From the NCBI GenBank assembly GCA_002269645.1, contig NIVC01002082.1, positions 1-64,000 on the forward strand: a stretch of DNA of 64,000 nt, in the 5' to 3' direction. The DNA is from Macrostomum lignano. Taxonomy: Eukaryota. Of the stretch, positions 1 to 64,000 are shown piece after piece. The notes under the pieces are model-generated. The model was not told where the DNA came from and searched no databases. It saw only the letters and a list, made by a program, of their open reading frames with translations. Made by a program: the position numbers and the translations under genes. Every line of letters starts with the position of its first letter. Position 1 is the first letter of the stretch.

Positions 1-247
1 CCAACGCAACTCCACAACCCCAAGACCAACCGCCCTCAACAGGAAAAGGAATTTCTGAAATCTACAAGCGAGTAGCGGTTCTTCTAGGAGCAGCAAAGAC
101 CGGAATGAAAGATGAAATAGAAAAGAATTTGTCAACATCCTGGACAAAATGATGGAAAAGAAGTATATTGACAAACGGGCGAGAGAGCTTCTGCTTTCGC
201 GTTCAACAAAAAATAATTTATTTCAAGTAAAAATGCCGATTACTTTT
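1..247 (+). CDS. C-terminal part of a Polinton-type ORF, one frameshift near 120
   Basis: Joining frames gives IYKRVAVLLGAAKTGMKDEIEK/EFVNILDKMMEKKYI, resembling the RLxLLxG..AGN...E...ILD.L motif I recall from Polinton ORFs. Confidence 0.45.
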
Positions 248-640
248 TGAGAAAGACGTGGACAAATACTATGACAAAGAGGAACTTAATCTCATTAAAC
301 GCGGATCTGGACTTTTCCCTGCAGGCCACTATCCAAGAAAAGAACGCTCTGGGAAGGCTTGCCGATTTGATCGCTCAGGGGGCCAAGATTTTAAGGTCAT
401 TGGAGAGAACAAAGAGAACATCAAGAACGTTGCCGAAGCGGCTGCAGTGTAGCCACAGCAGCCAAAAAGATAAAGGATACTGTAACACCTAAACAAGAGA
501 TTCAGCCTCCACTGCCCCGCTGGCTCCATTGGCCCCAAATCCAGACAGCAGTGTGGACCCTGCAGCTATGAGAAGATGAGGGCTAGCCATTAAAAAAGAA
601 GTGGTTTCAAATTTGACTAAAGGGTACTTTCCGAGGAGTA
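233..640 (+). CDS. Small frameshifted viral ORF with GxG motifs (possible virion core protein)
   Basis: ATG in A-rich context at 233; fragments KRGSGL, RSGK/GLADLIAQGAKI and ENKENIKNVAEAAA lie in alternating frames. Confidence 0.35.
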
Positions 641-641
641 C

Positions 642-802
642 AATGACACATCTAAGTCCCAAAATGACACATCTAAGTCCCAAAATGACACATCTAAGTC
701 CCGAAATGACACATCTAAGTCCCGAAAATGACACATTAAGTACCAAAATGACACATCTAAGTCCCAAAATGACACATCTAAGTCCCGAAATGACACATCT
801 AA
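642..802 (+). repeat. 21-bp tandem repeat, about 8 copies, AATGACACATCTAAGTCCC(A/G)A
   Basis: Directly visible; accounts for ORFs 601..834 and 489..767. Confidence 0.95.
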
Positions 803-839
803 ATTATTTATTATTTAAATTTTTTTCATCATAGAAAAA

Positions 840-1637
840 ATGGACTTTTCAAACGACTTCAATCCTCACTGGACGCGTAATCAGATTAAGTTTTCTCATC
901 ACGAGTCAATCCCGAGTCACTTCAGATGCATTGTTGTTGGTTCATCAGGTTCAGGTAAAACATTCAGAGTCTTTAACATGCTTCTTAGACCTGGCTTTAT
1001 CGACTATGACACTCTGCACATCTACTCTCCCACACTGTATCAAGATGAGTATAAATGCTGATTTCTGGATTGCAAAACAAACTGCACAAAGAGGACATTA
1101 TTGCATGTTTTAATAACCAAATGAGCCTTCCCAGTAACCCTGAAATTGTAGCTGCTGAATATGCAAAGCACCTCAAAGACAATGAAAAATGGCAGAACAT
1201 TAAAGTGTTCACCTATGGAGATCCACAGGCTGATCAAAGACCAAACTTCTACCCCAACCAGATGAGCTAGAAAAGGGGAGAAAGCATTTGATCGTTTTGA
1301 TGATTGTATGACAGGCCCACAGAAGCAGATAGAAAACTATTTTACAAGAGGGCGACATAACAATTGTAATGTAATTTACATTGCACAGAATTGCGTCGAG
1401 CTCCCGAACAAAACAATTCGTGGGAACTGCAATCTGATTCTCCTGTTTCCAACCATTCCACAGGACAGGTTAAAAAGATTTTACAATGAGGTCATTGCGC
1501 CTGCCTATTTCATAAATCCAACAAAAAACTCAAGCAGAAAGATTTCACAAGAGGAATTCGTTAATCTTTGCTATGACAAGTGGAATCAGCCTTACCAGTT
1601 TGTGATTATCAGCAAAGAAAAAAGAACTGTAATTTAA
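840..1637 (+). CDS. Polinton DNA-packaging ATPase (A32/FtsK-like), about 3 frameshifts
   Basis: Walker A CIVVGSSGSGKT; Walker B HLIVFDDCM restored by one T at about 1297; RGRHNN arginine-finger motif followed by VIYIAQN. Confidence 0.9.
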
Positions 1638-1653
1638 AATTTGCTATTAAAAG

Positions 1654-2469
1654 ATGTCGATAAACTTTGCAGGTGAATCCATTTCTGGCAACAGCGCTCT
1701 TACATCAGCTCAGATATCCATCCTTGACAGGCGATATATCAACAGCGACGAAAAGATCCCAGAGATCAAACTGAATAAAAACAGACTGAAAGCCCTAGAG
1801 CGCTCCATCACCATTGCAAATAAACATGGAAGATCTCAGGCTTAAAGTAGCTAGCAGAAGTTTGAAGTGATAAGCTTTATGTGCCGTTGTTAAACGCAAC
1901 TAATGAACTAAGGTCAGAAATAACTTCGATAGTCTCGCTAATCAACGGCTTGAGATCATCAGTTAATCTTCTGCGGAAATTCCATTGATAGACGGATGCG
2001 TATTCTCGAAGGAGGAGTTTTCACAAACACAGCTAAAGTAAATAATTTAGAAGAGTTCATGACTCGGTCAACAGCGTTGCATGATAGAATTAAAGAAAAC
2101 GTCGCAACCAACACAGTTAAAGTCAATAATTTAGAAGAGTTCATGACTCAGTCAACATCGTTGCATGATAGAATTAAAGAAAGTCTTGAAGCATTAAAGA
2201 GAAAGGATGTATCACACAGTAGCTATCTAAACGGAATGTATAGCTCTTGGGGTAAAATAATAAGGAGGCTTGATCGTCTGGAGAGAACACTCAATCTTCG
2301 TGATATTGCTATTGATGAAGCAGAATCTGCTGCTCGTCCGGTCATGTCTACAGATCGAGTAGAAGGAGCTCTGGACCCCGACGGAGTAATCCGGCACGCT
2401 CTCAAACGTCAGCCGCCCAGCCGCTGCCTGCTGGACTCGCGATCCTCCGGCGTCACGAGAGCCGCCTAG
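1654..2469 (+). CDS. Frameshifted coiled-coil-like viral protein with an internal 84-bp duplication
   Basis: ORFs 1654..1845 and 1996..2469 can be joined through intermediate frames; T(A/V)KVNNLEEFMTxSTxLHDRIKE occurs twice, 28 aa apart. Confidence 0.5.
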
Positions 2470-2562
2470 ACAACCGGCGGTGCAGATGGAATTATCAAAA
2501 AGAAAACAGATCTTTCAACCGGATAGTTTTATAATTTTTTTTATTTTTTCTAGAGAAAAAAA

Positions 2563-3333
2563 ATGGCCCAACAAAATTCTCTATACGATCAGTCTCAATA
2601 CGTTGAACCTAAAATACCGACAGCACCAAACTCAATGGCACCGAATTCGAACACACAAAACCTGGCACCGAATCTGAATGCACCCCAATATGAGCAACAA
2701 AAACTCTACCCCGTCATTACTTGTAACTCTCAGCAGTTTCGACTAGTGGAGATTCAAAAAATGCGTGATGATCTTGAAAAAAATATTTTCCACAACACAA
2801 AGAAAATTAAGCGCTATGACAACCACTGTAAATTTTTCGACTACAGCAATATGATTCTAGGATCTGTGTCTGTTCTATCTGGATCTGCTGCAGCTGTCTC
2901 AGTGTTGCCAGTCATCACAGCCCCAATCGCAATCCCACTCGGCTCTGTGGGTGCTGCATGTGGACTTATTTCAGCAATTACTGGAGCATTAGCGCGAAAC
3001 AGGCGAAAAAAACTAAAGCAGCTACAGGAGAAGCAAGTAAAAGAGAAAGGGGTGCACACTTCAATCATAGGGTACATTTCAAGGGCAATCGAGGATAAGT
3101 TCATTTCAGAGGATGAGTTCAAAACCATTCAGGATCTTTATGAACAATCAATTCGAATGAACTTGAACATGGTCGGTACTGATGACATGAGTCAGCTGAG
3201 AAATGAACTCGAGAAAGTTCTTCAACATTATGCGGAAAGAAAGTGGCGAAAAATTCGGCAAGAACGTAAGAAGGACGACGAGAAATGCACAATGAACCCC
3301 TATGAAACACAGCCAAGAATAATTTCCTTGTAG
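2563..3333 (+). CDS. Polinton membrane-associated protein (256 aa) with hydrophobic hairpin and ISEDEF motif
   Basis: LYP...FRL.EI motif, hydrophobic segment MILGSVSVLSG...ITGALA, basic RNRRKKLK and SRAIEDKFISEDEF; a pattern I recall from invertebrate Polintons. Confidence 0.75.
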   Translation: MAQQNSLYDQSQYVEPKIPTAPNSMAPNSNTQNLAPNLNAPQYEQQKLYPVITCNSQQFRLVEIQKMRDDLEKNIFHNTKKIKRYDNHCKFFDYSNMILGSVSVLSGSAAAVSVLPVITAPIAIPLGSVGAACGLISAITGALARNRRKKLKQLQEKQVKEKGVHTSIIGYISRAIEDKFISEDEFKTIQDLYEQSIRMNLNMVGTDDMSQLRNELEKVLQHYAERKWRKIRQERKKDDEKCTMNPYETQPRIISL

Positions 3334-3703
3334 GTCTTTCGTGTTTTTGGTCATTGCATACAAAACAGTCATGCACAGCTCACCGCAAATATCACTGCTA
3401 AGACCTTGGAGAATAAAGTCTGAGCGATAAATTTTTTTTATTATTTTTTCCCTTCATATAATTTCTTAGCTCTTCTGGTACTGCCGTCCCATAGCTATCG
3501 AAGTAATAACACTTGTGCTTGCGATCGGGATCAATCACCCAGCAAACCCAATGAGATCCTGGCTTATCGGTAGTGTCAAAGTTCATGATGCCGCATTCTT
3601 TTCTTAGAGGAAAATCAGGCAGAGTGTCTCTCATAAATATTCCTCTAAAGTTTGGGATTTCCAGTTCGTTAGCCAAATCTTCAAGAAAGTTATTTGTCGT
3701 CAT
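3300..3703 (-). CDS. Adenain-like cysteine protease, frameshifted near 3430 and 3340
   Basis: PNFRGIFMRDTLP, GSHW (His) and YFDSYG (Asp); QGLSSDICG (Cys codon 3385-3387) lies in the next frame. Confidence 0.9.
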
Positions 3704-3777
3704 TTTTTTATGAGGTTTATTAAACTTTCTCTTAAACCTAAACCTAAACTCCACCTCCTAAACCAAACCTCCTAAGC

Positions 3778-6700
3778 TTAATCTCCACCTCCTAAACCTA
3801 ATCTCCAGTGCCCGAACGGTAGACTGTTAATGTTGTCATCAAAAATGAATCTCTTGTTATCTGCACCTGACAGTCCAATCTTCTTTTGCTGAATTGTGTG
3901 AATAATATGGTTTTTAGATTGTAGCTTTGAGAACTCATGTGATGTCTTTTTGTTGCAATTCAAGGCGTCTCTGTATTCAGCTTCATTAATTTCCTTCCTA
4001 ACCACACGTTTCGGAATTCCCTTTGATTTTTTAATTGGGTCTGACGACTCACATTTTACAAAATAGGACTTTGCTCTCAACCCAATGAATTCAGTGATTA
4101 TGTCACCAGCAATCTCGTCCTTCATTTTCCCAATCACTTTCTTGTTAGTGGCGTCAAACACTTGATCGCCATTCTGTGTCCTGAAAGATTCATCATACTC
4201 AGACAAGTCAAACAATCTTTTTGCTGCAGCATGTCCTGATAAATGTCTTCTGTTTGAATGTCCATAATAAAACTGTCTGTGTCAGTGTACAAGAGTTTCA
4301 TTTTATCCTTGTACTGCTGCTTCATGCCATAGAAGAACTGGTACATCAGACGTTTTGATTCGTCGAGAACAGTGACACCTGTATAGATCGGCTTGCGCAG
4401 CGTCACCTTGGTTTTGTAAAATATGATCACACCTAAGTAGCTATTAAAGATATGGAGTTCTTTGAATGTTGGCTTTGACATATTTGCCTGAATAACAGCA
4501 GGCTCTGATGAGGTAACAAGTTTCAGGTTTGTTCTTTTCCGCTCATTCTCAAGAGTCTTGCCATAGACAGAGTTGTTGGCCAACTTAAAGAGGTTCTTGT
4601 CAAAGTCGTTGGTTGCTTTGGTCCTAAACTGGGTGTTCTTATCAATGTAGGGTTTCATCCACGCTTCCTCTGTAAATGTAAGAGCCCTGTGAACTTTGGT
4701 GACCCTGCAACCAAGTGAGATAAAATACTGAAGCAGTTTGTAATGGATTTTGTAACGTGTCTTGTTGTTTAGATTCTGTGTTAGTTTCTCTGTATGTTCT
4801 TTTTCTGTTCCTGACAGGTGCCAAGTTCCATTATTATCATTGGGAGTTTCGATTATTTTCGGGCACTTGATGTTCTCTGGGAAGGGTGGAAAGTCAGAGA
4901 AATAGTCGTGAAGCTCTGGTGGAATGTAAACATCAACCTCATAAATGGCAGCCAATGAAAAGTCCTTTGAATTCTGATGAGGGTAGCCATCGAAAATCTC
5001 TAACTGGAAGATCTTGACTCATCGCCCACCCGTAGAGATTATTAGCGTCCAAGTAAGTAATGTAGTTTGAGGGCTGCTCCTTATTGTAAGATTCAATGTA
5101 GGGATTGTTTGCTTTTGCATACCTGTTAACGCAAATTGAGATCCCCCTCGCTTTGACGATTCGACAAAATTGTACATGTCAATGTCTGTAAGAAGTTCAA
5201 TGTACCAATCTGGATCTTGATCCCATTTCATTTTAAGCAAAGATTCCCAGCTAGTGGCAGGCAGAGACACATAATGTGCTGGATCGAGGCCATATGCTGT
5301 GTACCAGGTGTATCTGAAGGTTTCAAACACATCGGCCAGCAGAAACACATCTGTGAAGAGGTAAAGCAGGTGATACTGGAAGAAGTTTTGACAATTAAAG
5401 TAATTATAGACATGCTTCGCGTGCTCATAGTCTTTGTCAGAGATTCCAGAGTCTGTTAGCTTTGAAAAGAACTTCTCCTGTGGTGGTAAACCTTCTTCAA
5501 ATACGTGATACCCAGTAATATTTTCATAGGGGTAGAAGCCTTTCTTTCTTAAAAGTTTAAATGATTCATCAGTGTTGTTAATTTTACTTGCAAACATCTT
5601 TGTATATGTACATTGTTCATCTTTTAGATTCTTGCTTAGTTCGTCTAGACTGGCAGCTAGAAATTGATATGAATCCTTCAGTCTTATTTTACCTGTACCC
5701 GAATTATCCTGTTTAATATCAACACACTTAAACTTCTCCTTGTTCTCTGCGATGCAGTCAAGGTGTATGTCTGGAATCATGCCGATTTTTTCAACTATTA
5801 AATGCATGTCATAGTTCTTTGCGTTGTGACAAAATATCGTTAGATCATGAATGTTCGATTTTAGCTTTAGATTACAGGTGTTATGCGCTGCACCTCTAAA
5901 TTTCCCAGTAAAGTGGCAGTGGTCCCTAACGGTGGGGTTTTTAATATTAGTGCAAGTTAAATGTTTCCTGCAGATGTGGCAATGAGTTGCTGATAGGAAA
6001 TTGCTTTCATCCTCCTCAGTCATCATTATTGGAACAGGTTGAAGGGTGCTAATCACTCTTTGCAACTCTAACATTCTGGCAATAAACTGCTCCACACACT
6101 GCTCTCCAAAGAAATAATTATACTCAACAAGTCCTTTTGTATTAATAAAGGCATATGCTACTGAATTGGGGACATGTTTTTGAGTTTGAGTTTGTTTTTG
6201 AGTTTGAGTTTGTTTTTGAGTTTGTTTTTGTGTTTCCGGCATGATTGAGCATTCGAAATCAGCATATACAACAAATGGGAGCTTCTCCATCTTGTGATAG
6301 TTCTTAAACCGGAGATACTTCTCTTCAGCTGAAGGAAGAGAGCAGTTTGTCGGGTGATCCTCGCATGATAATTCATGCTCTGTTAGTTTTTCAAAGCGTT
6401 CAGGTCCACTGTAATGCTTAAGGCACAAGCGGCAGATGGCAACAGCCTCGTGATGATTATTCAACTGCTTGTGAATGAGTCTTGAAAGATCTTTAATCCA
6501 AACATAGTGAGCCTCCTCTAGTAAATTACCAATCACTAGAAGATCCACTTCAGTCCGCCTTTTCCCCTCAGGATCTAAAACGTCTTTGCTACATCTGACC
6601 GGTTGAACTTTCTCAGTTTTTTCACTCCACTCAAAGACTGTGATTCTAATTTTGTTATTAAACACTTCTTCTAGCTTTGGGATCTGAGAATCGCCAAGCC

Positions 6701-7639
6701 TCCTTTGTCAAACCTGATTCCCTTCTTTTCGCATTCGATGAGATAGTAGTTGAAATAATTTTGATAATTTGAGGTTCTTTCGGGGTGGTGAGGGACACTA
6801 TCATAAAGAAGTGCAGAAAGAACTGCCCATAGAGCACAGCAATTGTCTTTATTTTTAACATTTATGCAAGCTTTTTTACCGGCTAGCTTATGCGGGAGCT
6901 CTATATAAGAGGAGGCTTTAAGTGGGTCATATTTCATGACCATGACAGTCGCTCTTTGAATCCCTCCCACGACCCATCCGGAACCTCTGGATGTAAACGC
7001 TTCAATTTTCTTAGTGACATCTTGAAGGAAAGGATCCAGTGTGTCAGTAGGGGTGAATGGCTTTGCCTTTGTTGTCATGTAATACTCGAGATGCTCAGTG
7101 GGTTTTGCAGGCATATAAAACGCAATCTTGAATGATATCTGTAGTTTAAAGGTCTTGCGTGTTTTGAGTGTGTGATCAACAACTGATTGGATGCTGTCTT
7201 TATAGTCGTAGATGTTTGCGGTGGTGCTGTTTATTGGGATTGTGTACTCTATGTAATGTTCTGTAAACTTCCTCTGTGCAAAATTAATCTCTTCAATGGC
7301 AAGCTCCGACTCTTTTAAATGGATTAATTGCTCTAATTTCTCTTGTTCCTGCTTATTTTGTGGGTACTTTGTTTTTTCACCAGTGAGAGTTTCGTATTTG
7401 TTAACTAAGTTGCGACTCCTCTCTTGGTGTTCCTTTGCAGGATTTTTTATAGGCGCATACTGGTTGGATTCTAATTGATTGATGATTTCCAACTGTTTTT
7501 CATAGCTTCCCAGGTGACCAGGGTCGGTGTTGAACTTTTGTTTGTATGCTTCTCTTAGTGAATTACTTTTGTCTTGAAATGAGACGCCTTTTGAAAAATA
7601 TTTGTTAACTAAATCTCTTGCTGGATTGGCTTTTGGCAT
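3778..7639 (-). CDS. Protein-primed family B DNA polymerase, about 1,290 aa, at least 4 frameshifts
   Basis: GSGW N-terminal motif; zinc-finger/endonuclease VII-like DHCHFTGKFRGAAHNTCN; Exo motifs YADFE, HNAKNYD, YLFTDVFLLAD; polymerase motifs YLDANNLYGWAM, KLANNSVYGK, YTDTDS, RAKSY, KSKG. Confidence 0.97.
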
Positions 7640-7764
7640 TTTTTTTCTCTAAAATAAAAAAAATTTTTGAGGGTGACCACCCTGATAGAAAAGTTGAACT
7701 GTTTCTACATCCTATCAGTAGTATTAGGTTTATGAAGCTGGATAAAGTGGGGTTTTAAACCTCA

Positions 7765-8220
7765 TCACATGCGCATTATTGTAAACCCAGCATTGTGCAG
7801 TGTCATGATGGCTTTGACAATGTCAGACTTGCTTACAGAATTTTCATGCTCAAAATCATCATGATCATCACAATCGGGGCAGCCCTCTCCTGCCTTAATT
7901 GTTATACCTTTGTCTCTTGCAATCTTTTGCAATTCTAGCTGGTGGGCTCTATCATTCCCAGCTTTAACAGCAGTTGCTACACCTCCAGCTACACCACCTG
8001 CGGCACTCACAGCGCCTGCAATGATCGGAATAAGAGCTGCTAATGGTAGGATTCCTCCTGACTTTTCATCTGTGATGCTGTGTCTTTGCTCATTACACTG
8101 AAGTATTTGCTGCGTGGGATCGATTTTTACTTTGATACCTTTAATTGATATAAGACCTGGTTTCTTTGATTCAATGATTTTATTGAGTTTATTGATGGTT
8201 CTGGTTTCAATCTTTGTCAT
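7765..8220 (-). CDS. Adenovirus pX-like virion core protein
   Basis: GGILPLAALIPIIAGAVSAAGGVAGGVA closely resembles the adenovirus pX C-terminus as recalled (GGILPLLIPLIAAAIGAVPGIASVA). Confidence 0.8.
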   Translation of the reverse strand: MTKIETRTINKLNKIIESKKPGLISIKGIKVKIDPTQQILQCNEQRHSITDEKSGGILPLAALIPIIAGAVSAAGGVAGGVATAVKAGNDRAHQLELQKIARDKGITIKAGEGCPDCDDHDDFEHENSVSKSDIVKAIMTLHNAGFTIMRM

Positions 8221-8236
8221 TTTTTATTTTAATATT

Positions 8237-9274
8237 TTAATTAATTTCCGTGTCAGCTGGTATCACTAGGAGTTCAGCTCTAGTGAATGACCGCGTGGGG
8301 GATTTAGGGTTAAAGGTTTGAGATAAAAAGTAATAGTCTCCAGAGTCGGAGGTAAAATGTCTGTCTATTTTATGTACATCAAGGCTGAAGTATGGATCTG
8401 TAGCTCTTCTTTTGGTGTCTTTCTCTAGCTCTCCAGGTAGATATAAAAAGCGTAGAAACTCAGAGTTTGTCAGTATGTATGGTGATTCAACTCCTGGAAG
8501 CTTAGGGTAGTTCGAGGTGTGTTTTGTGTTGTGTGTGTTGTGTGGGGTTGTCGTGTTGTTGTCTGTTTTATGAGATGACTTAAGTTCGACAGTGTCTTGT
8601 TTAATTGCATGGGACGGTTTCAATCCAGTCATACGTGTGACTTCATTGTTCAGTTGCTCTATAACAGTGGGGAGCCGGTCTGTCCATTTTGAATAGTACT
8701 GACCACTTTTTAGTTTCAGCTCCTCAGCTGTCTGCTTAGTGAATAGCCTCTTGGCTAGAGTTAGATTGAATCTCTCAACGTACGCTTGGTCTCTGTGCAA
8801 GTTTGTTCTGCCATAGCGAATCTCTGTATTGTGCTTTTCCATAAGGGATTTCACTGCACCCATGAATTCCTTACCCGGGTCGGTCATGAACATTTCAGGG
8901 TAACTAAGGGGTGAGTTTTTATAAATATCTTGCAGTGCGCTGGCAACAACCTCTGACTTCTTCGTCTTGAGTGGGCGAGCTTCCTTATATCTGGAAGCAA
9001 TGTCAATAATTGTAAGAGCATACTTGTAACCTGAGTCATTGGGGAGAAACAATAAGTCTGCTTGGTGCGCTTCATTAGGTTTATAGATGCTAAAGTGAGG
9101 TCTCGTAAATTGAACAGGTGGGAAATAGACTTGGTAGACTGCTTGCTTAGAGAGCCACTTTTCTACTTTAGCTTTTGGTTCCTTACTTAGTTCTGCGAGT
9201 TTGGTGACTGCATTTTTTCCTACAAAGAATCCTTTGTCGCTGTAGTAGAGTTTTTTAAGTTTCTGATCTGTCAT
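8237..9274 (-). CDS. Retroviral-type (rve) DDE integrase, intact, 345 aa from MTDQ
   Basis: QADL (D), MTDPGKEF (D), VERFN (E); C-terminal RRATDPYFS; no chromodomain seen. Confidence 0.95.
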   Translation of the reverse strand: MTDQKLKKLYYSDKGFFVGKNAVTKLAELSKEPKAKVEKWLSKQAVYQVYFPPVQFTRPHFSIYKPNEAHQADLLFLPNDSGYKYALTIIDIASRYKEARPLKTKKSEVVASALQDIYKNSPLSYPEMFMTDPGKEFMGAVKSLMEKHNTEIRYGRTNLHRDQAYVERFNLTLAKRLFTKQTAEELKLKSGQYYSKWTDRLPTVIEQLNNEVTRMTGLKPSHAIKQDTVELKSSHKTDNNTTTPHNTHNTKHTSNYPKLPGVESPYILTNSEFLRFLYLPGELEKDTKRRATDPYFSLDVHKIDRHFTSDSGDYYFLSQTFNPKSPTRSFTRAELLVIPADTEIN

Positions 9275-9304
9275 TTTTTTAAAAAGAAAATTTAAAATAA
9301 AATA

Positions 9305-9784
9305 ATGCAACGCTCTGGTGGTAAGTTAGATTCACATGGACTGATAGAAAAGCTTCCTCATCCAAACAAAGGCTGGACACTTCCCGGCTATAAATATTGC
9401 GGGCCTTTGAATCCACTTGAAATACAGTTAGATAAAAACAATAATCCACATCCTGGGCATGAGCCTGTGAACGAGCTAGACTCTGTCTGCATGTGGCACG
9501 ATGTTAAATATAGAGATTTTCCTGAGGAGAAGAATCGCTGGGACAAAGAAATGCTTAAGAGACTAGACAATATAGGGGCTTCAAGCGGATTTCGTGAGTC
9601 GATCGCTCGGAAGCTAGTTAAAGCTGTTATTTTTAGTAAAACAAAGTTGGGGTTGGGGGTTGAAGGCGAGGGCGGGTGCACAGGGAGAGAGGGCTGGTGC
9701 ACGGGAGCAGGGTTTATTTTGTGTGCTCCAAACAATGAATTGGGAAGACTGTTGAAAGAGCTGGGGGTTGAGAGAGGCGCTTGA
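9305..9784 (+). CDS. Parvovirus VP1u-type phospholipase A2
   Basis: LPGYKYCGP calcium loop; PVNELD..C..HD..Y catalytic motif; D(K)EML; K.KLGLG. Confidence 0.9.
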   Translation: MQRSGGKLDSHGLIEKLPHPNKGWTLPGYKYCGPLNPLEIQLDKNNNPHPGHEPVNELDSVCMWHDVKYRDFPEEKNRWDKEMLKRLDNIGASSGFRESIARKLVKAVIFSKTKLGLGVEGEGGCTGREGWCTGAGFILCAPNNELGRLLKELGVERGA

Positions 9785-10109
9785 GTCGGGAAAGATTATT
9801 CGCAGCCAAGCGCAACAGCTGCATTTTGAAAAGGGGTGGGGTAACTGCTATTTGCTGAGGGAGCGCAGCTTTTGCGAATGTACAAGTTCCACGCGTGCTT
9901 TCCTTTCCTTTCCTTTCTTTCCTTTGTATTGCGCACGCCAAATAACGAATTAGAAAGACTGCTGAACAGTTTACATTGATAAACAACTGAAAGACTGAAG
10001 CGACAGATTATAGTCGCTATATAGTTTATTAGTTTATTATAGTTTTTCATGTGGTAAGCAACGTGGCAACAACAGAGCATGCAGCAGAAGACAGAATGCC
10101 TATCTTAGG

Positions 10110-10419
10110 TAAATAATAATAATAATTGATTACACCTGCCCAATGGGCAGATGTGCAACCGACAGCTCAGCCGCAGCTATTGCGCGGCGCATCTGAAGGC
10201 TGCGTGCGTCTGTTCAGTCCAAGGACTGGGGGGTCGCCACACACACCCTCAATTACCCCAGCTAATGCTGGCACCCATTTTACAGCTGCGTGAACTGAAG
10301 CAATGCAGAGTTAAGTGCCTTGCTCAAAGACACAGATTGTTGCAGTGGGATCGGGAATCGAACCCTCAACCTTCATTCAACTAGTGAGTCCGACGCCCTA
10401 ACCACTAGGCTACAACCCC
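10110..10419 (-). mobile_element. tRNA-derived CORE-type SINE inserted in the Polinton
   Basis: Minus strand: A box TAGCCTAGTGGTTAGG, B box GGTTCGATTCCC, CORE-like TTGAGCAAGGCACTTAAC...CTGTAAAATGGG, (TTA)n tail; homologous to 62916..63220. Confidence 0.88.
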
Positions 10420-10448
10420 GTATGTGCAGGGTCTTAACTATGCAACAA

Positions 10449-10455
10449 TATAAAA
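10449..10455 (+). promoter_or_regulatory. TATA box upstream of the hairpin array
   Basis: TATAAAA(G), about 135 bp before the first palindrome. Confidence 0.4.
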
Positions 10456-10589
10456 GGTTTCAGGGTGAGCGCCTGCTTTTTCTCCAGCCCTTCTCTCACC
10501 CGTCTTGCCCTACCGCCTCTCATTCCAAGCCTGTCCTCTGGGTGCCTCTCTCTCTTCGCAACTAGCTCTACGCTCTCCTAGTCAAACAG

Positions 10590-11628
10590 CCACCTCAGAA
10601 AATGAAACCGCTGGTTTCAAATTTTGAGGTGGGTGATCTGAGTTCTGCACTGCTTCTCTAGCCTCCGCAACTAGCTCTACGCTCTCCCGAGCTCATTCTA
10701 TTTTTAGTCAAACATAACACTAGCGATCTCGCGCTGGGGGTAGAGGGGCGCCTGGGAATTTTGAGTCTCCCGTTGTACTGAAATCTCCTTCCCCTTGAGC
10801 TCCTCTCCCTTTCCCTTCCCCAACAGTCCGGTCCAGAGCACTGGGCTCTCTTTGCACAGGGGCGCCGCGCCACCTCAGAAAATGAAACCGCTGGTTTCAA
10901 ATTTTGAGGTGGGTGATCTGAGTTCTGCACTGCTTCTCTAGCCTCCGCAACTAGCTCTACGCTCTCCCGAGCTTAGTCAAACAGCCACCTCAGAAAATGA
11001 AACCGCTGGTTTCAAATTTTGAGGTGGGTCTACACTGCTGCGCTATCCAGTTCTCACCCGCCCTGCCACTCACTGCATGCAGTCCGCGCATTCCGCCACA
11101 AGTCCCCCCCTTCTCTCTCCACCCACCCTCCCTCTGCAATTCACTTCTGTGCAGTGCAGCGCCAAAGCCAAAAAAGAGAATTGCAGAGGGTTGAGGGTTG
11201 AGCCGGGCGGGAGGGGTCTTTCGTTTTCTAGCCTCCACAACTAGCCGCTCCGTTTTCTTCTACACTCTCCCGAGCTTAGTCAAACAACCACCTCAGAAAA
11301 TGAAACCGCTGGTTTCAAATTTTGAGGTGGGTGATCTCTTCTACGCTCTCCCAACGCATGGTATGGGTTTTATTTTTAGAACTTACGTCTACACTCTACA
11401 AGGTACAACCTTCTGGGTGATCCCTCCGTTTTCTTCTACGCTCTCCTAGTCAAACAGCCACCTCAGAAAATGAAACCGTTGGTTTCAAATTTTGAGGTGG
11501 GTGATCTGAGTTCTGCACTGCTTCCAGCAGAAACATTTTTCTACACTGTCCCAAGCAAATTTGCTATTTTAATCAGACACCCACCTCAGAAAATGAAACC
11601 AGTGGTTTCAAAATTTGAGGTTGGTGTC
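10590..11628. repeat. Six dispersed 43-bp imperfect palindromes with mosaic spacers
   Basis: CCACCTCAGAAAATGAAACC-NNN-GGTTTCAAATTTTGAGGTGG at 10590, 10870, 10985, 11288, 11458 and (variant) 11581. Confidence 0.95.
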
Positions 11629-11712
11629 AACATTAGTAACTATCCAAGGATAACTTGCTATTATTGTAGCTTCATGAGTTGCTAAATAAACAATAGATAG
11701 GTAATTTAAAAG

Positions 11713-12336
11713 TTAAAACAACAAGCCTTCGTCCACTTCCTGTTGCAGCATCGCAAGGGCCTCTGGCAAGTATGCAATCATCGACTTCAGCTTGTGCAGG
11801 GACATTGCAGATCTTTGTAGCACCGGATATTTCTCAGCTTGGTCAGCCAATTTCATCAGAAAGTTGGTCCACTGGCTGGTGAACGGTGCACGTCTTTTCA
11901 GCTCGTTGAACTGTTCCTTACTGAGAACCCGCTCCATTCTCAGAAAGATCCTGCCGAGCTGTAGGCCGTTTGCAAAGCCATGCTTACCATACCGTTCAAC
12001 TAGCTTATGAAGGTTGGCAATCTGTACAAGCACTGCGTCGATCGTAAATGTTCCCTGCATAAATTCTTCTAGAGAATGCACTGGAACAGGCTCACTGTTG
12101 GTCTTGTAGGCCATGCGCAACTCGTCCAGAGCCTTGCTGATTTGTGATTGTTTGTCGGCAGTTTTCGCTAGCCGACCACTGATAGTTGGCTTCACGATGG
12201 GTGACCGAGCAATTGCATTATATTTATCGGCCCAAACATTCCAATTGTCAAGATCTTTACTAGAAAAAACCGCCTTGATGAAATTCTCCAGATTTTCGAT
12301 GTAAACGTTGTCGCCTGCTTGCATTTCAGCATCCAT
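11713..12336 (-). CDS. Polinton accessory protein, 207 aa, unknown function
   Basis: Intact ORF; GCCATGG Kozak context; upstream TATA; predicted helical. Confidence 0.75.
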   Translation of the reverse strand: MDAEMQAGDNVYIENLENFIKAVFSSKDLDNWNVWADKYNAIARSPIVKPTISGRLAKTADKQSQISKALDELRMAYKTNSEPVPVHSLEEFMQGTFTIDAVLVQIANLHKLVERYGKHGFANGLQLGRIFLRMERVLSKEQFNELKRRAPFTSQWTNFLMKLADQAEKYPVLQRSAMSLHKLKSMIAYLPEALAMLQQEVDEGLLF

Positions 12337-12453
12337 GGCAAGATCCAGAGATTAAGCTAGTCAAAAATAAGAAGTTGCTGGCTCAGCGAGTTGAGGCGGG
12401 GCGAGGCGAGGCGGAGCAGGCAGGGTGAGGCGAGGGGCGGTGTGAATCGGCTG

Positions 12454-12533
12454 TATATATACCATTGGTGTGGGCTCGGGAATCCACGGATTCTCTTTTT
12501 GTTCTAGAATTTTCTAGAATTCGAATTCTAGAA
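12454..12533 (-). promoter_or_regulatory. Heat-shock-type promoter (HSE + CCAAT + TATA) for ORF 11713..12336
   Basis: gTTCtaGAAttTTCtaGAAt at 12501-12520 is a perfect 4-unit HSE, overlapped by the 22-bp palindrome 12512-12533; CCAAT at 12464-12468; TATATATA at 12454-12461. Confidence 0.7.
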
Positions 12534-12885
12534 GGGAAACCCGCAGATTTTCTACTTATAGCCAGTATTTTCTATTAATGGTTGATTGGGGTTGCCTGGG
12601 AAAGATCTAGGAAGACTGCTGAAAGAGCTGGGGGTTGAGAAGGCTGGGGGTTTAAACAAGGAACTAAATGGGCATTTCTGAAGCTAGGCAAGGGATCTTC
12701 TGAGCTAGTTAGGGTTGAGCTGGGCAAAAGCTTTTTTCTCTATGCTGCACACGCCGCTCGCGCTATGACAAGAAACAGCTGCCATACCCATTCCGCTATC
12801 ACCCACCCGCCACACAGCAAAATACCATGCGTAAAAATATCTATTAATGCAGTCTTAAAGTCTTAAAGCGTATCGTAACGACATT

Positions 12886-13125
12886 CTACAATTGCTTAAT
12901 GATTTCTGCAAAGTTATAATAGCTGTCGTAATCTTTTACATAGGTTACTCCATACTTATGAAACCAATGTCTTTGGAGAGCTAGATTAATATTAGGGACA
13001 TTGATATGAACGTCGGGCCAATATTTTCTCATGTATTCGCTGCATTCAAGTTTGCATCGGTACTTGGATTTGTAATTAGGCTCGTGCGCTTTGTAATAAG
13101 AACCTGGAGAGACAACTGGAAACAT
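12886..13125 (-). CDS. Small hypothetical viral ORF, 79 aa
   Basis: Open ORF with the A-rich pre-ATG context (AATAAAATG) typical of this element. Confidence 0.45.
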   Translation of the reverse strand: MFPVVSPGSYYKAHEPNYKSKYRCKLECSEYMRKYWPDVHINVPNINLALQRHWFHKYGVTYVKDYDSYYNFAEIIKQL

Positions 13126-13315
13126 TTTATTGAGAATTTATTATTTTTTTCAAAGGGTAAGGACCCTGCGCTGATAATTTAAAGTCTTAGGGATCTGGTA
13201 GCACGTTGCAAATTGAATGTGGGAAGAAGAATGCAGATTATTTTCTTATTGTTTCGAAGATGCTATGGGTGGATGTCGGTGTCAATGAGCATAACAGGTG
13301 TCAGTGGACACCTGC

Positions 13316-13535
13316 TCTGATTCTGTCAGGGATAATATGGATGGATTTAATACGATTATGTTCGAAGTTTTCGGAGCAAGTGCGACCCCTCCACTTTTTC
13401 ATGATTCTGTCAGGGATAATATGGATGGATTTAATGGGATTATGGAGGACGTTTTGTGAGCGAGTGCGACCCCCCTTTTTTTCTGATTCTGTCAGGGATA
13501 ATATGGATGGATTTAATGGGATTATGGAGGACGTG
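13316..13535 (+). repeat. Three copies of an 82-84-bp unit (GATTCTGTCAGGGATAATATGGATGGATTTAAT...)
   Basis: Core starts at 13319, 13403 and 13485; lies within ORF 13206..13649, whose coding status is doubtful. Confidence 0.9.
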
Positions 13536-13779
13536 AAAAATTTTGTCCCAAAAGCCCCCTCATGCCTTCTACTCTGGGAGAAGTGCGTGCAGTTGATGGG
13601 CAATTATGTCGAGAAAGCTTCCCTCCCTGATGATGATGAGGCATACTAACTGTCGTAACTTCTTGACCTGTTGCACCATGCACAAATTCATTGTAACTCT
13701 ATGGTCGACCTTTTTGTGTGTTTCTATCCATAACTTTGTTATAGGTTGTGTTTTTTGTTAAATATTTGCAGTCAAATTA

Positions 13780-13879
13780 AAGCTGATATGTTCCGCTTTC
13801 CAACAACACCAAACTATTTTCAAGCATACAGTAAAGCTATACAAGCAAAAGTATCATTACTTTTTGGACACCCCTCGTA
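13780..13879. mobile_element. Right end of a Tc1/mariner-like non-autonomous element (remnant)
   Basis: TTTTTGGACACCCCTCG followed by TA resembles Tc1-type ends; partner end not found. Confidence 0.35.
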
Positions 13880-14737
13880 CATGTATACCTAATATATGAT
13901 AGAGCCAGTTTTTTAAACATTCAATGGTTATACATTAATAATTAAAGATTAATTAGCAAATTAGCAAATTAGCAAATTAGCTGTGGTATTAATATTATAT
14001 ACAAGTAATATAAGCTTATATATTGCATAGCAAATATCAAAATTTTGAAAGCTTAAACTTTTAAATTTTTAGTTTCAAAGTTAACTGTGGCATTTAGAGC
14101 AGCTGAAACTAGAAAGTCTACTATGCAATACAAGCAATGTAAGCAACTGACATATGATTGATAAGAGCATCTATAGTCCTATGTGTGCTAATTCAACTGC
14201 CACAATCTTAGAACATTTGGCCTCATTTAACTCAGTTACTTTGGCAATTGAAAAATGGCCATAGGCAATTCTATCAAGTCTTTTAAGCTCAGGTGATAAA
14301 GTAACTAGAATAAATGGCAATGATATCACTATTAAGTGTATTTGATTGATGCTAATTAAAAATACTACATTTTTCTTATTCCAAGCTGACCTAATAGCTA
14401 GAGTTGATGGCTCATGGCTACAGTGTACCTATCTTACCAAAATCAACTACCAAGGCATATTTCAAGGCTTACAATTCTGAAACATTGCTAAGTTTGTTGG
14501 TCAATAATACTCAATATCAATACCAAATTATATCACTGATTGTGAGATGCTGATGCCTTGGCCAATGATGAACAAGTAGCAATTAACAACAGGGTATGGA
14601 TGGTTAGGCCATGGCCTACTAGAACTGTTCTACCAACTATTTAAATAATGAAAATTAAATAAATACTTTGTATGCCAAACCAACAATTTATCTATTGTGT
14701 AATTATTAGTAATAATTTTTGCATTATACATATTATG

Positions 14738-15526
14738 CAATGTTGGGCACAGGTCCAATACTCCGATACCCCATTAGTATTGCCGATACCATTTAAGTAT
14801 CAGACCTTGTTACTTTTTTTCTCAGTATTGGACCTTGGTATTGCCAATACATTTTCTTAAGTCTGATAATCCAATACATTTAAATACAAAAAGATAATTA
14901 AAAAATATGCTAATCACATAATTTACTTATTATTTATTATATAAACACTTTTAAATTTCAATTTTGATCAATTTTATTCTACAACTACATATAAAAATAT
15001 TAGACATTAGACTGATGAGTCAATGACTTTGGCTATGACTAACTAGTTAGTTAAGTTAGTAATAACTACAACTAAAACTACTGCCTGAATTTATTTCTGA
15101 ATTTTTTTCTTAAGTTGTAGGCCTTCTATTATAACTTATAAGACTTTAATACTTTATATTTATAAACTTTAAATTTACTTAGGGCCTAGTGGTACTGGTA
15201 GTGACTAGTGAGTTTTTAATTGTACTAGCAACTATCCTATCCTATCATTCAATTCAAACTATACTATACTATTCCTGGCTTAAGTTAAGGAATAAATTAA
15301 GGCTTAAATTAAGTAGCTAAGAGCTTTTTCTTCATTTTTGGCTTGATAGATGCAGAAAAGTGAGAAAATGCAAAAAATGATATATTGGACTAAGTATTAG
15401 AATAAAGTATCGCGCAATACTCAAATTTTGGTATTGGACCAACAAATATCGCCAATACCTTTTAGAGTATTGGTATCAGAGTATTGCTTTAAAATGATAA
15501 TTTTTAAAGTATTGTGTCCAACACTG
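14738..15526. mobile_element. hAT-family MITE, 789 bp
   Basis: TIR CA(A/G)TGTTGG(G/A)CAC; perfect 8-bp TSD ATATTATG on both sides. Confidence 0.9.
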
Positions 15527-18022
15527 ATATTATGCTTGTGTTTTAAATAGACCTATCATAATACAAGTGGTTCTATCAATGCTCATAATATGCTATATGC
15601 TCTGTTGTTCTGAAAAAAAAAATTCTAAAAATATTTTTATTACTTTTTATTAGTATAGAGAAGACGTAGTAGGGCTCTATGAATTAATGCATTTGTAATA
15701 GTGCTTGAATATTGTATGTTTTCTAGGAAACTAAATCTGCACAAAATACTAGATACTTTTTGTTTTAATGCACAAAATAAATTGTTATATTTGTATCAGG
15801 AAAATTTATGTATATATAAGAGCAAAACCACTGTCAAATAAACTCAACTGGCTATCTGTCTTCTGTGAGCAACTGTTTGCAAGCAACTTATATAGTAGTT
15901 CAACCTATACATTCTTAGAGCTTTCGAGTTAAAGAGTTATTCATTTTTCAAAGTTGAAGAGCAGTTTGGAAATATTTGCTAAGAGAGAAAGTTGGAGAGA
16001 AATCCAGAGAGAAGTACTAAGAGTTGCACTGTGACCCTCTGATCTGGCATAATCTGGACTATAGGCTGTACACTGGGAAATCCCAACATGAATACAATCT
16101 ACTTTGGTAACAGATATTTCAGTAATAGCCACTTTGGTAACAAAAAATGACTACTTTGGTAATAGCCACTTTAGTAACAAAGCAGATTTACAACTTTCAA
16201 CACTTTATGATAATTAGGTTTAGCAATAACTAGTTTAAAAATAAACTTTTCAAATATCTTATTGCCATATAAATACAATTAAACTTTTGGGTTTAACTGT
16301 ATTATAATTGGTTTAAAATTGTGTGTTAACTTTGTAAAAAAATTGAAGGCAAAAAATTAAGCAAAGCTCAAGCTTGTATATACTACGCATTGATTAAAAT
16401 TGAAACTTAATTAATGAACAAAAAAGTAGATTATGTACTTTTAAGTTGCTATTTGCTAACTAGATCAGAGATTTTAATGTATACAATGTACAATATTTGG
16501 TCAATTATAGGATGTCTTGGGTGCATGTTTCTGACTCATCTGGAAATTAAAATAGATTGGTTAAACACTGTTAAAAGAGTTAAACATATGCAGGTACGCA
16601 TGTGTTTTGTTATTCTTTCTTTAAAGTTTGTTCATACATTCTTTCAAAGCATATCAATTAATACATACTATATTATTCTTACTTGTTACTGAAGTGGCTC
16701 TTATTAAAATGCCTGTTACTATCCTAGCATACATATTGCCTTTTGAATTGCAAATATTTTCAAATGAAATCATATGTTTTTGAACAAATAAAAGCTACAT
16801 ACACATAAACCTTTTAGAGTTGCACAAGTTTGCCAGAAATATGCATACTAAATGTGCAAGTTTTTGTAAGCATGCATAGAATGTGTCTAGGATTTTGTAC
16901 AAAAATTTCATTTTAGGAAAACACTAAGCTATGCCTATATTTAAAATAAGTTAGCCTAATTTAAAAAATCCATGTTATAAAGTTTACTTACTGATTTTGA
17001 AGCTCCACCAAGGGACTGGACTGGTTTTCTTCGATATTCACCAGTAAATAGAGGTAGATTCATATTCAATTTAGGCCTCTAGTCTAGACAAAGTCAAAGA
17101 TATAATAATATTTAAGGCCTTGTTAAATTAGTTTTAGGCCTATAAAACAAGTTTGTTATAGATATAGAGGCACAATTAAGCCCAGTAGGCCAAATTTAGA
17201 AAATTGTGAAGCCTAGGCCTATACAAAACGATCTTAACTTGACTGAAGAGAGAGGGCAGGCTAGGGAAATCAGGAAGGTACTTAGTGATGGCTGATGCCT
17301 TTTAATTAAATAATAATTATATCAGTTAGTGACAACACTGATAATTGATAAAATAAATAAAATGACCCCAATTCTTTACTTATCTAGGCCTACACTACAG
17401 TTTATTAAATAATGGTATTAGGTCCTACGCCTAGTATTTCTTCTAATATTATAGATCTTGAAATCTAAGGCAAGACAGTCTCACTTTCAGTCATAGACAT
17501 AGGGTTATAAATAATGTGAAGTATATTATAAAACTAAGTGCATCTATCTGCAACTATGAAGAGATAATATATGAATATTGTTGAAATGTTTTACGCTAAA
17601 TTTACAGAAATTGCTTTCACTTGTGAAGAAACAAGGAGTCGAGGTGTCAGGTCGTGTCAGAAATTTGTGAAAGAGCTCTGTACTTGCTTGAAGCACATAA
17701 CGTTAAATCAAACTCCAGTATACAATTTAGTCTTGGTGCCAAAATAGTTAGAAATCATTGTGCATAATAGAACGCTAGCTTAGGTTAAAATCTTAACGTT
17801 CCAATATTTTTTAAATATTTTTATTTAAAACCTATGGATTTGACTAAGTCTCTTAATAAAATACCTACTTTAAAAATCGTTATAGTATGCTAAAAGTTCC
17901 GGCGTGGCACGGAGGAAAATACGTTCTCTTACCAAATTCATCGTTATTAACACTAGGTATTCTTTATTACTGTGTATCGAAACCTGTAATAAAAATAAAA
18001 GCAAAATCAACATTAATTTAGT

Positions 18023-18066
18023 TAAACGACGCGTTTCGCTCAACAATATGTGCATCTTCAGGTTTA
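18023..18066 (-). ncRNA. Minimal type I hammerhead ribozyme (Penelope-type), copy A
   Basis: TAAAC-CTGAAGA-T-GCAC(loop)GAGC-GAAAC-GC-GTC-GTTTA: 5-bp stem I, conserved core, palindromic ACGCGU stem III, GUC cleavage triplet. Confidence 0.8.
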
Positions 18067-18470
18067 TTTAAGCAATTGTGCAATATATTGCGCAATTGGT
18101 ATCGCAATTTGGCTGAAACCGTCGGCTATCCAAAACCATGTACTTGCCCTCCCTTTCTTTGGCTATCCTTCTTAACTCTTCAAAAATAAATTCTGCTAAT
18201 TATTACCCAACTCGCTTAATTGCAACATCCGCGTCATCTCAACTCCAACACAGTGGCGCAGGCCATGTTCTCCGTGTGTTCTGACGGAGGGGCCGCACTG
18301 GCTGTACATTCTGTACTTTTGGCTGCAACGCTAACAATCCGTCCCTGGACTTTGCCTCTCGATTTACGGACTAACAAATATGTACTTAAAATTTTGATTA
18401 AATTTGCACCCAAAAATTTTATATTTATAACTTCCGATCTGTACATTTACCTCGTTTTTTTCGCTTAAAA

Positions 18471-18511
18471 TAAACCTGAAGATGCACAGAGTTGTGCGAA
18501 ACGGTCGTTTA
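18471..18511 (+). ncRNA. Minimal type I hammerhead ribozyme, copy B, inverted relative to A
   Basis: TAAAC-CTGAAGA-T-GCAC-AGAGTT-GTGC-GAAAC-G-GTC-GTTTA; one base missing in the stem III loop. Confidence 0.7.
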
Positions 18512-18715
18512 ACTAAATTAATGTTGATTTTTGCCTTTCTCTTTATTCTACTTGCCAAGCGAGCAACTTTACCTGAAACCTACATTTATAATATAACACA
18601 ATGGACCCATGTATAAAGGGTAATACGGAACGTCCTATTATTCATAATCAAATTCTTGTATGCAAGCTTCTGGGCAGGAATGTAAGCTAAAATTATTGAA
18701 TAGTACCAAAAGCTG

Positions 18716-21410
18716 CCCGATCAAAAAAAGTTGGCTTAATTATGTCTTAAAGATGTCTTGCATAAGACAGAAAGATGTCTTCAAGACATCTTACAATTGA
18801 CTTAATTCGGTCTAAAAATTGGCTCCTTGCAACACTTGTAGACAACTTAGAGATAACTTAAAGACGTCTTCAGACATCTTCAAGACATCTTAAAATCTAC
18901 TTAAAGACATCTTCCAGATGACTTGCAGAAGACGTCTTGCCCAAGATCATTTAAGAAATGCTGTTGCCATTGCAATCACAGTTGTTTAAAAGAAAAATGA
19001 CTAAAAATATTACAGCACTCTTTTGTTTCGTTTCAGGCAATATTGATATGAAAGAGAAGCTATTTAGTAGGCTTCTAAACATGGTTCAATGTAATTTATG
19101 ATTTATGATTTATATTTTCATTTAATAAAAGGCACAGTTTAAAAGTCACAGAAGCAATAAAATGGTGAATCAAAAACAAGTTAAAATACACTAAATAAAA
19201 ATGCAAAAATACTCAAGTGCAAGTGTATAATTTTATAATGCATCATACCCTGTCATTGCATGGAAATACTTGGTTAATGCAATAAAAGTTGCTCATTGCT
19301 TGGTGGAAAACTTGCTGTAAATTGATCCTTTGCTAGCCAGAATTGTTTAGTAGTTTAGAATTGGCTCAATCCAGGAAGATTCAAGATCCAGGTTAGCTTC
19401 CACTATGATGGATAGCATGTGTTGATAAGGCTGAAAAGGATAAGTTTAATAAAGGTTATAGTTTATAGGTTGTTAGGCTGAAATAATTTGAAATTCATAA
19501 GTAAAAAAACAATAAATGATAAATAATAGATTATTATACTAATATACTTTAAAAATCTAATAAATAAATTGCCTAGGCCCCTACTATATATTCACACAAG
19601 TGTATTATACAATAACTTTGCCTTAGGCTTAAATACATAGGCTAAAGCTTAGGGCCTAATCTCAAAGCAAAATAAAAAGATTAGAATATCAATTTTATAT
19701 AAAACTTCTAGGCATACCAACTCTATTTATTCTCTATTAGGCCTAATCCAATTTTTGAATGTGATATAGGCCTAATAATAAATTATAAGGCTATATCTAT
19801 TTCTTATTTAAATTTTCATTGGCCTAGCCAAGAAAAAAACACGAATGACTAGGCCTAATATTCAAAATATTGATATATTGAAAACATCATATATATGCCA
19901 TTAGCCAATAATAAAGGCAAAGAGGAAGCAACATATAAAGGCCTATAGGCCAAGGTTTTCTTTTTTGCCAAAGACAAGGTGCAAAAGTGCACTCTATACT
20001 CATTTTTATAGTGCAATTTTAAGGCTCAAAGTGCAATTTCTTATTTTTCTTATTTTAGGGCAATGCAAATGAGGCTTCAAGTTTAACATAAAAACAGGTT
20101 ATAAGACTGTCCCTAAATTGCAATTTTCAATTTCTGGGTGCAATTTTAAATTAAAAGTAACTCTGCATATAAAAAATAAACCTAGCTATAGGCTCATGGA
20201 AATTATTTATTACTTTTGACATAAAAATCAAAGCAAAAACTATTTAGGCCTAAGGAAGAAGCTAGGGCCTATCTACAGCTAAGAGGCCTACAACAGAACA
20301 AAATAGCCTAATAAGCCAATTCAACAACTATAAAACTTTGACTTTAAAAAGCCAGAAGTAAATAAAACATATATTTTTAGTTTTAGGCCTAGTACATGGG
20401 CCTCTAGTTAATGCCTGAATCTTTTAAGGCCTAACTTAAAATGTAAACATGACTATGCATTAGTTAACTAGTGCTTACTAGTGCTAGGCATAGCAATATA
20501 TATGCAGTAGGCCTAACTAAAAAAACATTGCATCCAAGGTCCAATTTAAAATTGTAATTTTTAGGTCAGGATGTTACATAGCATTCCTATTGCCTATTGC
20601 ATAAAAACATTTCTGGCCAATCTGGTTTTTTTGCTGGCACCTGGCACTAGAATATGAAATACAATCCTAGAAGCTATCCAAGGAAGAATTAGTAAAAAAT
20701 ACTACTAGGAATTGGTCTAATTTGAGGATAGTAGATGTAGAGCAGCCAATGAAAAATTGAAACTTATCACAAAAGATAGAAGCAAGTGTTCGACAATTAG
20801 GCGGCCTTCACGGTCACAAGGTTGTCTTTTAGTCCTTTTTAAAAATGTCGTTCCGCCATATTGATTTTAGCTGTTTTTAACAAAAGCATAACCGATATAT
20901 ATTGCAACTTTGTCTTTTTTAATGCTTAGCTGTTTAGAATTTTGTAAATATATTTGCTCCAATCAAAACTGTTGTAGTTAAACTTTGTCTCAAAGTTTGT
21001 AACGACTCGATACAAAAATTGCACATAATTGCACTTCAAAAGCGTAAACGATTTTTAATAAAAGGCACACCTTCCACAGACTACAATACAACAAAATTTT
21101 TAGATAAATGTCACAATAGTTGCTTGTTTTATTTTTTATTGATTTTAACGATCTGGATAAATTTGTATCTGAAACTTCCTACTTACAGTAGAAACAGTTG
21201 TTTATGTAAATTTTTAGTCTTTAAGGTGATGTCTTAAAGATGTCTTCAACAAGACATCTCATAAAAGTCAATTTCAAGTCATCTTCAAGACAACTTTATC
21301 AGGATAGCTTGTGGAAGCAAAGTTGAAGATATCTTGAAATTGTCTTGAGGTGTCTTTAGCCATCTTAAGACAATTCTAAGACGTCTTAAGACAACTTCTT
21401 TTTGATCGGG
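18716..21410. mobile_element. Non-autonomous CMC/EnSpm-like DNA transposon, 2.7 kb
   Basis: TIR CCCGATCAAAAA..AAGTTG.CTTAA; 2-bp flanking duplication TG; many subterminal AAGA(T/C)(G/A)TCTT motifs; no ORF. Confidence 0.7.
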
Positions 21411-21567
21411 TGAGCAGTCATAATGCCCTCGGATACCTTTATGCTGCATGGTGAATTTACATTACAAGATATAAATTAGGTCGCTTAATAATTCCGCACT
21501 CAGTAAATTTTTATTAAGTTCTGATTCAGAATGATTGATTTGATTTATCGCGACTGCATGATAGTAA

Positions 21568-24131
21568 CCCTAGATGAAGTTCTGTTTACTCATTCTTGGC
21601 AGATCTGTTCTTACTTAAATTTCTTAGCAGATCTGTGAATTTTGGTTAACACATTCTTAACAGATCTGTTCTTACTTAAATCTCTTAGCAGATCTGTATC
21701 TGCTTTTGTCTTACAAGATCTTACAAATCTTTGCAAGCCATTTTTTATTGTTTGGTACGTAAAAAACATTCGTGATTTTTTAGAAAATACTTATTAGGTA
21801 AAGAGAAAACAAAATTTCCAACTGTATATCAGAAAAAAGACTTTCGTATATTTTCACATTTCTCTGCTGGATCTTGTCAGATCAGTTCTTGCAGATCTGT
21901 ACAGACCAGTTTTGAAAAGTGTCTGAATTGTTTTTTTCCACAAAATATTTAACATAATAGTAATTACGTTTTTTTAATGATTTGTATATATTTTAGTTGT
22001 TCTTCTGGCAGCCAACAGTAAATGAATTTGTTTAAATACTCTTTCCGCAGTACTGAACATAGTGGACCCTTATAGTTTGAATTGTCGCTCTTTCAATATC
22101 CATCCATCTCAGTTCTTTCTTTTGACTTAGCCGAATACGTAATTTTTAATTCCTTAAATTGTTTCATAGTGTAGTATCACTATTTTTTACTTTTATAGTC
22201 ATAATAACTTTTTTGATTAAGTATAGCTATGGCTTTAAATGAAGAGCAGATCGCGTCATCAATTAAAAAAATTTGACATAATTGACAGACTGACTATAAA
22301 ATGTATGATATGCTATATATATATATATCTATATCATATATATATATATATATCTAGGCTTGTTTCCTACTCCCAGGACTATAAGTATGAGTAGGCCTAG
22401 GCCTATGACTTTGTTATATGCTTTAATAGAAACAGAATGCATGTCTAGACCTAGTGATGTTGTCCATTAATAATTCATTAATCCATTAATAATTCAGAAA
22501 TTCAGTTACATACATAGATCTGTATTTTTTGTAGTCTTTTGCATTTCATTATATTATATTTATATATACATACCTAGTTGTAGCCCCTAGGCTAGGGCTA
22601 GGCTAGTTCTAGTGACCTAGCTAGTAAGTAAATCTTAATTAAATAGGTCTATTCTGTTTTTGTTTGTTTTATATATGCTTATCTAGATTTATAAATAGGT
22701 AGACTGACATATCTGTAAAACTTGGTTTTAATTTCTCCTTGATTTTAAACACTTAGGTTAAGAGTGTAATTTCTATTTTTAGTAAATAGTGTTATAACTA
22801 GGCTTATCATTTTAATTTTAAAATAAAATAGGCCCTACTCTACTAAAAATTGTAATTGCTATATAGGGTATAGTTTTTATGAATTAGAATTAAACCTGGA
22901 TGCTTAAATATAGGCTTATGGTTGTTAGAAAGTTATCTTAAGCCTTGACCTACTATTTGAAGAATATAGATAGGCATAGCAAAATCTAAAAGTATTTATA
23001 CTAGATAGGCCTAGATAAATAATATGAAAAATATAGAATAGAAGAAAAACAGGTCTAAATTTAATTAGACCAAAGAACTTTTACAAAAGTTATTACTCTG
23101 ACTATTTAAAAACATAACAATGATATTTGTTTTATATTTTAGTTATTTTGAATTGAATATTAATGTTTAAAATCCCAGAACTTTATTACAATTTTCCCTT
23201 TCATGCATGCTACTTTACATGGTCAATATGGCATCGCTACTTATGGGTTCCAAGCTTGTCTTTATACCAAGTGGCAAAGTGGCAAGCATCCTATGATTGC
23301 TAAAAGAAAAAATGAAGCCAGCCTAAAGTAAAAATGCAACATGATAAAGAGCCCTAAAGTATTACTAAGAGCTCTTATAGACCTACTTTTATTGATAACA
23401 AAGTAAGCTTTCTAGCAATATTGACTTTAAAATCTTTCAGTACTGGACTCTTTCAGTTTCAATTATTTGCAAACCAATTTAATTGTACATTGTAGTAAAA
23501 GATGCACCTGGTTTTTTTCGAATGTTTCTGTTTCTATTTTTTAGTTTCTAAAAGTATTGCTCACCCTAATTTTATTAGTCCATTGTACCATTAGTATTTT
23601 TTCTATTGAATGTGTGCTTAAATTTTGTTTTGAAGTTGACTTATTTTTTGCTTGTGATATTTCCCTTGTGCATAGAAGTTTTATTTCATGAGCATATATG
23701 TGTATTTGTTTACATTTTCACAAATAAATATGTCTACTTTATTTTAATTGTTCAATGACATTTGCTTTTGTTCTGGCAGTTTACTAGCACAATACTAAAT
23801 GTGCAGAATCAAATAAGAAAGTCCTGTCATAACTCGTGTTCTTTATTGGAATTAAATTAGTGCATTGGGGTTTTATAAATGGATTACTAAACAGATCTGG
23901 GAAGATTTGATAAGACGGACAATGCATTCAATTGGTAAAGCCTAATACATCTTACAAGATCTGCCCAGATCTCCTAAGATCTGCTCGCGCAGACCGTGCA
24001 AGATCTTCCTGCAGATCTTGTAAGTTCTGCCTATATATTTTAATAGTGCAGATCTGTTACGTTCTTGCAAGAACGTAGCGAGAAGCTCCAGACAGATCTG
24101 CTAAGAAATGGCATGACGATTTCATCTAGGG
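21568..24131. mobile_element. Second non-autonomous CMC/EnSpm-like DNA transposon, 2.56 kb
   Basis: TIR CCCTAGATGAA; 2-bp flanking duplication AA; subterminal CAGATCTG repeats at both ends; no ORF. Confidence 0.7.
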
Positions 24132-26779
24132 AACTGTTTGGCCAATTAATATCGATCCATTGAAACCCTCACCTACACCTCTGAAACCCTCCAAGGAATA
24201 ATTCAAAGAAAGAATTAGAACAAAAAAATTATCCAATAAAATTTGCCTTCTCACAACGCGCTATCATGCAGGCAGTAAGATAATTTAACCTTGAATTTCT
24301 GCCTCTAAATTAGTTCAGCCCATGAAAAGCAATCAAGCAATTAAATGCAATTCTCAATTAAACTACTGAAACTGGGTGCCACATGAAGAGTGCCGTCTCA
24401 GCCAAACAAGGTTCAATTCTAGCCAGCTCTCACCCCACAACTCAGACTGGCGAAGGCCAAGGAACCATGCAATCTGAGACCACAGGCACCAGAATAACCG
24501 TAACTCATCATGAACATCTAACTCTCATTGAAGTTCTATAACAGTTCTAACTTGGTGTCGCATTCAAAATTAGGATCGGGGCTAATCAGCAGCTGGAAGA
24601 GGGAGGAGACACGCGGAGAGTCTCCGGCTAGTCTTCTTCAGGTACCATTGAGTGAGGCCGGGACCCGTTAGGTTGAGTTCCTAGCGGTAAAAACCTGTGG
24701 GTTTTTTTAAATGTCAGGTCAAAGCTCAACACATATCGTCACAGTTGAAAAATCTGAACAATTCACGATCAAAACCTAATGAGATTGGACAGCCTTTCAA
24801 TCCAAGAAATAAAGCCATCACTACTGACAGTAGTAAGTACAGTATAGGTGGGAAGGAGCTCATGCATGCGGCGTCACACCAGTGCTGAAAATGCGTCCTC
24901 ATCAAGTATACACGTAGTTCAATAGAGGCTTTTATGTATACGTGCAAGTCGATCTACTCAAGCATATAACCTGCTGGCTGCTCTTCAATTAAATGTGCAA
25001 TGTGGTGAAGTAATGCAAGCTGGCTGCATGTACAGTACTGCTGTACACCGTATTTGCAGTGCATAGCTGTCTGCCGCAGCTCAGGCTGGTAGAAGAGAGG
25101 AGAAGTGCATGCCAGAATCTGTTGCACTATAGGATGGATATGCAGTGAAGGAATGATGGAGATTCCCAATTTCCTTGGTTTGGAGGACAGGATGCTGCAT
25201 CGGGGGTCGCTCACTCTCGCTTTCTAGGATGGCGGGCTGGGTTGTTGGGAACAAATTTCCTCTTCATCTCCTGTGAGCTCATAGCTCCCCGGCCAAGCTG
25301 AGCAGTTCCATCTTTTCCCGCCTCTCCTTCGCTGGAGGAAACACCTCGGGGGTCAGTCCTGTTCCCTTTTATCTGGCATGCTGGCCGCTCCATCATTTCC
25401 GTTCTCTCTTCCTTCTGCAGCGCAGTCTCCAGCATAATCAGGGCCTTGAGTTCAACCCTGTCAGGCTAATCAGAACTGGCCTGTCTCTGTCTCCTCCATG
25501 AAGACCATTTCACCGTTTTTCCTGCATTCTTACCAACAGAGACATTGCTCGGCTAGTCCTATGATGTATATCCAAAGCGCAGCCTCCCGAATAAGGAGAT
25601 GGAGGGGTTATGAAGATGAAGATGGAAGGAGAAGGAGAGAAGAGAGGGAGGAGAGCGTCCCGCGAGCATTGAGCAACGCTGACTGCAGTTCTGCCCACCC
25701 AACTCTGCGGTAGGTCGAAGGAGAAGGGGGTATTGAAAAGACGAGAAATGATAATTAAAATTACAACTTGTTTGATTGCACAAGCAACATCGATATAAAC
25801 GCGTTGTAAAAATTAAGAGAAAATGCTACGACTTACTCGGGTGCATCGGGAAGAAGAACGAAATTTGAAGACGTTTGACAGCGTTGTTGGGAACAAATTC
25901 CCAAATCATCTACTTAGCAAATCTGCCCCTGTCTCTTGGGCTTTTCCTCATTAAAAGGTGTCCTAAATGTCAACTGTATTCGCCAACAGTTGCAGTTGAC
26001 AGCACCAGCAAGCCATATAAGGTGAATTTCTTTTTTCCAACGGCTGCTGATCAATTATTGATAAATCAGCACTGAATTGATGAGGTTTGCTGGTTGCGAT
26101 GAGCTGCTTCACGTCAAGCAGTATGCTTGTTTATCCGGTCTCTGAAAAAAACCTTGCACCCGACTAACACTTGTTTTATTTGGAATTTGATGCCTCAGGA
26201 TGGTAAAATATTGTAGAATTTAGTGCCTAATACGCTGAAAACTATCAATCTCAACCCTATATTGAATCCTATCTGGCTGTCCTTGATTTTCTATACGATT
26301 CGAGACTGCAGTACACATTTTACAACAAAAAACAGGTTGGAATGGAAATGCTTTTTTGCGTATTTGAATGCTTTGTACCTACATGGCTGGCAAGGCAAGA
26401 ACTCGAATGAATGATGGCTACCAGATTCCACCCCCTTGGCAATTTCCTTCTCTCTATGCAGCCTCTGCAGGCGTCCTTTCCTCCTCATTGGTTGCCAGCT
26501 GGTTTGCCAATAAATTTCAGGCCAAGTACCGAGCTTCGCGGGGCCGCCTTGGCTTAAGCTGCATTTAAAAAGATTGCTATAAGCAAAAGTGAATCCGATG
26601 CGTTCTAGACACTATAGTACATCCGGAAGAACGGACCAGAACCCCAAGGATCATGCAGCATGAACGGTTTTTAATAGCATGCAAAAACGGCTGAGAAATT
26701 CGACATGTTCTTTGACATCGGCTGAGCTGCAGAACTCGAAGTCTGTCTCAGAGAGGTAGACAAGGCGGATAATAAGACA

Positions 26780-34607
<7,828 letters not shown>

Positions 34608-34929
34608 CGAGTGCCTGGCTCTGCAGCAACAGTACCCGCATGGAGTATTCTACGGCCCCAGCCGTTTAGACTATGCCTGGAGGGAGCACTACTAGGTAGT
34701 CTTGTGTAGATTCTGTGGTGTGAATTCAAATAGATGTAGAACAGTTACATTTTAGTTTAATAATTCCAACCATAGACTGATAGGTGACACAATGAAGACT
34801 ACGTTATAAACCTACGTTGTCGAATGTACATCGGAATACAAGGCCATAGACATACAAGGCTGGTGTTTTACGGCATTGAATGTACATCGGGGGGGGGAGG
34901 GGGGCAGAGAGGAAAAGGCAAGGAAACTT

Positions 34930-35693
34930 CAGGGGCGTAGCCAGAGGGGGGCAAGGGGGGCCGTGGCCCCCCCCCCAATCACCAACTCTGGCCTTGGCGC
35001 CCCCCCCCTCCCTAAAAGAAACTGGCGCCCCCCCTATAGGCGCCCCCCCTAAAAAAAACTGGCGCCCCCCCCCCTAAAAGAAACTGGCGCCCCCCCCCCT
35101 AAAAGAAACTGGCGCCCCCCCCCTAAAAGAAACTGGCGCCCCCCCCTAAAAGAAACTGGTGCCCCCCCCCCCAAAATAAACTGGTGCCCCCGGCCCCTCC
35201 TAAAAGAAACTGGCAGCCCCCCTAAAAGAAACCGACGCCCCCCCCCCTAAAAGAAACTGGCGCCCCCCCCTAAAAGAAACTGGCGCCCCCCCTAAAAGAA
35301 ACTGCAGTGCCCCCGGCCCCTCCTAAAAGAAACTGGCACCCCCCCGAAAAGAAACCGACGCCCCCCCCTAAAAGAAACTGGCGCCCCCCCCCTAAAAGAA
35401 ACTGGCGCCCCCACCCCCCCCTAAAAGAAGCTGGCGCCCCCCTATAAGAAACTGGCGCCCCCCTATAAGAAGCTGGCGCCCCCCTATAAGAAGCTGGCGC
35501 CCCCCTATAAGAAGCTGGCGCCCCCCTATAAGAAGCTGGCGCCCCCCTATAAGAAGCTGGCGCCCCCCTATAAGAAGCTGGTGCCCCCCTATAAGAAGCT
35601 GGCGCCCCCTATAAGAAGCTGGCGCCCCCCTATAAGAAGCTGGTGCCCCCTAACTCACGGCCCCCCCAATCAAAATTCCTGGCTACGCCCCTG
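34930..35693. mobile_element. hAT-family MITE with internal ~22-bp tandem repeat
   Basis: TIR CAGGGGCGTAGCCAG; perfect 8-bp TSD GGAAACTT; internal AAGAAACTGGCGCCCCCC repeats. Confidence 0.93.
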
Positions 35694-37654
35694 GGAAACT
35701 TAATAGGCTAGAAATCCATAGACAACAATATTTAAAACAAGCACGAGGAAAATGTACATTGGGGATGAGAATAAATGCAGCTTAATAGACGAGACTTTTG
35801 TATTGCTTAGTCCGTTAGCACAAGATAGCTAAGAATTGGGCGTTTATTAATGTAGTCCTAAAGTAGTGGATTTCCTTAATCCCTGTGAACCAAACCCGTT
35901 GGCGCGCTCCCTATTCTGTTCCCTGTTTCATTAAATTGTCAATGATCTTTTTCTGCAATTTACCTGAATATAGTAGCTGTTTATCTGAAGCATTAAACCA
36001 ATATATTATTCTTTAGCAAGGATGAGTCACCTTTTTGCTCACTTTTCTCTTGCGCAACGTGTAATTTATTATATATTGATAATTTTCCTCTAACACTTTC
36101 GTTACAGCCGCCCCTGTATAAATTCAAACGCTTAGCACATTTAAAACTATTGCGAAAATCATTTTCAGCTATTTAAAATATCGTACGATTGCATGCTATT
36201 GCTATCAGCAGCGCTGCGAATTTCCTCCGATGCAGCAAACTAAACTTAGCTTTTTAACTATTGTTTAAATCAGCGCGAAAAAAGAGGTAAAACGAATCGC
36301 ATTTAAATAACATCAGTTCATTTATTAAAGTTAAACCTAATTAAAGTTCGGACAAATGTAAAAGTAATATGAATGAAAATAATCTGTAGTATTGTTAATG
36401 TGTGTACTAATTAATTAATTATTAGGAAATAATAATTAATAAATAACTTTGCAGAAAATGCCCGAACATTACGAGCGTACGTATGCGACCGTCTTTTGTT
36501 TGAATCGGGACTGTTTAAAATCATACTTAACGTTCTTTTTTTAAATTGAATGGGAAGTTCGATCTATTGGCTGAATATAAAAATAATGGCGCGCTCTACA
36601 TCCATTTATTACACAATATAACTGTTATGACTGTTTTATTCATCATCTATTACCCACTAAAATTGAATTTTTTTGTAGATTTATGCTTTATTTAAATGCA
36701 AGCAGCGTTTTTAGCAATCTGATTTTACAATACATCAAAAACTGTTTTAAATTTGTGCAGAAAGAATATTGTTGACGCAGTTAAGACTGTTGCCATTGAA
36801 TTTAGTTACAAGCACGTATATAAAACCGTCTTAAATATGTCTTACTAGGAAAACTTTATGATATTAACATAGTAATTACCTGGTGTGCATTTATCATCTA
36901 CTCGATCAAAGCGACGCTGCAAGCGTAGAAAATTAACGCGTATAACGTTGAATGAGGTCTTGCCATAGACAAGTTCGATCCAAAAAAACTGATTCGGTCG
37001 TTTTTTCTCTCACAAATTTAGGTATTTACTTTTTCAGTTACTAAATAGTGTTTTTTCGGCAATAGACTAAATAGGTGAAATAGTTTATACTTATCACAGT
37101 TTAACAAAATAGGCATCCAGTAAAAATTACTGCCAACAGGCACGCATTCATGCACACGCTCACACACGGTGTACAGTGGCCCTGACTATCTAATCGTCAA
37201 GGCATGTGCACTGTCTGTGCCTTGGAGGTTTCAGGCCCTCATTGCTGTGAATTGCACGAAAGCCCCAAATAAATGAACATATATTTTCACGAATTAATTT
37301 CAGATTTTAATCACCATATGCTCGCGGATATATATTTTTTTATAATTAACTTCTTTTCGACAGCACCGTCATACAAATACTTGAGCCCGCGATTGCATTC
37401 CGGCCGTGTCTGCCTGAGCTCCAGGAGCCATGTGAATGTCACGCAATGCCAGAACCAGCCGAATAAATTAGGAATTAATAAGAATTGATTTCTTTTTATT
37501 CCATTGGGTTCGGAGCCACGCGCTGTGGTATGTGGCACGGAACCGTTACGGAATACTAATTAGCTACAAATTAATCTATCGCTGCACTCACCATTATATT
37601 ATTTTAATTTCCAGTTATTTTAGAATTTATTTCAAGAGTTTTTAGTCAGTCACT

Positions 37655-37674
37655 TAGGTAGTTAGTGAGCTAGC

Positions 37675-37738
<64 letters not shown>

Positions 37739-37807
37739 AAGTTAGTTAGTTAGTTAGTCAGTCACGTTAGTTCGTTAGTTAGTCAGTCACTTAGGTAGTT
37801 AGTGAGC

Positions 37808-37872
<65 letters not shown>

Positions 37873-37915
37873 GGTTCGTTCGTTCGTTAGTTAGTTAGTT
37901 AGTTAGTTAGTGAGC

Positions 37916-37970
<55 letters not shown>

Positions 37971-37997
37971 ACTAACTAACTGACTGACTGACTGATT
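37655..37997 (+). repeat. (TTAG)n microsatellite with variants
   Basis: Directly visible. Confidence 0.97.
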
Positions 37998-38410
37998 CTC
38001 GCGGTGTTCAGAGCAAGATCACTCCAGAAACACATTTGAAAGCGCGTTTAACAGCTTCTGGAAGCAGTTTTGGCCGGTTTTCAGATGATATTTCTGGGGC
38101 ATGTGTGCTAAGTCCGTCGGTGCCCCGCTGGTAGAAATATATGGCCATTCATATTTATCATGGTTCCCGAGAAGCGGGATTTGCATGCCGATGAGGAGCT
38201 GCTAACCGGGGCGCGGGGGCTGAAGAAACTTTGCCGCATCGAGGAGAGAAAGAAATTAAATTTTTCTTTTGGCGAAGCCGCCGGGGACGGCAACGCGAAT
38301 TCGTCCCAGAGGAGCCACCGGAGTTCCTGCTCAGCATCTGCAGGCTGGCGACAACTTTTTTGCCGACTTTCTGACGCATTTGGGAAACTGAAATTTCTGC
38401 TTTGCTGATG

Positions 38411-38416
38411 ATAGAC

Positions 38417-38470
<54 letters not shown>

Positions 38471-38584
38471 GTAGATAGATAGATAGATAGATTGATTGAT
38501 AGATAGATTGATTGATAGATAGATAGATAGATAGATAGATATATAGATAGATAGATCGAAAGATAGATAGACAAATAGATAGAC

Positions 38585-38615
<31 letters not shown>

Positions 38616-38697
38616 AGATAGATACAGTAGATAGATAAATAGATAGATAACAGATAGATGGACAGAAGATAGATAGATAGAAGATAGATATAGATAG
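38411..38697 (+). repeat. (GATA)n microsatellite
   Basis: Directly visible. Confidence 0.98.
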
Positions 38698-39351
38698 AAA
38701 GCCAGTGGAAAGCAAGTCCGCATTTCCCAGATAGCCCATGTCACACAAGGATGAGCAGGCACTCAATCAGTCGCTTCACCCCGAGGTCGAGATGTCAAAC
38801 TTTCTCGGTCAATCGGAACTTCATATCTGATTACCCCCTTTATTATATATTGGCTCGCTACTCAAGGAGGGTAAGGGACGGGGTTGGAGCCGCCAAGTCT
38901 GCCATCCGTGCGGCGGACGGCGGCAAAATTAAACGGAGGCCGGAGATTCGTTTTCTGTAGAGAGGGAGGAGAGAGACGAGGACAGAATTCGATCAGTTCT
39001 GGGACGCGGAGAGACCGGATGCCAAGCAGGTTGAGCTGCAGTGCTCGAGAAGAAGCCGCGGGATTGCAGCCATAGCATCCCTTCGGCTTATAGCGTGCGA
39101 AAATCGAGAGCTCAAGAAAAAGTTTTTTAAGACCGGTCTGGGAGAGGCGAGAAATGCAAAAATCGAAGAGTTCGAAAGATTGGCAGATGGTGGCAGATGA
39201 TGACTTTTCGCATTCTCTGCTTACTGAGGCCCGCCAGAATGATGAAGCCAGGCCGCAAACTTTCGCAACGTACTTTTTTAGATTCTCAATGCACATATCT
39301 AACAGAGCAGAGCTAGATTCTGAATTTCTGCTATTGATGACTGAAACCGGA

Positions 39352-40205
39352 TCTATCCTGGGGTGTAGAACAGCTACTACCATGTCTATCATGGGGTGTA
39401 GAACAGCTACTACCATGTCTATCCTGGAGCGTAGATTAGCAACTTTCATATCTATCCTGGAGCGTAGATTAGCAACTTTCATATCTATCCTGGAGCGTAG
39501 ATTAGCAACTTTCATATCTATCCTGGAGCGTAGATTAGCAACTCTCATATCTATCCTGGAGCGTAGATTAGCAACTCTCATATCTATCCTGGAGCGTAGA
39601 TTAGCTACTCTCATATCTATCCTGGAGTGTAGAACAGCTACTCCCATATCTATCCTGGAGTGTAGAACAGCTACTCCCATATCTATCCTGGAGTGTAGAA
39701 CAGCTACTCCAATATCTATCCTGGAGTGTAGAACAGCTTACTCCTATATCTATCATGGAGTGTAGAACCGCTACTCCTATATCTATCATGGAGTGTAGAA
39801 CAGCTACTCCTATATCTATCCTAGAGTTTAGAACAGCTTACTCCTATATCTATCATGGAGTGTAGAACAGCTACTCCTATATCTATCCTAGAGTGTAGAA
39901 CAGCTTACTCCTATATATATCATGGAGTGTAGAACAGCTTACTCCTATATCTATCCTGGAGTGTAGAACAGCTTACTCCTATATATATCATGGAGTGTAG
40001 AACAGCTTACTCCTATATCTATCCTGGAGTGTAGAACAGCTTACTCCTATATCTATCCTGGAGTGTAGAACAGCTTACTCCTATATATATCATGGAGTGT
40101 AGAACAGCTACTACTATATCTATCCTGGAGTGTAGAACAGCTTACTCCTATATATATCATGGAGTGTAGAACAGCTTACTCCTATATCTATCCTGGAGTG
40201 TAGAA
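39352..40205 (+). repeat. 33-34-bp minisatellite TATCTATCCTGGAGTGTAGAACAGCTACTCC with blocks of variants
   Basis: About 25 copies. Confidence 0.95.
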
Positions 40206-40985
40206 ACGCTACAACGGCCTGCAGGGCCCATACGACAAAAATAACCCCCGCCCCCTAACCAGGGCCTCGGGATCGAAGCTTGTGCTAGAAATAAAGAAAT
40301 TTGCATACCAACGCCAGTCCACTATAAGGAAAATAAGATGAGATGAAATGCTAATTTAACAGACGCACTTTTCTCCAATGAGAAACACACGAAGACCAAC
40401 GCTATACTACACCGTATACTTGGCTACTTTCTAAATTCGAATTGACCAGCTTCCCCATGCACAGATCCCCCTAATGCAATTAGTTCCCTGTACATACCAA
40501 GCTGCATCCACTAACTAGTTCGGAGTGACAAACTGCCTACCTAATTTACTGGGTCATTTCCACCCCCTCTTGGATATCTTAACCGCCCAAGACCGCATAG
40601 GCCATTATGATATGGGGATATAGTGCCATGTTTGTATCACAACAACCAGGAAGGGACTACTAGTATTAGGCAGTCAGCCAGCTGGAGGAACACAAGGACA
40701 TCAGCTAAGTCGCTCTCCTCGTTGCTAAATAATTTATGGCCTTAATTACATCTAGTAAGTGCACACTGCGGCTTACCGCAGGCCTGCCGGCTACATGTAA
40801 TACTCGTATAAGTACAGCAGACTCTTGAACATGTAATTTGGCCATATACATTTTAGCAATATGATAGCATTGCATACGAATATTACTTGTCAGTAGTAAC
40901 ACAAGTAAAAAGTTCAGGGGCGTAGGAAAAATCTAAGCTTGAAATTTAGTTAGATCGTGGAAAGACAGAATCCTTACTACACAGA

Positions 40986-42187
40986 ATCTAGTGTAATCTA
41001 GTCTAGAAATATAGTGTAATCTAGTCTAGAAACTAGTGAAAGCTAGTCTAGAATTCTAGTGAAATCTAGTCTATAAATCTAGTGTAATCTACTGAAATCT
41101 AGTCTATATATCTAGTGCAATCTAGTGAAATCTAGTCTATAAATCTAGTGTAATCTAGTGAAATCTAGTCTATATATCTAGTGTAATCTAGTGAAATCTA
41201 ATCTAGAAATCTAGTGTAATCTAGTGTTATGCTTGCTATCAGGGGTTGCTTGCTGTCTGGGGGATGCTTGCGATCTGGGGGATGCTTGCTATCTGGGGGG
41301 GGGGATGCTTGCTATCTGGGGGATGCTTGCTATCTGCGGGATGCTTGCTATCTGGGGGATGCTTGCTATCTGGGGTCTGGGGGAATGCTTGCTATCTGGG
41401 GATGCTTGCGATCTGGGGGATGCTTGCTATCTGGGGGATGCTTGCTATCTGCGGGATGCTTGCTTTCTGCGGGATGCTTGCTATCTGGGGATGCTTGCTA
41501 TCTGGGGTCTGGGGGGGATGCTTGCTATCTGCGGGATGCTTGCTATCTGCGGGATGCTTGCTATCTGGGGTCTGGGGGAATGCTTGCTATCTGGGGATGC
41601 ATGCTATCTGGGGTTGCTTGCTATCTGGGGGATGCTTGCTATCTGCGGGATGCTTGCTTTCTGCGGGATGCTTGCTATCTGGGGATGCTTGCTATCTGGG
41701 GTCTGGGGGAATGCTTGCTATCTGGGGATGCATGCTATCTGGGGTTGCTTGCTATCGGGGGATGCTTGCTTTCTGCGGGGTGCTTGCCATCTGGGGATGC
41801 TTGCTATCTGGGGTCTGGGGGAATGCTTGCTATCTGGGGATGCATGCTATCTGGGGTTGCTTGCTATCGGGGGATGCTTGCTATCTGGGGGATGCTTGCA
41901 GTCTGGGGGATGCTTGCTATTTGGGGATCGATGCTTGAATGCCGTCTGAGGATGCTTGCTGTCTTGGGATGTTTTGTTTTTAAGAGGGAATGTCTGTTGT
42001 TTTTTCTGAAGGCTTTATTTCGCTGTCTATTTGTTATTTGTAAAGAACAAGGATTCTATCCAGATGTCCCCCATCGGGGGGCAAAGATTGCTAGTCTAAT
42101 CTATATATCTAGTGTAATCTAGTGAAATCTAGTGAAATCCTATATACTAAAAATGAGTTCTAAAATGAAAAATGAAATCTAGTCTAG
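40986..42187 (+). repeat. CTAG-rich repeat (40986-41226, 42093-42187) enclosing a GGGGATGCTTGCTATCT minisatellite (41229-41938)
   Basis: Directly visible; explains three overlapping long pseudo-ORFs. Confidence 0.93.
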
Positions 42188-42430
42188 AAAGTGTTTGATT
42201 GCACAATTTACGGAGAGAAAAAGAAAATGAAAAAATAGCATAATTTTTTAAATTTTCATAATTTTTCTTTGATCCAAAATTTTCGCGCTCCCTTCATCGC
42301 TGCTTTCAGCTTTATATTTTTTGCCATCTAACTACAATCGTTTCTTCAGTCGCATTTCGAAGAATCATCGAGACACAAATCTGTCAAAGGTCTTTTTCAT
42401 CTCGACAAGCACAGGATTAGAGAAGCTTCA

Positions 42431-43924
42431 TCAGTAGATCCGGAAGCTGGGGCCCATTGTGGACTTGATGTACAGAGCCCGAACATTCTGCCAGTTCTTC
42501 TTCAGCAGCGACACCAAGAAGTTGATTGACAAGGTGATGTTGTTGATGAGGTCACCGGAGGTCATCTCCTCGTGCCCGATGGCCACGGCAAGACACAGCA
42601 CCTTCTTCATCTGGAACTTGATGGTGGCCTTGACCTCCTCCACCTTGGCAACCAGAGAATCGCCGTGAGTCACCATGGTGGGGAACTTGCCAGCCTTGTT
42701 GAGGCCGGGGCCCAGCACACGGGGAATCTGCTTGATGATGGAGTCCGAAGCCAGGAAGGCGTCGTATTGCTTGGCCAGCTTCTTCACCAGCTTCTTGTTC
42801 TTGTTCAGCTTCTTCAGGGCCTCGATGTCCATGCAGGCCAGTCCGTTGGCTGTGGCCTCGTCGCAGTGCTGCTGGTCGCCAAGGACGCAAACCTTCATCT
42901 TTGGCTTGGGCACGTTTTTCAGCCTGCATGGCAACCGGGTTGTTTACCTTAGCAACGCATGTGTACTACAGGTAATTAACGTTACTAACATAATTAACAC
43001 AGTGGCGAATCGAAAAAATATATGAATAGTAGCAGCTGAGAGTCGCAGGGGACTCTAAGGGGAATTCTAAGGGGAATCTGGGAGACTCTGAAGGGGAATC
43101 AGGGAGCTCTGAAGGGAAATCGGGGAAACTCTGAAAGGGAATCAGGGAGGCTCTGAAGGGGAATCAGGGAGGCTCTGAAGGGGAGTCGGGGAGGCTCTGA
43201 AAGGGGAATCAGGAAGACTCTGAAAGGGGAATCAGGGAGACTCTGAAAGAGGAATTAAAGGACACTGAAGGGGAATCGGGGAGGCTCTGAAAGGGGAATC
43301 AGGAAGACTCTGAAAGGGGAATCAGGGAGACTCTGAAAGGGGAATTAAAGGAGACTCTGAAGGGGAATCGGGGAGGCTCTGAAAGGGGAATCGGGAAGAT
43401 TCTGAAAGGGGAATCGGGGAGGCTCTGAAGGGGAGTCGGGGAGGCTCTGAAGGGGAGTCGGGGAGGCTCTGAAGGGGAGTCGGGGAGGCTCTGAAAGGGG
43501 AATCAGGGAGGCTCTGAAGGAGAATCAGGGGAGATTCTGAAGGGAATCAGGTAAGTTTATAGACGGGAATCAGGTGAATTTCTTGATGGGAATCAGGTGA
43601 ATCTGTTAATTAAAAGGCTTGGAAGAGATTCACAAACGGAACTGAAGCCGATTTTTAATGAGTATTGCGGGATGGATTCAATGGGAGCCAAAGGAGACTC
43701 TCAAGTGAGCTTGCAATCAATAGATGAAAAATGGCACATAATAAGCGATAAAAAATCTCTGCTCACTTGATGGTGCCGCTGAATCGCTTGTCCTTCTGCG
43801 GGTCGTAGTTCTTCAGAGCGATCTGCAGCTCGATGGTCTGCTTGAACTTGCGCGGCTTGTCCTTGATGCCCTTCAGCACGCCCTCCACCGACTCGGTGAG
43901 AATCTCTCGAGACAGCTTAGACAT
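42431..43924 (-). CDS. RPL10A: 60S ribosomal protein L10a (uL1), copy 1; join(43767..43924,42431..42923), 216 aa
   Basis: MSKLSRE...[19 protein letters not shown]|KLKNVPKPK...[14 protein letters not shown]; GTGAGC donor, CAG acceptor; 843-nt intron. Confidence 0.98.
43046..43603 (+). repeat. About 21-22-bp minisatellite CTCTGAAGGGGAATCAGGGAG in the RPL10A copy 1 intron
   Basis: Directly visible. Confidence 0.95.
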
Positions 43925-46180
43925 TGCGGCGCTCGCTGGAATTCCAATCGGTCAATTTATGCTAATGAGTTTTGCAAATTGAAATTATTATTAGATGCAT
44001 AGCTCAAAAACAAAATATTTTACATTAAAATAGAAACATAGACCAACAATTCTTGGTCAGAATCACTGAGCTAATTATTTGGCTTTTTTAGGTTCAAAAT
44101 CAAATCAAATTAAATACCAATATCTTTACCCTACTCACTTCATGGAATTACATTTAATAAAATTTGACAATTGATAAGTCATGAACTCCCATATAAATAA
44201 CAAAACAATTAAACTTGTAGAACAGTATTAAGTTTTTAATAGGCAATATTTTTTAAAGCTAGTTGAGGTGACATCTATAACAATCTATTTGTTAATTCAT
44301 GTCAATTATTGAATTATTAGTTACATGTATTAAAGATAGCTTTGGCTTTGATATAATAAAAAACACTAAAGATGCTTTTATCAGATAAACAATTAGTTTT
44401 CTATCACCTACTTTTGTACATATGCAAACTCTGAAATTACACTGTCTATACAACTTAAAGTTTTCACTAAAAATGCGACTTAGTGTCACAACTTTCCTAC
44501 TCATAAATCCTTGATCCCTTTGAAGATTGCTTCATTTTGATAATCTTTCTGCTTCTTGTTTTGTTTTACCTTTTCTATTTTTGCTTTATACAAAGGTGCA
44601 TAGCTTTTATATATTTGCTTAATTTTATCATGTAGCAAATCCTTTTTACTGACAGGTTTACTGAAAATATAATTTTTTTCAGCTAGCTACCAGTAATGTC
44701 AGTGCCTGTTTAACTGTCCTTTAGTTAAAGTTAATATTTTCTTTTCTTACTACAAGTTGCTTCAAGGAGGTCAAATAAAATTTCAAATACAAGTTTTCAA
44801 TGATAAGATTCAGCACTTCATGAGTAAAATTAATTAGCTGGCTATTATAAAAGTGGAAATAGTCACTAAAACAAGAAGTGTGCCATGCACTTGCACATGT
44901 TGCATGTTGGAAAGCCATAGCCACTAAACATTAGGCAATATCTATCATAACAGTTGAACAACTTGCTAGCAGGTTCAAAAATGCCTATCATGTCATTGAC
45001 ATAGGCCTATATATACCTGGACCCAGGTACTACAAAGCCTTATATATAGTGTTGGCAAGCTGCAATGTGATGGAGCTTAGGCTTCTATTTAAGCCAAGCC
45101 AAGACTGTTGTAATGAAAAGCATCCTAGCTGCTATTGAATCCAATTGACTAATGATGCAAACAAATAGATAAGAGTGCCTAATAAGGATATCTACTTTGC
45201 CAAATACTAGGTAATTTTTTAAACTTTTTGAGAAATACAATGTCTTTTTTGTATCAATTTGTATAGGCTATGGGCAATTATACTTACTAGGCAACTGCAA
45301 GGTAAGTAGCATTGCCACTATTGACCACAGGTTAAAGGGTAATAGAACAAAAGTTGATCCAATCAAAATTACCCAAATTTTATTGCAATATATGGAATTT
45401 GGACTTAGGCCTTTCCAAGAAAGAAAAATACTTTTAACCATTAGAGGTTATTGCCTTGCTATTAAATGCAATATCTGCATGGAATGGTACCATTAGTGGT
45501 GCCTTGGTATGAGCAATGAACAATTTCAAGTCACTCCAGTTAAAAAAAACATTTCATTGTTTATGCTATTGCATAGAGTGGGCTACCATAGGGTTAACTT
45601 AAAACACCTAATCAACACTCAAGAACATTTGTGTGACCTCCCCCTGCCCCCTTTCTACACAAAAAAATGTGAAACAAAAAATGCTTTATCATTGCATTCT
45701 CCCTCTGATCCTACACTTGGCCTTTTTGGTAGTCTTTCCATTCCCTCTTTTGGTCCCATCTCTGTTCTTACTGTTAGTCCCTTTTCCTCTTTTTGTTATT
45801 TTTTGCTGCTTTTCATATGTTGGCCCAACTCTGGGACTCCTCATTCAACTAGTTGTCCTATTGCTTGCTCCACTAGGTGCCCCATATGTTGGTGTCTTTT
45901 CTACATGTAAAGATATATAGATATCTTACAACTATGCCATAATGCCAAGATAACCAGCTCAGCCTTGTCAGCTAAAGCAGATTGCAGAGCCCACCCCACC
46001 AACCATAGAGGCCATGCATCTGCCACCTGTGACTGCTATCCTTAGGCACTCTGGGTCAAGCTTTTTTCTCCCATCAATGCACAGCACCCTCGCGCCTGTG
46101 GTAGAAAGGGCTACCATGCCATTAACTAAACAATATTTTTTGATTTGCCTATCACTATTATTATTATTGCTACTCTTATT

Positions 46181-49100
46181 TGTGGTAGCAGTTATTGTTT
46201 CTAAGAAAAGCTAGTTTTAAAATGTCACGCGAAAATTATGTTTGTTTTACTTTACAAAATATTCTTAGACATTTACATGTTTAAGTTCTTAGATCATTGT
46301 TTATTTCTAAGAGTATTGCAGAGAAGGTTGAGAGTTCAAGAGTTCATGCAAAAGTAGTACTAAGAGTAATTGCTGTGAGCTTCTAATCTTGGTAATGCCT
46401 AGACCAGAGAGGAAATACATATACTAGTAAGACTGCTCAGGTCATATAGTAGAGAACACTACCAGAATATTGCTAAGAATGCTACCAGAACATTGCTAAG
46501 AATGCTACCAGAACCTTATTAAAAATGTTACCCAGAAGTATATGGAATTCTAAGAAATAGTTAGCTATATTTAGACAGAGCTATAAGATCTGTTACAACT
46601 TGGCAACATAATTTAGAGGACAGAAGTAAGCCCTAGGACAACTTTGGTGGCTTAACAGTGGGATTGAAATATATAGAGTAAGAAGAAATACCCCTGTTAC
46701 ACATTTTGCATTCTATTTAGCTAATTTCATTTAATCTTTGCCTATTATTTCCCTTTGCTATTTTGTTCTGTACTATAATTATTTGACTATCATGACTGAC
46801 AACCCAATATTTGGAGGTACCAAGTTGGCATTTATCCAGGAGTTAAAGAAGACTTTTGGCCTCATTAACAGCTATGCTAAATGACTGCTAAACCAAGAGC
46901 TGCTAGATGTGCTCGATATAAATGAGGCACAACTTAGCCTAGCACTACCTGACTAGGTTCGCTACCTCAAGCTACTCACAGCACTTATACTAGCCTAGGC
47001 AGATGGCTACATGACCTTATAGAAGAGATCAGTGCTATGCCACTAGCCTCTAAGCCAGAAACTATCAGGTTGCTAGAATTGGATCAGCATGCAATGCTGC
47101 TCTTGCTACTCTCTAATTAGATAAGTGGCTCTAGTCAGCCATCAACCTTGGAGGAGGTATCACATATATACAAGCCTGACTGCATGTAGCAGTTGACTAA
47201 TTAACTAAGTTGCTACTATGAGAGCTCATGAACAAAAACTGGAGCCTGTTACCTAAGCAACTGCTACCACTAAAGCAGCTTGGCACAGCTATATAGGCCA
47301 CTCATGACAGACAACTTGTAAAATAAATACCTGCAATACAAGATGACTGGCTAGAAACTTGGCTTAAAGTGTTTGATAGTTGCTCTGTGTGTAGACCAGG
47401 TAGCTATTTTGGGATATGGAATATTGACAACAATCTTAAAAATATGCCATAATGCCATTATAGCCAGCTTAGCCCTATCAGCCAAAGCAAATGATAGAGC
47501 CTGCTCTAAAAACCATAGAAGCCATATGCCTGCCACCCATGGCTATAATCCTTCTCCCATCCTTTCTCCCATCAATGCATGGTACCCTGTGCCTGTGGTA
47601 GAGTGGGCTATCATCTAATTAACTGAACCCTGCTAACAACTTGATCTTTTTAGTCATCTTTCCTTTCCCTTATTTGGTCCCATTCCTGTTCCCACTGTTG
47701 GTCCCTTTTCTAGTATTTTTGATACTATGTCAAAGTACCCCTTTGCTTTTGCCATGAAGAACTAGTAGGCCAAGACGATAATAACTCTGCTGCAAGAATG
47801 AGTGTTTTTAACCACTAGAATCCTAGTGTAGATTCATTCCAATCAAGAGAAACAGTTAACAAGGCATGATTTCCAATATTTCTATGAATTTTATGATATC
47901 CAACAGACCATGATACTGCCATATTTGCCTTGGGCCAATGGCCAAGCTAAACTGTACAATAAGAACATCAAGAAGGTGCTCACTTGTCTCTTAGAAGACT
48001 ATCAGCAATGGGACAATATTTTGCCAACTGCTTTGATAGCCCTAAGATCAGTAATCAATTGTAGTGGGTTCTTGCCACACTATGTTTTTTATGGTATGCC
48101 TTCTTAGTACCCAATCAATAACATCTTAGACCAACTGAATGTAGCTATTGACCTAGAGTACATTGCCAAGCATCAAAAGACTAGCCAAGACTGACAGAAT
48201 TGTACAATAGCAACTACAAGCTGAGATCTAACAACAATAGGAAAACTACAAGAACTAGCCAAAGCCCACATAGCTACAGCCTGGCAACCTAGTTTGCCTG
48301 GCCAACCCAAAGCTCAAACTGGGAGAGCTGCCAAAGTTCCACTGGCCATACAAGAGTATATATAAAGTCATCAAGATTGGAAAAGTGGCTTATTGGATCA
48401 AGCAAGCAACAGTGCGACAAGGATGCTTAGACAAAATGTTATAACAAATCATTAAGATGCCACAAATAAGGCAGGCAGACTAACTACAGGAGCCACCATG
48501 CTAGACTGAGTGGCCAATGCAACCTTATGAGTTGAACAAAGATTGATTTGCTTTTTAGCACAAATAATATTATGAAATCCTAACATTTTTGTTTTGAAAA
48601 TGTATTGCTTTCTCAGCAATGCAGACCTAGCTAATCAACATACTCCAGAATAGCAGGCCGCAGCTCAGCCTAATCTGCAAGGCAGCCAGCTGTTTGAGCC
48701 AAGCTTATGCCATCTAGAAGTGCTAGCTACCTAGATCTAAGATCAACATAGAAGTGGAAATAAAAGGTAATTAACTGCAATTTAATTTTGTACCATGGAT
48801 AACTAACTGCTAATTTATTCACTCTTGTTATAAATAGTCAAAATTGTAAGTTGTGACTAATTTGTTTTTCTACTGCTATAAGCTTTTTTTGTACCCATTA
48901 AGTTTGTACCCATTGCTTACTAAAAGCAATTTCATTTCCAATGTGACTTTATGCTTAAAGGTAAAAAAGTATTTTTACCAATATGACCTTATGATTGTAG
49001 GTAAAAACTAATATTTTTCTTTTCAAAAAAATATTGGTAAAAATCTGTGTCCTTATGCTTGAGGGTAAAAGCAGTGTTTTAATTTTTGTTAGTTTCCTTA

Positions 49101-51412
49101 TGCTTTTAGAATAAAAGCAATATTTTAATTTTGTCAGTTTCTTTATGCTCAAGGGTAAAAGCAGCATTCTATTAGTTTCTTTATGCTTTTTGGGCCTTCT
49201 CCTCAATAGAAGGGAGCATTTGAGGTGAATTGACCCTTGTTATTTGTTTTGATCAAGCCTGAGCCTAAGAACTCTATAACAATCTGTTCCACTAACCACT
49301 GTTATCTGATCCTGCTCTCTGAATTCAATTCAATTAATCCCCAATGGCCAATGAAGCAGAAAGACTAAAGCGACTGCAAGATGAACTTAGTTTAAGTGCT
49401 AGCAAAGAAGGCAAGATTATTAGCGAAGAAGAAAACAAACTGCCTATTCCTGATTGGCAGACAACTAGACCCCAGCCTCCTGGACAAAGGCCCCGGCCAT
49501 CTTCAGTGGTGGTATGGCTGAAAATGTCACCTATTATGACTTCCAAAGATTTGGTCGACCTTCTGCAACACTATGCCGACACCCCAGTGTAGATATCCCT
49601 AGCCTTGACGAGACACCAATCTAAGAATAGCAAAATATCAATCATGCTGCCCCAGAGTGACACTCCTAGCTCCAGTATGATGCACCATCTGGGACCCAGG
49701 CCATGACCAAGATTGTCCACCAAGCAACTACCAGCTAGACAGCTACTAACCGAGCAGCTGCTATCAACTGTTTCGCTGCCCCTCTCAAGACTAACATTTA
49801 GGCAGTTGCCACTAACAGAATTGCTGCCCCAATCAAGTTTGCCAGCCCAGCCTCCTTGCAACTCTAGGCCGCGATCTAGATTGCCTGCCAGACAGCCACC
49901 GCCTAGACAGCTGCAGATGGTGACACCACCTACGCAGTATGGTCTGCAACCTCAACATCAGTCTGCTGCTATGCCACCTATCTAATGCCACCTTCTGATA
50001 CCAGATAATGCTGAGCCCAACCCACTGAACAAGATAGGAGGCAACTTCAGTATTGCCATTGTTCATCTGCCCAAAGCTCGCCGCAATGAGTACTGCCAAC
50101 TAGCGAACAGCGTCAAAGAGCATATTGTTTGCATTGGCCACCTTCGTATAGAAGGCAGACCCTTGCCAACCTGAGAGGCTCTACTGCCCACACTACAAGC
50201 CTTATGTTAAATGCAGCTATTCTAGGCTATTGCTGCCTGGAAGCGGGCAGTAGCCTATGCCTTGCATCCAGCATCCAACAGCATCCAACAGTACTTTTTG
50301 AGGATTGTCTTTCTGCGCTTAGACGAGGCTCTGCCACAGTGGTTGCAAATTTGGTCTCACTTACGCACTCTGTGTTCGCAATTCAGCCATTGCAAGGCTA
50401 TGGCTGTGCTACAGGAGATTGCCAAATGTCTCCAGCGCATGCTGCAAGCTGATGCCTAGCCAGCGCAGCGGCAACTAGTCAATATAGAACTGTGATAGTG
50501 TTTCTTGCAGCTTAGATGGCCATTTTATCAAGACCTGCCCCGGTCTTATGGCTTTTGAACTTTTGATATTGAACATTTCTACAATGCCTATTTTCTTTGA
50601 ACTTTACTATGCCTATTTTTGTAATTGACATCTGTATTGACTATCTGATTTAGCATTTGTACTAAATATATTTTATACTTTCTTCAATATGATATCTTCC
50701 AATGCTGAGTGTACTACTATGTATATTGTGTTTTCATAAATTTTTCACTATGGTATTGCTTTCATTCAAAATTCATGTTAAAGAGGAGGAAAGTTGTAGA
50801 AGCGGTTATTGTTTCTAAAAAATACTAGTTTTAAAATGTGAAAATTATGTTTGTTTTATTTTACAAAATATTCCCAAATATTCAGTGTTTGTTTTAAATA
50901 CATGCGAAAAAGTAGTAAAAATAGGAGTGAGGTTTGAGGTTAGGAGAATAACTCATTTGCTAGCTATAAGCTCAAAACATGTTTGATAAATCTTTCTCAG
51001 ATCATTGCTTATTTCTAAAGAGTATTGCAGAGAAGTTTGAAAGTTGGGAATTAAAAGTTCATATAAAAGTAGTACTAAGAGTAATTGCTGTGACCCTCTA
51101 ATCACGGCAATGCCTAGACTAGAAAGAGAAAGTACATATACCAGTAAGACTGCTCAGGCCATATACTAAGAATGCTATTAGACCATATACTAAGAATGCT
51201 ACCAGACCATATACTAAGAATGCAACCAGAATACTACAAGAACACTACCTAGAAGTATATGATATTCTAAGAAACAGTTAGAAACATTAAGGCAAAAATT
51301 TAGTGGACCAGCAATAGAAACTTAATAGAGGGAAATTAAAAATCTATAACAACTTTGGTGGCTTAATGGTGGGATTGAAATACATAGAGTAAGAAGAAAT
51401 ACACCTGTTATA
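46181..51412 (+). mobile_element. Old, degenerate Gypsy-like LTR element lacking PR/RT
   Basis: Diverged direct repeats 46181..46701 (TGT...ACA) and 50795..51412; PPT AAAGAGGAGGAAAG at 50780-50793; integrase remnant ANGQAKLYNKNIKKVL...WDNILPTAL at about 47650-48110; stop-riddled gag-like frame from about 46790. Confidence 0.8.
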
Positions 51413-51974
51413 ATAATAATATATTTGAAATGAATTATTCATAATATAAAAACTTAAAATGTTTTATAATAAAAATATATATAATAATAGGCCTTATAAT
51501 AAAATACTTTATAGTGTTTACTAATTTATTTTTATAAGGCCATATAAATCAAATATATCACTATTAGTTTATTATTAGGAAACCATTGTTAATAATAATG
51601 CTATGCAAAAATGAGATAAATATGCAACAAGGTATTAATGTTATGCTTGGCTACTTGCCTTATTAAGTAAATAAACATACCCTATAGGTCAAGCTACAAT
51701 AAAAGCTAGGCCTAAAAACAAAGGGAATGATTATAATATAATATAATTCTACTTTAGCATCTATCTTCCTAATTATTTACTAATAGGAAAATGGAAATGA
51801 GTGAAATATATAGGCTTAGACCTTGTCAAATAGACCTATAGACCTTGTTTTCATTATTTATTTTAATTTAGATATTTAGATCTGTGGCCAACTTGGTGTG
51901 TGGCCATTTTGGTCATTTGCAGCAAGAAGTATTCCTAGCAAAAGATGGCCATGGCCTTTATTGGTGAAAGACTA

Positions 51975-52594
51975 GGTTGACGGTCATTTCATCTGCCGCC
52001 TTTTCGTCTGCCGCCTTTTTGTCTGCCAATATACGATATAGTCGTTTTGTCTGCCAATATATATAATATATAAATCGGAATAACTAATTATGTCATCAAG
52101 CTTCCCATGGAAGTGTAATGTAAATGTCTTATTAATTGTAATTTATTATAATGCTAGGATTTTTCTGAAAGTTCCGGAGCTAATATGTTGCATATAAATA
52201 CACAAAGCCAGAAGCAAATATCTCCAACCGTTTAGTTTCCTTCCAACTTTCTTTTTTTTCGTGTATGTAAACTTATATGCAATTTATTCACGAATACAAC
52301 TAGCTTAAATGCACAAAGTGTAAAATGTAAAGAGCAATCGAAATTGTAGGCACACACGCATCAATGCGTCAAAAGTATTATAGGTTAGTTAGGTTTCGTA
52401 GAAAATGAAGAAAAACAAAATGTATCAATATAAATAAGAAAACATACTTAAAACTTGCTTATACTAATTTATTTTAATTCCCTACATAAAAAATACTAAA
52501 TAAGTGAATCAAAATAAACATAAATAAAAAAGTCGTTTTGTCTGCTAAAATTCTTTGGCAGACGAAAAGGCGGCAGACGAAATGACCGCAGACC
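51975..52594. mobile_element. MULE-like MITE, 620 bp
   Basis: About 35-bp TIR GGT..CGGTCATTTC.TCTGCCGCCTTTTCGTCTGCC; 8-bp TSD AAAGACTA; superfamily assignment tentative. Confidence 0.8.
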
Positions 52595-54953
52595 AAAGAC
52601 TATATAACAAGATTAGGCCTACTAGCCAACAAATCGGCTAGCCACCTAATAGCACTAGGCCTTCTAATAATCAACCATATCTCCAAGAGATACAGAATAT
52701 CAACTAGCATAAAACAATTCTGGTTAACATAATTTAAGTGCTACATATAGAGATCTCTTATCATTTTAACAAACTATTTTACAATATATACCTAAAATAA
52801 GAAAGCTTAGCTAAAAATAATAATAGTGCAGAGTGTTAAAAAATTGATAAAGAAAAAATATCAATAGGCCTAAATACTAAAATAGGCCTGGTTATTCTTA
52901 TTAAATAATTCTTTGATGCAAAAGACATTTGTGTTGTTTATAGAAATTGTATGAGCACTTGAGCAAGTTTTGCAATCTGATGATTGCAGTCAATGGCAAC
53001 AGCAAATATGGTTCAGGCATAAGCCAAAAAGAATGTTGTCAGATTCTAGAGGATGACGCTTCATTTAAATGAATCAAGCCTTTATAGGCCTATTATAAGC
53101 ATGTATAAAATGGGGGCAATCCACGGCATACACATCTGCAGCCTGCAGCTAGGCTAGTACATATTGCATATCTTTTATCTACTCTACAGGTCTAGCCACA
53201 GCTTGTAGGCCCTAGTGCCACAATTTTGGGCCCTGGTGTCACATATCTATGATAGACTATTAATATTATTGACTAGTACCTAGTCAAAACATGAGAAATA
53301 AAAGTTCTATACGACTGCGCTGCTCTGTGGGTAAAATAAACTAGGTCCTAGAATAATTCTTGTACTAGGCCTAGCTAGCCTAAGCTAAGTCGTAAGTCGT
53401 AACAACTCAGATAGATTTACGAGAACCTAAGCCTAGGCCTACTAATATTCAAAGATAAGTAAAATAGTTTCGTTTCATCTACAATTTACTTATATTTTAT
53501 AAACTCTCTCAACAGCAGCATTTATAAAATTTCTTTTTATAATCTTAGTAAATTTTAGCAATGCAAATCTAGCTTAGTAGGCCCATGGGAGCCAGCTAGC
53601 CTTGAGAATCAAATGATTCAAATTAATGCCCACACCGGCGAATGTGCGCAACGCGCGATTCCTAATTGATATTTTAAACAATATACTGGAACGCTTGTTT
53701 TATTTAAATTAGCTTAACAACTAAAAGTTAATAATAGATTTCAGAGTAAGGAAATAATTTATAAATTTAATCTAAAACTTACAATTACAGACAATAGAGA
53801 ATATTACAAAAATTTGTTACACATTAAGAAACTGAGTGCAAAAATTATGATAGTAAGAACTGATATGGAAGGAAACATTTGCTCACGTTTCTAATGTCTG
53901 TGAGCAACTTTAGTACTGCGATTTTTTTAGTTCTTCCAGTATCACTTAATTACAAGTTGATTTGGCTTTACTATATACATGTAGACGCGGCCTCAAAAGT
54001 AAATACAGCAGAGTATACTCTGCTGCAGTACACGTTCATACTTTTTCTTTGATTTACATGTAGTCAAATTGTGCTAGAAAACCATGCATGCAACTTTTTA
54101 CATTCAATATATGTTTTAGTATCAAACCTTGGTCAAAAATTAAATTAGCTGCTTACTTGACGATCAAAATTAATGAACCCAGAAAATCGATAGAATTAAT
54201 AATATATATTACTGCCTAAACACTCGACACTGTATTCAACATTTGCCGCAGTCAAATTTCCCTCAACATTTCGGTCAGGTGCAGATGCGGGGGGGGGGGC
54301 ATGGCTCCCCAGCTATAAGCAAAATAATGAGCCATACTTTTTGGCCTGTAACTAACATGTTATAAATGTAATTAGGGCTATTTTCCAATGTTGGTTGTAC
54401 ATGTACGTAGTTCTTTCGTATAGCTTGCCCCCCACTCAATTCTTTTCTAGGTCGGCCTCTACCGAAAGTTAACTGACAGTAAAATATCAAAGGCAGTCCA
54501 ATCTCAGCTGAGCAGGAAGCAGGAATTGCTTAAGTTACTTAAGTAGTCCTTGAGTCAAATATCGATTGGTTTAAAACTTCGCATTCTTGTTACAATCCAT
54601 AGCTAAGCATATGATAGCTCGTACAGTTGTACTTGTGTCAATTTTAAATTCAATTGAAGTTATTTCACCGCTTTTAAATGACACGAAGTTGCGTCGGCAG
54701 CTGTGTCGATCTGTTTCTGCTTTGGAACAACAAGTGTCCAAACTTTCCAGACCCCTCCCCTAAAAAAACTTCAAACAAAGACCGATTCAACAAAGGAATT
54801 CTTGTTCCATCTGTAAAGAGCCAAACGGACAACGGGCTTTTTACGTTTTGTCAACTTCGATTTATTTTGCCGAAATAATTGCCCAGCAAAACAAGACACA
54901 AACTAGCGAAGTTTCTCAATACAATCTCACGCGGGTCATGCTGCCTAACCTCA

Positions 54954-55700
54954 TCAGTAGATCCGGAAGCTGGGGCCCATTGTGGACTTGATGTACAGAG
55001 CCCGAACATTCTGCCAGTTCTTTTTCAGCAGCGACACCAAGAAGTTGATTGACAAGGTGATGTTGTTGATGAGGTCACCAGAGCTCATCTCCTCGTGCCC
55101 AATGGCCACGGCAAGGCACAGCACCTTCTTCATCTGGAACTTAATGGTGGCCTTGACCTCCTCCACCTTGCCAACCAGAGAGTCGCCGTGAGTCACCATG
55201 GTGGGGAACTTGCCAGCCTTGTTGAGGCCGGGGCCCAGCACACGGGGAATCTGCTTGATGATGGAGTCCGAAGCCAGGAAGGCGTCGTACTGCTTGGCCA
55301 GCTTCTTCACCAGCTTTTTGTTCTTGTTCAGCTTCTTCAGGGCCTCGATGTCCATGCAGGCCAGTCCGTTGGCTGTGGCCTCGTCGCAGTGCTGCTGGTC
55401 GCCAAGGACGCAAACCTTCATCTTCGGCTTGGGCACGTTCTTCAGCCTGCATGGCAACCGGGGGTTACAGTATTGTTTATCTTAGCAACAGAAAACTGAA
55501 TATTTTTTTCATGTTAATTTGTGATAAAAAATCTCTGCTCACTTGATGGTACCGCTGAATCGCTTGTCCTTCTGCGGGTCGTAGTTCTTCAGAGCGATCT
55601 GCAGCTCGATGGTCTGCTTGAACTTGCGCTGCTTGTCCTTGATGCCCTTGAGCACGCCCTCCACCGACTCGGTGAGAATCTCTCGAGACAGCTTAGACAT
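54954..55700 (-). CDS. RPL10A: 60S ribosomal protein L10a, copy 2; join(55543..55700,54954..55446), 216 aa
   Basis: Same exon structure as copy 1; 96-nt intron; 3 amino-acid differences. Confidence 0.97.
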
Positions 55701-55735
55701 TGCTGCACTCGCATGAATTCAGCAGATGGTGATTT

Positions 55736-55866
55736 GCAGGATGAACTGAAGCAATGCAGAGTTAAGTGTCCTGCTAATGGACACAAATTGTTCCTTGTGT
55801 CAAGGATCGAACCCCCGACCTTTTATTCGTGAGTCCGACACGCTTTAACCACTAGGCTACTATCCC
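55736..55866 (-). mobile_element. 3'-truncated CORE-SINE (tRNA head plus part of CORE)
   Basis: A box TAGCCTAGTGGTTAAAGCG, B box GGTTCGATCC, CACTTAACTCTGCATTGCTTCAGTTCA shared with the other copies. Confidence 0.82.
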
Positions 55867-56327
<461 letters not shown>

Positions 56328-56609
56328 TAATAAAAACAAGTTGAAAAAAAAATGAAATGCAACCCAAGCAAGAAAAATTTAAGATACATATCTTAGATGC
56401 ACCGCTTGAAGGCTTTAACAATTTGTTTTTGAAATCGTGTTATTTTTTTGAAAAAAATATTGAAGCGAATTAAAATATTTTGACAATACAAATGTCGAAA
56501 ATTTTAAATTAACCGGTACACTGTCAGTGTAAAATACAAACAGGGGGAGCGGGTAATCAACGACAATAAGTAACTACTTGAAGTAGGCCAAGCCGGGCGG
56601 GCGCAAGAC

Positions 56610-56653
56610 TCAGGCCCTTCGCTGACTAAAAGCTGGACTGCTTGGCTGTTGCG

Positions 56654-56690
<37 letters not shown>

Positions 56691-59600
56691 TCCACCAAAG
56701 ACGCCGCCGCCGCCAGCAGAAGCGAAGTCGCCGAAGGTCATACCGCCGCCAGCCTGCATGGCGCTGCTGAACCCGCCGAAACCTCCGCTGCTGCCGCCTC
56801 CACTGCCAAACAGACCGCCGCCTCCAAGCGAAGCTGGCGACGTCGACGAAGGCGAAGTGCCTGCGAATGGCGAGGCGAATTGAGGAGCCGAATTGAACAG
56901 CCCACCAGCAGATACACCGCCGCCGCCACCTCCACTGAAGAGGCCACCACCGCCACCTCCGCCTCCGCTGCCAAATAAGCCGCCAGAAGTTGAAGCCGCT
57001 GCTCCCAGGACGCTGGTGCCCGAGAACAGGCTTCCGCCGCCGCTTCCGGTTTTGGCGCCAGGGCTTGCAAACGGATTAGCGGCGCTGGGTTGACTTGATG
57101 CGCCTGAGGATTTTATTATTGTTTTCTTATAAATAAAGTAATAGTTGAACATGTATTACTACTATTGGCATATGATTTCTTACAGAAACTATTCCAATTA
57201 TACAAGTGGTATTAAATGATTTACTAATCTATCTACTTTACTACCCACCGTATCTACTCTATAACCTACCGTATCTACATGCATCATATCTACAAGTATC
57301 ATATTTACTATGCGACCTACCGTATCTACACTGTTACCTACCGTATCTACACTGTTACCTACCGTATCTACACTGTTACCTACCGTATCTACACTGTTAC
57401 CTACCGTATCTACTTTACGACCCATCGTATCTACTTTACGACCCATCGTATCTACTATATGATCTACCGTATCCACTCTATGACCTACTATATCTACTAT
57501 ATGACCTACCGTATATACTCTGTGACCTACCGTATCTACTCTATGACCTACCGTATCTACTATGTGACCTACCGACTACCGTATATACTCTGTGACCTAC
57601 CGTATCTACTCTATGACCTATCGTATCTACTCTATGATCTACTATAACTACTATATGACCTACCGTATCTACTCTATGACCTACTTGACCTACTATATCT
57701 ACTATATGACCTACCTTATCTACTATACGACCTACCTTATTTGTATATGACATGCCGTATCTACTTTGTGACCTACCGCATCTACTCTCTGACCTACCGC
57801 ATCTACTCTCTGACCTACCGTATCTACTATCTACCTATCTATTGTACGATGCAACACATCTGTGCTATGACCCACATGTACACTATAATTTATACAATAC
57901 TATATCTACACCTCCGCTCAATCAGTCACACTTACCCCAGTAACTAATGACATGCCTAACACCCTTTAAAATTTGACTCACCAAACATTAATAAAAGTGT
58001 AATATACAACCTGTACTCAGACAGTTAGACTCCTATCCTAGGCTGCCCTCCCCTAAACCTCAATCAAGGTCAATTGCAAGAAAACAGCAGTAGAAGTTTC
58101 ACCTGCAGCGGTCGAGGAGAACAGCCCTCCGCCGCCGCCGCCGCCGCCGCCACCACCGAAGACGCTGCCACCGGCTCCGGGACCCGTTGACGATGAGCCG
58201 AACAAGCCACCTCCTCCGCCGCCGCCGCCGCCGCCGCCGCCGCCAGTAGACAGTGACGAGAACAGTCCACCTACAGACGACAGACTAGACTGTCCCGCAG
58301 CTGCCGCGGTGGTCGTTGCTGTTGACGATGAAAACAGACCGCCGCCGCCACCAGCGCCTGCGGCTTGCGAACCGGAGAACAAGCCACCGGTGCTGCTGCC
58401 AAACAGGCCACCACCAGTATTGGGAGCACCTGTTGTAGCTGTTGTGCCAGCAAACAGGCCACCACCAGTATTGGGAGCACCTGTTGTAGCTGTTGTGCCA
58501 GCAAACAGGCCACCACCAGTATTGAGAGCACCTGTTGTAGTTGTTGTGCCAGAAAACAGGCCACCACCAGTATTGGGAGCACCTGTTGTAGTTGTTGTGC
58601 CAGAAAACAGGCCACCACCAGTATTGGGAGCACCTGTTGTAGTTGTTATGCCAGAAAACAGGCCACCACCAGTATTGGGAGCACCTGTTGTAGCTGTTGT
58701 GCCAGAAAACAGGCCACCGGTGCTGGAGGTACTGGTTGAAGCAGCTGCAGTACCAAAAAGACCACCAGTCTTTATAGCACCGGCTGGAGGTGTTGAAGTT
58801 GCAAACAGACCACCGGTGCTGGTGGTACCGGTTGGAGCTGTAGAACTAGCAAATAGACCACCGGTGCTGGTGGTACCGGTTGGAGCTGTAGAACTAGCAA
58901 ATAGACCACCGGTGCTGGTGGTACCGGCTGGAGCTGTAGAACTAGCAAATAGACCACCGGTGCTGGTGGTACCGGCTGGAGCTGTAGAACTAGCAAATAG
59001 ACCACCGGTGCAGGTGGTACCGGTTGGAGCTGTAGAACTTGCAAATAGACCACCGGTGCTGGTGGTACCGGTTGGAGCCGTAGAACTAGCAAATAGACCA
59101 CCGGTGCTGGCGGTACCGGCTGGAGCTGTAGAACTTGCAAATAGACCACCGGTGCTGGCGGTTGTAGCAGCTGCTGAAGTTCCAAATAAACCACCGGTTC
59201 CAGGCGCAGCTGATGAACTGGTTGTTTTTCCAGAAAACAGGCCAGCAGTGCTTGAAGTGGCATTGGTAGCAGAAGTAGTTGACGAAGAAACAATGCCTGC
59301 GGTGGGTGTAACTGCTGAAGTAACAGTTGAAGTATAAAGCAGGCCAACAGTTCCTACCGGAGATTTGCTAGCACCTGTTGTAGCTGCAGGTGAAATCGCG
59401 TCGGTTTTAGCTGCACCTGTTGAAACCGCCGGCGCAGCAAATAGACCGGTGCCAGGTGCTGCTGCAGCTTTAGAGACTACAGCACCGGTGCTAGTTGTGA
59501 CCGGTGTAGACAACAGGCCACCAGTGACAGGTGCCGCTGCAGCTGTTGGCTTAGATACTACAGCACCGGTGCTAGCTGTAACCGGTGTAGACAACAGGCC

Positions 59601-62600
59601 ACCAGTGACAGGTGCCGCTGCAGCTGTTGGCTTAGATACTACAGCACTGGCGCTAGCTGTAACCGGTGTAGACAACAGGCCACCGGTGACAGGTGCAGCT
59701 GTAGCTGTTGGTTTGGAGACTGCTGCACCGGTGCTGGCCGTAACCGGTGTAGACAACAATCCACCGGTTCCAGGTGCTTTAGTTGTAGTAGGCGGCATTG
59801 ACAAAAGACCACCGATGGTACTAGTGCTAGTAGGAGCTTTACTAGCACTGGTGAAAGCAGACGGTACTGCTGTTGTTGCAGCAGGTGCCGATAGCAGAGC
59901 GCCAAGACTAGAAGGCTTTGCCGCCGCGGACACCGCTCCAGGAGCAGCAAAAATTCCTGCTGTAGGAGTGCCAGACACAGAGGAAGCAACCGGCACTTTG
60001 AAGGGGCCGCTAGTGGATCCAACTGAAGACTGGGAAGCTGGCACCGCGGCTGGCTGCTGCGACAGCAGGCCGGTAAGCAGACTGCCACTAGGAGAAGCAG
60101 ACGATGCAGTCGACTTTGGTGAATTTGGCTTGTTCTGCTGTTGTTGTTGCAGTTGTTGGCGTCGAGCAGCCGCTGACGCCGCTGCCGCCGTGGAAGACAT
60201 GACTTGACGAACAATTGATTCAACCAGAGCGTCCGAATTGGGCGACCCTGAAGCCGTTGACTTCGACACTGATGAACTCTTCTTGCCCTTTGGCGTCACC
60301 TCCGGAGCTGGAGGCAGTTTAGTCAGCGACGCGGCGGACGTCGTTAGCGAGCGTCGGTTCGACCGCTGCCCGAGAGCCAGTGGCGAGGTCACCGAAGTCA
60401 AGGACGCCTGCTCAAACTCCCGCTCTAACTCATTGAGCAGGTTGGCAGCAGAGGCGGTGCCGAGGACACCGGAGGCGTTGGAACTTGACGATGCCGCAGA
60501 CAGATCGTTGCCAGCAGTGGCTTGTCGAGCAGCGTCGACTCGCAGAGCGGCAAAACGATTCATGAGCTGGTCCATGGCCTCCTCCTGTTGTTGAATGATG
60601 CGGTAATTGGTGCGGATGGTCTGATAGACTGAATGAAGCGGCGGTACCCGTCTCTGGTGCTGTTGGTGCTGCTGCTTCCTAGACGCTGTAGCCAGCCGAG
60701 CGTCCAAAGCTTCGTGCAGGCCAGCCGTGACTGTCTCCAATCGATGCAGCGTAGATTTGACAGTGCCAATCCGTTTGCGCAGGGCGGGATCCATGCCGGC
60801 CAGACCGCCAGCTGCTAGCACAAGTCGGCGTGACTTGGCATCCTGTTGCATATTGAGCAGGGCGTTAGCGTACTGCTGCGAGGCCGTATTATCGAATACC
60901 GCAGCTTTAATAGCACGCGCTTCTGCGCTCATTTCAGCCAGGGTCTCCGATAGGCCCGGCGAGTGCTGCAGCGCAGCTTCAATCCGCTTGATAAACGCTT
61001 TAGACGCGTCCGGCGAATCGAAAGCGGCCCGTTTAGAAAGCACTTCAGCGTTGGCAGCCTTAGCGGACGCAATGTCCTTGTGCAAAGCCACTATCATGCT
61101 GGAGATTTCGGCATCGTAATCCGCGGGAGTCGGAGCTGGCTGAGCCGGTGGTGGAGTTGGTCGCTGCTGCTGCTGCTGCTGCTGTTGGGGCTTTGGTTGC
61201 TGAGTTAATGGCGATGCCTTGGAAGTTCGAGCAGGCTGAAGAACTGTAACAGATTGAGGCTGGGCCTGAGGCGAAGGCTGCGCTGGCGCTACTGATGTTG
61301 GAGTCAAAGGCTTATTAGTTGAAGGCGGTTTCTGAGGTTGAACTGCAGTCAACGGAGGAGGCGTCGCTAATTTGGTAGGCTCTAATACAGGCTGCTGTGG
61401 CTGCTGCTGCTTCTGAGCTGCTGGTTTCGGCGCTCTAACAGTCGGCTTAAATTCAGTTGGAGTTCTATTTAATTGCTGCCAAATATTTTTATCAGCTGCG
61501 GCGGGTGGCACAATAGCAAAGGGGCACAGATAGCCAGTGTTGGTCACTGAGTACACGTGCAGCCCAGGTGTCACTGTCTCGTCAGATGCGACTGGCACAG
61601 GAGCGGCAGGTACAGAGGAGTAGGCAAGGCCCAGACAGAAGGAATCAGTGCCGTTACTTCCAGCTGGTAGGGTGATCCGCTTTCCATATGGCGGCAGCAG
61701 TTCGCTAACAGACGGCTCGTTGCCAAGCAGCTGCAACAGGCTGGCCTCGACTGAAGTGGACAGAGCGGCTATCAGTAGCGACCACTGAGGCACATAGGCC
61801 AACTGGTAGAATATCTGTCTACTGCCTGGCGGAGCAAACGACATGCCAATCTCGCCTAAATCAGTATAAACCGGACGGCCGGGCTCTTTTGGACAGGCCA
61901 GACAGCCGGCCGAGCCGCTCTGACCGTCCGAGGTGCCGGCCAGAAAGAATCGAAAAGTTGACAGCCACAGCAGGTTGGTGACCCCGGTAGACAAGGCGTT
62001 GCCAACAGCCTGGGTGGCGTCAATTTTTCGTTTGCAAGCCAAGTTTAAATCGAACTGTTCCAAGTGCACAAATCGTTGCTGTTGGCCTGGAGACGAACAG
62101 AAACAAGCTACCAGCTGTTTGCCTCTGGGACTCCAGCAAGCTGCAGAAATTGGCCGATTAGTCAATGAGCCAACAATGGTGACGCCTTCTCCGCTAGCTA
62201 GCGAGTACAGGCTCAGACTGCCGTCTGACAGCAAGCAGAACAGACTGTCTGACAGCTCGGGATTCCAGCCAATTTGGCTCACATAAATATTGGCGCGTTG
62301 GGAAGCGCGGATCTCTAAGTAAGGAGCCGGAGCTGGAGCACTGGCTGAGAACCAGGCTAATTCGTAAAGGCTAACAAATGCACCGCAGGGTCCTTCGGTG
62401 GCTACGGCCAACAGGCTGCTGTCAGAGTTCACAGCTAAACCTGTAGGCCTGCCCTTGGCTGTTGGAACCGTGCAGCGAAATGCGAATTTATCAATCAACT
62501 GAGTAGATGTCTTGTGAGTAGTAAGTGTGGCTGTTTCAATATCGGCTGTATTGGTAACAACAAAGTCTGCAGCTCTGGCTGCTATGACCAGTCCCTGACT

Positions 62601-62732
62601 TGTGCAGGCTACAAGGCTAGTAGCAGTCGGTCTAGCCACCACATCGTTGGGATAACTGCTGCCAGCTCCCAGGTCTAGATCGATACGGCCCAGTGACAGG
62701 CATTGCAAATCGTCAATATCTTTGGTTTGCAT
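56610..62732 (-). CDS. NUP214: Nucleoporin NUP214/Nup159 orthologue; join(58103..62732,56610..57103), 1,707 aa
   Basis: N-terminal beta-propeller (WNP, CWSPRGKQL, YVPQWSLLIAA); coiled coil VYQTIRTNYRIIQQQ; GGLF/FG-type repeat tail; phase-1 GT-AG intron. A short upstream exon is possible. Confidence 0.9.
57237..57840 (+). repeat. 21-bp minisatellite CTACCGTATCTACTCTATGAC in the NUP214 intron
   Basis: Directly visible. Confidence 0.95.
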
Positions 62733-62915
62733 GTGGCCACTGGAACATGCAATATTGTAAGGTTTTTAGTTTTACGAGTTTCCATGGATGCAATGAAAAA
62801 GTGCTCAAGAATGATGACTTTTAGAGAGCAAAATTACTAAAGCATTAAATAAATAAGAATTTGAGTTAGATGAAGAATCAGTGAAAGTGAATAAATAACT
62901 TAATACACAAGCCTA

Positions 62916-63220
62916 GGAAGTTGTAACCCAGTGCTTAGAGGGTCAGACTTACGACTTGAAGGAAGGAAATTCGATTCCCGATCCAATTAAAACAGTTTGT
63001 ATCCTTGAGCATGAGCAAGATACTAATTTTTCTCTATTGCTTCAGTTCACCCAGCTGTAAAATGGGTGCCAGCATTAGCTGGGGCAATTGAGGGTGCGTG
63101 TGGCGACCCCCCCCCATTCCTTAGACTCAACAGCTACACACAGCCTTCAGATGTACCATGCAATGTGGCTGAGCTGTCAGTTGCACATCTGCTCATTAGG
63201 GGCAGGTGTAATCAATTTTT
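62916..63220 (+). mobile_element. Full-length CORE-SINE copy, diverged
   Basis: Colinear with the reverse complement of 10110..10419 (TTCGATTCCCGATCC, CAGCTGTAAAATGGGTGCCAGCATTAGCTGGGG, GCAGGTGTAATCAATT). Confidence 0.88.
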
Positions 63221-64000
63221 ATAATGCTTATAAATCAAAGAAAAGTTAGAAAAACAGAGCAATGAACCAGCTACCTTGAATTTGATTTTAAATAGTGATT
63301 TATAGAAAGAAAGTGAAATGAAAAGCTTTGTAAATAAAATAGCATTCAATATGGCATAATCAGAGCACAAATACAATTGGCAAATTTGCATTGTCATTAC
63401 TATTTTGCTTATAAAAAACAAACCAATATACCTAGAAGAAAATAGTCTACTAAATCAATAAGTTTGACTAACCACTTTTATTGATAATTTTCCTACATAA
63501 AATGTAAATGCCAAGTATATTTAGGTGGCAGTTTAATAAGCAATAAGATTTGGCAAGGAGTTGTAATTAAGCCATATTGCCAAAACTTATTTAATACCTC
63601 TTATAAAAAATCTAATTTATAAAAATAATAACCTAAATTTGCTTCCCAACATGGCAATAAATAAAATATAGGTCTTTGATAGTTTTAAAATGATTTTTTA
63701 CTTTATTAGCCCAAGACAATCTTTTAAACAAAACCTTCAAAATATGTGTTATATGGGATTCAGTGGTGTGATTGGCAAAGGGCCATTTTTTTCGCGCCTT
63801 ACAAAAAAATTTGCGCCATTGTTTACTAGTTTAAATAACATGCTAACTACATATATGTACATGTAGAAAACCAATATTTTTATGGTTTTGCTTCTTTTTT
63901 CCAGCACTAAGGATCAATCCTTGCTGTGGCAGTACTTTACCACTCATAAAAGTTTGGCCTGCACAACTAAAAAGCTAGCAGCAAATGTCCTTGGACAAAA

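Follow-up and report, generated by a model that had tools for sequence, protein, structure and literature searches.

The window analysed here, a stretch of 64,000 nucleotides of Macrostomum lignano DNA, opens with the right part of a Polinton/adintovirus-type element, which profile searches trace from position 1 to about 13550. The window begins inside this element, with the capsid genes and the left end lying beyond the 64-kb stretch and 13.5 kb of the element in view. The genes recognized are an rve integrase, a protein-primed PolB, fragments of an adenain-like protease and of an A32-like ATPase, a pX-like gene and a PLA2-like gene, all of them shared with adintoviruses and Polintons (Mavericks); the ATPase and the PolB are broken into pieces. 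Matches to both PF00665 (rve) and PF03175 (PolB) place the element in this group, and among its accessory, ATPase and protease genes PF08398 and PF05829 scored above cut-off while PF04665 and PF00770 scored below it, on fragments. PLA2 genes are typical of Alpha-class modules (PMC8502044). The landmarks that surround the region of interest are as follows.

8237 to 9274, minus strand: rve integrase (PF00665, E 4e-9)
9305 to 9784, plus strand: PLA2-like gene (PF08398, E 5e-14), which marks the element as adintovirus-type
9743 to 9778, plus strand: a direct repeat of 36 nt (left copy), located in the 3′-terminal part of the PLA2-like ORF
10116 to 10419, minus strand: tRNA-headed host SINE (Rfam tRNA at 10346-10419), pointing away from the palindrome array and not part of its unit
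12610 to 12644, plus strand: right copy of the 36-nt direct repeat, which reads as a remnant of the same PLA2-like peptide
13316 to 13534, no strand: 84-bp tandem repeat, adjoining the presumed right terminus

The right end of the element is placed only roughly, at about 13535-13573, after the 84-bp repeats. Next to it, at about 13535-13880, lies what we take from its motif to be a mariner-like 3′ remnant with a terminal repeat, for which Pfam and PDB searches returned no match. The SINE, whose end is 29 nt from the TATA box described below, has relatives in the host part of the window at 62920-63225 (78%) and 55742-55866; the middle of this family presumably resembles the CORE domain of MIR-type SINEs, and an ARAGORN scan found no tRNA gene. 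Other features of the window include a retrotransposon gag with a zinc knuckle (PF03732, PF00098) in a GC-rich island at 32557-34607, many unrelated minisatellite arrays at 28388-57837 (units of 20, 54, 33, 18, 22 and 21 bp), a ribosomal protein L1/L10a exon at 54954-55421, and an FG-nucleoporin-like host gene at 58053-62732. The last is a single frame of 1559 codons with internal coding repeats of 48-81 bp. Of it, 420 residues were searched and proved 98% identical to a protein of Macrostomum lignano, which identifies the host as this flatworm or a very near relative.

Between the PLA2-like gene and the right end of the element lies a stretch of 1.2 kb that contains an array of palindromes. 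The initial annotation had described six 43-bp imperfect palindromes 115-303 bp apart, the sixth with a 5-bp stem extension giving a 53-nt hairpin, in a stretch without a credible ORF that is framed by a TATA box at 10449 and an AATAAA at 11685, with spacers made of shared modules and unique inserts. This anatomy holds throughout. All six copies were located, with starts at 10590, 10870, 10985, 11288, 11458 and 11581 (spacings of 280, 115, 303, 170 and 123); both framing motifs are present; no ATG ORF exceeds 71 aa, and the one of that length begins within a palindrome; and 331 of 1023 spacer bases fall in shared modules, the remainder being eight unique stretches of 27-176 nt and shorter gaps. 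The SINE, a seventh hairpin and a gene for a protein of 207 aa that faces the array had been overlooked. The features of the stretch are these.

10449 to 10456, plus strand: TATA box (TATAWAWR) heading the unit; 1-13573 holds 10 such sites, counting both strands
10590 to 10632, no strand: palindrome copy 1, with 20-bp arms and a 3-nt loop
10870 to 10912, no strand: palindrome copy 2, which opens the basic 115-bp repeat unit (10870-10984)
10985 to 11027, no strand: palindrome copy 3
11113 to 11213, no strand: seventh hairpin, which has a perfect stem of 13 bp and no sequence relation to the palindromes
11288 to 11330, no strand: palindrome copy 4
11369 to 11374, minus strand: AATAAA, which may serve the 207-aa gene as its distal poly(A) signal
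11458 to 11500, no strand: palindrome copy 5, with one loop change
11568 to 11573, minus strand: ATTAAA, the first AATAAA/ATTAAA after the 207-aa gene and just past copy 6, a candidate poly(A) signal
11576 to 11628, no strand: palindrome copy 6 with its 5-bp extension (53 nt), the most diverged copy, with four differences
11685 to 11690, plus strand: AATAAA closing the unit, the first plus-strand AATAAA/ATTAAA after the PLA2-like gene (after 9784)

Copies 1-5 form 17 of 20 Watson-Crick pairs and one G-U pair (plus strand), and copy 6 forms 15 of 20 and adds the extension, which is perfect and directed outward. Each arm has boxes of 8 bp on the outside and 7 bp on the inside, separated by a 5-bp A/T spacer into which all three mismatches fall, and each palindrome carries two TCA-N5-TGA dyads 22 bp apart, that is, two helical turns. 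The 20-nt left arm has 11 matches at up to three mismatches in the 64 kb, all within 10590-11600, a result reached by none of 100 shuffles. No palindrome copy was found outside the array in the window, including its 50 kb of host DNA; searches for relatives of the array gave no match in GTDB genomes, none in plasmids, and in phages eight chance matches of 24 nt (E 0.6, query 10540-10720). Partial likenesses occur in the element itself. At 642-802, upstream of the ATPase, 7.7 copies of a 21-bp repeat have a unit that shares 9 of 10 bases with the palindrome left arm; a 13-nt match to the right arm at 602 is marginal (8 of 300 simulations), as is a shared 9-nt word within the leader of the 207-aa gene (99 of 3000).

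The framing of the array is unusual. The stretch is GC-rich in its body (51% GC) with edges of 22% and 29%, and the TATA box sits in the 22% edge. No plus-strand AATAAA or ATTAAA occurs inside the unit. Of 20000 simulations per strand, 8-10 had both a TATAWAWR in the 150 nt that precede the first copy and an AATAAA in the 100 nt that follow the last, the sizes of these windows having been set after the motifs had been seen; at the array's own composition none of 20000 did. Taken singly, the TATA box would arise by chance with a probability of 0.6-1.8%.

The 207-aa gene lies on the other strand and points into the array, with a promoter region that carries a heat-shock motif.

11713 to 12336, minus strand: intact 207-aa gene, of no known family
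12454 to 12461, minus strand: TATA box preceding the 207-aa gene, at a distance of 118 nt
12501 to 12535, no strand: heat-shock element (HSE) of four perfect alternating nGAAn units (12502-12519) and further units, 40 nt upstream of the TATA box

The gene therefore has at least three alternating nGAAn units upstream of a TATA box, the pattern by which heat-shock promoters were recognized here, and the same pattern was used for M. lignano in the part of PMC12801592 available. The HSE at 12502-12519 is the only perfect four-unit HSE in the 64 kb (1 of 300 simulations). CCAAT-like boxes occur near the HSE and TATA box at 12454-12535. The leader of the 207-aa gene is GC-rich, whereas the core gene starts at 840, 2563, 3703, 7639, 8220, 9274 and 9305 have a T-run followed by an A-run leader ending in the ATG, and two of these leaders, at 2533-2565 and 7637-7665, match each other to 88% when one is inverted; such leaders are a possible element-specific late promoter. 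A separate idea, a likeness of the two leaders, was discarded, with equally good simulations in 83-530 of 1000.

In M. lignano, according to the available parts of PMC12801592, four of six HSE-bearing LTR families were induced more than 250-fold by heat and two were not, and mutation of the HSEs abolished the heat response of the one promoter assayed. Among the heat-changed transcripts of the same study, one with both Pfam domains of the element's PolB fragment rose (log2FC 2.8, FDR 0.010, base mean 4.4) and another PolB-type transcript fell (log2FC -1.6), and in the table seen none carried PLA2, ATPase, protease or pX models (PMC12801592). Heat induction of the 207-aa gene stays a prediction, because none of the transcripts in that table could be tied to the locus. 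The likeness to the HSE-bearing LTR retrotransposons of M. lignano, and also to ONSEN and Helitron1_CE, lies in a canonical HSE just upstream of a TATA box; the HSE here differs in preceding an accessory gene of a DNA-virus-like element, with induction predicted only. In the sequence, a canonical heat-shock promoter on a Polinton accessory gene is arguably the firmest new point of the locus.

The protein itself appears all-helical, with a basic core (residues 120-190, pI 10.4) and an acidic C-terminal tail, in a model with pLDDT 75; the single-sequence fold was poor (pLDDT 45), and prediction of a homodimer scored 0.13 against a mark of 0.32, which counts neither for nor against a dimer. Its homologs are two sequences of 46% and 40% identity and one in M. 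lignano. The search of representative sequences gave six matches, of which four were used and two, multi-stretch matches in very long proteins, were left out. A word search found no relative among 212 candidates, none of 16 pattern matches in GTDB was confirmed, and tblastn against phages and plasmids gave nothing below E 0.6. Comparison with Pfam, PHROGs, NCBIfam and PDB sequences gave nothing significant, and none of the five family members had a Pfam match. Structural leads are weak: Spo0J/ParB (Z 5.6, rmsd 4.8, 99 aligned) and Raf1 (Z 5.5, rmsd 4.7, 95 aligned), with no match at Z 8 among 48161 chains and none at E 0.001 in Foldseek. In the Atlas, 11 of 30 matches fell in the DUF3102 set and 8 of 30 in Translat_reg (RNA-binding), with low family agreement flagged. 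A presumed resemblance to DUF3102 fared poorly in a profile test, where the 207-aa protein scored within shuffled controls against six Mu-like phage proteins, distant members only; the five of these control proteins that were scanned all match DUF3102, three of them above cut-off. In B3/BcepMu-type Mu-like phages, the DUF3102 gene lies just upstream of the transposase gene and is directly adjacent to it in five of six loci (L001, L004-L008). A helix-turn-helix assignment of the modelled 207-aa protein is weak.

The array, the 207-aa gene and its promoter are bracketed by the two copies of the 36-nt direct repeat, which are 94% identical. Because 12586-12690 holds a second, remnant version of the PLA2-like 3′ end, the layout suggests that 9780-12585 was acquired as a cassette. 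Within it, the array has a recent history. Copies 1-4 are identical over all 43 nt, copy 5 differs at one position and copy 6 at four; copies 1 and 2 share a 105-bp exact match that includes flank, and copies 2 to 3 define the 115-bp unit. By these repeats the array is a recent local expansion of the 115-bp unit with unique inserts, since copies 1-4 are identical and their flanks are shared, and the conserved stems therefore reflect mostly common descent and give little evidence of selection. The earlier description of conserved stems with a varying loop stands in that the stems are alike, but the loop is identical in four of six copies, and the stem conservation is mostly recent duplication. 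Covariation had been proposed as a check, and among the six copies, where its power is almost nil, none of 20 pairs covaries: 16 never vary and four depart by mismatch only. The copies show five differences in total, three of them in the 3-nt loop (binomial p ~0.003) and two in the stem, both of which break pairs. Flank homology often stops 0-7 nt from the palindrome edge, and partial palindromes are absent. Together, the loop bias and the ending of flank homology at palindrome edges suggest constraint on the sequence, although hairpin-driven template switching without selection could also end the homology there.

When folded, windows with a full palindrome have a mean z of -4.5 on the plus strand and -3.4 on the minus strand, with the plus strand better in 10 of 11 overlapping windows. 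The 16 spacer windows average a z of about 0, and 1 of 43 background windows reaches -3. Copy 6 keeps its stability through the extension despite two lost pairs (-29.5 vs -29.3 kcal/mol). The seventh hairpin has z of -4.5 (plus) and -3.7 (minus), and none of 200 shuffles was as stable on either strand. It is closer than the palindromes to a pri-miRNA, with Rfam miRNA scores far below gathering. A pri-miRNA hairpin has a stem of about 33-35 bp and a loop of at least 10 nt; the palindromes, with stems of 20-25 bp and loops of 3 nt, were rejected as such. An Rfam scan of the unit reported no family at its threshold, with miRNA scores again far below gathering, and no match to a spliced-leader RNA was found. 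Spliced mini-exons were likewise set aside: a donor-like site occurs in five palindromes, but the acceptors before palindromes were matched by 6-42% of control positions. Plus-strand splice acceptors outnumber those of the minus strand 6 to 1, by a weight table that may not fit this host.

The reading that we tentatively prefer from these sequence features is that the stretch encodes a Pol II non-coding RNA that runs towards the putatively heat-inducible gene, overlaps its 3′ end and displays repeated stem-loops. Beginning with the TATA box (10449) and closing with the AATAAA (11685), a separate Pol II unit would yield a capped, polyadenylated plus-strand transcript about 1.2 kb long, directed head-on at the 207-aa gene. 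The transcript's six near-identical 20-bp stem-loops on pyrimidine-rich linkers may serve as repeated docking sites for one protein, either a host dsRNA-binding factor or the 207-aa protein. Its 3′ end would overlap the mRNA of the 207-aa gene by about 120-320 nt and might damp that gene, so that the two would form a quiet-state RNA set against a stress-induced activator. The 115-bp unit was probably copied locally by template switching at hairpins during strand-displacement replication.

Several observations argue for this RNA: the framing is rare in simulations, the edges are AT-rich, the unit lacks an internal plus-strand poly(A) signal, the hairpins stand in unstructured linkers, and the first minus-strand poly(A) signals of the 207-aa gene fall inside the array. 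As the seventh hairpin is unrelated in sequence, it points to structure rather than one DNA motif. The stronger folding of palindrome windows on the plus strand, the loop bias, the preserved stability of copy 6 and the HSE-driven mobile elements of this host (PMC12801592) speak for it too. Against it stand the 0 of 20 covarying pairs, the plus-strand folding advantage, which comes down to a single G-U pair copied six times, and the whole-unit fold, in which arms pair between copies and not all hairpins stay local; in addition, two of the six HSE-bearing families covered above were not heat-induced (PMC12801592). The AATAAA at 11685 needs no new unit, because it is the first plus-strand signal after the PLA2-like gene and lies in an AT-rich spacer. 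Upstream promoter elements of this copy may be lost, because the SINE inserted 29 nt before the TATA box.

The initial annotation had proposed a viral non-coding RNA and compared it to adenovirus VA RNA. The first part stays a candidate through the improbable framing, tempered by the missing covariation; the comparison fails. Both are ORF-free, stem-rich sequences in adenovirus-related lineages, but the unit here has no Pol III B box on either strand, 15 (plus) and 10 (minus) runs of four or more T, a length of 1.2 kb, Pol II signals and no Rfam match. By its promoter boxes and T runs, a VA-like Pol III RNA is rejected. One lone A-box-like match lies in the array region, on the minus strand, and the only tRNA-like head is that of the SINE, which points away. 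Another parallel is the HSV-1 LAT, a herpesvirus latency transcript antisense to the immediate-early gene ICP0: here too a putative non-coding Pol II unit converges on a candidate activator gene and overlaps its 3′ end. The two differ in that they have no sequence relation, and in that the array has repeated identical hairpins and its transcript is putative.

A possible competitor, to which we give slightly less weight, takes the array as DNA. As in baculovirus hrs, the palindromes would bind a dimeric protein and the array would act as an enhancer and/or a replication or tethering site, with the adjacent, putatively heat-induced 207-aa protein as the simplest candidate binder. In baculovirus hrs a 64-bp unit that includes an imperfect palindrome of 24 bp is repeated 3-8 times, and the regions act as origin and enhancer (available text of PMC4535591); the palindrome must be intact and is bound by IE-1 (available text of PMC2834656). 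The likeness lies in several imperfect palindromes embedded in short direct repeats in an intergenic position. A DNA-binding role would also fit arm mismatches confined to the 5-bp A/T spacer and TCA-N5-TGA dyads spaced by two helical turns. The copies of one direct repeat enclose the array, gene and promoter, as if these travelled together, and the neighbouring protein has a basic helical core, an acidic tail and the weak Spo0J/ParB, Raf1 and DUF3102 leads. However, those leads did not reach Z 8 or E 0.001, the DUF3102 profile test stayed within shuffled controls, and the Atlas also offered RNA-binding families (8 of 30 Translat_reg). The array differs from hrs in its 43-bp rather than 24-30-bp palindromes, its GC-richness, its TATA/AATAAA frame and the lack of an IE-1 homolog, and any activity of the hr kind is putative. 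The enhancer proposal of the initial annotation fits in anatomy, but only one array was seen in 13.5 kb of the element, whereas hrs are dispersed at 7-9 sites, and the TATA box and seventh hairpin are left unexplained. The RNA and DNA readings are not mutually exclusive.

That the array is a neutral by-product, a hairpin-forming sequence that multiplied through slippage or template switching without being selected for any function, is unlikely. The identity of copies 1-4 and the conservation of flanks as well as stems (the 105-bp exact match) agree with it, as do the other local repeats of the element (21-bp at 642-802, 84-bp at 2026 and 13316), the broken ATPase and PolB and the absence of covariation. 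It accounts poorly for flank homology that ends 0-7 nt from palindrome edges without partial palindromes, for the 39 of 43 nt that copy 6 retains amid unrelated flanks, for the loop bias (p ~0.003) and for the framing signals. Less probable again is an untranslated tail of a neighbouring mRNA whose hairpins control stability or 3′-end formation, either of the PLA2-like mRNA reading through to 11685 or of the 207-aa mRNA ending at 11573/11374. The signal at 11685 is indeed the first on the plus strand after 9784, and copy 6 follows the stop of the 207-aa gene but precedes that gene's first poly(A) signal. Yet the former would require a 1.9-kb tail across the SINE with the TATA box owed to chance (0.6-1.8%), and the latter leaves copies 1-4 unexplained for a minus-strand mRNA.

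Host IRF sites, forming an immune-responsive enhancer or decoy, are a quite improbable explanation. The ISRE core GAAANNGAAA that the initial annotation noted in each left arm is there in six of six, and once more at 11219, and 0.5% of random 43-mers carry GAAANNGAAA. The supplement of PMC12801592, as far as available, shows that M. lignano expresses homologs of IRF (PF00605), Mx and viperin, so a host IRF transcript exists. But the six matches are one event copied, only one arm matches, the 43-bp symmetry is unexplained, 10 further GAAANNGAAA matches lie elsewhere in the window, and this is one motif among many that could be noticed; flatworm IRF specificity may also differ from the ISRE consensus used, and in planarians the available text of PMC13563047 reports no clear IRF3 homolog. 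Finally, a dispersed host MITE or a repeat inside a terminal inverted repeat, raised by the initial annotation against its own proposal, is the least probable of all: the palindromic shape, the SINE inserted nearby and the 52-nt palindromes in terminal inverted repeats of protist virophages and PLVs (available text of 10.64898/2026.07.28.741278) would suit it, but there is no copy in the window's 50 kb of host DNA, the flanks are common to copies, none of the six has a target-site duplication of more than 2 nt, and an intact gene and a distance of about 1.9-3.0 kb separate the array from the presumed end, which makes terminal repeats of 100-1500 bp, as given for Polintons in the text seen of 10.1101/2023.08.22.554363, unlikely by distance. 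The roughly 50-nt palindromes of the related Halocafeteria virophage/PLV elements are, in the part of that source available, terminal and beside target-site duplications, and the array here is internal and six-fold (10.64898/2026.07.28.741278).

Taking the preferred RNA and its neighbouring gene together, one may picture a two-part stress switch at the right end of the element, in which a host-HSF-driven immediate-early gene is paired with a convergent array read by its product, be it as RNA or as DNA, and the array's transcript restrains the gene until heat shock; as a complete scheme this is speculative and probably not correct in full. On the evidence of this single locus, the array is a real, non-random and apparently undescribed feature, and the view that suits it best is that it makes up one half of a candidate regulatory module, placed where this flatworm Polinton ends. 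The internal palindrome array and the HSE-driven gene set this element apart from the adintoviruses and Polintons it otherwise resembles. In the available portions of PMC8502044, PMC8097293, PMC11131425, 10.64898/2026.06.19.733378 and 10.1101/2023.08.22.554363 a search for palindromes, hairpins or both found no mention, and in 10.64898/2026.10.13.758929, itself seen in part, a figure legend indicates that some related genomes have palindromic repeats and small arrays of repeats. Neither an internal palindrome array nor an HSE promoter in an animal Polinton was found in the literature searched, as far as its texts were available and with Repbase/Dfam, subscription papers and bioRxiv supplements outside its scope; that literature also held no description of a latency/reactivation circuit for integrated animal Polintons.

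The locus bears on how integrated animal Polintons, which to our knowledge encode no RNA polymerase, control their genes and on what wakes them, a field in which the papers searched say little on non-coding DNA. What it provides is a tangible candidate for a control region, an HSE-driven gene and a facing array, and its host can be made transgenic and has heat-shock RNA-seq in print (PMC12801592). If neither the RNA nor the DNA reading is true, what is left is a repeat that expanded locally, and the heat-shock promoter alone stays notable. If the DNA reading is true, an hr-like enhancer and its reader would be added; if the RNA reading is true, the virus lineage would gain a latency-type non-coding RNA. 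Should the stress switch hold, it would provide a latency/reactivation circuit for integrated Polintons in animals.

Follow-up and report, generated by a model that had tools for sequence, protein, structure and literature searches.

Heat-shock elements (HSEs) in mobile DNA are established for LTR retrotransposons, namely ONSEN of Arabidopsis and the Mag, CsRN1 and Gmr1 families of the flatworm Macrostomum lignano; according to the accessible parts of PMC12801592, the HSE in these independently acquired cases has been validated and drives the whole element. Caenorhabditis Helitrons carry HSE clusters that rewire host genes (accessible text of PMC6927752). HSF has also been tied to the expression of latent viral genes, both at the HIV-1 LTR (excerpts of PMC9367301) and at gammaherpesvirus ORF50/BZLF1 (excerpts of PMC12047821); these viruses are unrelated to the element described here, and no copying of a host promoter was seen in those excerpts. 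No report of an HSE in Polintons turned up in searches of the open-access literature. The words Polinton, Maverick and hsp90 do not occur in the text of PMC12801592, and "heat" does not occur in the accessible part of the adintovirus paper PMC8502044.

Here, we analysed a 64,000-nucleotide stretch of M. lignano DNA (the window) in which an accessory gene of a Polinton, ORF207, lies behind a promoter that is, by its alignment, a copy of some 120 bases from the hsp90 promoter of the host. Like ONSEN and the flatworm LTR families (as described in the accessible parts of PMC12801592), it is a mobile element with a canonical HSE upstream of a TATA box. Unlike them, it is a dsDNA virus-like element whose donor promoter appears identifiable, and the HSE would drive the accessory slot alone. 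An ONSEN-like heat-activated element would be expected to have an HSE that rules the whole element and is fixed in the family; the module found here is confined to an accessory slot in a minority of copies. Polintons and Helitrons are both DNA transposons holding a sizeable share of genomic HSEs (for Polintons, 47 of the 526 perfect sites of one phase), but here one host promoter seems to have entered the element, whereas the Helitron HSEs act on host genes (PMC6927752, accessible text).

Positions 1-13573 of the window are one end of a decayed Polinton, and the window starts inside the element. A protein-primed PolB, fragmented in this copy, and an rve integrase are both present (Table 1); the ATPase and protease fragments score below cut-off, yet they stand in the expected Polinton context. 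Copies of the element stop sharply at 13573, and the family has 348 exact termini genome-wide, many arranged as inverted pairs 15-20 kb apart with AG...CT ends and long terminal inverted repeats (the assembly contains near-duplicate loci, and these and all later copy counts do not equal independent insertions). In L081, the one two-ended copy checked, about 690 bp are common to both ends and a 6-bp target-site duplication, TACCAG, flanks the element. Double jelly-roll major capsid genes (PF21738) were found outside the window, within terminus pairs of family copies (e.g. C66, C298 and C658). The viral context proposed in a preliminary description of this DNA is thus borne out by PolB, integrase, ATPase, protease, capsid, termini and target-site duplication. 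The pPolB, integrase, ATPase, protease, capsid, PLA2 and pX genes are shared with PLA2-type adintoviruses and Polintons (accessible part of PMC8502044). Since the replication genes of the window copy are broken, any effect of this copy would be in trans.

Table 1. Coordinates of the Polinton genes, the accessory slot and the promoter features in the window.
Feature	Position	Strand	Remarks
Packaging ATPase, in pieces	840..1637	+	PF04665, E 8e-4, below cut-off
Adenain-like protease, short	3398..3703	-	PF00770, E 0.0035, below cut-off
Protein-primed PolB, several pieces (separate ORFs)	3778..7639	-	PF03175, E 3e-10
Adenovirus pX-like gene	7765..8220	-	PF05829, E 5e-7
rve integrase	8237..9274	-	PF00665, E 4e-9
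PLA2-domain gene, inner boundary of the slot	9305..9784	+	PF08398, E 5e-14
Dispersed host repeat in the slot (presumably SINE-like)	10139..10420	.	inverted match at 62957-63200
Array of six 43-bp imperfect palindromes	10590..11623	.	downstream of allele A alone
ORF207 (slot allele A), all-helical, probable DUF3102/ParB-type helix-turn-helix	11713..12336	-	207 codons
GC-rich leader	12337..12432	-	non-hsp90 origin; first part common to several slot alleles
Block with upstream box, half site, HSE and TATA, very probably captured from the host hsp90 promoter	12444..12561	-	101/118 identical to 4/4 hsp90-1 loci
TATA box TATATATA	12454..12461	-	40 bp from the HSE, same gap as hsp90-1
Perfect four-pentamer HSE	12501..12520	.	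perfect in 39/40 similarity-found copies
22-bp perfect palindrome overlapping the HSE	12512..12533	.	holds out-of-phase half site 12526-12533
Variant CTAAAAATAG box	12552..12561	-	counterpart in host hsp90 and hsp70 promoters
Terminal inverted repeat with tandem subrepeats	12886..13573	.	element ends ...CTACT at 13573

Several other features accompany the element. The dispersed repeat in the slot recurs in several allele-A copies and also near hsp90-2. A 79-codon frame without a Pfam match lies within the terminal repeat (12886-13125), is longer in other copies and is possibly no gene. In L005, L006 and L047 Polinton termini adjoin other Polinton sequence, suggesting nested insertions, and a second Polinton family also has ORF207 paralogs near its terminus (L031-L040, L021-L023). 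Alleles C and D show an apparent short 5' intron. Elsewhere in the window, gag and aspartyl-protease remnants lie between 154-bp inverted repeats (31913-33587), which is odd for an LTR-type gene set, and a 1559-codon ORF with 48- and 51-bp tandem repeats occupies the minus strand at 58053-62732, with a sub-threshold FG-repeat match as its sole hit.

ORF207 sits in a slot between the terminal repeat and the convergent PLA2 gene, and its promoter lies 350 bp inside the terminal repeat. The preliminary description had read there a perfect four-pentamer HSE overlapped by a 22-bp palindrome, 40 bp from a TATA box, then a GC-rich leader and a GCCATGG start unlike the A-run starts of the core genes, and all of these were recovered. 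The window has no four-unit HSE but this one (expectation 0.02; one arose in 2 of 100 shuffles), which, with at least three alternating nGAAn units near a TATA box, has the make-up of an HSF-regulated promoter; genome-wide, perfect four-unit sites of the same phase number 526 against 107 for the reversed control. The leader reaches 70% GC at 12372-12432, no ATG intervenes between the TATA box and the start at 12336, and the 7 core Polinton genes checked all begin behind A-rich runs. Two readings held in part. An extra TTCTAGAA is indeed present in the palindrome, but as an out-of-phase two-unit half site that does not lengthen the HSE. The geometry is that of a host-type heat-shock promoter, but its 40-bp gap is that of hsp90 and not of hsp70, as the proximal HSE lies 13-14 bp from the TATA box in 18/18 host hsp70 loci examined.

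We then asked where this promoter comes from. The 118 bp of the block align with the HSE-TATA region of cytosolic hsp90-1 at 86% identity (E 3e-33; z=27.8 against shuffles), whereas hsp70 promoters reach only z 2.7-2.8 against the same block, and the 17 mismatches spare all 18 GAA/TTC letters. A pattern search with the HSE and its flank returned 51 genome sites against 0 for the control; all 51 were examined and proved to be 47 Polintons and 4 hsp90 promoters. The half site is also present in hsp90-1, and some Polinton copies lose it through an 11-bp deletion. Changes in promoter length among the copies are of 11 bp, about one helical turn (L013, L100, L102, L104, L107, L110 and L113; also L101), and either remove the half site or, in allele K, shorten the HSE-TATA gap. 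An hsp70 or small-HSP source was considered and rejected, with no extended match in 30 hsp70-family and 30 HSP20 loci; targeting of a minisatellite near hsp90 by the element was likewise discarded, being seen in 1 of the 36 termini listed.

Capture of the host hsp90 promoter by a Polinton is therefore, on the strength of this alignment, very probable, and its direction was most likely from host to element. The host hsp90-1 gene is intact, with two introns and a C-terminal MEEVD. Its cytosolic paralog hsp90-2 differs from it at 48/80 fourfold sites and still keeps the order of CTAAAAATAG box, HSE and GAATCCAT (z=6.9). Because this layout is an old host property, shared by hsp90-2 and, for the box, by hsp70, transfer into the Polinton is the likely direction. 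The reverse, in which a Polinton donated its promoter to hsp90-1 as an exaptation, has in its favour that host genes do receive HSEs from mobile elements, Caenorhabditis Helitrons being an example (PMC6927752, accessible text), and that 47 Polinton copies stand against a single host gene. We consider it very unlikely, given the layout or box in diverged hsp90-2 and in hsp70, the absence of the block from most of the Polinton family, and the flanks of hsp90, which hold no Polinton remains: Polinton proteins found no match in 13 hsp90-family loci and their flanks, and the block is the only Polinton DNA near hsp90-1, host repeats aside. An HSE assembled by chance or convergence from repeated TTCTAGAA words might be imagined from the 526 perfect four-unit sites in the genome, many of which lie within other repeats; with 118 bp of colinear identity that includes non-motif letters and the poor hsp70 alignments, such an origin is exceedingly improbable, and we regard it as ruled out by the extended hsp90 homology. 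The homology ends just beyond the TATA box, upstream of the expected transcription start, so capture probably occurred as DNA and not from an mRNA. The CTAAAAATAG box, which we take to be MEF2-like, was also noticed beside HSEs in host hsp70 and hsp90 promoters (L051-L068, L105, L125-L127).

Conservation of the HSE was examined in 40 copies (19 distinct sequences) found by DNA similarity to the promoter; these are related copies, and losses are under-sampled since recruitment was by promoter similarity. In the HSE core and half site 1/18 columns vary, compared with 33/94 elsewhere (p=0.008), and shared variants fall in 0/18 versus 16/94 columns (p=0.048). For the 12 core HSE letters alone the differences fall short of significance (p=0.054; shared variants, p=0.12). 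Variation falls on the spacers and avoids the GAA/TTC letters, and deletions drop the half site while sparing the four-unit HSE. Together, these patterns lend moderate support to selection on the HSE.

The module precedes 8 different genes in this one variable slot. ORF207 matches the genome at 63 places, which form four groups. Within allele A, the HSE is kept in 17/21 loci that have the 5' end and lost or replaced in 4/21; it is also lost or replaced in L140, L142 and L144, making seven loci altogether, and L140 and L142 retain the TATA box with the HSE replaced. Conservation of the HSE upstream of homologues, on which the preliminary description had staked its reading, is split: in the nearest paralogs, alleles B, C and D (27-39% identity), 0/19 loci have an HSE of at least 3 units within the 1450 bp upstream that were scanned, and allele D fills this slot in elements whose cores are 94% identical, but the module does stand before seven more distant slot genes, alleles E-K. 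The ORF207-family profile matches E at E 2e-26, F at 5e-6 and one J-type exon at 1e-6. As the matches of G-J are weak (E 0.02-0.8) and K has none, the kinship of these alleles rests on motif similarity. G-J have a common conserved GT-AG intron, which points to Pol II genes. In allele K the module is inverted, 11 bp shorter and carries several hsp90-type letters, so that K would be either an early branch or a separate capture. Set against the 348 family termini, the 47 module copies are a minority. In L146, L157, L165 and L169 the slot holds additional alleles of this protein family under different promoters, and L146 has a near-HSE 20 bp before a TATA box.

To see whether HSEs recur in the slot, we inspected 40 further slots, hand-picked from PLA2 matches not known to carry the hsp90-type module. 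Six have an unrelated four-unit HSE, followed after about 10-13 bp by TATTTAAG in 5/6; one carries a three-unit module of K type, and 10 measure less than 1.2 kb and are apparently empty. The motif of this second module occurs at 44 genome sites (control 0). By coordinates, 24 of them lie no more than 2.5 kb from a PLA2 gene or terminus on our lists, both of which are incomplete. Its source was not found in 30 hsp70-family and 30 HSP20 loci. The recurrence of HSEs in one slot argues for a function. In the second-module loci (L153, L160, L162 and L170-L172) the module stands ahead of other genes of the same protein family or of none detected. Perfect four-unit HSEs were also seen in LTR-like repeats of a presumably copia-type retrotransposon, followed by gag-like and integrase-like frames (L119:2391-7110, L120:2771), and in another repeat family (L117 and L118, near 2772), where a palindromic four-unit HSE is embedded in a longer inverted repeat and neighbouring frames look OB-fold-like by eye.

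The reading frame of ORF207 is uninterrupted in 10/13 full-length copies at ≥94% identity, and the shared changes among nine A copies (14 synonymous, 10 replacement) are a weak sign of constraint. A single-sequence search returned 0/212 candidates, no usable match came from Pfam, PDB sequence or Atlas, and neither ORF207 relatives nor the promoter motif were found in the viral and metagenome contigs searched. A profile search gave 31 relatives, the weakest of them DUF3102-like. A relative of ORF207, P0003, is recorded from M. lignano, and ORF207 may correspond to one of the unnamed "Adintoc" groups of PMC8502044. Against the DUF3102 profile ORF207 has no match, while relatives P0031 (E 2e-4) and P0017 (E 0.06) both fall below the curated cut-off, and hhalign of ORF207 with a DUF3102-like protein gives 10% probability. 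The predicted model is all-helical (pLDDT 86; 93 for the C-terminal domain). The structure search suggested in the preliminary description produced concordant DUF3102/ParB-type matches, but all were below threshold (Z<8; E ≥0.19), with nothing at E≤0.001 for the whole protein. The best match spanning most of the C-terminal domain is the Spo0J DNA-binding domain (Z 6.4, the highest obtained; rmsd 5.2; 97 aligned), a ParB-parS domain reaches Z 5.4, and the top 7 viral rows include three DUF3102 proteins; a DUF3102 phage protein scores probability 0.80, TMq 0.50 and E 0.32. ORF207 is probably a DUF3102/ParB-type helix-turn-helix DNA binder. Its predicted likeness to DUF3102 and to ParB-Spo0J with parS-like palindromes lies in a helical topology over ~97 residues and in nearby palindrome arrays; unlike ParB it has no ParB CTPase domain, and the similarity is sub-threshold.

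The A palindrome occurs in 16/21 A loci and behind no other allele, and nine allele groups have their own repeat arrays downstream, often palindromic. These arrays (L085-L100, L041, L101, L102, L144) are allele-specific, with related palindromes in alleles F-J. The array motifs were chosen by eye from these same alleles, and none of those tested was found in E, B, C, M, N, P and Q. The pairing of allele and array could come from linkage alone, and we only tentatively suggest, from the predicted fold, that ORF207 acts as a DNA binder on the element's own arrays.

Taking these observations together, we favour, with reasonable though far from full confidence, the following scenario. The Polinton family has a variable accessory slot, bounded by the PLA2 gene on one side and a terminal repeat on the other, into which an ancestral element would have copied the hsp90 HSE-TATA stretch, presumably as DNA rather than from mRNA. 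The module then persisted through exchanges of its downstream gene between divergent paralogs. Host HSF would most likely occupy the HSE and, together with host Pol II, render ORF207 stress-inducible, the basal activity typical of hsp90 promoters being probably retained. ORF207 might then bind the downstream palindrome array or related sites and act on the element's DNA, as a regulator or in copy maintenance or exclusion. HSF-dependent heat induction of the accessory gene is, judging by the promoter, rather likely; this reading is weakened because 2/6 flatworm LTR families with HSEs are not heat-induced (accessible part of PMC12801592). In contigs of three runs guessed to be RNA and of one unclassified run, the ORF, the promoter and the repeat are all covered alike, which is uninformative either way.

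The preliminary description went further and cast ORF207 as an HSF-induced immediate-early protein coupling proteotoxic stress to reactivation of integrated Polintons. The authentic hsp90-derived promoter, the second independent HSE module in the slot, the probable DNA-binding fold and the capsid genes of the family would suit such a trigger; it is nonetheless improbable and so far unsupported, as most copies are without the module (47 against 348 termini), 10/40 sampled slots appear empty at <1.2 kb, alleles B, C and D are HSE-free, some lineages have replaced the HSE, and the core genes have none, the window's element being without another four-unit HSE. On the favoured reading, ORF207 is an accessory that a copy can do without rather than a switch on which it depends. 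Basal activity is high at hsp90 promoters, and the block could have been kept as a strong, largely constitutive promoter whose heat response is incidental or silenced away. That conservation statistics are only moderate and that lineages with a TATA box but a replaced HSE still spread (L140, L142) agrees with this, but variation on spacers away from the GAA/TTC letters, deletions that take the half site and leave the four-unit HSE, and the recurrence of an unrelated HSE module in the slot do not, and we consider it rather unlikely. Beyond the favoured stress-inducible accessory gene, a more speculative and, to us, rather unlikely extension is a modular stress-sensing slot that gained heat-shock promoters on two or more occasions, one of them demonstrably from hsp90, and paired them with interchangeable helix-turn-helix proteins and their own operator-like palindrome arrays. 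Under stress, HSF would then switch on an allele-specific regulator that governs how active Polinton lineages are or whether they exclude one another.

These data bear on what wakes animal Polintons. HSE-bearing and HSE-free alleles in elements that are ~94% identical provide a natural controlled comparison for HSF driving Polinton genes. The donor promoter is visible here, whereas the known HSE-bearing transposons are without an identified HSE donor in the accessible parts of PMC12801592 and PMC6927752. The alignment with hsp90-1 thus indicates that regulatory DNA, beyond genes, has moved from a host to an endogenous DNA virus, and would offer a traceable case of a borrowed stress switch.
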